Assembly: GCA_963696705.1 (NCBI GenBank)
Contig: CAVOLD010000012.1
Span: forward strand, 78,645 to 110,644
Source of the DNA: an uncultured Acidobacteriota bacterium
GTDB lineage: Bacteria; Acidobacteriota; Terriglobia; Terriglobales; Acidobacteriaceae
Direction: 5' to 3'
DNA: 32,000 bases
Below the pieces are notes generated by a model. The model ran no database searches. It worked only from the letters and a program-made list of their open reading frames with translations, and was not told the DNA's origin. Of the stretch, positions 1 through 32,000 are shown one piece after another. The position numbers and the translations under genes are program-made. Position 1 is the first letter of the stretch. Each line of letters begins with the position of its first letter.

Positions 1-22
1 ACAAGCGACAGCCGAACCCATA

Positions 23-739
23 ATGCCAGAGCCTCTCACTCAAGCAGCCGGCGTTGACCCCGGCACGGACGAAGCCACCGACAAAACGACCGCCGCGTAC
101 CTGACTGAGCATGCCAGCGAAATCTCCGCAGAAGGCGACAAACCGTTCAAGCCAATCGGTGGGATAGAAGAACTTCCCGCGCCCACCCTTCCCCAACCGG
201 TGCCAGTCGAGGCAAAAACCGAGACGGTCGCCGCAGGCTCCCAAGGCGCAGCCACGGCAGTGAAGAAAGCGCCGTCTCCGGTGAAAAAGGCCTATCTCAG
301 CCCCGAAGAACAACGGGGCAGCGCTCTACAGAAAATTTCCAAGCTCGGCATCACCGGACGAATTCAACTGGCCATGAAAGGCAGCAAGGAAGAACGCTCG
401 CTCCTGATCCGCGACGGCACAAAAATCGTGGCCCTCGCCGTTCTCGAATCGCCCAAACTTACCGACGCCGAAGTCGAAAAGTTCGCCAATCAAAAGAATG
501 TGCTCGAGGCCGTTCTACGTGCTATGACTCTGAAGCGCCGCTTCATGAAGCAATACGCGGTCGTGCGAAACCTTTGCAACAACCCTCGAACGCCGATCGA
601 TGTCGCCTTGGGTCTGATCAAGCACTTGCTGGCCACGGATCTTAAGAACCTTGCTGGCAACAAAGAAGTCTCGGAGACGGTTCGTAAAATGGCGATCAGG
701 ATGTTCAGGCAGAAGTCGGAAACGGCCAAGAAAGATTAG
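23..739 (+). CDS. Conserved hypothetical protein. N-terminal Pro/Ala-rich low-complexity region, C-terminal alpha-helical repeat region (HEAT/LRV-like). Possibly 5'-truncated by the window edge.
   Basis: Long ORF with protein-like composition. The frame stays open from nt 2 to the first ATG at 23, so the true start may lie upstream of the window. The C-terminal half has repeated helical segments (e.g. 'LESPKLTDAEVEKFA', 'NNPRTPIDVALGLIKHL'). I do not recognise a specific family. Confidence 0.6.
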   Translation: MPEPLTQAAGVDPGTDEATDKTTAAYLTEHASEISAEGDKPFKPIGGIEELPAPTLPQPVPVEAKTETVAAGSQGAATAVKKAPSPVKKAYLSPEEQRGSALQKISKLGITGRIQLAMKGSKEERSLLIRDGTKIVALAVLESPKLTDAEVEKFANQKNVLEAVLRAMTLKRRFMKQYAVVRNLCNNPRTPIDVALGLIKHLLATDLKNLAGNKEVSETVRKMAIRMFRQKSETAKKD

Positions 740-785
740 AAGCGCAAGGCTGCAAAATTGGCTTCCTCCGACCGCCGTCGCTACA

Positions 786-1208
786 ATGCTTGGGATGTCT
801 TCATCCCCTCAACCTGATCCCATTTCAGATCTGTTGCATCGTGCCAAAACCATCGCGGTCGTCGGACTATCGAACAGCCCCTTGCGCCCGAGCTACGGAG
901 TTTCTGCCTACATGCAGTCGAACGGCTACCGCATCATTCCAGTCAATCCCAAAATCAAAGAGGGGTTGGGCGAAACGGCTTATGCATCGCTGCTCGATGT
1001 CCCCGAGAAGATCGACATCGTGAACATCTTTCGCCGTTCCGAATTCGTAGAGGAGATCGTCGATCAGGCGATCCGGTTAAAGATCCCGGCTATCTGGATG
1101 CAGGAAGAAGTCATCAACGAAAAAGCCGCAGAGAAAGGTCGCAAAGCCGGGATCTTCGTAGTCATGGACCGCTGCATCCTGAAAGAACACAGGGCCCACC
1201 TTAGTTAG
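786..1208 (+). CDS. CoA-binding domain protein (YccU/YneT-like)
   Basis: 'TIAVVGLSNSPLRPSYGVSAYMQSNGYRIIPVNP...YASLLDVPEKIDIVNIFRRSE...PAIWMQE...VVMDRCILKEH' matches the CoA_binding_2 (COG1832) pattern. The track start at 651 overlaps the previous gene and encodes an Arg-rich stretch, so I chose the internal ATG at 786 (an ATG at 795 is also possible). Confidence 0.8.
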   Translation: MLGMSSSPQPDPISDLLHRAKTIAVVGLSNSPLRPSYGVSAYMQSNGYRIIPVNPKIKEGLGETAYASLLDVPEKIDIVNIFRRSEFVEEIVDQAIRLKIPAIWMQEEVINEKAAEKGRKAGIFVVMDRCILKEHRAHLS

Positions 1209-1250
1209 TGCAGGCGCGCGCGTCCACGCCCGTGCGGTAGCGGCGACGAC

Positions 1251-2567
1251 CTACGCTTTCACCAAAATGACAGTAGCGTCGTCATGCAACCCTTCCCCGT
1301 CGGCGAACGTCCGCACATCTTCGAGAATGCTCTCTGCCGAAGCATCCGCTCGCCGAAAGTGCTTTTCAAGCCGTTCCGCGCCGTATTCTTCCCCCTCCGG
1401 ATTCGTCGCTTCGGTGATGCCGTCGCTGTAAAACAGCAGCCGTGCGCCTTGGGACAAATGGATTTCCGCTTCGGAGTACTCTCCCAATCCAATTCCCAGT
1501 GGCAAGCCCCGCTCCGTCTCCAGAAAGCGAGCTTGCGAATCCTCGATCAAGAGCGGCCGCAGATGGCCTGCACTTGCGAATCTCAAGGTCCGTTCAGTTG
1601 CATCCAGAATCGCGTAAACCATGGTCACAAATCGGCCCGAAGGAAAATCATTGACCAGCAACGGATTCAGCTTCGCCAGTACCTCGCTGGGGCAGCACGC
1701 GGTCGCCAGCGAGCGAAGCATGCCACGAGTGGCCGACATCAGCAGCGCAGCGGCAGTACCTTTTCCTGAAACGTCAGCCAGCACCAATCCCCAACGGCCA
1801 TCCTCGAACGGGATAAAATCGTACCAATCTCCGCCCACCGCGCCTGCCGGGGTTGAGAGGCCAGAGATCGCGAAGCCGGGAATGTACGGCGAACTCCGGG
1901 GCAGCAGCGCTTGCTGAATCTTGCGCGCTTCGTGCGCCTCGCGGCTCATCTCCCGCCGCCGGTCCTGTTCTTCCTGAAAGCGGCGCGCATTGTGGACCGC
2001 GACAGCCACATAGCTGCAGAGCGCTTGCAAAAGTCGAAGTTGCTCTGCCGAAAACCCGTCCAACTGAGGATGCGATGCGGTGAACACGCCAATCAGCTTG
2101 CCATCAACGTGCAACGGGATCGCGACCTCAGACAGCGTGGACTCTTCGCATCCGATGTAGTACGGGTCTTTTCGCACGTCGGGCGCATAACGCATCTGGC
2201 CGGTGCCGGCAACGTAGCCAACCATGCCCTGTTTTCCGATCTTCAGGCTGTTGCCGGTGCCGCAAACTTCGCAGCCGGCACAACCGTGGGCGCAGGCCAG
2301 AACCAATTCCCCGCGTTCTTCGTCGTGCAAGTAGATGTCTGCTTCGACGCACCCGAACGACGGCGCGACATCGTTCACGACTTTGTCGATCAACCGATCG
2401 AGATCAAGGATTGAGCTGATTTTCTGCGCTGCCTTCTGCAGCTTCAGCAAATCGCTGACCTGATCAAACGCCAGTTGATGCTCACCACGATATTCGCTTG
2501 TTGTTACTCCCGGAATGGTCGCCACGGCCTGAGTCTCCTGTTGGGTAAATGCAAGTAAAAATGGCAC
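1251..2567 (-). CDS. GAF-domain sensor fused to a PP2C-type (SpoIIE/RsbU-like) serine phosphatase
   Basis: N-terminal GAF-like region ('ISSILDLDRLIDKVV...VAIPLHVDGKLIGVF'). C-terminal SpoIIE/PP2C motifs ('GGDWYDF', 'LVLADVSGKGTAAALLMS', 'LLFYSDGITEA', 'DDATVILVK'). GTG start at 2567; the exact start is uncertain. Confidence 0.85.
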   Translation of the reverse strand: MPFLLAFTQQETQAVATIPGVTTSEYRGEHQLAFDQVSDLLKLQKAAQKISSILDLDRLIDKVVNDVAPSFGCVEADIYLHDEERGELVLACAHGCAGCEVCGTGNSLKIGKQGMVGYVAGTGQMRYAPDVRKDPYYIGCEESTLSEVAIPLHVDGKLIGVFTASHPQLDGFSAEQLRLLQALCSYVAVAVHNARRFQEEQDRRREMSREAHEARKIQQALLPRSSPYIPGFAISGLSTPAGAVGGDWYDFIPFEDGRWGLVLADVSGKGTAAALLMSATRGMLRSLATACCPSEVLAKLNPLLVNDFPSGRFVTMVYAILDATERTLRFASAGHLRPLLIEDSQARFLETERGLPLGIGLGEYSEAEIHLSQGARLLFYSDGITEATNPEGEEYGAERLEKHFRRADASAESILEDVRTFADGEGLHDDATVILVKA

Positions 2568-2672
2568 TTACGTATGTGTATAGGATGCCCAGGCAAGGAC
2601 TTACGATTCATTATCGCAGCCCGAGCGAAGGCCTCGGTATCGCTCTAAAGTGCGCGTACTCATGGATTCGGA

Positions 2673-3041
2673 CTAGCTGGATTCCGCCTGTTCGCCCGAA
2701 GCGTGCGCTTTCATGTAGGCGCGCAGGATGGCGTTGATGCGGGTTTGGTATCCGCGCTGTTGTCGGAACCAGGCCAGTAAGTCCGCGTCCAGTCGCATAG
2801 TCACAACCGTTTTTCGGGTGGGCCATACGACTTTGGCGTCTTTCCAGAACTCTTCATCCGTGGGGCGCACCTCGGGGTCGGAGGCAATGCCGTGGCGTAT
2901 CTGGGCGTCGGTCCGGTGACGCAGCTTGCCCCAGTCCGTACTCGCACCTGGCTTAGCTTTCGACGTTTTGCCAGTAGGAGCGTCGTTCGTGCGGCTCCGC
3001 CCGCCACGCCGAGATGATGCGTCTTTCGTCTTCGTTTTCAT
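2673..3041 (-). CDS. brnA: BrnA-family antitoxin (DUF4415/COG3514)
   Basis: C-terminal 'VVTMRLDADLLAWFRQQRGYQTRINAILRAYMKA' (RHH-like) and 'DWGKL...TDAQI...DPE..PTDEEF' are typical of BrnA/DUF4415. It lies directly downstream of brnT. The ATG at 3041 overlaps the brnT 3' end by 89 nt, so the start is uncertain. Confidence 0.8.
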   Translation of the reverse strand: MKTKTKDASSRRGGRSRTNDAPTGKTSKAKPGASTDWGKLRHRTDAQIRHGIASDPEVRPTDEEFWKDAKVVWPTRKTVVTMRLDADLLAWFRQQRGYQTRINAILRAYMKAHASGEQAESS

Positions 3042-3231
3042 CCGTGTAAACCACCGTAATTTCCAGACCGTTCACCAGGCCAACCGCATGGACGCGAGTT
3101 TCGCCGTAGTCGAAGCGGTCATCAACTTTTTCCACTGTTGGCCCATCGAAAATGCGCTGCGCATCCTCGAAAGCGATCCCATGCCGGATGAGATTGCGGC
3201 GATTTTTCTCTCTGTCCCAACGGTAGCGCAT
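2953..3231 (-). CDS. brnT: BrnT-family toxin (DUF497 ribonuclease)
   Basis: 'RYRWDREKNRRNLIRHGIAFEDAQRIFDGP...DYGETRVHAVGLVNGLEITVVYTDE...RIISAWRA' is the canonical DUF497/BrnT signature. ATG at 3231. Confidence 0.88.
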   Translation of the reverse strand: MRYRWDREKNRRNLIRHGIAFEDAQRIFDGPTVEKVDDRFDYGETRVHAVGLVNGLEITVVYTDENEDERRIISAWRAEPHERRSYWQNVES

Positions 3232-3249
3232 ATTGTGTATTTACACAAT
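3232..3249. promoter_or_regulatory. Perfect 18-bp palindrome ATTGTGTA-TT-TACACAAT abutting the brnT start codon; likely BrnTA autoregulatory operator
   Basis: Read directly: 3232-3239 ATTGTGTA, 3242-3249 TACACAAT (reverse complements). It sits immediately 5' of the brnT ATG on the - strand. Confidence 0.5.
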
Positions 3250-3466
3250 GTCAATATCCGGCGCGCTCTTGCGCGTGGTGCGCCGTCTTCCCGAACACGC
3301 CAGCGCCGGAACGAGGCTATCCTCCTTTTCAACAGTTCCGCTGGGACCGATGACCACCCCGACCTTCCCTCGTCGCCGAAAAGGTCGCTTGTCTCGTGCA
3401 AGCCATTGTTTCTACTATGGATAGCTGATTACCAGGGAACGGCCAAAAACAAACTCAAGAAAAGGC

Positions 3467-3502
3467 TTGACACATGTCTTAGTGTTATAGTTAACTATAA
3501 CA
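3467..3502 (+). promoter_or_regulatory. Putative sigma70-type promoter (TTGACA at 3467-3472) overlapped by a perfect 20-bp palindrome TGTTATAGTT/AACTATAACA (3483-3502); candidate operator
   Basis: Consensus -35 hexamer. The palindrome covers the expected -10 position (17-18 nt downstream). It lies about 55 nt upstream of the first gene of the long + strand cluster. Confidence 0.5.
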
Positions 3503-3558
3503 GTGATTAGACAACCAACTCCCGTACCCGACTCAGAACAGAAAAGGAGAGATTGAAC

Positions 3559-4110
3559 ATGAAACCACGCATCGCACTTTCGGTTGTATTCCTTCTGATC
3601 GCCGCCACCGCGTTCGCAGCGGACGCCACCCCCGGCCCGTCTGACGCCCAAAAATCCTTCGATCAACTGAAAGCTCTGGCCGGTTCCTGGCAAGGGCTGG
3701 TCGCCGCCCCGAAAGACTCTGGAATTCCCGAGGGGTCGATTGTGAAGGTCCAAATGCGGACAACCTCCCGTGGAAACGCTCTGGTGCATGAAATGTACGA
3801 CTGGATGAAGCCAGACGATCCGACCAAGAACGACCATCCGGTCACTATGTTCTACCTCGACAACGACCGCCTCCTGCTGACACATTATTGCGACGCCGGT
3901 AATCGGCCCCGCATGATGGCCCGCACTTCGCCCGACGGAAAGACGGTGGAATTTGATTTCGTTGATGTTGCCGGTAGTACGCAGTACGGACACATGCAAC
4001 ATGTAGTGTTCACTATCATCGATGCCGACCATCACAGTGAGGAATGGACGTTCCTGATGCCGGGAGATAAACTCATGCGCGCCCGCATGGATTTGCAGCG
4101 GATCAAGTGA
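3559..4110 (+). CDS. Secreted protein of unknown function (signal peptide; beta-rich domain with a 'THYCDAGNRPRM' motif)
   Basis: 'MKPRIALSVVFLLIAATAFAADA' is a typical Sec signal peptide. GGAGAG lies 8 nt upstream of the ATG at 3559 (the track start at 3553 is TTG). Family uncertain. Confidence 0.7.
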   Translation: MKPRIALSVVFLLIAATAFAADATPGPSDAQKSFDQLKALAGSWQGLVAAPKDSGIPEGSIVKVQMRTTSRGNALVHEMYDWMKPDDPTKNDHPVTMFYLDNDRLLLTHYCDAGNRPRMMARTSPDGKTVEFDFVDVAGSTQYGHMQHVVFTIIDADHHSEEWTFLMPGDKLMRARMDLQRIK

Positions 4111-4183
4111 CGAAGTCCGAATTTAATCCATGAGTTGCCATCCGAGAAACTCGGGGGCAACTCATGACTCTGAGGAGATTCCC

Positions 4184-4639
4184 ATGACCTTCAACCCGAA
4201 AGCGATTTTTCAACGGAACGACAGATACGAAGGCGTCCGCAACATCAACATTTACCTGTTGCGGTTGCTCTATGTGCTGATGTTCTTCGTGCTGGGCAGG
4301 ATCACCTGGACGCACGTCCTCACCCACCAGGGACCATGGGAGCCGACAAATGCCGTGGCCTGGTGCGTGTGGACGGCGTTCGCGACCTTGGCGGGGATAG
4401 GAATCATCCGCCCGGTGAAAATGCTGCCGATCGTCCTGCTGGAGATCTTTTACAAAATGCTGTGGCTGATTCTTGTAGCGTATCCACTCTTGTCAGCGGG
4501 TACGTTGGCAGGGTCACCCGCGGAAGAGATCACCGCGCAGTTCTTGTGGGTGCTGTTGCCCATCGTCGCGGTGCCGTGGGGGTACGTGTTGGCGAATTAT
4601 TTTTACAAGACGAGGAAAGTGGAAGCCGTTTTTTCTTAG
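4184..4639 (+). CDS. Small polytopic membrane protein (about 4 TM helices), unknown function
   Basis: GAGGAG RBS at 4172-4177 precedes the ATG at 4184. Hydrophobic helices such as 'INIYLLRLLYVLMFFVLG', 'AVAWCVWTAFATLAGIGII', 'LPIVLLEIFYKMLWLILVAYPL', 'FLWVLLPIVAVPWGYVLANYF'. Confidence 0.65.
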   Translation: MTFNPKAIFQRNDRYEGVRNINIYLLRLLYVLMFFVLGRITWTHVLTHQGPWEPTNAVAWCVWTAFATLAGIGIIRPVKMLPIVLLEIFYKMLWLILVAYPLLSAGTLAGSPAEEITAQFLWVLLPIVAVPWGYVLANYFYKTRKVEAVFS

Positions 4640-4657
4640 CTCTATTTGGAAAACACC

Positions 4658-5068
4658 ATGGACAGTGAGTGGAACGACAGTCAACCGATTTACCGCCAGC
4701 TTCGCGATCGCGTGGTCGCGATGATCCTCGACGGCCTGCTCAAAGAGGGCGATCCGTTACCCTCGGTGCGCAACGTCGCGGCGGAGTATCGGGTCAATCC
4801 GCTGACGGTGCTCAAGGGCTATCAGCAACTGGTGGACGAGGGACTGGTTGAGAGTAAACGAGGTCGCGGCATGTTTATCAACACCGGCGCACGCAATCTT
4901 TTGCTGCAGGGAGAACGGCAGACATTTCTTGCGGAAGAATGGCCGAGGGTCTACGCCAACATTCAGCGGCTCGGCTTAACACCGGAGGAACTGCTGGAAG
5001 CCGCCAACGGCAAGCCGTCCAACGCCAATGCCAAGGATAAAGATAAAGACGAGGAGCCAAAGTCATGA
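4658..5068 (+). CDS. GntR-family transcriptional regulator, short YtrA-like subfamily
   Basis: 'PIYRQLRDRVVAMILDGLLKEGDPLPSVRNVAAEYRVNPLTVLKGYQQLVDEGLVESKRGRGMFI' is a GntR winged-helix domain. The short C-terminal part and the immediately following ABC ATPase (stop/start overlap ATGA at 5065-5068) match the YtrA-type arrangement. Confidence 0.88.
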   Translation: MDSEWNDSQPIYRQLRDRVVAMILDGLLKEGDPLPSVRNVAAEYRVNPLTVLKGYQQLVDEGLVESKRGRGMFINTGARNLLLQGERQTFLAEEWPRVYANIQRLGLTPEELLEAANGKPSNANAKDKDKDEEPKS

Positions 5069-5940
5069 CTGTCATCGAAGCACGCGGTCTGCGCAAGGCC
5101 TTCGGCACGACCGTCGCGCTGGACAGCATTAATTTGCGCGTCGATGAAGGCCGCATCCTCGGACTGATCGGTCCGAACGGCGCGGGCAAGAGCACGGCGC
5201 TCAACGCGATTCTCGGCCTCACCCAATATCAAGGGGAACTGAGAGTGCTCGGACGCGATCCCTGGCTGGAGCGCGATCAGCTCATGCGCGATATTTGCTT
5301 CATCTCCGATGTCGCCGTTCTGCCGCGCTGGATGCGGGTGTCGCAGGCGCTCGACTATGTCGCCGGCGTGCATCCGCGATTCGATCGCGCCAAAGCGGAA
5401 GGTTTCCTGACCAAGACCGATATCAAGCGCAACAGCCGAGTCCGCGAATTGTCGAAGGGCATGGTGGCGCAACTGCACCTGGCTCTGGTCATGGCCATTG
5501 ACGCAAGATTGCTGGTGCTCGACGAGCCCACGCTCGGCCTCGACCTGCTGTATCGCAAACAGTTCTACGACTCGCTGCTAAACGATTATTTCGATCGCAC
5601 CCGCACCATATTGGTGACCACTCATCAGGTGGAGGACGTGCAGTACGTTTTGACCGATCTTATGTTCATCAATCGTGGGCGCATCGTGCTCGATTGCAGC
5701 ATGGAAGGCTTCGAGTCGCGCTTTGCGGAAGTGACCGCACGTCCCGAGCAGGTCGCGGCAGCGAGGGCGCTGAAACCGATTCGCGAGCGCCAGGTGCTCG
5801 GCCGCAGCATCCTGCTATTCGATCATGTTGAACGTCAGCAACTCGCGGCGCTGGGCGACGTGCGCACTCCCAGCATCGCGGACTTGTTCGTTGCGGTGAT
5901 GGGTGATCACGTCGAGCCGGCAAAGGGGATGGCCAAATGA
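5065..5940 (+). CDS. ABC transporter ATP-binding protein
   Basis: Walker A 'GPNGAGKST', signature-like 'LSKGMVAQ', Walker B 'LLVLDEPTLGLD', H-loop 'LVTTHQVED'. Start overlaps the GntR stop and stop overlaps the next start. Confidence 0.92.
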   Translation: MTVIEARGLRKAFGTTVALDSINLRVDEGRILGLIGPNGAGKSTALNAILGLTQYQGELRVLGRDPWLERDQLMRDICFISDVAVLPRWMRVSQALDYVAGVHPRFDRAKAEGFLTKTDIKRNSRVRELSKGMVAQLHLALVMAIDARLLVLDEPTLGLDLLYRKQFYDSLLNDYFDRTRTILVTTHQVEDVQYVLTDLMFINRGRIVLDCSMEGFESRFAEVTARPEQVAAARALKPIRERQVLGRSILLFDHVERQQLAALGDVRTPSIADLFVAVMGDHVEPAKGMAK

Positions 5941-6824
5941 ATACTAGGTCGAACGCAATGTCCGGGTCTTTCCGTGATTCGCAGATAAGCGAGTCGCAAG
6001 GAATCGCGCCCGCCATCGTCCGGGCGACTCAGCCGTTCTATTGGTCGGTGAGGCGGGAATTGTGGGAGTACCGTTCCATCTATATCGCGCCGCTGGTCGT
6101 CGCCGCCGTCACGCTGTTCGGCTACCTGATCGCCTTGATGATTCGAGGGGTGGCGCTCCTGCAACCTTTTAGCTTCGCTGCAGGCGTGATCCTGATGGCC
6201 GTTTTTATCGTCTCGATCATCTACTCGCTCGAGGCGCTGCATGGCGAGCGCCGCGATCGCAGCATCCTGTTCTGGAAGTCGCTGCCGGTTTCGGATCTCA
6301 CTACCGTGTTGTCGAAGGCAAGTATTCCGCTTGTCGTTCTGCCACTGCTCGGCTTTGCCATTATTGTTGCCACGGAGCTGATCATGCTGCTGCTGGGCAG
6401 TCTCGTCCTAATGGGGAGGGGCCTGAATGTCGCGACGCTATGGACACCCGTCTTCCGGATGTGGCTGATGCTGCTCTACCACCTGGTGACCGTGCATATG
6501 CTCTGGTATGCGCCAATGTATGGATGGCTGCTGCTGGTCTCAGCCTGGGCGCGGCGCGCAGCGTTTCTGTGGGCGGCATTACCGTGGCTCGCGATCTGCG
6601 CCGTCGAGAAGATCGCGTTCAACACTACGCGATTCGCCGCCATGCTGGGATACCGCTTCGCGGGCGGACCGGAGGCTATCCCAGGAGTAGATAGTTTCTT
6701 TGGTATGACGCAGCTTACCCCGGGCAGATTCTTGAGCAGCCCGGGGCTGTGGATCGGGCTGGCAATCACTGCGACGTTTCTTGCCGGAGCGGTCCGGCTG
6801 CGTCGCTGTCTAGGGCCGATCTGA
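5937..6824 (+). CDS. ABC-2-type-like membrane permease, paralogue 1
   Basis: Polytopic membrane protein, translationally coupled (ATGA) to the ATPase. 'EALHGERRDRSILFWKSLPVSD' resembles the E-x-E/R...LP-V/S motif after TM1 of ABC-2 permeases. Paralogous to 6869-7813. Confidence 0.75.
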   Translation: MNTRSNAMSGSFRDSQISESQGIAPAIVRATQPFYWSVRRELWEYRSIYIAPLVVAAVTLFGYLIALMIRGVALLQPFSFAAGVILMAVFIVSIIYSLEALHGERRDRSILFWKSLPVSDLTTVLSKASIPLVVLPLLGFAIIVATELIMLLLGSLVLMGRGLNVATLWTPVFRMWLMLLYHLVTVHMLWYAPMYGWLLLVSAWARRAAFLWAALPWLAICAVEKIAFNTTRFAAMLGYRFAGGPEAIPGVDSFFGMTQLTPGRFLSSPGLWIGLAITATFLAGAVRLRRCLGPI

Positions 6825-6868
6825 TTCGCATGAGTGGGTCGAACGCCCGCTAAAGGGAGAGCAGCTAG

Positions 6869-7813
6869 ATGAATACGCCATTGAACTCGGTGCCCGAGTC
6901 TTCGATTGGTTCGCAATCAGTTGAGCCGGTAGTGGTCTCGGAGACGCGCCCGCTGTACTGGTCGATCCGGCGTGAGCTATGGGAGAACCGGTCGATCTAC
7001 ATCGCGCTGCTGATCGCCGCGGGCGTTTATTTGATCGGCTACACGATCAGCCTGTTTTGGGTGCCGCGCGGCATGCACGGCATGGGAGTGGACGAATCGA
7101 CGCCTCTGATCGTCCAGCTTGCCATGCCATACGCCCACGCCCAAATGATACTCGCGCTGACCGCGTTCCTCGTTGGCATCTTCTACTCGCTCGACGCATT
7201 GCACGGTGAGCGCCGCGATCGCAGCATCCTGTTCTGGAAATCGCTGCCGGTTTCGGATCTCACGACTGTACTCGCCAAGGCGAGCGTTCCTCTCGTAATT
7301 CTGCCCGTGCTTGTTTTTGTGATTGCCGTGCTGCTGCAAATCGTCATGTGGCTTGAGAGCGGCGCATTTCTCTTGCTGACAGGTGCCAGCACAGCGACGC
7401 CGTGGGCTCCGCCAGTGTTCGAGATGCAATTGGTGCTGCTTTATAGCCTGGTCGTGATGGCGCTCTGGCACGCACCGCTTTACATGTGGATGCTGCTGGT
7501 CTCGGGCTGGCCGCGGCGCGCCACATTTCTCTGGGCCGTGTTTCCGCCGCTGGCCCTTGCTGCGCTTGAGTACATCGCCTTCCACACTACGTATCTCGCT
7601 ACGATGCTGCATAGTCGACTGCTAGGTTTCGACGCGCTCGCTTTTGACCTCGTGGACAAGAATGGCGTCCCCGTAGATCCGCATTTTATTCCGCTGGCAC
7701 AACTGGCTCCCGGGAGATTTCTAAGCAGCCCAGGTCTGTGGCTCGGGCTGTTGTTCGCCGCCTTATGCGTGGCCGGCGCGGTCAGGCTGCGTCGTTATCA
7801 GGGACCGATTTAA
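6869..7813 (+). CDS. ABC-2-type-like membrane permease, paralogue 2
   Basis: GGGAGAG RBS upstream of the ATG. It shares 'RPLYWS.RRELWE.RSIYIA', 'YSLDALHGERRDRSILFWKSLPVSDLTTVLAKAS.PLV.LP' and the C-terminal 'PGRFLSSPGLW.GL...AGAVRLRR..GPI' with the preceding gene. Confidence 0.75.
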   Translation: MNTPLNSVPESSIGSQSVEPVVVSETRPLYWSIRRELWENRSIYIALLIAAGVYLIGYTISLFWVPRGMHGMGVDESTPLIVQLAMPYAHAQMILALTAFLVGIFYSLDALHGERRDRSILFWKSLPVSDLTTVLAKASVPLVILPVLVFVIAVLLQIVMWLESGAFLLLTGASTATPWAPPVFEMQLVLLYSLVVMALWHAPLYMWMLLVSGWPRRATFLWAVFPPLALAALEYIAFHTTYLATMLHSRLLGFDALAFDLVDKNGVPVDPHFIPLAQLAPGRFLSSPGLWLGLLFAALCVAGAVRLRRYQGPI

Positions 7814-7859
7814 TTTACATGCGCTTGATTCAACGAACTCGCGCAAGGAGGTAAAGAGT

Positions 7860-8432
7860 ATGAGCGCAACATTCACGACATTATCGATGGAACGAACAGC
7901 TGGAGCGCCTCCGCGTTTCAAAGCCAAAACGGCCGGCGTCCTCTATTTGCTGAGTGTACTGGTGGCATCGTTCGCCGAGATCTTCGTTCAGGGCAGGATG
8001 AATGTCGCAGGGGGCCTCATCGCGGTCTCGCTAATGATCGCCGCGACGCTGTTCTTCTACGACCTTTTGAGCCCGATGAGCAGGCGCCTCACTTTGCTCG
8101 CTGCAGCTTTCAACCTCGTCGGACTCGCTTTTGAGCTTCTTCGATTGCAGCCTCAGGGCGTGAACGTAGCCGTTGTCTTTGACGCGTTTTATTGCATTCT
8201 GGTCGGATACCTCGTTTTCCGCTCGACCTCCGTGCCCCGATCTCTGGGAGCGTTAATGGCGTTGGGCGGTGTGGGTTGGCTGACCCTCTTGTCTCCCGTG
8301 CTCGCAAGCTATCTGTCTCCCTACAACCTGGCCGTTGGCATCCTGGGGGAAGGATCAGTGTGTCTGTGGATCCTGGTGATGGATGTAAACGTCCGAAGTT
8401 TATTGAACACAGATGATGAGGTACAAAAATGA
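7860..8432 (+). CDS. Membrane protein, DUF4386-like
   Basis: Strong RBS (AAGGAGG) upstream. 'KTAGVLYLLSVLVASFAEIFV' plus 4-5 further TM helices resemble DUF4386 proteins. The family call is from memory only. Confidence 0.65.
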   Translation: MSATFTTLSMERTAGAPPRFKAKTAGVLYLLSVLVASFAEIFVQGRMNVAGGLIAVSLMIAATLFFYDLLSPMSRRLTLLAAAFNLVGLAFELLRLQPQGVNVAVVFDAFYCILVGYLVFRSTSVPRSLGALMALGGVGWLTLLSPVLASYLSPYNLAVGILGEGSVCLWILVMDVNVRSLLNTDDEVQK

Positions 8433-8776
8433 AAAGTTACAACGTTCTTCGCATACTGAAGTTTCCGTTGCTCGCACTGCTCTTTGTCGCAGTGCTCGTC
8501 GGGTTCGGCTTCGTCGTCATGGGCTTGTGGAACTGGCTAATGCCGGCGCTCTTCGGATTGAAATTGATCAGCTATTGGCAAGCCATGGGGCTGCTCATCC
8601 TGAGCAAGATTCTATTCGGCGGATTGCGTGGACCGCGAGGGCGAAGTGGGCCCCGGCTTCATGGTTGGAGAGAACGCTGGAAACAGCGGACGCCCGAGGA
8701 GCGGGAAAAATTCCGTCAAGACCTTCGTGCCTGCTGGAGCCGGATGACATCGCCGGAACCGAGGCCGAGCGCCTGA
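8429..8776 (+). CDS. Small membrane protein (2-3 TM helices, basic C-terminal tail)
   Basis: ATGA overlap with the upstream stop. 'FPLLALLFVAVLVGFGFVVMGLWNWLMPALFGL..ISYWQAMGLLILSKILFGG' is clearly membrane-like. Preferred over the overlapping 8413-8829 ORF in another frame. Confidence 0.6.
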   Translation: MKSYNVLRILKFPLLALLFVAVLVGFGFVVMGLWNWLMPALFGLKLISYWQAMGLLILSKILFGGLRGPRGRSGPRLHGWRERWKQRTPEEREKFRQDLRACWSRMTSPEPRPSA

Positions 8777-8840
8777 GAGCAGCAAGGCTGGCTCCGTTCG
8801 CGCAAGCCACTGGGGAAACACCGAAGTAAGGAGTGTAGAT

Positions 8841-9605
8841 ATGCGATCGCCAATATTACTTCTTCACATTATCGCGGGCACTTTGGGAATGCTGTCTGGA
8901 TTTATCGCAGTGTTTCTCCGCAAAGGTTCGCGCCAACATGGCCTCGCGGGAAAGGTATTCGTCATAGCAATGCTCAGCCTGTCTGCAAGCGGCGTATACC
9001 TGGCGATCTTGAAATCTCAACCGGGCAATATTCTGGGAGGCACACTGACGTTCTACCTGGTTGCGACCGCATGGATGACTGGCCGCCGCAGGGATAACGC
9101 GGAACCCGGCGTCTTCGATTGGGGTGCGCTTCTCATTGTTTCAGCAGTCGTAGTCAGCCAAATGACTTTTGGTTTAGAAGCAGCGTTTAGCCAGACGGGG
9201 CTAAAGTACGGATATCCCTCTTGGCCTTACTTTTTCATGGGCTCCGTGGCTGTGCTCGCCTTCACCGGGGACGTTCGCATGCTGGTGCGCAACGGCGTTT
9301 CCGGCGCGCAACGGATCGCACGGCACCTTTGGCGCATGTGCTTTGCGCTGTTCATCGCAGCATCGTCCATATTTCTGGCGCGGCAACAACTATTCCCCGC
9401 GATATTCCGTAAGACCGGCGCGCTTGCTTTCCTGAGTTTCCTGCCACTGCTGTTAATGATTTTCTGGCTGCTCCGGGTTCGCTTCACAAATGCGTTCAAG
9501 AGGAAAGCGATCGCTCACGCAGCCCCTTTGATTCAATCCCCTGTGGAGAGCCGAGTCCGGCGCATATCTATTGGCCGACCGGCTGGGACTGCAGCAAGAG
9601 TTTGA
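8841..9605 (+). CDS. Polytopic membrane protein (about 6 TM helices), unknown function
   Basis: AAGGAG RBS upstream of the ATG. 'ILLLHIIAGTLGMLSGFIAVFLRKGSRQHGLAGKVFVIAML' and further helices. No catalytic motif recognised. Confidence 0.65.
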   Translation: MRSPILLLHIIAGTLGMLSGFIAVFLRKGSRQHGLAGKVFVIAMLSLSASGVYLAILKSQPGNILGGTLTFYLVATAWMTGRRRDNAEPGVFDWGALLIVSAVVVSQMTFGLEAAFSQTGLKYGYPSWPYFFMGSVAVLAFTGDVRMLVRNGVSGAQRIARHLWRMCFALFIAASSIFLARQQLFPAIFRKTGALAFLSFLPLLLMIFWLLRVRFTNAFKRKAIAHAAPLIQSPVESRVRRISIGRPAGTAARV

Positions 9606-9623
9606 TTCGATTTAGGAGGATGT

Positions 9624-10298
9624 ATGGGAACGCTTGTTGGTCTTGATTGTTCAACCGTTGAATGCACTTCGCCCACCGCACCGATCTGGCAGGACATCCT
9701 TGCACAGGCGGTGACCGGCGAACTGATGGCCGCGATGAACTACACGTCCTTATCGGAGATCTGCGACGATCATGAAGAAGTGGCCGATGCCTTGGAGCAT
9801 GCGCAGATCGAACGAGGGCACGCCGCTCGCTTCGCCGCCGAGGGCCGTAAGATCGGCGTAGATGTCACTAATAATGTCAACGCGATGTACTGGAAGAAGC
9901 TTCGCGAAGCATTCCTGCGTTGTATCACCGAGCGCGATTTTATTGCCTGCCTCATCGTCCAGGAAATCATGCTCGAGTCGTTCGCCGTCGCCAGCTATGC
10001 GCGCGTCGGCAAGGTAGCGCCGGGTAGTCTGGGCACAACCTTCGCATCCATTGCTGCCGAAGAAGAAGAGCACGTCGATCACGCCATGGCGATTCTCCGA
10101 GCCGACCGAGCCTTGGACGCGCAGCGCTTCGACGAGAAACTGTACCGGCTGCATCTCAAGGTGATGACCACGCTTGCGAAGATGCTGGCGAAAGAGTGCA
10201 AGGACGGTCACTGCGAAGTGTGTCATGCGAGTTGCGTGAAGCCAGCGCTGTTCGATGTCAGCTTGAGTGCGGCCGAGCTTCGCTGCAACAGTATCTGA
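9624..10298 (+). CDS. ado: Ferritin-like di-iron protein, aldehyde-deformylating oxygenase (ADO)-like. The annotated stop may result from a frameshift, with the possible true end at 10366.
   Basis: AGGAGGA RBS. Segments line up with cyanobacterial ADO as I recall it. 'TGELMAAMNY' matches 'EGEQEAFDNY'. 'AQIERGHAARF' matches 'AKMEQRHMKGF' (ExxH). 'CLIVQEIMLESFAVASYARV' matches '[20 protein letters not shown]'. 'AAEEEEHVDH' matches 'VRDEYLHRNF' (ExxH). All six carboxylate/His metal ligands appear to be present. Confidence 0.65.
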   Translation: MGTLVGLDCSTVECTSPTAPIWQDILAQAVTGELMAAMNYTSLSEICDDHEEVADALEHAQIERGHAARFAAEGRKIGVDVTNNVNAMYWKKLREAFLRCITERDFIACLIVQEIMLESFAVASYARVGKVAPGSLGTTFASIAAEEEEHVDHAMAILRADRALDAQRFDEKLYRLHLKVMTTLAKMLAKECKDGHCEVCHASCVKPALFDVSLSAAELRCNSI

Positions 10299-10384
10299 AG
10301 ACCCTCGACATGCTTGGAATACCCGGCGAGGTCACACTCGCGTGGGTGGCTCAGTTGCCAGTTTAGCTATGTGGGAGCGGACTT

Positions 10385-11539
10385 ATGGACGTCGATTTCG
10401 CTTTGATCGGGCATCAGGAAAGTTGGCGAGCCGCCGCGGATGTACTCGCTGTCCTGCGCGGACACGAGCGTTCGCCTCTCCCGGACGATGAGATCAGAGA
10501 CATCCTCCCTTGGATTCCGCCCAGAGTGGTCTGCCATGTCGAGGTCGAATCTACTCTCGGCACTGCCGCGCGCGGCCTCTACATCGACTGCTTTATTCCG
10601 CCCGACCGGCTCGGATCCGCCTGCGTGCACGAGAACGTCGCCCGCGTTCGCGCGGCGGCGGCCTGCGCGATCAAGGCGGGAGCGAAGATCGTGAGCCTTG
10701 GCGGATTCAGTTCCATTCTTATCGAAGGCAATTTCGATCAGCTTCCGGCAAGGCACCACACGGTCTTCACCACGGGCAATACGTTGACCGTCGGTTTTAT
10801 CGTTCAGGGCATCAAGAAGATGTGTGCGCTGGAGGGTCGGTGCCTCCGCCGATCAACCCTGCTCATCGTTGGAGCCACCGGAGATGTGGGTTCCGGCTGC
10901 GCGCGCTGTTTGGCGCCTCTGGTAAAGCGCGTCCTGCTCAATGCGCGCAACGAAGCCCGCCTGCGCCGCCTCGCCGCCGAGTTGCAGGCCGATGGAACTG
11001 ATGTAGAGATCGGAACTGATCTAGAGCAATTCTCAGCAAAGCCCGACCTTGTCATCTGCGCAGCCAGCCTCGGATCGCCTTCGCTTCTGTTGGGACGGAT
11101 TGCGCCCCACGCCATTGTTTGCGATGCCGGCTACCCAAAGAACCTCTCTCCAAACGCCGAGATGCCTAACGCCAAAATCTTCTTCGGAGGCCTGGGACAG
11201 ATCACCGGCGGCTTGAACTTTACTCCGGATCTTCGCGGAATCTTGAATCGCCATCCATTCCCCGATGTGGTCCACGGATGTTTACTCGAAGGCATGGCTC
11301 TTGCTCTGGAAGGCCGCTTCGAGCCTTTTTCCCAAGGAAGAGGATTTATCACTCCGGCGCGGGTCGAGGAGATGGAGACAATTGCGGCACGGCATGGCAT
11401 CGATCTCGCTCCGCTTTACAACGCCGACGGACCCGTGGAAAACGGCCTTCATCGCGAAACGGAAAAAGCCGGGCTATCGTCTTCAGCCAACTTAGCGACC
11501 CTACAAAATCCGCACTCTGTCGTTCGTCTACAAGCGTAA
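10385..11539 (+). CDS. aar: Long-chain acyl-ACP reductase (AAR)-like NAD(P)H-dependent reductase
   Basis: Colinear matches to cyanobacterial AAR as I recall it. 'FALIGH' matches 'FGLIGH'. 'SLGGFSSILIEGNF' matches 'ALGGFTSIIFENF'. 'FTTGNTLTV' matches 'FTTGNTHTA'. 'IVGATGDVGSGCARCL' matches 'VVGATGDIGSAVCRWL'. 'DAGYPKNL' matches 'DGGYPKNL'. 'GCLLEGMALALEG' matches 'ACFAEAMLLEFEG' (catalytic Cys position). 'ITPARVEEMETIAARHGI' matches 'ITIEKMEAIGEASVRHGF'. Confidence 0.78.
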   Translation: MDVDFALIGHQESWRAAADVLAVLRGHERSPLPDDEIRDILPWIPPRVVCHVEVESTLGTAARGLYIDCFIPPDRLGSACVHENVARVRAAAACAIKAGAKIVSLGGFSSILIEGNFDQLPARHHTVFTTGNTLTVGFIVQGIKKMCALEGRCLRRSTLLIVGATGDVGSGCARCLAPLVKRVLLNARNEARLRRLAAELQADGTDVEIGTDLEQFSAKPDLVICAASLGSPSLLLGRIAPHAIVCDAGYPKNLSPNAEMPNAKIFFGGLGQITGGLNFTPDLRGILNRHPFPDVVHGCLLEGMALALEGRFEPFSQGRGFITPARVEEMETIAARHGIDLAPLYNADGPVENGLHRETEKAGLSSSANLATLQNPHSVVRLQA

Positions 11540-11689
11540 AAAGAAGAACGTGGCGGACTGGAACGAGGCCTACTCCGTGCGCCGGCTGGCCCACCCGTTT
11601 CCGCCATAACCAAAGTGGAATAAGCCAAATTCCCAATTTGGAACTGGACCGGACCGCCGACCGTTTTTCGCTTGCTCTCATGCTCTCAC

Positions 11690-11731
11690 TTGCGATAATA
11701 TATAGACGCAACGATTATCTATAAGATAATC
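11690..11731 (+). promoter_or_regulatory. AT-rich island with a promoter-like TTGCGA-17nt-GATTAT and a perfect 19-bp palindrome GATTATCT-ATA-AGATAATC (11713-11731)
   Basis: Read directly from the sequence. The GATAAT/ATTATC hexamers resemble Fur-box half sites. No annotated gene lies downstream on either strand (convergent gene ends). Confidence 0.3.
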
Positions 11732-12002
11732 TACGATCCTTGACAACCGAATCGTCGGCGCAGCTTCCGGAGGCTGAAGTCCCGAGCATCGCGAAGGCAA
11801 AGGCCTTCGACGCCTGTCTAGTTCGGCTCGCAGTCCCAAAACGGGACCGCGAGCAGGCCGGCCTGACTGTAACTCCCATGTTTCCAAGATTTTGCCCGTA
11901 ACTACCTTAAGAACCATAGATCTGGAGGGTGCCAAGAATTTCCAACCCTTTGTTTTCTAGATTTTGCGGGGAATGAGAGATCTTTTTTAACCAAACCAGC
12001 TC

Positions 12003-13364
12003 TCAATTTTTTCCCGAATCGGGAGGATCAGCCGTCTGCGACCGGCGCCGCTTGATCTCTTCCATGCGTTCGCGAATTCGCTTTTCGACGCCTTCGCTGG
12101 TGGGATGGTAGTAGGTGCGATCGCGCAGATTGTCCGGGAGACATTGCATGTCCGCGATCTTGCCTTCGACATCGTGGGCATACTGATAGCCTTGGCCGTA
12201 TCCGAGGCCCTTCATCAATCCAGTGGGCGCGTTGCGCAGGTGCAGCGGGACAGATTCGGCCGCGGTCGCCTCGACATCTTGCTGCACCTCGCCGTAAGCG
12301 GTGTAGAGCGCGTTCGATTTGGGCGCGAGCGCGAGATATACGACGGCCTGGGCCAGAGCGAGATTGCCTTCGGGCATGCCGATGAAATCGACGGCGTCGC
12401 GTGCCGCCATGCAGAGCGCGAGAGCGTTTGGGTCGGCGAGGCCAATGTCTTCGACGGACATGCGTACCACGCGGCGAGCGATGTAGAGCGGATCCTCGCC
12501 CGCTTCAAGCATGCGGCCGAGCCAGTAGAGCGAAGCATCGGGATCGCTGTTGCGTACCGATTTATGGAGCGCGGAGATGAGATTGTAGTGCTCTTCGCCG
12601 GCTTTATCGTAGCGCAGCACGCGTTTCTGCAATGCGTCGGTGACGATGGCATCGGTAATCTCGGCGCCAATTTCGCTGGTGGCGCGAGCTAAAGTAGCGG
12701 CGACTTCGATTACGTTGTAAGCGCTACGCGCATCGCCGCTGGAATAGGCCGCGATCTTGGCGAGCACAGCATCGGACGCTTGGAGCTTCATTGTTCCGAG
12801 GCCGCGTTCTTCATCGGTCAGCGCACGCTTTAGCAGCAGCACCACTTGCTCCTCGGTGAGCGGTTTGAGCACATAGACGCGGCTGCGCGACAGCAGTGCC
12901 GAGATGATCTCGAACGAAGGATTCTCAGTGGTCGCGCCAATCAGGCGAATGTTGCCCTTCTCAACGTGTGGTAAGAAGGCATCCTGCTGCGCTTTGTTGA
13001 AGCGATGGATCTCGTCGATGAAAACGATGGTGCGCGTGCCATACTGGCGCGCCCGCTCGGCATCGGCCATGACTTGTTTGATTTCCTTGATGCCGGTCAG
13101 CACCGCGGAGAACTCGATGAACTCGGCTTTGGTCATGCGCGCGATGATTTGCGCCAGCGTAGTCTTGCCGGTTCCCGGCGGACCCCAGAAGATCAGCGAG
13201 CCAATGTCATCGCGCTCGATCTGGATGCGCAGCGGCTTGCCGGGCGCAACCAGATGCTCCTGGCCCACAAACTCATCCAGCGTCCGCGGACGCATGCGGT
13301 CAGCAAGTGGACGAGTGCGGTCTCCGGAGGTGTCGCCGCTCGGGATAGCATGGAAAAGACTCAC
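12003..13364 (-). CDS. rarA: Replication-associated recombination protein A (AAA+ ATPase RarA/MgsA)
   Basis: 'PLADRMRPRTLDEFVGQEHL', Walker A 'GPPGTGKTTLA', 'IVFIDEIHRFNKAQQDAFLPHVE.G.I.LIGATTENP', C-terminal MgsA_C 'HYN.ISALHKS.R.SDPDA.LYW..RM...GEDP.YI.RR'. GTG start. Confidence 0.95.
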   Translation of the reverse strand: MSLFHAIPSGDTSGDRTRPLADRMRPRTLDEFVGQEHLVAPGKPLRIQIERDDIGSLIFWGPPGTGKTTLAQIIARMTKAEFIEFSAVLTGIKEIKQVMADAERARQYGTRTIVFIDEIHRFNKAQQDAFLPHVEKGNIRLIGATTENPSFEIISALLSRSRVYVLKPLTEEQVVLLLKRALTDEERGLGTMKLQASDAVLAKIAAYSSGDARSAYNVIEVAATLARATSEIGAEITDAIVTDALQKRVLRYDKAGEEHYNLISALHKSVRNSDPDASLYWLGRMLEAGEDPLYIARRVVRMSVEDIGLADPNALALCMAARDAVDFIGMPEGNLALAQAVVYLALAPKSNALYTAYGEVQQDVEATAAESVPLHLRNAPTGLMKGLGYGQGYQYAHDVEGKIADMQCLPDNLRDRTYYHPTSEGVEKRIRERMEEIKRRRSQTADPPDSGKN

Positions 13365-13375
13365 CAGCCTATTTC

Positions 13376-13487
13376 ACCACAGAGTCACAGAGACACAGAG
13401 AAAATTGGGGATTGTTTGGTGGCTGGCCCCCAGATTGCCTGGGTCTTTGAGGGTTTTGCGTTCTCTGTGACTCTGTGTCTCTGTGGT
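13376..13487. repeat. Hairpin repeat module A: 27-nt inverted arms built from 8-nt CACAGAGN units, about 58-nt spacer
   Basis: 13376-13402 'accacagagtcacagagacacagagaa' pairs with 13461-13487 'ttctctgtgactctgtgtctctgtggt' (25 of 27 positions by my hand pairing). It lies between the GxxExxY stop and the rarA start. Confidence 0.85.
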
Positions 13488-13494
13488 AAAAGGC

Positions 13495-13917
13495 CTAGAG
13501 GACTCGGCGGATGATGCCTTGCGTTAATAGGGGAACATTGAAATTGATTAGTAAGCCTACGCGTTTGTGAGCCAGCTTCAGGTAGGTGAGAAGCTGGGCT
13601 TGGTGAATTGGCAGCAGTTTTTCCACGGCTTTTAATTCCAAGATGACTTCGTCACCTACGATTAGGTCGATCTTGTAGCCACAGTTTAGCTTCAGGCCTT
13701 TGTATTCGACCGGCAGGTCCACTTGTCGTTGAAAGCTCAACCCGCGAAGGTAAAGCTCGTGACACAGGCACTCCTCGTAAGCCGATTCCAAAAGACCAGG
13801 GCCGAGGTGACGATGGACCTCAATTGCGGCGCCAAGAATAGGACTCGTGCGTGGATCTCTGTGGTTTTCTTTGGTTTCTTGGTCTTCTATGTGAATTGAG
13901 CGGATGCCTTGGTTCAC
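13495..13917 (-). CDS. GxxExxY protein (PD-(D/E)XK nuclease-like small protein family)
   Basis: '[43 protein letters not shown]......[18 protein letters not shown]' contains the eponymous G-L-L-E-S-A-Y motif and a D...E.K core. GTG start; the N-terminus ('ENHRDPR') looks repeat-derived. Confidence 0.85.
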
Positions 13918-14007
13918 CTGACCATCTCACCACAGATTACATGAAAGACCGCGAGGAAAAATGAGGTAGGAAGGTGTGTGTTCCAGAACGGTACGGAGCA
14001 GACGTTT

Positions 14008-14068
14008 CACCACAGAGACACAGAGGAAATTAGGGTTGTGTTTTCTGTGACTCTGTGTCTCTGTGGTG
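14008..14068. repeat. Hairpin repeat module B: perfect 18-nt inverted arms of the same CACAGAGN repeat, 25-nt loop
   Basis: 14008-14025 'caccacagagacacagag' is the exact reverse complement of 14051-14068 'ctctgtgtctctgtggtg'. The sequence following the left arm ('gaaattagggttgtg') resembles module A ('gaaaattggggattgt'). Confidence 0.85.
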
Positions 14069-14899
14069 AGAAGCTTGGCGGGCTGCTTCATATAACACGA
14101 TGCTCGCGGCTACGCCGGCGTTCAGCGATTCGACGGCTGGCGAGTGGGGGATGGATACAGTATCGGTCATTTGCGTTAACAGTTCGCGCGGCAGGCCTGC
14201 GCCTTCGCTTCCGATGAAGATGGCCAGCGGCCCGCTCAGCATGGCTTGATCGAGCGGCGTGCCTTTGTGTGAGGAAGTCGCGATCAGGCGCAAGCCGATG
14301 TGTCGCATTTGGTCGAGAACTTCTGGCAGCTTTATTTGGACGATGGGAAGGCGGAAGACTGATCCCGCGGACGCGCGGATTACTTTGGAGTTGAATGGGT
14401 TGACCGTGCCTTCGCCTAGCAGTATGCCTCCGGCTCCGAAGGCTTCTGCGGAGCGGAGGATCGTGCCCAGATTTCCCGGGTCTTGCACTCCGGCAATCGC
14501 CAGCAACGGTCCGGCGTGCGACTTCGCCAGCACATCCTCCAGCTTGAAAACTTTGCAGCGGACTAACGCCGCCACCCCCTGCGGAGTCTCGCTCGGGACA
14601 GCGCTGGCGAACAGCTTGTCTGGGAGCATTAGAGTCTCCACGTGGGCGGCAAGTTGGGGCAGCAGTCGCTCGGCGCGGTTTTCGGCGGAGGCGCGGAAGA
14701 ATACGGCCTTGAATTTCAGTCCGCTGCGGATGGCTTCCTCCAGAATGCGCATGCCTTCGATAGCGCAATAGCCATCGGGTGTGAGTTCACCATGGGCAAA
14801 GGCTGCGCGCAGCTCTTTGACAAGGGCGTTGTGGCGGCCCTCGATGCGTCGCAGGCGGGAATGATTAGCCGGGTCGTTGGTGGTCGTAGGTTTCTTCAC
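14030..14899 (-). CDS. TrmH/SpoU-family RNA 2'-O-methyltransferase (RlmB-like)
   Basis: 'LLAIAGVQDPGNLGTILRSAEAFGAGGILL', 'NSKVIRASAGSVFRLPI', 'IFIGSEGAGLPRELL', 'IPHSPAVESLNAGVAASIVLYEA' are SpoU methylase motifs 1-3. GTG start. The last ~13 codons ('SHHRDTESQKTQP') lie inside repeat module B. Confidence 0.9.
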   Translation of the reverse strand: MKKPTTTNDPANHSRLRRIEGRHNALVKELRAAFAHGELTPDGYCAIEGMRILEEAIRSGLKFKAVFFRASAENRAERLLPQLAAHVETLMLPDKLFASAVPSETPQGVAALVRCKVFKLEDVLAKSHAGPLLAIAGVQDPGNLGTILRSAEAFGAGGILLGEGTVNPFNSKVIRASAGSVFRLPIVQIKLPEVLDQMRHIGLRLIATSSHKGTPLDQAMLSGPLAIFIGSEGAGLPRELLTQMTDTVSIPHSPAVESLNAGVAASIVLYEAARQASHHRDTESQKTQP

Positions 14900-15006
14900 G
14901 GTGGTTATGCGGAATCATACGCGGTTAATCGATGGGCCTGCAGGCCGGTTTGGAGTTTCGAGGAATTGGTGGGATTATTGGGAGCACAAGCCGTCGAGGC
15001 TGCCAC

Positions 15007-15195
15007 ATGAGTGTTATGCTCGTTATCGTCGTTGTGGTCTTATCGCTTGGCTTAATCGGCATCATGGTAGCTACCTGCTGGGACAGGGGCGTCGACGAGA
15101 AACAAGTGAAGGCCGAACAGAACGCGATTGAGCAAATCGACAAGGCTCTCGAGTCTACCGATAGTCCCAGCGAGCCGGCTCGTTGGGTTCCTTAA
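15007..15195 (+). CDS. Small single-pass membrane protein (62 aa), hypothetical
   Basis: GAGG lies 7 nt upstream of the ATG at 15007. 'MSVMLVIVVVVLSLGLIGIMVATCW' is a TM helix followed by a charged tail. No homology recognised. Confidence 0.4.
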   Translation: MSVMLVIVVVVLSLGLIGIMVATCWDRGVDEKQVKAEQNAIEQIDKALESTDSPSEPARWVP

Positions 15196-15298
15196 GTAAA
15201 TCCAGGACAGGCCACTAGCCGTGTTTATCTCTCCTTGCGGTGATGGCTCATGGTATGTTAGCTTTCGCGGATTCAGAACATTACTGGGAAGGAAGCGT

Positions 15299-15946
15299 GT
15301 GCGCGCGGAAATTCTCAAGATAAACAGCGAGAAGCCGGAGACGTCGTTGATCCGGTATGCGGCCGATCAGATTCGTGCCGGCGAAGTGCTGGGCATGCCA
15401 ACGGACACGTTTTACGGCCTGGCCGCGGATCCTTTTAACCTGCGCGCGGTCGATCGGGTGTATGAAATCAAGTCACGCTCGCGGCACAAGCCGCTGTCGC
15501 TCTTGATCGAAAGTGAGGAGCAGGCCGAGGAGTTGGCTCGTCCGCTGCCCGATGAGTTCTACAAACTGGCGCGGCGTTTCTGGCCCGGCCCGTTGACCAT
15601 CATCGTCAAAGCCGCGTCGCGACTGCCTTTGAAGGTGACGGCCAACACCGGCAACGTGGCGCTGCGAATACCTAGCGCCAAGATTCCTCTTGCCGTAGTA
15701 CAGGCGGCGAAAATCCCGATAACAGCGACCTCGGCGAATCTGAGCGGGGAATCGGAGTGTACGACGGCGGAAGCGGTGAGAGATCAACTGCAGGAGCGCA
15801 TCTCCATCATCGTGGATGGCGGGACCTCGCCGCGCGAAACGGCTTCTACCATTGTGGACCTCACCGATGAGGAAGCCCGCTGGCGCATCATGCGCGAAGG
15901 TGCGATTTCTGCTCAGGACATTTCCGAGTTCTTCGCACAAGGATGA
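15299..15946 (+). CDS. tsaC: L-threonylcarbamoyladenylate synthase (Sua5/YrdC/YwlC family, t6A biosynthesis)
   Basis: 'GEVLGMPTDTFYGLAADPFN..AV.RVYEIKSRSRHKPLSLLI', 'FWPGPLTII', 'NTGNVALRIP', 'PITATSANLSGE'. I chose the GTG at 15299, preceded by GGAAGGAAG, over the upstream GTG at 15221. The start is uncertain. Confidence 0.88.
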   Translation: MRAEILKINSEKPETSLIRYAADQIRAGEVLGMPTDTFYGLAADPFNLRAVDRVYEIKSRSRHKPLSLLIESEEQAEELARPLPDEFYKLARRFWPGPLTIIVKAASRLPLKVTANTGNVALRIPSAKIPLAVVQAAKIPITATSANLSGESECTTAEAVRDQLQERISIIVDGGTSPRETASTIVDLTDEEARWRIMREGAISAQDISEFFAQG

Positions 15947-16560
15947 GCGACGCGGCTGCGAAACGGCCTTTGCGACGCCATGGGCTGCTGTGGCTTGGGG
16001 CGTTCGCTGCGCCTTTCCTCATCTGGCTAGCCGCAATTTGTGTGGGAATCGTGCGCGAGTCCTCGCGACAAGAAATTCATCCCGCTGACGCTCTTGTAGT
16101 GTTCGGAGCGGCCGAGTATTCCGGTCGCCCGTCTCCCGTATACCGCGCCCGCCTCGATCATGCTTTTGACCTGTTTGAAAAAGGAGTCGCTCCGGTGGTG
16201 ATCACGACCGGCGGCGCGGCGGCTGATCCCAGTTTCAGCGAGGGTGGGGTGGGCCACGATTACCTGATGCATCGTGGGATCCCTGACGCCAGCCTCATTG
16301 AGGAGACCCAGGGATCGGACACGGCGCAATCCGCGGAGCGGATTGGCGTGATCATGCGAACTAATCACATGCACAGTTGCGTGGCGGTGAGTGATGCGTA
16401 CCATGTTTTCCGAATTCGCAAGCTGCTCGAGCACGAGGGAATGCAGGTGTATGTTTCACCGCGTCCCGACTCGCGTCCGCATTCGCTGTGGCAGCGCGGG
16501 GAAGCGGTGCTGCGCGAGGCGATTAGTTATATCGTGTGGCGGCTGCATGCGCAGGTTTAA
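15943..16560 (+). CDS. DUF218 (YdcF/ElyC-like) domain protein with N-terminal TM anchor
   Basis: 'DALVVFGAAEYSGRPSPVYRARLDHAFDLFEKGVAPVVITTGG', 'GSDTAQSAE', 'VSDAYHVFR' fit the DUF218 pattern. ATGA overlap with tsaC. Confidence 0.85.
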   Translation: MSDAAAKRPLRRHGLLWLGAFAAPFLIWLAAICVGIVRESSRQEIHPADALVVFGAAEYSGRPSPVYRARLDHAFDLFEKGVAPVVITTGGAAADPSFSEGGVGHDYLMHRGIPDASLIEETQGSDTAQSAERIGVIMRTNHMHSCVAVSDAYHVFRIRKLLEHEGMQVYVSPRPDSRPHSLWQRGEAVLREAISYIVWRLHAQV

Positions 16561-16669
16561 GACTGAAAATGTCATGCCAACGTTTTGGCTGCGCCAACTT
16601 TCGCGAGGTCCATTGCGTGAGAAGTAGTCGCTTCGCCAAGGATGACAAAATCACGGGGAAGTTGAAACC

Positions 16670-17194
16670 TTACCAACCCATCCTCTTTCTCAACTCCGTA
16701 ATGTGGGCTACGTGATGCTTGCCGTGCCAGGCGTAGAGCGCGAGACTCTTGTCCAATGAGACGATCCCCAATTCAGGATGGCGGAAGGTTCGTTTCCAGT
16801 TAGCCGGTTGCAAGGAGCGCAACAGGCGAACCCATCGGTCATGTAGTGATTCGAGCATCGAGAGAGAGATTTCCAGCGGCGTCGAGTGTACCTCCGCCGT
16901 ATCGGCCCAGCGATCTTCCAGGTAGGGTTTGATGGAGGGCTCGTCTTCAGTGAGCGCAAGCTTGAAGCGTACGTAGGCGTTCATATGGCTCTCAGGAACG
17001 TGATGGACAACCTGACGAACCGTCCAGCCTCCGTCGCGATAAGGAGTTTCGATTTGTTCTGGCGTCAGGTTTTTGACGGCGTTGCGCAACGCTGCAGGAG
17101 CTCGTTCGATATCGTCGATGAATTTGGTTCGTTGGGTTTCACTGGCGGGACCGTCGAAAGTAAATTTTCCAATGGGATAACGTGGGTCGGTCAT
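16670..17194 (-). CDS. DinB/YfiT-family putative metal-dependent hydrolase/thiol transferase
   Basis: 'YPIGKF......E....I..IE..PA.LR.AV..L...Q..TPYR.GGWTVRQVVHHV.ESHMNAY.RFKLALTE..P.IKPY.E..WA', 'YAWHGKHHVAHI'. Internal ATG at 17194 chosen (typical YfiT N-terminus). Confidence 0.88.
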   Translation of the reverse strand: MTDPRYPIGKFTFDGPASETQRTKFIDDIERAPAALRNAVKNLTPEQIETPYRDGGWTVRQVVHHVPESHMNAYVRFKLALTEDEPSIKPYLEDRWADTAEVHSTPLEISLSMLESLHDRWVRLLRSLQPANWKRTFRHPELGIVSLDKSLALYAWHGKHHVAHITELRKRMGW

Positions 17195-17429
17195 GTTGGC
17201 CTCAACCGTGGATTGCGTACAGGATTCAGATGAAGATGGTTGGAGGCAGGCTCCAAAGATTCTGGGCAAGGCTCTATGAATGCGTGGTTGGCTGGGATCT
17301 TGAACCCTGTGTTTGAAGTTCGCGGCATAAGGCTAAAGGCTGGATTCGGCAGTAGCACCGGCGAACAGCAGGTCTCTCCGCTGCGCTCGCGCTGCTTCGC
17401 TTCGGTCGGGATGACAATGTTTTATATGT

Positions 17430-18161
17430 TCAGCGGACCAGCGCCAGGATTCGCACCGGGCCGTCGGATCCGCTTTCGAGTTTGGTTGGGGCGACTACGA
17501 CCGTGCCGCCGGCGGCCGGCGCGCGATCCAGATTGGCGACGTTTTCCAGTTGGTAGACACTGTGCGCCAGGGTGTACTGGCGCACTGGGAAGTCTTTCGA
17601 TGGGCCGTAATCGATGCTCAAGGTGTCAATGCCGAGGCCCAACGCATTGCGTCCTTCAATCAGAAATTTCACCGCATCTTGGGAATATCCGGGGAAGTGC
17701 ATCGTGCCTTTGAGGTCGGCATTGCGATAGTCTTTGAGCGACTCCCAACGCGAATCCCATCCAGTGCGCGCCATTACTACCGAGCCTAGCGGAATCTGGC
17801 TATGAGTTTGCTCCCACTTAGCAATGTCTTCGACCGAAATCTGGTAATCCGGATGGTTGGCGGTGTTGGCGCGCACATCCAGCACAACCAAGGGCGCTAT
17901 CAAGCGCTCCGTGGGGATCTGATCCACGGTCCAGAGGCCACGCGCAAAATGCGCGGGAGCGTCTATGCGAGTGCCGAGGAGCTCGGGAGACACAGCGGAT
18001 TTTCCCGTAGGTTCGTAAGCCAAGGCGTGAGCATCCATCGCATGAGTCAAATCGACGACAGCGTGAAATTCAGTCGGGGAAGATGCGTCGGGATGGCGTT
18101 TGGCAAACAGGAAAAGCGCGAGTGCCAGCACATACCCTATGATCAGCGTGCGAATTTTCAT
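17430..18161 (-). CDS. Secreted cyclase-family protein (kynurenine formamidase-like, PF04199-type)
   Basis: Signal peptide 'MKIRTLIIGYVLALALFLFA'. 'VVDLTHAM', 'GTRIDAPAHF', 'MHFPGYSQDAVKFLIEGRN..GLGIDTLSIDYG', 'VRQYTLA....QLENVANL' fit the putative cyclase fold. Confidence 0.8.
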   Translation of the reverse strand: MKIRTLIIGYVLALALFLFAKRHPDASSPTEFHAVVDLTHAMDAHALAYEPTGKSAVSPELLGTRIDAPAHFARGLWTVDQIPTERLIAPLVVLDVRANTANHPDYQISVEDIAKWEQTHSQIPLGSVVMARTGWDSRWESLKDYRNADLKGTMHFPGYSQDAVKFLIEGRNALGLGIDTLSIDYGPSKDFPVRQYTLAHSVYQLENVANLDRAPAAGGTVVVAPTKLESGSDGPVRILALVR

Positions 18162-18311
18162 CGGTTATCGACTTCTGTTCCTGGCAAAACGTCTCGAAAT
18201 CCTGCTCAGTACGTTAGATGTCCGGACCTTTTCTATAGGTTCTCCTTAGATTCTCCATAGCATGACGGTAAGCTTCAAGGAACTGCGGGACATGAACTAG
18301 TGGGGCGCCGA

Positions 18312-18331
18312 AAACGTTGCACGCAACGTTT
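18312..18331 (-). terminator. Possible hairpin terminator downstream of the DUF92 gene
   Basis: 'aaacgttgc-ac-gcaacgttt', perfect 9-nt inverted arms. On the - strand the 3' arm runs into UUUU. It lies about 30 nt after the stop at 18363. Confidence 0.3.
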
Positions 18332-18362
18332 CTACGGAGGATTCATGCACGTTTCTGGAGAA

Positions 18363-19109
18363 TCATGCGAGCAGGAATGCGGCGCTCGCGGCGACGAGCG
18401 TACCGAGAAAGTTAACCGCATCATTGTTCAAAAGCTTTCGCCGTTCCAGTAACGCGCCCAAGTAGCTGTCCGCAATCACGCCAGCTAATGCAGCAACTAT
18501 TGAAATGCCCAGCCATCTGAAAGGCACGAGCCCGGTTAGAACGCAGACCCAGCTCACAACGGCGGCGGCGGTAATTCCGGCCAGGGTTCCAGCCCAACTC
18601 ACTCCTCCGTCGGTGCCCGCAGCAACTTCTTCCCAGGTTGTGATCAGGCGCGCTTTTGCGCTTCTTGCTTGGCCCAGTTCGCTCGAAACTGTGTCCGCGG
18701 CAGCCTCGGAGAGCGCGGCGGAAACGGCGAGAAGGAAGGCAGCTCTTTCACCGGTGAGCGCTGACAATCCCGCACAACTCGCGGCGACCACGAGGTTGGC
18801 TAGAACTTGCAAGGCGGTTCTGCCATCCCGTTTTTCGGCGGTTCCCAGCTTCTCTTTGCGGCGATAACCGAAGCGGGTGGAGATCCAGGTCAGCGCGAAA
18901 ACCGACACCAACGCCACAAATGCGCCGGCTCCGGCGCCGACGTACAACAGAAAGCACACTACGGCTCCCGCCATGGCGCCGGAAAGGGTTACTCCTCGCA
19001 GCCAGCGGGCCAGGGTAGTGAATACCACGGTGACGATCGTGGCCGTCCACAACGGACGCACTGCGGCGAGTTCCGCAAGACTTTCTACGCTTCGGGTCAG
19101 GTCAGCCAC
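18363..19109 (-). CDS. DUF92 (TMEM19-like) integral membrane protein
   Basis: Polytopic membrane protein. 'GAMAGAVVCFLLY', 'EKRDGRTALQVLANLVVA', 'AAADTVSSELG', 'GTDGGVSWAGTLAG' resemble the DUF92 family. GTG start. Confidence 0.7.
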   Translation of the reverse strand: MADLTRSVESLAELAAVRPLWTATIVTVVFTTLARWLRGVTLSGAMAGAVVCFLLYVGAGAGAFVALVSVFALTWISTRFGYRRKEKLGTAEKRDGRTALQVLANLVVAASCAGLSALTGERAAFLLAVSAALSEAAADTVSSELGQARSAKARLITTWEEVAAGTDGGVSWAGTLAGITAAAVVSWVCVLTGLVPFRWLGISIVAALAGVIADSYLGALLERRKLLNNDAVNFLGTLVAASAAFLLA

Positions 19110-19358
19110 TGGGAAGATTGTCGCTCCAATTGGCTTGTTAGAGTGCAGGTGCCAAGCCCGTTAATACCATCTATAGGGTTGCGTCCGGTGCAGCCCCAGT
19201 GTATCGTGCTTTGACTCTGGGTTACCTGCACCAGCTTTGTGCATCAAACGGTTGGTTGTAGTTTAAACTCACGAGCGCAAGCTTGCGGAGTTGGCGTGGC
19301 TGGTAATGCAGCACGGGCGTGGACGCCAGCGCCTACACTTCCAAATACAGGGTGAACT

Positions 19359-20195
19359 ATGGCGGCTTCGGTTTGGTCTGGGTATCTAACCTTCGGTTTG
19401 ATTTCGATGCCGGTAAAGTTGTTCTCTGGCGCGCGCAGTTCGGGCATCTCTTTCAACATGCTGCACCGCGACGACCTCTCGCGCCTGAAGCAGCAATATG
19501 TCTGTCTCGCCGACGGCAAGGTCGTCGAACGCAGCGACATCGTGAAGGGCTACGAGTTCCGCAAGGATGAGTATGTGGTGATCGAGCCCGAGGAGATCAA
19601 GAAGATCGAGCCCAAAACCGCGAAGACCATGGAGATTCTGGAATTCGTGAAAACCAGCGAGGTCGATCCGGTTTACTTTGAGTCGTCCTATTACATGATT
19701 CCAGACGAGGCCGGTCGGCGGCCCTATGCGCTGCTTACCAAGGCGATGGAGGAGTCCGAGTATGTTGCCATCGCAAAGCTCACCATGCACAATCGCGAGT
19801 ACACAGTTTTTCTGCGTCCGCACGAAGGCGGAATGATGTTGCATACGATGTATTACAAGGAAGAAGTTCGGGAAGTAGAAGGATTCGGTGCGCCCGACGT
19901 TGAACTCAAGGACGCGGAAGTGAAGGTCGCGCACCAGTTAATTGAGGCGCTGGCGGATGAGTGGGATCCGGAGAAATATCACGACACCTTTCAGGATAAT
20001 CTTAAGAATCTGATCCAAACTAAACTCGAAGGCGGCAAGATTGCAGAAGTAGAGAAGCCGAAGAAGCTCGCCCCGGTTGTCGACTTGATGTCGGCGCTCA
20101 AGGCGAGCCTGGCGGAGATGGAAGGGAAGAAGAAGCCAGCGGCTCACGCCGGGGAAGCTGCGGCTTCACGAAAGAAATCGGGCGGAAGGTCGTGA
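19359..20195 (+). CDS. ku: Ku protein (bacterial non-homologous end joining)
   Basis: 'VWSGYLTFGLISMPVKLFSGA', 'FNMLH..D..R.KQQYVC', 'IVKGYEF.KDEYVVIEPEEIK', 'MEILEFV...EVDPVYFESSYYM.PDE', basic Lys-rich C-terminal tail. Confidence 0.93.
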   Translation: MAASVWSGYLTFGLISMPVKLFSGARSSGISFNMLHRDDLSRLKQQYVCLADGKVVERSDIVKGYEFRKDEYVVIEPEEIKKIEPKTAKTMEILEFVKTSEVDPVYFESSYYMIPDEAGRRPYALLTKAMEESEYVAIAKLTMHNREYTVFLRPHEGGMMLHTMYYKEEVREVEGFGAPDVELKDAEVKVAHQLIEALADEWDPEKYHDTFQDNLKNLIQTKLEGGKIAEVEKPKKLAPVVDLMSALKASLAEMEGKKKPAAHAGEAAASRKKSGGRS

Positions 20196-20271
20196 ACCTA
20201 ATCCGCCCGAACATAACGTTTTATTTGCCGCGTCGATCTGTGGTTAGAGTTTAAAGATCTGCGGTTTGAGT

Positions 20272-21555
20272 CTACGGTTTCAGTTTGAAGACGACGCCGC
20301 AGCCGCTAGGGAAGCACAACCCATTCCCACCTGTGTAGCCACCGCTGATCGTAGTGCCATACAAGTTCCCTGCCTTGTCCTGAACCAGGCCCGCGAATGG
20401 CTCGTCACCGTCCGTCTGACCTTTGAAGCTGTAGAGAACGGTTTCCTTGCCGGTTTTGGAAAGTTTGTACACCGTTCCACACCCTCCGGGGAGGCAGTTC
20501 GCACCGCCGGCAGCCGTTGTGCCATAGAGGTTGCCCTTGGAGTCCAAGACCAGATTCCCATAGGGCAGGAACCCGTCGCGCAGCGAGAACTTGTGCAGTA
20601 CGGTCTCCTTACCAGTTGTGTCGATCTTGTAGATGGTTCCGCACCCGGATGGCGGGCAAGCCACAGTATTGCCGCCCTCCCACGTAATGCCGTACAGGTT
20701 CCCGGCTTTATCGATGACGACAGGTCCGTTGGGTTCGTTTCCATCCGAGCCGCCCTTGAAGGCATAGACGATGGAGACTTTACCCGCTGTGTCGACCTTG
20801 AAAACGGCCCCACAGCCGATGCCGCCGCAGCCGGTCCCTCCGCCAATGCCGACTACGCCATACTCGTTGCCGGCAGCGTCTCGCACCAGGTATCCGGCTT
20901 CCCAGTATCCTGGCTCGTTGAAACGCGTGGTTATCGTTTCCTTGCCGGCGGAGTTGAGCTTGAAAATAATTCCACATCCGTAGCCGCATCCGCTCCCCGG
21001 GCCTTCGATTGTGGTTCCGTACAGGTTGCCTTCGGAATCGAGCACCACGCCGTCGGGAGCTATGCCGTCCTTGGGGGTCTTGGGAAAGTAGTGAAGGATG
21101 GTTTCTTTGCCGGCCGGGTCGAGCTTGTACACAACACCAAGCGAACCCGCACCTTTACCGCCGTTGAGCGTCGTGCCGTACAGGTTTCCAACCTGATCGC
21201 GGACCACACCCGACGACGGGGCTGACCCGTCGTTGCCGCCCACGAAGGTGTGCAGAGTAGTCTCGTTGCCCTTGGGGTCTATCTTAAAAACATCTCCGCA
21301 GTAAGAAGTGCAGCCCGCCTGGGCGTTTTCGCCAGTCGTTCCATAGAGATTGCCCGCCTTGTCTAGAATTAGCCCCGCCGAGGGATAGGCTCCGTCCGTT
21401 CCGCCCGTGAAGCTGTAGAGGACGCTGTAGGTTTGCGCTTGCGCCGGTTGGATCAGAGCGATCGATAGTAGGAATACGAGGGCCAATGCCAACGTGACAA
21501 TTACTCCGCGCGAGTTCAGTCGCAACGTCCTGTCTTGATAATTTCTCATGCTCAT
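20272..21555 (-). CDS. Secreted GloVer (Gloeo_Verruco) tandem-repeat protein, about 8 repeats, probable beta-propeller
   Basis: Repeats of about 48 aa of the type 'G..P.aGLv.D.aGNLYGTT..GG...Cg.GCGtvFKl...GketvLhsF.G..DG'. Signal peptide 'VTLALALVFLLSIALIQPAQAQ'. AGGAGG lies 8 nt upstream of the ATG at 21555. Confidence 0.85.
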   Translation of the reverse strand: MSMRNYQDRTLRLNSRGVIVTLALALVFLLSIALIQPAQAQTYSVLYSFTGGTDGAYPSAGLILDKAGNLYGTTGENAQAGCTSYCGDVFKIDPKGNETTLHTFVGGNDGSAPSSGVVRDQVGNLYGTTLNGGKGAGSLGVVYKLDPAGKETILHYFPKTPKDGIAPDGVVLDSEGNLYGTTIEGPGSGCGYGCGIIFKLNSAGKETITTRFNEPGYWEAGYLVRDAAGNEYGVVGIGGGTGCGGIGCGAVFKVDTAGKVSIVYAFKGGSDGNEPNGPVVIDKAGNLYGITWEGGNTVACPPSGCGTIYKIDTTGKETVLHKFSLRDGFLPYGNLVLDSKGNLYGTTAAGGANCLPGGCGTVYKLSKTGKETVLYSFKGQTDGDEPFAGLVQDKAGNLYGTTISGGYTGGNGLCFPSGCGVVFKLKP

Positions 21556-21904
21556 CCGATTCGCCTCCTGGGCGAAGGCACGGTAACATGTCTTTCTCGT
21601 CAGCAATGTAAAAAGAATGTCAAATCATGGGAGGGGGACTTCCCGCTCGGGATAAGGATTTCGGGAGGTACGGGCGGGTTCCGGTCGGTTGGAAGGTTGA
21701 TCTGGATCAGTGGGCAAGCTGGAGCGATTCGACGCAAGCGTCCAACCCTATGCCAGTGAGCCCGCATCACTTGAGAAATTGAGAGGTAGGAACCGACAAA
21801 CGAGTTTGTGTATCAGCTTCTCTGGCGCGGAACGCGGCCAGCCGTTAGAATAGAGAACTCTTCCAGGATTCTATGCAGAAATGGATTTTGTGGCTGAGGT
21901 GTCG

Positions 21905-23155
21905 ATGACCGGGGTGCGCACGGCGGCCGTTCTGGTGCTCATGTTGATTTGCATTAGTTGCGGGGAAACGTACCGTCCTGTGGCTACTCCGATTCCGCCG
22001 CTCCCGCCCAGCCCCGCTTTTTCTCATCTGGTCGTGGTGATCAGTGGCAACGGTTCCGCTCATCCGGGCGCGAGCACATCGATCGATGTTTCCGGCGACA
22101 CAGCCGTAGCTCAATCTGCCGTAGGCCTGATGCCGGTGCAGGCTGCATTGGTGCGAAATGGCGCGATCGTCTACGTTCCGAACAGCGGAGACGACACCGT
22201 TTCGGCGTTCTCGCCTGCCAGCGCTGTGCCGGTAACGACGATCAGTTTGCCTACGGGTTCGACGCCGACGTTCGCGGCCACAACCGAAGCCGCCACGGTT
22301 TACGTCGCCAACTCGGGGAGCAATACGGTTCTTGCAATCGATACCATCAGCAATGTGATCGAAGCGCCGCTGTCCGGCATTCCGGTCGGGATTGATCCCG
22401 TAGCCCTGGCGGAAACGCCGAACCAGCAATATCTCTACAGCGCGAATCAAGGCACTGGCGGCAGCGGCGGTTCCGTAACCAGCATTGACCCCGTCGACCG
22501 GACGGTCAGCCCAGCGATAGCGAACGCGACCTGGATTTCCCCGGTATCAGTCCTGGCGCGATCCGACAGCAATCGAGTTTACGTGCTGGATCAGGGGAGT
22601 GGGTTGGTTTCCGCGATCGATACCGGTGCCAACGCAGTGGTCAATAGCGTTTCGGTCGGTGTGGGAGCGAATTTTATGGCCTACGATCCCACGCGAAACC
22701 GGCTCTACGTAACGAACCCCGCCAAGAACACGGTGACTTATCTGGATGCATCGAGCGATGCACTTTCGGCGGTGGTGATTCCGGTGACGAATCCGGTCTC
22801 GGTGGCGGCTCTGATCGACGGTAGCCGCGCCTATGTATCGAGCGCCTTTGTCAATGGCGGAAATGTGACGTCTAGCGTCACGGTCATCAATGCTTTGAGC
22901 GGCAGCGTATCAAGCACGATTCCCATCACCACGGTGCCCAAGGTGTGCGCTTCGAACCCATCCGAATTGTCCATCGCGGCGTCTGCGGACAGTACGAGAG
23001 TTTATGTGGGGAATTGCGATGCGGGGAATGTAGCGATTATTCAGACGCTGAACGATAGGATGGTGTTGCAAATGCCGGCTCCGCTGAGCGCTGCGTTTTC
23101 ATCGAGCGGGACACCGCTTCCGCAGAATCCGGTGTTCGTTGTGGCTGGGCCGTAA
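21905..23155 (+). CDS. YVTN-family beta-propeller repeat protein, probable lipoprotein
   Basis: N-terminal 'AAVLVLMLICISCG' (signal peptide plus Cys). Seven repeats ending in 'VYVPNSGDDTVSAF', 'VYVANSGSNTVLAID', 'LYSANQG..GSVTSID', 'VYVLDQGSGLVSAID', 'LYVTNPAKNTVTYLD', 'AYVSS....VTVIN', 'VYVGNCDAGNVAII'. GAGG RBS before the ATG at 21905. Confidence 0.85.
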   Translation: MTGVRTAAVLVLMLICISCGETYRPVATPIPPLPPSPAFSHLVVVISGNGSAHPGASTSIDVSGDTAVAQSAVGLMPVQAALVRNGAIVYVPNSGDDTVSAFSPASAVPVTTISLPTGSTPTFAATTEAATVYVANSGSNTVLAIDTISNVIEAPLSGIPVGIDPVALAETPNQQYLYSANQGTGGSGGSVTSIDPVDRTVSPAIANATWISPVSVLARSDSNRVYVLDQGSGLVSAIDTGANAVVNSVSVGVGANFMAYDPTRNRLYVTNPAKNTVTYLDASSDALSAVVIPVTNPVSVAALIDGSRAYVSSAFVNGGNVTSSVTVINALSGSVSSTIPITTVPKVCASNPSELSIAASADSTRVYVGNCDAGNVAIIQTLNDRMVLQMPAPLSAAFSSSGTPLPQNPVFVVAGP

Positions 23156-23208
23156 GGCCGACTCTGAACGTCATTTTCTTTCAATACTCCAAATCCAACT
23201 CTTTGCTG

Positions 23209-23709
23209 CTACTGTCCCACTGCGGCTGCCCGTTCAGGCTGCCGAGTGGCATTGTGTCGCAAGGCGATGTTCAGGAATACGTTTCCGACGGGAGTCTCGA
23301 AGCAGATAACCAGTGCCTCGGTGTCTTCGCTGCTTTTCGGTCCGTGGTCGGAAGTGTGGAGCACCGGAGGGTGCACGCGAAAATGGAATCCCTGATCGTT
23401 CAGCGATGTGACCGCGTTGCCAATCACCTGATTGGCTAATTCGCAGACGGTTTCGCGTACCAGGTCGTCCGACTCCGGCAACTCCGCTCCAGCGAACTTG
23501 CTGGCTACGCGCAGGGCGGTGGCCGGATCGAGATCGATGACGATGCGTCCTTCGATGTCGCCGGTAACCCAAATCAGCGCCGCGACGCCTTTGCGACGGT
23601 AAGCCTCTTCGTCCATGCTGAGATTGCCGACGGACGTAGGACATTGCAGTCCCTGCGCCAACACGGCATCAGCCGCGTTGATGAAAGGCTGAATCAACTC
23701 CATCTTCAT
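23209..23709 (-). CDS. cheX: CheX-like chemotaxis phosphatase (CheC/CheX family)
   Basis: 'ELIQPFINAADAVL......VGNLSM........GVAALIWVTGDIEGRIVIDLD...A..VASKFAG......DDLVRETVCELANQVIGNAV' fits CheX. The start at 23709 sits 1 nt after the cheY stop. Confidence 0.75.
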   Translation of the reverse strand: MKMELIQPFINAADAVLAQGLQCPTSVGNLSMDEEAYRRKGVAALIWVTGDIEGRIVIDLDPATALRVASKFAGAELPESDDLVRETVCELANQVIGNAVTSLNDQGFHFRVHPPVLHTSDHGPKSSEDTEALVICFETPVGNVFLNIALRHNATRQPERAAAVGQ

Positions 23710-23710
23710 T

Positions 23711-24151
23711 TCAGGCCCCCGCGCCTGCAGCTTGAGCCGCAGTGCCATCCTCACCCATAACGTACTTGATCACTTCGTACAGGACTTCCGCCTTGACCGG
23801 CTTCTGCACAAAATGACGCGCGCCCCGTTGCAACGCCGCCACGATGTTCTCCTGATATCCGACGGAGGACACCATGACAATGCGCGCTTCCGGATGTTGC
23901 TGCACAATCTTCTCGGCAGCTTCGATGCCCTCCATTTGGGGCATGGTTATGTCCATGAGCACGATGTCGGGCTTAAGGCGTTCATATTCGGTTATGGCGG
24001 TTACGCCGTCTCCGGCTTCGCCTGCTACCTGCCCGCCGAATGTTTCGATCATCCGGGCCAGGTTCTTGCGCGCGAAGACGGAATCGTCCACTACCAGGTA
24101 GCGGACTGGCTGACCGTCCTTGCTGCGTTTCACTGCGACAAACTGCTCCAT
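23711..24151 (-). CDS. cheY: CheY-like single-domain response regulator
   Basis: 'RYLVVDDSVFARKNL', 'PDIVLMDITMPQMEGIEA', 'IVMVSSVG', 'FVQKPV' are receiver domain motifs. GGGAGG lies 6 nt upstream of the ATG at 24151. Confidence 0.88.
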   Translation of the reverse strand: MEQFVAVKRSKDGQPVRYLVVDDSVFARKNLARMIETFGGQVAGEAGDGVTAITEYERLKPDIVLMDITMPQMEGIEAAEKIVQQHPEARIVMVSSVGYQENIVAALQRGARHFVQKPVKAEVLYEVIKYVMGEDGTAAQAAGAGA

Positions 24152-24208
24152 ATACAACCTCCCGCCGTTTTCAAGTTCCGGCATCCTGTTCTTGCCTGCC
24201 GGACAAAA

Positions 24209-25312
24209 TCAGATTTTGCCAACTCCGGCGGCTCTGCCGCCGTCTTCCGCTCTGGTGCTCTTTCGATCCTGCATGCACTGAGCTTGCAGGGTGTTGGCGA
24301 GCGCATCGAGAGCGATTACTCGCACGGCATAGCCGCGCTCGATAGCTGCCTTCGGCATCCCGTAGACCACACAAGATTCCTCGCTCTGGGCGATGGTCAT
24401 GCCGCCCGCTGCCTTTACCAGGCCCAGTCCATGGGCCCCGTCCTCGCCCATGCCGGTCATGATTACGGCAATACCCTTTTCGCCGAATTCCTCGGCGACA
24501 CTCTTGAACAACACGTCCACTGAAGGACGGTGACCGTTGACCCGCGGTTCGTCGCTGAGTACGGCGACATCGCCAAGTGTCAGTCGCTTGACTTTGAGGT
24601 GCCGGTTCCCCGGGCAAATCAGGGCGCGTCCGGCCAGCAGCAGGTCTCCCGACTGTGCCTCTTTGACGGTGATGGCGCAGATTTCCTCCAATCGCCGGGA
24701 AAACATCTCGGTGAATCCTTCGGGCATGTGCTGCACGATCAGAATGGTTCCGGGAAAATTCTTGGGCAGCTGCGGCAAAATATATTGCAACGCTTGTGGT
24801 CCGCCGGTAGAAACCCCAATCGCCACGATGCGAGTGGCTCGCGTTTTAGTATCTGGCTTAGATTTCGGCGAAAGATTCGGAGATTCGAGCGGTGCCGAGA
24901 CAGTGACTCGGCGGCTATGGGCGGCGGCCTTGATTTTAGCAATGAGTTCCCGCGCGATTTCCGGCATGTTGGCGGAGACATCGCTGGGCTTGGCGACGAA
25001 ATCAAACGCTCCCATGGACAACGCCTGCAGCGTCACCGACGCTCCCTGGGTGCTGTGCGAACTTACAACGATGACCGGCAGCGGATGGCGCAGCATGATC
25101 TCTTTCAGCATGTCCAGGCCGCTCATGCCCGGCATGTCGAGATCAAGCGTGATGACTTGCGGTTTCATTTCTTCGATCTTTTTCAGACCGAAATTCCCAT
25201 CCATGGCAGTGCCGACAACTTGAATGGAGCTGTCGGTTTGAAGAATTTGCGGAATCAGCTTGCGCATCAGCGCTGAATCGTCCACTACCAACACGCGCAC
25301 AGGAGAGCTCAT
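24209..25312 (-). CDS. cheB: Protein-glutamate methylesterase/deamidase CheB (receiver plus methylesterase)
   Basis: 'VRVLVVDDSALMRKLI', 'ITLDLDMPGMSGL', 'IGVSTGGPQAL', 'IVQHMPEGFT', 'VIMTGMGEDGA'. ATGA overlap with the cheA stop. Confidence 0.95.
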   Translation of the reverse strand: MSSPVRVLVVDDSALMRKLIPQILQTDSSIQVVGTAMDGNFGLKKIEEMKPQVITLDLDMPGMSGLDMLKEIMLRHPLPVIVVSSHSTQGASVTLQALSMGAFDFVAKPSDVSANMPEIARELIAKIKAAAHSRRVTVSAPLESPNLSPKSKPDTKTRATRIVAIGVSTGGPQALQYILPQLPKNFPGTILIVQHMPEGFTEMFSRRLEEICAITVKEAQSGDLLLAGRALICPGNRHLKVKRLTLGDVAVLSDEPRVNGHRPSVDVLFKSVAEEFGEKGIAVIMTGMGEDGAHGLGLVKAAGGMTIAQSEESCVVYGMPKAAIERGYAVRVIALDALANTLQAQCMQDRKSTRAEDGGRAAGVGKI

Positions 25313-27513
25313 GCCTGACCTCCCATGGCCATTTGCGCAGGGCGCGCTCGCTCGGAGCGCGACAGAAGCAGACCCACGCCGGGACCGCCAGCAATATCGG
25401 GCCGCGATGTGGCAAAGCGTTCAACAATGGCGGCGAGATTCAGAATGAGCACTACATGCCCACTGCCCAGAATTGACGCCCCGCTGACCAGATCGGTTTC
25501 TGCGGTCTGTTCATCGAGGGCCTTGATGACCAATTCCTCTTCACCCTCGATCGCATCTACCAGCAGCCCAAGTTTGCGTTCGCCCATGGCGATGACGAGC
25601 ACGAAAACTTTTTGCGGCCGGCCATCAGAACGTTCTTCTGACGGACGCCCCAAGCGAGCTACGGGCAAGACGTTGTTGCGCAGTTGCAGGACTTCGCAGT
25701 TATCGACTTGGTGGATGTCGGATTCGTGGGCGCGGGCGATTTCGGCCACCGCATTCAACGGAATGGCATACAGACGCTGCTCTACGCGGAATAAAAGTGC
25801 TTTGATGATGGCGAGGGTCAAGGGCAATTGCAACCGGAAGGTGGAGCCTTGCCCCGGTCGGCTGACCACGTGCACCGTACCCTTCAGGCGATGCAGGACG
25901 CTTTGCACGATGTCGAGACCCACGCCGCGTCCAGAAATTTCGGTGATCTCATCGGCGGTGCTGAATCCGGGGCGGAAGATGAGATCCAGAATGTCGGCTT
26001 CGCTGAGCCGGCTGGCTTCTTCGCGCTTGAGGAGGCCGCGTTCGATGGCGCGGGTCTTAACCTTTTGCGAATCGATGCCGCGGCCATCGTCAATGATTTC
26101 GACGATAACTTGATTTCCCTGATGGTAGGCCTCGAGGCGGATGGTTCCCTGAGCAGGCTTGCCGGCGCGAGCACGTTCCTCCGCGCTTTCGATGCCGTGC
26201 CCAATCGCATTGCGAACCAGATGCGTCATTGGCTCGGCGATGGCATCGAGCAGGCTCTTATCCAAGGCGGTGTCTTGTCCATTCAAAACCAAGTTGACCT
26301 GCTTGCCGCACTGCTTGGCAACGTCCCGAACCATACGGGGAAATCGTCGGAACAATTGCTCGACCGGGACCATGCGGACCTTCATCACCGACCGCTGCAG
26401 ATCGTTCAATACTCTGGACTGAAAGGCCATAGCATCGGCGAAGCGGCTGCGCATGGAATCCTTGGGATAGTGCGCGGAGAATTCGTTGAGCACCTGCTGA
26501 AGCATGGATTTTCCGATGATCAGTTCGCCCACGAGATTGAGCACCGTGTCGATGCGTTCGGCATCCACGCGCAAGACGTTCTCTGCCGGCGCGGGACTTG
26601 GCCTGACCGCGGCTTCGCGTTCGGAAGATGAGAGCAGGACGGTTTCAATTTCCTCGACCGGTTCGGCTGCGATACTTGCCTCGGGAGTCCCGGCCGGGGC
26701 AGGGTCATCGATTGCGGGAGGCTTCGGAGCGCCATCAACCACTTTTGCTTTCTGAATTGCCTGCTGCGCCGGGTTGCCAATGGTTTGGATGCTTACCTGT
26801 GAGATGACAGTCGGGATGCGGCACTTTGCACTTAGAAACTCCGCGGTCTGATCGCTGGCCACCAGTAATTGAAATTGCATCGCGTTCTTGGTGGATCCCG
26901 GCTCTGGCCGAGTTCCCAGCACTTCGCCGTTTTCTGTCAGCGCCTTGAGTACGAGTTGCTGAGCGGCAATGGGCATGGCGCAGGTCGGGTCAATCTGCGC
27001 GACGACGTGATACACATTCTTTCCCTGTTTCAGTGCGGCTTGAGTCGAGAGCTTTTCATACTCCGTCCAGATTACTTCTGCGGCAGAGGTTGTCGGGGCT
27101 TTCGGACTGCGCGGTTTGCGGGTCTTCGGATCTCGCGCCATTTTGCGGATCATCTTCCGCACTGGCTCGGACGAGGGTAGCTTCGCTCCCTCGCGATAGG
27201 AAGTCAGCATCGCGCCGAAGGTATCCGCGGCGGCGAAAGCTACTTCGGCGAGGGCTGCGGGAGTCGCGGCTGCTTCCAGAGCTAAGGCATCTTCCAGTTC
27301 ATGCGCCAGTTCGCTGAGTTCGTGGTACCCAACCGCGGCTGAGTCGCCCTTCAGGGTGTGCACAATTCTGCGGATGGTGCGGACAGGTTCGAGATCGCCC
27401 GGTTGCTTTTCGAGCTTCAGCGTCTCCTCGTTGAGCGACTGGAGCAATTCCAGAGCCGTCTCAAAGAAAAGTTCTTTCAATTCCGCCGCGCGCTCGTCGT
27501 GGAACTGGTTCAC
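25309..27513 (-). CDS. cheA: Chemotaxis histidine kinase CheA
   Basis: HPt 'RIVHTLKGDSAAVG'. Dimerisation/HATPase 'HLVRNAIGHGIE', 'DDGRGID', 'GFST......SGRGVGLDIV'. C-terminal CheW-like domain. GTG start overlapping the cheR stop. Confidence 0.95.
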   Translation of the reverse strand: MNQFHDERAAELKELFFETALELLQSLNEETLKLEKQPGDLEPVRTIRRIVHTLKGDSAAVGYHELSELAHELEDALALEAAATPAALAEVAFAAADTFGAMLTSYREGAKLPSSEPVRKMIRKMARDPKTRKPRSPKAPTTSAAEVIWTEYEKLSTQAALKQGKNVYHVVAQIDPTCAMPIAAQQLVLKALTENGEVLGTRPEPGSTKNAMQFQLLVASDQTAEFLSAKCRIPTVISQVSIQTIGNPAQQAIQKAKVVDGAPKPPAIDDPAPAGTPEASIAAEPVEEIETVLLSSSEREAAVRPSPAPAENVLRVDAERIDTVLNLVGELIIGKSMLQQVLNEFSAHYPKDSMRSRFADAMAFQSRVLNDLQRSVMKVRMVPVEQLFRRFPRMVRDVAKQCGKQVNLVLNGQDTALDKSLLDAIAEPMTHLVRNAIGHGIESAEERARAGKPAQGTIRLEAYHQGNQVIVEIIDDGRGIDSQKVKTRAIERGLLKREEASRLSEADILDLIFRPGFSTADEITEISGRGVGLDIVQSVLHRLKGTVHVVSRPGQGSTFRLQLPLTLAIIKALLFRVEQRLYAIPLNAVAEIARAHESDIHQVDNCEVLQLRNNVLPVARLGRPSEERSDGRPQKVFVLVIAMGERKLGLLVDAIEGEEELVIKALDEQTAETDLVSGASILGSGHVVLILNLAAIVERFATSRPDIAGGPGVGLLLSRSERARPAQMAMGGQA

Positions 27514-28430
27514 TCGGCCACCTCGATCTTCTGGTAGGCGGTACCAGTCTCGCGGTATATCATATTGAATTTGTCAGTCAGCCCCAAGAGGCTTTCGGCG
27601 TGGCCTACGAACAGGTAGCCGCCTGGATTCAGGCAGCGAAAGAATTTCTCAACCAGACGTTTCTGCTCGGCTTCGTCGAAATACATCATCACGTTGCGGC
27701 AGAAGATCACGTCGTTGCGCTGCGGCAGGTATTCGGTTTTCAAGTTGTGAAAGTCGAAATGGACCAGTTCCTTGAGTGCTTTCTTCACTGCATAACGCTC
27801 GCCAACCTTATCGAAATGACGAAGCCGAAAACTGTAATCCACAGACGCCATCTGACTCTCCGAATAAGTTCCTTCCTGGCCGGCCCGCAGAACCGAATAG
27901 CTGATATCGCTGGCGAGGATTTCGAGCTTCCAGGGCGGAGGGATCAGAGGTTTCGGGAACGGTGTGGTGTAGTTCGAAGGATTGCGCAGAGCGTGGTAGG
28001 AGAGTGCGTCGGCAACCTGCATTGCCATGGTGTAGGCTTCCTGGCCGGTGGAACATCCGGCACTCCACAGGCGCAACGAAAAATCCCTGCGCTCCTGCTT
28101 GCCGCGAAGGATGCTGTCGAGAACGTGTTTGTGAAACAGATCCAGCTGTGCCTTGTTGCGGAAGAAACTGGTCTCGTTAACCGTGAGGTTTTCGAGGAGC
28201 TTGCTCAATTCCTCTTTGCCTTCTTTGCTGATGAGCAGGCGATAGTAACTGTAGAAGGAATCGAGCTTGCATTCTTTGAGGCGACGCTGCAAGCGATCCT
28301 GCAGGAAATCGGCGCGGCGGGAGTCGAAGTGCATTCCGCACTCGTGATAGACCAACGCCTGCAGAAGTTTCAGTTCGGGTTCGGTGAGTGCCGCTTGTAC
28401 GCCAGCTGTTCCCATGCGCTTTTTTGTCAC
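27510..28430 (-). CDS. cheR: Chemotaxis protein methyltransferase CheR
   Basis: 'NETSFFRN', 'LRLWSAGCSTGQEAYT', 'ILASDIS..VL..A..G.Y', 'DVIFCRNVMMYFD', 'L.PGGYLFVGHAES'. Confidence 0.95.
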   Translation of the reverse strand: MTKKRMGTAGVQAALTEPELKLLQALVYHECGMHFDSRRADFLQDRLQRRLKECKLDSFYSYYRLLISKEGKEELSKLLENLTVNETSFFRNKAQLDLFHKHVLDSILRGKQERRDFSLRLWSAGCSTGQEAYTMAMQVADALSYHALRNPSNYTTPFPKPLIPPPWKLEILASDISYSVLRAGQEGTYSESQMASVDYSFRLRHFDKVGERYAVKKALKELVHFDFHNLKTEYLPQRNDVIFCRNVMMYFDEAEQKRLVEKFFRCLNPGGYLFVGHAESLLGLTDKFNMIYRETGTAYQKIEVAE

Positions 28431-28442
28431 CTGTCCTGGCTG

Positions 28443-28955
28443 CTATTTCGAAGCTGCAGCGATCCGTGCGTTTACCGCTGAGGCGGGTTGAGCTGCACTC
28501 TTCGGTGCCTCGTTCTTCAATCGCGTTCCGCTGAATTCCAGCACTTTGTCAATATCCAGCAAAACGATCAGCCGGCCCTGGTACTTGCCCAGTCCGGTCA
28601 CGCAGTTCAATCCTCCGTCCACAAACTCGGTGGGAGAAGGATCGATGTCCGCGGTTGGAATCTTGAGCACGTCGGATGCGGAATCTACGATCAGTCCGCA
28701 GAGGCGGCCCCGGTGTTCAACCACCAGGATTCGATTGCGCTTGCTGGGAGCGACCGTGATTTCTCCGAGCCGCTTCCTTAAATCGAGTACGGAGACAATC
28801 TTCCCGCGCAAATTGATTACGCCCTCGACGTAGTCCGGAGCGTCAGGCACGACCGTGATCTCGGGCACGCGCACGATCTCGCGAAGAGCGGTGATAGGTA
28901 CACCGTAGGTTTCACGGCCCACTCTAAACCCGACAATGTGCAGTTCTCGATTCAT
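28443..28955 (-). CDS. cheW: Chemotaxis coupling protein CheW
   Basis: 'FRVGRETYGVPI..LREIVRVPEIT.VPDAP.YVEGVINLRGKIVSVLDLRKRLG', 'GLIVDS.SDVL', 'LLDIDKVL'. Confidence 0.93.
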   Translation of the reverse strand: MNRELHIVGFRVGRETYGVPITALREIVRVPEITVVPDAPDYVEGVINLRGKIVSVLDLRKRLGEITVAPSKRNRILVVEHRGRLCGLIVDSASDVLKIPTADIDPSPTEFVDGGLNCVTGLGKYQGRLIVLLDIDKVLEFSGTRLKNEAPKSAAQPASAVNARIAAASK

Positions 28956-28973
28956 TCCTGAAATCTCTGGAGA

Positions 28974-30959
28974 TTAGCTGTTCGATCCCGCCACTGCTTG
29001 CCGAGCCCTGCTTCTGAAGTTTTCTTCGCGATGAGCTCCCACGGCCTCCACCTGTTCCAGCATGAATCGGCCCATGGAGTCGAGTAGATCGCGCGACATT
29101 TTTGACATCTGCTCCGCTGATGCAGCCAATTCGGTCGAACCCGATGTGGTGTTCTGGACCAACTCGCGCATCCGTTCCATCGCTTTTACAACTGCGTGAG
29201 CTCCCGAAGCCTGTTCTTCCACCGCCGAATTAATTTCGTGCGTGATCTCGTTCAAGCGTGTAGTGGCGCGGGCAATCTGCGAAGATCCGTGGGACTGTTC
29301 GTTCGTGGCTGCGCCAATCTCCTGCGCGAACTTGTACACCTCCGTGACCACGTTGGAGATCTTGCGCAAGGCTGTGTTCAGTTCCTCGCCGTGTCCCAAA
29401 CCTTCGTTGACGATGGCGGTGCTGCGGTTCATGTTCTCGACTGCTTTGCGGGATTCCTTCTGGATGCTTTGGATCAGCTCAGAAATTTCCTTGGTAGACT
29501 GGGCCGACTTTTCCGCCAGCTTTCGGACTTCGTCGGCGACCACGGCGAAACCCAATCCATGCTCTCCGGCGCGCGCGGCTTCGATGGCGGCGTTTAATGC
29601 CAGCAGATTGGTCTGCTCCGCGAGATCGTCGATGACTTCAATGATCTTGCCAATGTCATCGGCCCGTTGGCCCAGCACGTCGATGATTTCGCCCGAAGAT
29701 TGAATGGTCGTGTTGATGCGATTTAGGCCGTCGGTTGCTTTCTCCATGGTCGCGATGCCGTTGTGCACTTCTTCGCGCGAGCGGTTGGAGATGTCGAGTA
29801 GAACTTTGGCGGTATCCGCCACGCGCTGGATCGAGGCCACCATCTGATCGATCGATGCGGATGTTTCGCTTACGCTGGAAGCCTGCACCTTGGTGCTCTT
29901 CACCATGTTCTGCACGTTGACACTCATTTCGTGCATGGTGCTGGTGACTTCGTCGATGGCGGAGGAAGTTTGTAGACTGATCTTGGCTGATTCGTCGGAA
30001 GCTCCAGCCACTTGGTTGGAAGCGCTGGCGACTTGTTGCGCGGCGTCGCGCCCGTTGCGCACAAGCTTTCTTAAGCCCTCGATCATGCGTGCGAAGGCCT
30101 TGCCCAGCGTGTCGTTCTTGGATCGTGGCTGGACGTCGACGCCCAGATTCCCGCCTGCGATGGCCTCGGAAACGGAAGCCATTTCCCTGAGGTAGGTGAC
30201 CATCTTGGAGAAAGTTCGAGCCAGTTCACCGATTTCATCGGTGCGATGAATGTCGATTTCGTGATCCAGATCTCCGGCATCGGCAATCTGCCGGGCGATC
30301 CGCATAAGATCATTGAGCGACGAGGTAATGGACTTCGCGGTGGTGTAGGCAATCACCACCCCCAGGGTCAGCGCTACCAGAGTGCTCAACAATGCAATTA
30401 CAAACGTTGCTGTGCCTGCGGTCTCGTCGGACTTTCTGCGCGCCTCGAGCACTTTGGTATTCTCGAGGTCAGCCACGTCGAGATATTCAGTGGCGTTTTT
30501 AACCCAGGAAGAAGCATCTTTCTGCAAATAGAAAATCTGAAGTTCAGCGACAGTGGCATTGCCGCTGTCCACTTCTTTGCGCTTATCCATTAACGGCGCT
30601 GCAAATTCCCGCGCCCAGTTCTGCTCGCTGGCCTGTACTTTGTCGAGTGCGGTTCGCTGCTGCTCCGATGTCGTAAGGCTCTCACCCGTCTGCAGCTTTT
30701 CTTCCAGCACTCGCATGCCATCGTTGAGTCGTTCGACCTCGCGAGTGTCGCCGCTGAGCAGGTAGTTGCTCAACGACAAGCGGTTCTGCATCATCTGGAA
30801 TCGGATCTTATCTGTGGTCGCGGCCATTTGCAGCGCCTGGGAAGCCGCAGCCTTGGCGCTATGCTCCCGTTGCACCGCAATGAGGTTGATAAGGAAAAGC
30901 ACAACGACCATCGCAAGGACGGCTCCGAAGTTTAGGTAGAGTTTCTTGCCAATCGTCAT
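28974..30959 (-). CDS. Methyl-accepting chemotaxis protein (TM - periplasmic helical sensor - TM - HAMP - MA signalling domain)
   Basis: N-terminal TM 'FGAVLAMVVVLFLINLIAV', second TM 'FVIALLSTLVALTLGVVIAY', HAMP 'DEIGELARTFSKMV', highly conserved hairpin 'AEQTNLLALNAAIEAARAGEHGLGFAVVADEVRKLAEKS'. GGAGGA RBS. Confidence 0.93.
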   Translation of the reverse strand: MTIGKKLYLNFGAVLAMVVVLFLINLIAVQREHSAKAAASQALQMAATTDKIRFQMMQNRLSLSNYLLSGDTREVERLNDGMRVLEEKLQTGESLTTSEQQRTALDKVQASEQNWAREFAAPLMDKRKEVDSGNATVAELQIFYLQKDASSWVKNATEYLDVADLENTKVLEARRKSDETAGTATFVIALLSTLVALTLGVVIAYTTAKSITSSLNDLMRIARQIADAGDLDHEIDIHRTDEIGELARTFSKMVTYLREMASVSEAIAGGNLGVDVQPRSKNDTLGKAFARMIEGLRKLVRNGRDAAQQVASASNQVAGASDESAKISLQTSSAIDEVTSTMHEMSVNVQNMVKSTKVQASSVSETSASIDQMVASIQRVADTAKVLLDISNRSREEVHNGIATMEKATDGLNRINTTIQSSGEIIDVLGQRADDIGKIIEVIDDLAEQTNLLALNAAIEAARAGEHGLGFAVVADEVRKLAEKSAQSTKEISELIQSIQKESRKAVENMNRSTAIVNEGLGHGEELNTALRKISNVVTEVYKFAQEIGAATNEQSHGSSQIARATTRLNEITHEINSAVEEQASGAHAVVKAMERMRELVQNTTSGSTELAASAEQMSKMSRDLLDSMGRFMLEQVEAVGAHREENFRSRARQAVAGSNS

Positions 30960-31067
30960 TCGCTATTCCTCCGCTGGTCTCGTTTCCTACCCTGCGCCTC
31001 CCCAGCTGTATTCAAATCGGATCTAAAATCAGTTCACCGCTCTCCGGAACTGCGGTTACAGTCCCAG

Positions 31068-31412
31068 CTAATCTTGGGGTTGAAACTTGAACTCCACGGT
31101 TCCAGAGCTTTCGCCGTCAGCCGGCTCAAATTTCCACTTCTTCAGAGCGTCCATAGCGGCGTTGACCAGGATGGGATTTCCGCCGACTACCTTGGTATCC
31201 TTCAAGCTCCCATTCGGCGACACCACGACCATCACTTTGACTGTACCGGTAATGTTCATCCGCCTCGCCAACTCTGGATAAGGCGGCATTACTTTGGTTT
31301 TGGCTTTGCGAGTCAATTCTGCTTGCGCTATCGCAGGCAAGGGACGAAATGTTGTTGCCACGAACGCCAAAAAGCCGACCATTGCCCACCACCGCATCTT
31401 TTGCAAAGACAC
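31068..31412 (-). CDS. Small periplasmic TonB C-terminal-domain protein
   Basis: Signal peptide 'WWAMVGFLAFVATTF..LPAIAQA'. 'PPYPELARRMNITGTVKVMVVVSPNGSLKDTKVVGGNPILVNAAMDALKKWKFEP' is the TonB_C signature. GGGAGG lies just upstream of the GTG at 31412. Confidence 0.8.
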   Translation of the reverse strand: MSLQKMRWWAMVGFLAFVATTFRPLPAIAQAELTRKAKTKVMPPYPELARRMNITGTVKVMVVVSPNGSLKDTKVVGGNPILVNAAMDALKKWKFEPADGESSGTVEFKFQPQD

Positions 31413-31742
31413 TGGTCCTCCCGGTCAAACCCGTTTTGTCACAGCAATGTCTTTGCCACGATTGCGGAATTCCCTCGGGCGCCGCAATCCTGCGGTTAAA
31501 ACACTTTTACTCAGCAACTTAAGTTGATTTTGTTCAACCGCATCAGGGCATTGCGAGAGGCCTAAACCGTCTCACCAAAGCCTAATCCTCTCAGACTGAG
31601 ACGATTTTCGAGGTTTCGCCAAGATTTCACACTTGGGCACTCCGAACGGTATTCGCTTGACTCAATTTGAGATGCCAGTCTATTTTTCTTGTATATTCAA
31701 TTACTTGTAGTTTGGTCACGAAAGGGCGGTGCCTTTCTGATT

Positions 31743-32000
31743 ATGCGTGCCGGAGATGCGACGGTGCTGGAAAAGTCCAGCCCTCGATCGGACGATGCTT
31801 TCCAGAAACTGCTGCTGCGATTTTCGGAGGCAGCTGCCCGAGGAACTGCCGCCCCCGCCCTGATTGGCCTCTTCTGCAAGGAAACGCGCAGCTTCTTTCG
31901 CGTGGATGGTACCTACTTCTGGCGGTGTGCTTCTCCGGAAGAACTCTTCGGCGCGGAAGCGGATGGGTTGATGGCAGCTGATTTTCTAGGCCGCCGGCTT
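31743..32000 (+). CDS. 5' part of an ORF running off the window (GAF-like N-terminus?), hand-translated and absent from the supplied ORF track
   Basis: ATG at 31743. My translation is 'MRAGDATVLEKSSPRSDDAFQKLLLRFSEAAARGTAAPALIGLFCKETRSFFRVDGTYFWRCASPEELFGAEADGLMAADFLGRRL', with no stop before nt 32000. It is more protein-like than the Cys/Arg-rich listed ORF at 31667-31981. Confidence 0.45.
   Translation, partial: MRAGDATVLEKSSPRSDDAFQKLLLRFSEAAARGTAAPALIGLFCKETRSFFRVDGTYFWRCASPEELFGAEADGLMAADFLGRRL

What the first reader, a model, noticed from the sequence alone, without database searches (positions are those of the whole stretch)
3467..11539. One long co-directional operon joins a GntR/ABC exporter module and five extra membrane proteins to an ADO/AAR-like hydrocarbon module; candidate lipid/hydrocarbon synthesis-and-export system
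Eleven + strand genes run from 3559 to 11539 with short gaps or 4-nt ATGA overlaps (5065, 5937, 8429), and I saw no obvious internal terminators. The order is secreted protein, 4-TM protein, YtrA-like GntR, ABC ATPase, two ABC-2-like permeases, DUF4386-like protein, small TM protein, 6-TM protein, ADO-like, AAR-like. In cyanobacteria the ADO/AAR genes are not, to my knowledge, linked to a transporter. A dedicated exporter, several membrane proteins and a secreted protein suggest the product (alkane, aldehyde or derived lipid) is handled in or exported through the envelope. The link between the modules is inference from synteny only.
Basis: inference. Interest (0 to 1): 0.72.

Follow-up and report, generated by a model that had tools for sequence, protein, structure and literature searches.

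The report
ABC-exporter operon with appended ADO/AAR-like pair
A soil acidobacterium carries a self-regulated ABC-exporter operon with distant relatives of the two cyanobacterial alkane-synthesis genes attached to its end; the two parts often travel together but each also occurs alone, and in this genome one synthesis gene looks broken.

Summary
It consists of two separable units.

Unit A (genes g1-g9) is a YtrA-type GntR/ABC-2 transporter operon. It is headed by a secreted nitrobindin-like beta-barrel protein. An 18-bp perfect palindrome (3484-3501) sits just downstream of a -35-like box.

Unit B is an ADO-like/AAR-like gene pair. The ADO-like protein has the ADO fold and all six di-iron ligands. 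The AAR-like protein keeps the catalytic Cys. Both score far below the equivalog cut-offs.

Among 62 Acidobacteriota species loci with enough upstream sequence, 49 have A directly upstream of B, in about 39 different genomic contexts. This supports co-expression.

The link is not obligatory:
- Thirteen loci, forming essentially one clade, have B alone, and 12 of them carry their own ECF-like promoter motif.
- Bacteroidota place B in a different lipid-type cluster.
- All 6 independently sampled unit-A loci lack B, including the closest relative and one syntenic relative.

In this window the ADO-like gene has a 10-nt frameshifting deletion that removes its last ~30 residues.

Verdict: a new variant built from known kinds. 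The "dedicated synthesis-and-export" reading is only partly supported.

The parts
3466..3472 (+). -35-like box CTTGACA preceded by an A-rich tract; candidate promoter of the whole array
   Evidence: Sequence read. CTTGACA/CTTGCAT lies at the same distance (11 nt) from the palindrome in 26 diverse related loci. The simple sigma-70 scan did not call it; no clean -10 hexamer is evident.
3484..3501 (.). Perfect 18-bp palindrome GTTATAGTTAACTATAAC (flanked by AGT/ACT); candidate operator of the YtrA-like repressor g3
   Evidence: It occurs once in the window. It is conserved with 0-3 mismatches 64-160 nt upstream of g1 in most module-carrying loci (two lie further upstream, three loci have no g1 call), normally once per locus. 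It fits the long GT...AC palindromes described for YtrA regulators (PMC4494728).
3553..4110 (+). g1: secreted protein of an uncharacterised family (ATG at 3559 is the likely start); predicted 10-strand nitrobindin/calycin-like beta-barrel with invariant HYCDAGNRPRM and several invariant His
   Evidence: No Pfam, NCBIfam or PDB sequence hit. Alignments A4/A5. AF2 model pLDDT 81. Foldseek matches nitrobindin, Rv2717c and OssO at E~1e-6, TMt 0.58-0.73. Present in 44 of 47 module+pair loci.
4130..4639 (+). g2: small membrane protein (about 4 TM segments); variable accessory gene
   Evidence: No family hit. Hydropathy. Found only in the closest relatives.
4646..5068 (+). g3: YtrA-like GntR-family regulator (140 aa)
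   Evidence: PF00392 56 bits, residues 16-78. Best small-regulator NCBIfam hit is PmtR (52.7 bits, below cut-off). 4-nt overlap with g4.
5065..5940 (+). g4: ABC ATPase of the DrrA/PmtA-like (ABC-2 exporter) type
   Evidence: PF00005 76 bits. TIGR01188 drrA 120 bits and PmtA 116 bits, both below cut-off.
5937..6824 (+). g5: permease, tandem paralogue of g6
   Evidence: 52% identical to g6. About 6 TM segments. Most relatives carry a single copy.
6869..7813 (+). g6: permease (weak ABC-2 similarity)
   Evidence: PF12679 ABC2_membrane_2 17.7 bits, below the 27.2 cut-off.
7860..8432 (+). g7: DUF4386 membrane protein; accessory, present in about half of the related loci
   Evidence: PF14329 49.5 bits; distribution.
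8429..8776 (+). g8: 2-TM small protein; in about 12 relatives a homologue follows an ECF sigma-factor gene downstream of the AAR-like gene
8841..9605 (+). g9: DUF2306-like 6-TM membrane protein; accessory
   Evidence: PF10067 25.6 bits, below cut-off; rare among relatives.
9624..10298 (+). g10: ADO-like di-iron protein, truncated ORF (224 aa instead of 250-252)
   Evidence: PF11266 53.6 bits; TIGR04059 55.8 bits against a 222.65 cut-off. The six metal ligands align with ADO. Invariant GHCxxCxxxCxK loop. The model of an 85%-identical full-length relative matches ADO structures at TMt 0.85-0.89, rmsd 2.2 A.
10279..10366 (+). Site of the 10-nt deletion (between 10279 and 10280), followed by the out-of-frame remnant of the ADO-like C-terminus up to the original stop at 10364-10366
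   Evidence: DNA alignment with L023, L058 and L007. The same deletion is in JGI contig L009, which ends 7 nt after the premature stop.
10385..11539 (+). g11: AAR-like NAD(P)H-dependent acyl-thioester reductase homologue, intact
   Evidence: TIGR04058 136.5 bits (cut-off 449.7). Full-length match to S. elongatus AAR 6JZQ, E=1.7e-28, with GATGDxGS and the Cys aligned to the Cys in AAR's '...mfaCfaeamllefeg' segment. It follows the ADO-like gene in 80 of 80 genome loci.

Best explanation
The array is a composite of two units.

Unit A (g1-g9) is an ordinary YtrA-type, self-repressed ABC-2 exporter operon. It is elaborated with a secreted nitrobindin/calycin-like beta-barrel protein as first gene and with a variable set of small membrane proteins. 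Its promoter is a CTTGACA -35-like box followed by an 18-bp palindrome that the GntR protein most likely binds.

Unit B (g10-g11) is an autonomous two-gene cassette that is widespread in Acidobacteriota and Bacteroidota. It encodes an AAR-like reductase, which by homology converts an acyl thioester to a fatty aldehyde. It also encodes an ADO-fold di-iron oxygenase, which by homology converts the aldehyde to a Cn-1 alkane plus formate, or performs another oxidative step on the aldehyde.

In a large Terriglobales/Acidoferrales lineage, B sits at the 3' end of A without a promoter motif of its own. It is therefore most likely co-transcribed with the transporter and controlled by the same repressor. 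This is regulatory coupling, probably to an envelope or hydrophobic-compound stress signal, and not an obligatory synthesis-export partnership.

In this particular genome a 10-nt deletion truncates the ADO-like protein, so unit B is probably decaying or inactive.

Shown: gene order, homologies, conserved residues, the conserved palindrome, the distribution of A and B, and the deletion.
Inferred: co-transcription, repressor binding, enzyme chemistry and transport direction.
For: Gene spacing, and no intergenic terminator-like sites beyond chance.

YtrA features:
- 140-aa GntR overlapping the ABC ATPase by 4 nt.
- A single long GT...AC palindrome, conserved upstream of g1 in most module-carrying loci examined.
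- This matches published YtrA regulon architecture (PMC4494728).

A+B adjacency:
- 47 complete modules plus 2 cut by a contig end, out of 62 loci.
- 39 distinct flank combinations among 41 loci with both flanks.
- In many loci the permease ends about 45 nt before the ADO-like start.

Complementary promoter pattern:
- 12 of 13 pair-only loci (plus L077) carry A-tract + (T/G)GAAC-N16-CGTA 42-98 nt upstream of the ADO-like gene.
- Only 2 module-linked loci do.
- The background rate is about 1 per 130 kb.

The remaining pair-only locus, L086, has the unit-A promoter and palindrome fused 143 nt upstream of the ADO-like gene.

Separability:
- B alone in the Bryobacterales-like clade.
- B with GNAT-like, DUF3419 and FA_desaturase genes in Bacteroidota.
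- A alone in L170-L178, including syntenic L177 and closest relative L178.

Enzyme homology.

Deletion.
Against: - No transcript data exist. Co-transcription rests on spacing and on the absence of a recognisable internal promoter.
- All module-linked ADO-like sequences fall in one broad part of the ADO tree. The adjacency may therefore stem from one or a few ancestral events.
They are not a random sample.
- Whole genomes could not be inspected, so unlinked co-occurrence is unknown.
- The genome scan kept only the 80 of 358 loci most similar to P0033.
- The 10-nt deletion could be a shared assembly or consensus artefact at a short direct repeat (GAGCTTCGC/GAGCNTCGC).
- Both enzymes score far below the NCBIfam equivalog cut-offs, so the chemistry is not established.
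Confidence: 0.6

Rival explanations
1. This is the first reader's model: a dedicated synthesis-and-export system. AAR-like and ADO-like proteins make an aldehyde or alkane. The ABC-2 transporter expels it from the cytoplasmic membrane, and the secreted beta-barrel protein g1 carries it across the periplasm to the outer envelope.
For: - A lies upstream of B in 49 of 62 loci despite shuffled flanks.
- g1 is predicted to have a calycin/nitrobindin-type barrel, a fold that often binds hydrophobic ligands or haem.
- The ABC ATPase is of the exporter-type DrrA/PmtA kind.
- YtrA/PmtR-type regulators can sense the exported amphipathic product (own knowledge of S. aureus PmtR).
Against: - Unit A, complete with the same accessory membrane genes, is present without B in 6 of 6 sampled lineages.
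- B is present without A in a whole clade and in Bacteroidota.
- The g1 family is larger than the ADO-like family (7087 against 2203 clusters).
- No product or substrate information exists.
- The window's ADO-like gene is frameshifted while unit A is intact.
Confidence: 0.2
2. The adjacency is historical only. An ancestor of the Terriglobales/Acidoferrales lineage acquired the pair next to a common ABC operon. The order has simply been inherited, with no functional or regulatory relation.
For: - Module-linked ADO-like sequences form one broad group in the ADO tree.
- Up to about 4 kb of unrelated membrane genes can be inserted between the permease and the ADO-like gene.
- Both units function elsewhere alone.
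Against: - 39 different flank combinations occur in 41 loci while the junction is kept and stays co-directional.
- Module-linked pairs lack the promoter motif that pair-only loci carry.
- L086 places the unit-A promoter and operator directly in front of the pair.
Confidence: 0.15
3. This rival concerns the chemistry only. The pair does not make alkanes. The AAR-like enzyme supplies a fatty aldehyde, and the ADO-fold di-iron protein, with its extra GHCxxCxxxCxK loop, performs a different oxidation. The pair feeds a specialised polar or functionalised lipid.
For: - Only about 20% identity to ADO, and scores at a quarter of the equivalog cut-off.
- An invariant Cys3(+His) loop that is absent from cyanobacterial ADO.
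- In Bacteroidota the pair is embedded between a GNAT-like acyltransferase-type protein, a DUF3419 (BtaA-like) protein and a membrane FA_desaturase/AlkB-family protein, sometimes with a P450.
Against: - The complete ADO fold and all six ligands are kept.
- The gene order ADO then AAR is as in cyanobacteria.
- In Acidobacteriota no further lipid-tailoring genes are conserved next to the pair.
Confidence: 0.35

Closest known systems
Cyanobacterial AAR/ADO alkane pathway (S. elongatus orf1594/orf1593; PDB 6JZU complex, 2OC5, 4RC5)
   Same: - Two adjacent co-directional genes, with the ADO homologue first.
- ADO eight-helix ferritin-like fold with E, ExxH, E, ExxH ligands.
- The AAR homologue aligns end to end, with the nucleotide-binding GATGDxGS motif and the catalytic Cys.
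   Different: - About 18-21% (ADO) and roughly 30% (AAR) identity.
- Far below the TIGR04059/TIGR04058 equivalog cut-offs.
- An inserted GHCxxCxxxCxK loop between helices.
- Hosts are non-phototrophic Acidobacteriota and Bacteroidota.
- Linked to a YtrA/ABC operon or driven by an ECF-like promoter motif.
- Activity unknown. The window copy is frameshifted.
YtrA-subfamily GntR regulators in operons with ABC transporters (B. subtilis ytrABCDEF; S. aureus PmtR-pmtABCD)
   Same: - Small GntR with a short C-terminal domain, translationally coupled to an ABC ATPase and permease(s).
- A single long palindromic operator with distal GT/AC at the operon promoter.
   Different: - The first gene is a secreted nitrobindin-like barrel.
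- Variable DUF4386/DUF2306 membrane genes.
- A biosynthetic-looking enzyme pair appended in many genomes.
- Scores to PmtR/PmtA are below their cut-offs.
Nitrobindin / Rv2717c / OssO-type calycin beta-barrels
   Same: Predicted 10-strand barrel preceded by a helix.
   Different: - No sequence similarity detectable.
- Carries a signal peptide.
- Has its own invariant HYCDAGNRPRM and HH-E-W motifs.
- Ligand unknown. TM-scores are only moderate (0.55-0.73).
Bacteroidota GNAT-like / ADO-like / AAR-like / DUF3419 / FA_desaturase cluster (found here; uncharacterised; includes cultured Pontibacter, Adhaeribacter, Eudoraea)
   Same: The same ADO-like family (about 40% identity, same Cys loop), immediately followed by the same AAR-like family.
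   Different: Completely different partner genes. None of g1-g9 is present.

Membership tests
Aldehyde-deformylating oxygenase (ADO; PF11266 / TIGR04059) | Ferritin-like eight-helix ADO fold | tested here: met
   AF2 model of P0033 (85% identical, full length), pLDDT 90. Foldseek to 26 ADO chains at TMt 0.81-0.89, rmsd 2.1-3.0 A. The window copy lacks the last helices.
Aldehyde-deformylating oxygenase (ADO; PF11266 / TIGR04059) | Six di-iron ligands (Glu, Glu-x-x-His, Glu, Glu-x-x-His) | tested here: met
   Aligned to ADO ligands. E35, E65, H68, E120, E149 and H152 (P0033 numbering) are invariant or nearly invariant.
Aldehyde-deformylating oxygenase (ADO; PF11266 / TIGR04059) | Score above the curated family threshold | tested here: inconclusive
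   The Pfam gathering score is passed (53.6 against 28), but only profile positions 14-147 of 218 are matched. The NCBIfam equivalog cut-off is failed (55.8 against 222.65).
Aldehyde-deformylating oxygenase (ADO; PF11266 / TIGR04059) | Intact full-length coding sequence in this window | tested here: not met
   A 10-nt deletion at 10279/10280 gives 224 aa instead of 250-252 aa. Invariant R222, G223, Y229, L233, D234, G237 and W246 are lost.
Aldehyde-deformylating oxygenase (ADO; PF11266 / TIGR04059) | Converts a Cn aldehyde to a Cn-1 alkane plus formate | not testable with these tools
   No experimental report was found in the searched library.
Acyl-ACP reductase (AAR; TIGR04058) | End-to-end homology, with the nucleotide-binding motif and the catalytic Cys (Cys294 in S. 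elongatus numbering, from own knowledge) | tested here: met
   6JZQ E=1.7e-28 over residues 5-340. GATGDVGSG aligns with GATGDIGSA, and Cys299 aligns with the AAR Cys.
Acyl-ACP reductase (AAR; TIGR04058) | Score above the equivalog cut-off | tested here: not met
   136.5 bits against 449.7. The next best family is the PigE reductase domain at 82.6 bits.
YtrA-subfamily GntR / ABC transporter operon | GntR wHTH domain with a reduced (about 50-60 aa) C-terminal domain | tested here: met
   140 aa, with the GntR domain at residues 16-78. Criterion from PMC4494728.
YtrA-subfamily GntR / ABC transporter operon | Regulator gene in an operon with ABC transporter genes | tested here: met
   4-nt overlaps at g3/g4 and g4/g5. 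The order is conserved in all module loci.
YtrA-subfamily GntR / ABC transporter operon | Single long palindromic site with distal GT...AC upstream of the operon | tested here: met
   GTTATAGTTAACTATAAC at 3484-3501, conserved in most module-carrying loci examined. Protein binding itself was not tested.
ABC-2 type exporter (DrrAB-like) | ATPase and permease reach the family thresholds | tested here: inconclusive
   ABC_tran is clear at 76 bits. drrA scores 120 bits against a 312 cut-off. The permease ABC2_membrane_2 hit is 17.7 bits against 27.2, and g5 has no hit.
Dedicated biosynthesis-export gene cluster (obligate co-occurrence of both modules) | Each module is found only together with the other | tested here: not met
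   The pair occurs alone in 13 of 62 Acidobacteriota loci and in 80 of 80 Bacteroidota-type loci. The module occurs alone in 6 of 6 sampled lineages.
Nitrobindin/calycin beta-barrel (g1) | 10-strand antiparallel barrel | tested here: inconclusive
   The model has pLDDT 81, but only two of five models are confident. Foldseek gives E~1e-6 with TM 0.52-0.73 and rmsd about 5 A. There is no sequence-level support.

The most novel reading that the evidence does not exclude
Abundant soil Acidobacteriota (and Bacteroidota) possess a genuine, non-cyanobacterial AAR/ADO-type hydrocarbon pathway. Its oxygenase carries a built-in Cys3-His metal site for electron delivery. It is switched on by envelope-stress regulators (a YtrA repressor or an ECF sigma factor). 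In Terriglobia its hydrophobic product is handed to a co-expressed ABC-2 exporter and a periplasmic calycin-like carrier for delivery to the outer envelope.
Probability: 0.12. Interest if true: 0.8.

Novelty: new variant of a known kind. Interest (0 to 1): 0.52.

Why it matters
AAR/ADO alkane synthesis is generally treated as a cyanobacterial speciality. Here a distant but catalytically complete-looking ADO/AAR-like pair is found in hundreds of species-level genomes of Acidobacteriota. Of 358 confirmed hits, the 80 inspected are almost all labelled Acidobacteriota. The pair is also found in Bacteroidota, including cultured strains.

If the pair makes alkanes or aldehyde-derived lipids, three things would change:
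- It would add a heterotrophic soil source to hydrocarbon and lipid-biomarker budgets.
- It would give biotechnology a new ADO variant, possibly with its own electron-entry site.
- It would tie membrane hydrocarbon chemistry to envelope-stress regulation.

The conserved palindrome, the ECF-like promoter motif and the cultured Bacteroidota carriers make these ideas directly testable.

For this specific window the value is lower. The transporter link is facultative, and the ADO-like gene appears broken.

Tried and rejected
- Alignment A1 (14 diverse ADO-like proteins) was too divergent for the locus scan. A2 and A3 were used instead.
It was redone with database homologues.
- A profile search of g1 against PDB sequences found nothing.
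- The Rfam scan of the whole window found nothing.
- Literature searches for ADO/AAR homologues in Acidobacteria or Bacteroidetes, DUF3419 clusters, the Kitasatospora ADO-like protein and acidobacterial alkane biosynthesis gave no relevant paper.
- My greedy ORF caller picked spurious antisense ORFs and over-extended AAR starts in this GC-rich DNA. Presence/absence counts were therefore taken from tblastn.
- I first read the Cys motif as a C-terminal extension. The model shows it is a loop inserted between helices, and the C-terminal helices are part of the ADO fold.
- I considered a sigma-54 promoter for the pair-only motif. The GG-GC spacing does not fit, whereas GAAC-N16-CGTA fits the ECF type (own knowledge of the consensus).
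- GNAT-like, DUF3419 and desaturase partners of the Bacteroidota cluster were searched for in the window and in the acidobacterial loci. There were no hits.
- I looked for the ECF-like motif near the ECF sigma genes that follow the AAR-like gene in about 12 loci. None was found.

Full report
OBSERVATION

The window carries eleven co-directional + strand ORFs from 3553/3559 to 11539. Three junctions are 4-nt ATGA overlaps, at 5065, 5937 and 8429. All other gaps are 86 nt or less.

The terminator-like hits on the + strand lie inside coding sequence or upstream of g1. Their number (9) equals the shuffled expectation of 9.7.

- g1 has a signal-peptide-like N-terminus and no known family.
- g2 is a small membrane protein.
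- g3 is a 140-aa GntR regulator with a short, YtrA-like C-terminus.
- g4 is an ABC ATPase whose best NCBIfam matches are DrrA and PmtA, both below their cut-offs.
- g5 and g6 are tandem paralogous permeases (52% identical) with only a sub-threshold ABC-2 hit.
- g7 is DUF4386.
- g8 is a 2-TM protein.
- g9 is a weak DUF2306 match.
- g10 matches Ald_deCOase.
- g11 is AAR-like.

Rfam finds nothing in the window.

A MISSED DEFECT

Homologues of g10 are 250-252 aa and end in ...LRGASLQQYLKTLDMLGLPGEVTLAWVTQLPV. In the window this tail is encoded in a different frame (10280-10366).

A DNA alignment with three relatives shows that 10 nt (TCGCGGAGCN) are missing between 10279 and 10280, at a short direct repeat. 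The resulting protein has 224 aa. It lacks residues that are invariant across the family. These residues form the last helices of the fold.

The same deletion is present in an independent JGI contig, which ends 7 nt after the premature stop. Either the gene is decaying in this population or both assemblies share an artefact. Reads are needed to decide.

WHAT THE ENZYME PAIR IS

g10 is a remote but real ADO homologue:
- Pfam gathering score is passed (53.6 against 28).
- All six di-iron ligands align with those of solved ADOs.
- A confident AF2 model (pLDDT 90) of an 85%-identical full-length relative superposes on 26 ADO chains with TM 0.81-0.89 and rmsd 2.1-3.0 A.

It nevertheless reaches only 55.8 bits against the NCBIfam equivalog cut-off of 222.65. 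It also carries an invariant GHCxxCxxxCxK loop, inserted between two helices, that cyanobacterial ADO lacks.

g11 aligns end to end with S. elongatus AAR (E=1.7e-28). It keeps GATGDxGS and the Cys that aligns with the AAR active-site Cys. It scores 136.5 bits against a cut-off of 449.7.

The two proteins therefore work like AAR and ADO in fold and catalytic equipment. They cannot be filed as equivalogs, and their product is unknown. No paper on them was found in the library. Public pipelines already auto-name them "long-chain fatty aldehyde decarbonylase".

IS THE LINK TO THE ABC MODULE CONSERVED?

A scan of one genome per GTDB species gave 358 confirmed ADO-like loci. The 80 most similar were fetched, and almost all are labelled Acidobacteriota MAGs; five carry other phylum labels.

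The AAR-like gene follows the ADO-like gene in 80 of 80 loci.

Of 62 loci with at least 4.5 kb of upstream sequence:
- 47 have GntR + ABC ATPase + permease upstream on the same strand, and 44 of these also have g1.
- 2 more have the module cut by the contig end.

In many loci the single permease ends about 45 nt before the ADO-like start. In others, up to about 4 kb of varied membrane genes are inserted there (DUF4386, DUF2306, VWA and others).

Among 41 loci with both flanks available there are 39 different combinations of flanking gene families. The composite has therefore stayed together while everything around it changed. That argues for more than chance adjacency.

THE LINK IS FACULTATIVE IN BOTH DIRECTIONS

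(i) Thirteen loci lack any module. They form essentially one clade in the ADO tree, and most are labelled Bryobacterales or Bryobacteraceae. Nothing but the pair is conserved there.

(ii) A metagenome scan seeded with distant homologues returned 80 low-GC loci. Database names place this clade in Bacteroidota: Sphingobacteriales, Chitinophagales, Pontibacter, Adhaeribacter and Eudoraea. The ADO-like gene is again followed by the AAR-like gene, usually directly, wherever the contig extends far enough. None of g1-g9 is present. Instead the pair is flanked by a GNAT-like protein, a DUF3419 (BtaA-like) protein and a membrane FA_desaturase-family protein. A few loci add a P450 or an AhpC-like gene.

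(iii) Conversely, all six independently sampled lineages of g1 homologues carry g1-GntR-ABC-permease, with or without DUF4386/DUF2306, but no ADO/AAR pair.
- L178 has g1 94% identical to the window's g1. It has the same nine-gene order g1...g9 and then opposite-strand genes.
- L177 is syntenic with the window (CoA-binding protein, GAF/SpoIIE phosphatase, g1...g8, a DUF2306-family gene, MgsA). A DUF1801 gene sits where the pair would be.
- The g1 family is also larger than the ADO-like family (7087 against 2203 90%-identity clusters).

REGULATORY ANATOMY

Upstream of g1, in order, lie an A-rich tract, a CTTGACA box (3466-3472), 11 nt of spacer, and a perfect 18-bp palindrome GTTATAGTTAACTATAAC (3484-3501) flanked by AGT/ACT.

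This architecture is conserved with 0-3 mismatches upstream of g1, mostly 64-160 nt away, normally once per locus. It is found in most module-carrying loci, whether or not the pair follows.

It matches what is published for YtrA-subfamily regulators (PMC4494728):
- short C-terminal domain;
- operons with ABC transporters;
- single, unusually long palindromes with GT/AC far from the centre.

I infer that g3 represses the array from this site.

Pair-only loci instead carry an A-tract followed by (T/G)GAAC-N16-CGTA, 42-98 nt upstream of the ADO-like start. This holds in 12 of 13 loci, plus L077. Only two module-linked loci have it. The strict motif occurs about once per 130 kb elsewhere. By my knowledge of promoter consensus sequences it resembles an ECF-sigma promoter.

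The remaining pair-only locus, L086, has the unit-A promoter and palindrome 143 nt upstream of the ADO-like gene. Its ADO-like sequence is adjacent to module-bearing L087 in the tree. A deletion of the module that left its promoter in place is therefore the simplest reading.

In summary, the pair has its own promoter motif where it stands alone and none where it follows the module. This is the best available evidence that, in the window's lineage, the pair is read from the g1 promoter. It is still an inference.

g1

The family has no Pfam, NCBIfam or PDB sequence match. It has a conserved signal peptide, an invariant HYCDAGNRPRM motif and several invariant His residues.

The AF2 model has pLDDT 81, with two of five models confident. 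It is a helix followed by a 10-strand barrel. Foldseek places it with nitrobindins, M. tuberculosis Rv2717c and the OssO/OlmO spirocyclases, at E about 1e-6 and TM 0.52-0.73.

A hydrophobic-ligand or haem binding role in the periplasm is plausible but unproven.

MOST LIKELY MECHANISM

Unit A is an autoregulated YtrA/ABC-2 exporter system, with a secreted barrel protein and accessory membrane proteins. It works independently of the pair.

Unit B is a mobile two-gene cassette. By homology it reduces an acyl thioester to an aldehyde and oxidises that aldehyde at a di-iron centre.

In Terriglobales/Acidoferrales, B has been placed under A's promoter. Elsewhere it answers to an ECF-type promoter. 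Both regulator types are typically tied to envelope or membrane stress (established knowledge for YtrA and ECF systems). The coupling is therefore best read as co-regulation of a membrane-lipid or hydrocarbon-modifying activity with an efflux system.

Export of the pair's product by the transporter remains possible but is not required by the data. I give the co-regulated-but-separable model 0.6, the dedicated synthesis-export model 0.2 and pure historical adjacency 0.15. Independently, I give about 0.35 to the possibility that the product is not an alkane.

NOVELTY AND SCORE

The parts are known kinds: a YtrA/ABC operon, the ADO fold, the AAR fold and a calycin barrel. New elements are:
- the non-cyanobacterial ADO/AAR-like cassette with its Cys loop;
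- its alternative regulatory and genomic contexts;
- the g1-led module with its conserved operator.

That makes it a new variant of a known kind. Interest is moderate. The family-level finding is attractive and testable, and cultured Bacteroidota carriers exist. The specific claim of a dedicated export system is only partly supported, and the window's ADO-like gene appears disrupted.

Noticed in passing
window 3484-3501 (with the -35-like box at 3466-3472): A perfect 18-bp palindrome GTTATAGTTAACTATAAC lies 11 nt downstream of CTTGACA. It is conserved upstream of g1 in most related module loci and is the likely YtrA-type operator.
   Followed up: yes
window 10279/10280; remnant 10280-10366: A 10-nt deletion at a short direct repeat frameshifts the ADO-like gene. 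The same lesion is in JGI contig L009, which ends 7 nt after the premature stop.
   Followed up: yes
L042, L067, L070-L072, L074, L075, L077, L080, L081, L084, L085, L089: 42-98 nt upstream of the ADO-like start: A conserved A-tract followed by (T/G)GAAC-N16-CGTA, resembling an ECF-sigma promoter, is found almost only where the pair lacks the ABC module.
   Followed up: partly
L086 9858-9875: This is a pair-only locus. The module-type promoter and palindrome (GATATAGTTAACTATATC) sit 143 nt upstream of the ADO-like gene, as if the module had been deleted and its promoter retained.
   Followed up: partly
L005/L006/L040 12136-13071 and about 9 further loci: An ECF sigma-factor gene (Sigma70_r2/r4_2) starts 4 nt after the AAR-like stop. 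It is followed by a homologue of the window's small 2-TM protein g8 (about 50% identity). This may be a sigma/anti-sigma pair.
   Followed up: no
L090-L169 (e.g. L106 1088-2140, L119 9773-10882, L160 4505-5428): Bacteroidota-type cluster: GNAT-like protein, ADO-like, AAR-like, DUF3419 (BtaA-like) and FA_desaturase-family protein. A few loci add a P450 or an AhpC-like gene. It looks like an uncharacterised lipid pathway.
   Followed up: partly
proteins P0196, P0210, P0217, P0224, P0226: More distant ADO-like homologues are fused to an N-terminal SAM-methyltransferase domain and/or end in a Cys-Cys tail (…SCC, …GRCCG).
   Followed up: no
window 2673-3231 (- strand): A BrnT toxin / BrnA antitoxin pair lies immediately upstream of the array, on the opposite strand.
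   Followed up: no
window 5937-7813: The two permease genes are tandem paralogues (52% identity). Most related loci have a single copy.
   Followed up: yes
L177 13661-14065: In a relative syntenic with the window, a DUF1801 gene occupies the position of the ADO/AAR-like pair, between the DUF2306-family gene and mgsA.
   Followed up: partly

Follow-up and report, generated by a model that had tools for sequence, protein, structure and literature searches.

A tightly conserved sister family of the cyanobacterial ADO–AAR gene pair in uncultured Acidobacteriota

The closest described relatives of the locus studied here are aldehyde-deformylating oxygenase (ADO) and acyl-ACP reductase (AAR) of the cyanobacterial alkane pathway, whose genes are said to lie in the order ADO then AAR in the locus described by Schirmer et al. 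2010. The ADO step has been held to be 'unique to cyanobacteria' (PMC3903477). The closest structural relative of BioE, a ferritin-like diiron oxygenase of Weeksellaceae with six conserved diiron ligands, is also ADO, and BioE cleaves long-chain acyl-CoA/ACP to produce a pimeloyl thioester (PMC12704756). On the reductase side, PigE's N-terminal domain and the carmabin TAD are AAR-related thioester reductases of natural-product pathways (PMC8341465, PDB 9E4S). We found no paper describing the family reported below or tying ADO/AAR to Acidobacteria; KO-based metagenome surveys report cyanobacterial and Flavobacteriaceae matches only. The AAR-ADO route is considered a cyanobacterial speciality, and we now find a strongly constrained homologous pair in the Acidobacteriota, a dominant soil group.

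The window (the whole stretch of DNA analysed, 32,000 nt) comes from an uncultured Terriglobia-type Acidobacteriota, in agreement with an earlier reading of the sequence alone (the sequence-only reading), which had judged the host non-cyanobacterial. That reading had placed adjacent homologues of ADO and AAR at 9624 to 11539, and the matches to PF11266, to PDB entries and to TIGR04058 bear this out. The Ku and chemotaxis genes that it reported in the flanks are also there. The features of the locus are the following.

3553..4110, + strand: 185-aa protein of unknown family (59% identity to L001 4744-5259)
4646..5068, + strand: short GntR-family regulator, 140 aa, PmtR/YtrA-like, first gene of the upstream cassette (Pfam GntR)
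5065..5940, + strand: ABC transporter ATPase, DrrA/PmtA-like (Pfam ABC_tran; best NCBIfam matches drrA and PmtA)
5937..6824 and 6869..7813, + strand: two paralogous genes, 295 and 314 aa, of unknown family (61/80 loci)
7860..8432, + strand: DUF4386 gene (Pfam; 28/80 loci)
8429..8776, + strand: gene of a 115-aa protein (13/80 loci)
8841..9605, + strand: DUF2306 gene (Pfam; 8/80 loci)
9624..10298, + strand: ADO-like ferritin-like diiron protein (ORF A), 224 aa in the window, C-terminally truncated (PF11266 and PDB matches)
10279..10283, + strand: 10-nt deletion site, flanked by two TCGC direct repeats (seen when the DNA is aligned with that of four close relatives)
10280..10366, + strand: remnant of the C-terminus of the ADO-like protein in another frame, SLQQYLKTLDMLGIPGEVTLAWVAQLPV followed by a stop (translation; matches 250-252-aa relatives)
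10385..11539, + strand: AAR-like acyl-thioester reductase (ORF B), 384 aa (TIGR04058, PDB 6JZQ and fold matches)

The nearest kin of ORF A, by sequence and by fold, is cyanobacterial ADO, yet it is no orthologue. It scored 53.6 bits against the Pfam model PF11266 (Ald_deCOase; gathering cut-off 28), where the full-length relative P0033 scored 47 bits, and its top 20 PDB sequence matches are ADOs throughout (E 1e-9 to 1e-6). In the PDB sequence alignment, which spans residues 23-162 only, the segment CLIVQEIMLESFAVASY pairs with a 17-residue segment of ADO. The six-ligand set E...ExxH...E...ExxH, which had been proposed from the letters alone, was recovered in full: E33, E63/H66, E118 and E147/H150 all match the diiron ligands of ADO. 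These six residues are invariant in 79/79 species-level genomes, as is the second-sphere Y127 (P0033 numbering; equivalent to SeADO Y122 by alignment). The AlphaFold2 model of a full-length relative (pLDDT 92.2) adopts the ADO-type eight-helix fold over its whole chain. Its 26 top PDB fold matches are ADOs (TM 0.77/0.87-0.89, rmsd 2.0-2.8 Å, about 2.3 Å), followed by R2lox and PaaA with a TM of about 0.6 or less. The scores against the NCBIfam equivalog model TIGR04059 fell far below its cut-off of 222.65 bits (ORF A 55.8 bits, P0033 49.6 bits), compared with 199.4 bits over the full length for the ADO-type sequence P0377. The Pfam Rubrerythrin model was passed weakly, at 27.8 bits for a cut-off of 22.8, which is below the ADO score. 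Some members of the family are named by NCBI simply 'ferritin-like domain-containing protein'. By alignment, the positions of the P. marinus ADO variants V41Y and A134F (PDB titles) are occupied by small residues in ORF A, Ala and Ser; the same PDB titles indicate that bulky substitutions at V41 and A134 were engineered to alter ligand specificity.

ORF B is, as judged from its alignment, a full-length homologue of AAR and not an orthologue. Its residues 5-340 align with residues 2-335 of S. elongatus AAR (PDB 6JZQ; E 2e-28, 32.5% identity), and it scored 136.5 bits against TIGR04058 (profile positions 2-334 of 339), short of the equivalog cut-off of 449.7. The AAR-like character suggested by the sequence-only reading is upheld: GATGDVG at residues 163-169 aligns with GATGDIG of AAR, DAGYPKNL is present, with Y250-P-K-N equivalent to the GYPKN of AAR that holds Y247, and Cys299 aligns with the catalytic Cys294. 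Across the family, Cys299 is conserved in 72/73 sequences and the GATGD motif in 72-73/73. A Shine-Dalgarno-like GGGAG lies directly 5' of the gene. The model of ORF B is of moderate quality (pLDDT 65, pTM 0.71) and has the three-domain AAR fold, with 6JZY, 6JZU and 6JZQ as best matches (E 2e-20, TM 0.65-0.75), while shikimate dehydrogenases reach a TM of about 0.35 or less. PigE is the second NCBIfam match (82.6 bits) and the TAD the second-best fold match. Several functional positions of AAR differ. Two of the three basic residues needed for ADO binding (R73/R79/K80) are replaced: R73 by C80 (Tyr in most relatives) and R79 by A86, while K80 corresponds to R87, an Arg invariant in relatives. 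At the tunnel end, Y23, Y26, M21 and M279 have likewise given way to other residues, and the C-terminus carries a tail, some 40 residues long, that is variable. Assignments of the two proteins to the rubrerythrins or shikimate dehydrogenases were considered and rejected, since the ADO and AAR models outscored both in sequence and in fold.

The pair is a tightly conserved sister family of cyanobacterial ADO/AAR. The AAR-like gene lies directly 3' of the ADO-like gene and on the same strand in 86/86 related loci, so that the homology does not result from chance, and both the proposed order and the conservation of the pairing hold. A genome scan with a narrow family alignment found the ADO-like gene in at least 273 species-level genomes. 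The best 80 of these are labelled nearly all as uncultured Acidobacteriota, and none of the best matches was traced to a cultured carrier. The two genes are also adjacent in four distant non-cyanobacterial clades, whose identities to the window clade (ADO-like/AAR-like) are 56/56% for L089, 48/44% for L090, 42/41% for L087 and 28/36% for L088. Both genes thus rank the four clades alike, which suggests that they co-diverged. Sister-clade pairs lie beside lipid genes encoding a GNAT-like protein, DUF3419 (BtaA-like) and a fatty-acid desaturase, and in a clade with a fused ADO-like protein the neighbour is a non-homologous NAD_binding_4 reductase. A point beyond the sequence-only reading is that JGI automatic labels for such pairs read 'fatty aldehyde decarbonylase' and 'acyl-ACP reductase', and that similar pairs exist in other non-cyanobacterial clades, so that the family is unstudied rather than unseen. 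Between an undescribed alkane/aldehyde pathway and a diverged sister family, the two options left by the sequence-only reading, the latter is favoured because the scores are far under the equivalog cut-offs, a Cys-rich segment is inserted and the docking residues of AAR are mostly replaced.

This insertion is a loop of about 18 residues before helix 7, with the pattern C-x4-C-x2-C-x3-C and two His (in ORF A C192-KDG-H196-C197-EV-C200-H201-AS-C204-V-K206). It is invariant in 79 species-level genomes and has no counterpart in ADO. The C-terminal third aligns unreliably by sequence: residues 167-252 of P0033 gave no meaningful match in Pfam (E up to 10) or among PDB sequences, only chance pentapeptide-repeat matches. 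In the family alignment, the counterpart of ADO helix 7 follows the Cys loop and appears less acidic. In ADO, the acidic patch of helix 7 that docks AAR consists of E196, E200, D201, E208 and E211. The Cys4/His2 loop probably binds a metal (Zn, or Fe or an Fe-S centre). It would sit just ahead of the helix through which cyanobacterial ADO docks AAR, and one may speculate that it serves in docking or relays electrons within the protein itself. A bolder proposal, which we hold unlikely, is that the ADO-like enzyme is a new type of diiron oxygenase with its own relay or docking centre, which with the AAR-like reductase would make hydrocarbons or an unknown aldehyde-derived lipid in abundant uncultured Acidobacteriota of soil and peat.

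No universally conserved third gene was found among the loci compared. Many of them have an upstream block that opens with a homologue of the 185-aa protein (172 aa in relatives; 46/80 loci) and continues with the GntR gene, on the same strand in 54/80 loci, whose homologue scores against PmtR, and with the ABC ATPase gene (56/80). The two paralogues at 5937..7813 are 55-69% identical to a 315-aa L001 protein and are present in 61/80 loci; they match no Pfam or NCBIfam family, and their position leads to the guess that the ATPase may have its permeases in them. The DUF4386, 115-aa and DUF2306 genes between cassette and pair are variably present and sometimes found 3' of the pair. The GntR/ABC cassette is missing from Bryobacterales-type loci, which have no consistent neighbours. 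The window contains no Rfam or tRNA matches (riboswitches, other RNAs), and promoter and terminator scans of it gave no excess over shuffled expectation.

On balance, the homologies lead us to favour the view that the pair would form a two-step fatty-acyl pathway, related to the AAR-ADO alkane pathway of cyanobacteria as an ancient sister. Its general scheme, in which an acyl thioester is reduced to a fatty aldehyde and a diiron oxygenase reaction comes next, is probable. In the first step, for which the homology is strong, the AAR-like enzyme would take a long-chain acyl-ACP or acyl-CoA, move the acyl group onto Cys299 and, using NAD(P)H held by the GATGDVG site, reduce this thioester, thereby releasing the fatty aldehyde. 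In the second, the predicted carboxylate-bridged diiron centre of the ADO-like enzyme, held in the ADO-type eight-helix fold, would oxidise the aldehyde with O2. Deformylation to an alk(a/e)ne and formate is our leading guess for this predicted chemistry, and a tentative one, held with somewhat less than even confidence. In many Terriglobia-type genomes, the upstream GntR-regulated ABC exporter may handle the hydrophobic product, a weak suggestion drawn from gene order. The presence of this exporter cassette in 54-61/80 loci speaks for the pathway; the conserved iron ligands and catalytic Cys, the pairing kept across clades, the small residues at two ADO substrate-channel positions, the lipid genes near the sister clades and the reductase beside the fused clade were also counted in its favour. 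Counted against it were the sub-equivalog scores, the Cys loop that ADO lacks, the replaced docking and tunnel-end residues, the end of the ADO alignment at residue 162, the absence of the exporter cassette from Bryobacterales-type loci and the example of BioE, an ADO-fold enzyme with quite different acyl-thioester chemistry.

The same layout of reductase and diiron oxygenase could serve another chemistry. The ADO-like enzyme might hydroxylate, desaturate, cleave or otherwise oxidise an acyl thioester or aldehyde, with the AAR-like enzyme acting before or after it, to give a modified lipid or a signalling molecule instead of an alkane. We regard this as a serious possibility, if a rather doubtful one. 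The scores well under both equivalog cut-offs, the new Cys4/His2 insertion with the diverged C-terminal third, the altered docking and tunnel-end residues of the reductase, the cleavage of acyl-CoA/ACP to a pimeloyl thioester by the ADO-fold BioE and the clustering of sister clades with DUF3419 (BtaA-like), GNAT-like and fatty-acid desaturase genes are all consistent with it. Polar-lipid genes (DUF3419, GNAT) beside the sister clades better suit a lipid product than a hydrocarbon. However, the protein keeps the fold and ligands of ADO together with the second-sphere Tyr, and the aldehyde-forming reductase partner is kept in every sampled clade, which most simply implies an aldehyde substrate as in cyanobacteria. 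A fatty-acyl role would be absent altogether if the pair were a generic oxidative-stress or redox module, made of a rubrerythrin/ferritin-like protein with a rubredoxin-like Cys loop and an unrelated NAD(P)-dependent dehydrogenase. The pass against Pfam Rubrerythrin (27.8 vs 22.8 bits), the NCBI name of some members and a putative resemblance between the Cys-rich loop and the rubredoxin domain of rubrerythrin all point this way. Yet the ADO models outscore rubrerythrin, the 26 best fold matches are ADOs with rubrerythrin absent among the 50 matches listed, the protein has one C-x4-C-x2-C-x3-C loop and no pair of CxxC knuckles, and its partner, instead of being some generic SDR or a shikimate dehydrogenase, is a full-length AAR homologue equipped with the Cys that accepts the acyl group. 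The redox-module explanation is hence very improbable and already largely refuted.

A further explanation concerns the window strain alone and leaves the family untouched: the locus could be a decaying relic, in which a deletion inactivated the ADO-like gene and left the pair functionless in the source genome. The 224-aa ORF of the sequence-only reading does sit at its coordinates, but it is a truncated form. Close relatives read TCGCGGAGCG-TCGC where the window has the junction 10279/10280, and the 10-nt deletion shifts the frame to a stop codon at 10296-10298. The full-length copies in genomes (n=79) are all 247-254 aa long, and the truncation takes off the end of helix 7 and the entire helix 8; the remnant at 10280..10366 encodes the remainder of helix 7 and helix 8. 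The second step was therefore probably lost in the window strain. An identical deletion occurs in an independent, non-identical JGI contig (99.6% identity, 11 mismatches), which also agrees with a relic. However, this contig stops 7 nt past the premature stop codon, which hints at an assembly variant bubble. The C-terminal remnant is intact out of frame, and the AAR-like gene, with 99% identity to P0121, shows no damage, so that the event must be recent or an assembly artefact. For the window strain, we find the arguments for and against a relic evenly balanced.

The pair provides a well-defined and directly testable target, since it consists of two small soluble proteins. If it makes alkanes, soil heterotrophs enter the biological hydrocarbon cycle and biofuel engineering gains a divergent ADO, possibly with its own redox centre. 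If the bolder proposal above holds, these Acidobacteriota would be an unrecognised source of hydrocarbons or such lipids and would offer an ADO variant unlike the notoriously slow cyanobacterial enzyme. If the product is another one, the ADO scaffold would be shown to support a new chemistry, as was recently the case with BioE.

Compared with known systems, the ADO-like protein shares with ADO (2OC5, 4RC5) the eight-helix ferritin-like fold, the E..ExxH..E..ExxH ligands, a conserved Tyr that follows the third ligand, two aromatic residues where ADO has F86/F87 and a gene directly 5' of an AAR homologue. It differs by an identity of only 18-21% in structural alignment and by its host, Acidobacteriota instead of Cyanobacteria. 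ORF B is homologous to AAR (6JZQ/6JZU) over its full length, has the catalytic Cys, GATGD(I/V)G and GYPKN, and is encoded 3' of the diiron partner, but its R73/R79 equivalents are replaced, its tunnel end is altered and its tail is variable. BioE, compared by description only, is similarly non-cyanobacterial and has an ADO-like fold and long-chain fatty-acyl substrates, whereas its gene is associated with bio genes and with a MocR-type regulator instead of an AAR homologue. PigE and the TAD resemble ORF B in the reductase fold and in the Cys-based conversion of a thioester to an aldehyde outside the alkane pathway. Both are joined in one chain with aminotransferase or megasynthase modules and supply a route to amines, while ORF B is standalone, paired with a diiron protein and nearer to AAR than to PigE. 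Finally, rubrerythrin also combines a four-helix diiron core and a Cys-rich metal site in one chain, but the ADO-like protein lacks a separate rubredoxin domain (two CxxC pairs) and has an acyl reductase as its partner.

Two adjacent ORFs of the window resemble the cyanobacterial genes for aldehyde-deformylating oxygenase (ADO) and acyl-ACP reductase (AAR), and all genes from 3553 to 11539 lie on the + strand.

Genes around the ADO-like/AAR-like pair (coordinates, strand, description)
1251-2567, - strand, GAF-SpoIIE phosphatase
from 3553, + strand, protein of unknown family (185 aa), first of the co-directional block
between the 185-aa gene and the GntR gene, + strand, protein of unknown family (169 aa)
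upstream of the pair, + strand, short GntR regulator, PmtR/YtrA-like
upstream of the pair, + strand, ABC ATPase, DrrA/PmtA-like
upstream of the pair, + strand, two paralogues of 295 and 314 aa, family unknown
between the paralogues and the pair, to 9605, + strand, DUF4386 protein, 115-aa protein and DUF2306 protein
9624-10298, + strand, ADO-like ORF (224 aa), Pfam PF11266
10385-11539, + strand, AAR-like ORF (384 aa), AAR homologue
13495-13917, - strand, PD-(D/E)XK_3 protein
19359-20195, + strand, Ku
23209-30959, - strand, complete che operon (CheX, CheB, CheA, CheR, CheW, MCP)

The ADO-like ORF matches PF11266 (long-chain fatty aldehyde decarbonylase) at 53.6 bits (Pfam cut-off 28), ahead of Rubrerythrin at 27.8 bits, and in a PDB sequence search cyanobacterial ADOs take all of the first 20 places (E 1e-9 to 1e-6). 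The aligned span covers residues 23-162. The segment that the sequence-only reading had matched to ADO aligns exactly as it claimed, and the ferritin-like ligand set it described is present, with E33, E63-x2-H66, E118 and E147-x2-H150 all on ADO ligand positions. Across 79 full-length genome copies there is no variation at these six iron ligands or at W92, Q115 and Y127, and small residues occupy the two positions at which engineered ADO received bulky substitutions (V41, A134). We modelled a full-length relative, P0033, with AlphaFold2 (pLDDT 92.2). The model matches 26 ADO structures with a TM score of 0.77 (query-normalised) or 0.87-0.89 (target) and an rmsd of about 2.3 Å; the next fold families (R2lox, PaaA and an Arthrobacter ferritin-like protein) reach about 0.6 or below, and no rubrerythrin is among the listed fold matches. 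As modelled, the protein has the ADO fold.

The AAR-like ORF aligns over its full length with S. elongatus AAR (6JZQ; E 2e-28, 32.5% identity, 323 columns), which bears out the homology proposed for it. G163-ATGDVG-169 falls on the dinucleotide loop, Y250 of D-A-G-Y250-P-K-N-L on Y247, and Cys299 on the catalytic C294 (roles in AAR from PMC7089970). The Cys is kept in 72 of 73 copies and the GATGD motif in 72-73 of 73. A model of moderate quality (pLDDT 65) has AAR structures as its top fold matches (E 2e-20), followed by the TAD reductase domain of carmabin, with shikimate dehydrogenases far behind. [quoted passage not shown] A better placement among rubrerythrins or shikimate dehydrogenases, the outcome that would have spoken against the sequence-only reading, was thus not found. 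Since both ORFs align with ADO and AAR at the key residues, the observation is confirmed. Judged by NCBI's curated thresholds, neither protein would count as an orthologue: TIGR04059 gives 55.8 bits for the ADO-like ORF (cut-off 222.65) and TIGR04058 gives 136.5 bits for the AAR-like ORF (cut-off 449.7).

The 224-aa ORF is real, but it is a truncated form of a family whose members have 247-254 aa. A DNA alignment with four close relatives places a 10-nt deletion at 10279/10280, between two TCGC direct repeats, which shifts the reading frame. The lost C-terminus (SLQQYLKTLDMLGIPGEVTLAWVAQLPV*) is intact in another frame (10280-10366), ending 18 nt ahead of the AAR-like start codon. In the model of the full-length relative, the deletion takes out the end of helix 7 and the whole of helix 8. 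The ADO-like gene is therefore damaged in the window. An independent JGI contig, with 11 differences in 2912 positions, has the identical deletion, and hence this is probably a real allele. The JGI contig stops 7 nt past the premature stop, which could reflect an assembly bubble.

For each protein the databases contain more than 2000 relatives. Among the top 120 of each, identity is at least 78-81%, and those with a taxon name are Acidobacteriaceae, Candidatus Sulfotelmatobacter, Acidobacteriia or Bryobacteraceae MAGs. Automatic JGI labels read 'fatty aldehyde decarbonylase' or 'rubrerythrin' for ADO-like relatives, and 'fatty aldehyde-generating acyl-ACP reductase' or 'predicted amino acid dehydrogenase' for AAR-like ones. 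Scanning one genome per species, we found the ADO-like gene in at least 273 genomes. The best 80 are all MAGs, nearly all labelled Acidobacteriota (Terriglobales, Acidoferrales, Bryobacterales, gp1/2/7), and five contigs bear labels of other phyla or classes. Four of the five, those with sufficient upstream sequence, have at least part of the acidobacterial-type flanks and for this reason look mis-binned. In L016, L025, L029 and L045, from MAGs assigned to Gammaproteobacteria, Methylomirabilota, Binatia and Udaeobacter, the pair shows 85-88% identity, with the GntR/ABC flanks in L016, L029 and L045 and a DUF4386 match only in L025; these are probably mis-binned acidobacterial contigs and not transfers. 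Just 183 clusters match at E <= 1e-3 among 1.84 billion cluster representatives, so that the family fills only a narrow part of sequence space.

The pairing is conserved: in 86 of 86 loci the ADO-like gene is followed immediately, on the same strand, by the AAR-like gene, and four more distant clades retain this arrangement. ADO-like and AAR-like identities are 56% and 56% in P0242/L089, 48% and 44% in P0246/L090, 42% and 41% in P0251/L087, and 28% and 36% in P0305/L088, with cyanobacteria next (about 20% for ADO, 32% for AAR). The equal ranks for both genes fit the co-divergence of an old gene pair. The AAR-like ORF has at least 330 aa in 72 of 80 loci; frameshifts or assembly errors are the probable cause of several split matches. 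Split or partial AAR-like matches occur in about nine related loci (L003, L026, L027, L041, L042, L058, L065, L080, L082), many of them from MAGs with MFD isolate names. For example, L003 has gene calls of 83 and 222 aa (8760-9956) in place of the 406-aa gene of L001.

In 46-61 of 80 acidobacterial loci the pair is preceded, on its own strand, by the block of a 172-aa-type protein, GntR, ABC ATPase and a ~315-aa protein. Bryobacterales-type loci lack this block and have no neighbours consistently in common, and the link between the pair and a GntR/ABC exporter is thus only suggestive. For the ~300-aa paralogues, Pfam and NCBIfam searches gave no family. The remainder of the window, which also encodes RarA, a SpoU methylase and Sua5, is ordinary chromosome content. 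It includes the Ku and chemotaxis genes that had been noticed in the flanks, and the PD-(D/E)XK_3 gene is probably the 'GxxExxY' gene of the sequence-only reading. The window has no Rfam or tRNA match, and promoter and terminator scans stayed at background level.

Every non-cyanobacterial clade differs from ADO by an insertion between helices 6 and 7, which in the acidobacterial clade reads C-[KR]-x-G-H-C-E-[VI]-C-H-x-x-C-V-K. In 80 of 80 loci it has all four Cys and the Lys, which are also invariant in a 79-sequence alignment, where each His occurs in 78 of the 79 sequences; more distant clades retain three Cys (C199, C202, C206) and K208. The insertion matched no Pfam domain or PDB sequence, and forms a loop in the P0033 model (residues 190-207, pLDDT 83-86). 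A 240-aa ADO-type protein of the representative library, P0377, lacks it; its match to TIGR04059 spans the full length and scores 199.4 bits, just below the equivalog cut-off, whereas the non-cyanobacterial clades sampled score 34-67 bits each, a clear gap. The acidobacterial clade also carries a further Cys pair near the N-terminus, C-S-T-x-E-C (window 9648-9665, residues 9-14), in a low-confidence region of the model; 73 of 79 genomes keep the second of these Cys, and the two residues could supply additional ligands for whatever the loop binds.

The Cys loop adjoins the helix through which docking takes place in cyanobacteria. Mutation of R73, R79 or K80 of AAR abolishes ADO binding (PMC7089970), and of these the AAR-like protein keeps K80 alone, as Arg. 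For the C-terminal third of the ADO-like protein, no sequence alignment with ADO can be made. Given these changes, the interface would be rebuilt if a complex forms. The far-end acyl-tunnel residues M21, Y23, Y26 and M279 are also replaced.

Some relatives occur in other settings. The distant pairs of L090 (6001-10500), L087 (1312-4303) and L088 (4409-6977), with 28-48% ADO-like identity, belong to larger gene clusters that also encode a 350-aa GNAT-like protein and DUF3419, known from betaine-lipid synthases as their BtaA-like domain (PMC10685587); L090 adds a fatty-acid desaturase. This suggests an unfamiliar lipid pathway built around the pair. In P0318, P0345 and P0351 (561-605 aa), an apparently ArsM-like SAM methyltransferase is fused to the N-terminal side of PF11266, and the C-terminus is 'CC', as in the stand-alone P0335 and P0343. 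In L093 (3934-7691) the fusion is followed by a NAD_binding_4 reductase and a GHMP kinase, with FeoABC upstream and divergent.

The simplest reading, which we consider fairly probable, is a general two-step scheme like that of cyanobacteria. A Cys-dependent NAD(P)H reductase, the AAR-like protein, would turn an acyl thioester into a fatty aldehyde, as its strong AAR homology indicates. The ADO-fold diiron oxygenase would then act on this aldehyde, a step proposed because of the fold, the ligands, the second-sphere Tyr, the small residues at V41/A134 and the persistent partnership. That the product is an alkane is a tentative prediction. Other chemistry with another product is held to be somewhat less likely than alkane formation; in its favour, BioE of Weeksellaceae has the ADO fold and can instead cleave acyl-CoA/ACP (PMC12704756), and the GNAT-like, DUF3419 and desaturase genes of the sister clades point to polar-lipid products. 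A generic stress-protein reading is essentially excluded.

Within the library that we searched, no paper connects Acidobacteria with ADO or AAR. One paper calls the ADO step 'unique to cyanobacteria' (PMC3903477), and KO-based surveys mention cyanobacterial and Flavobacteriaceae genes only. Compared with the cyanobacterial pair, the acidobacterial genes show the same predicted fold and gene logic, and differ by their lineage, by a new putative metal-binding insertion and by an apparently rebuilt interface.
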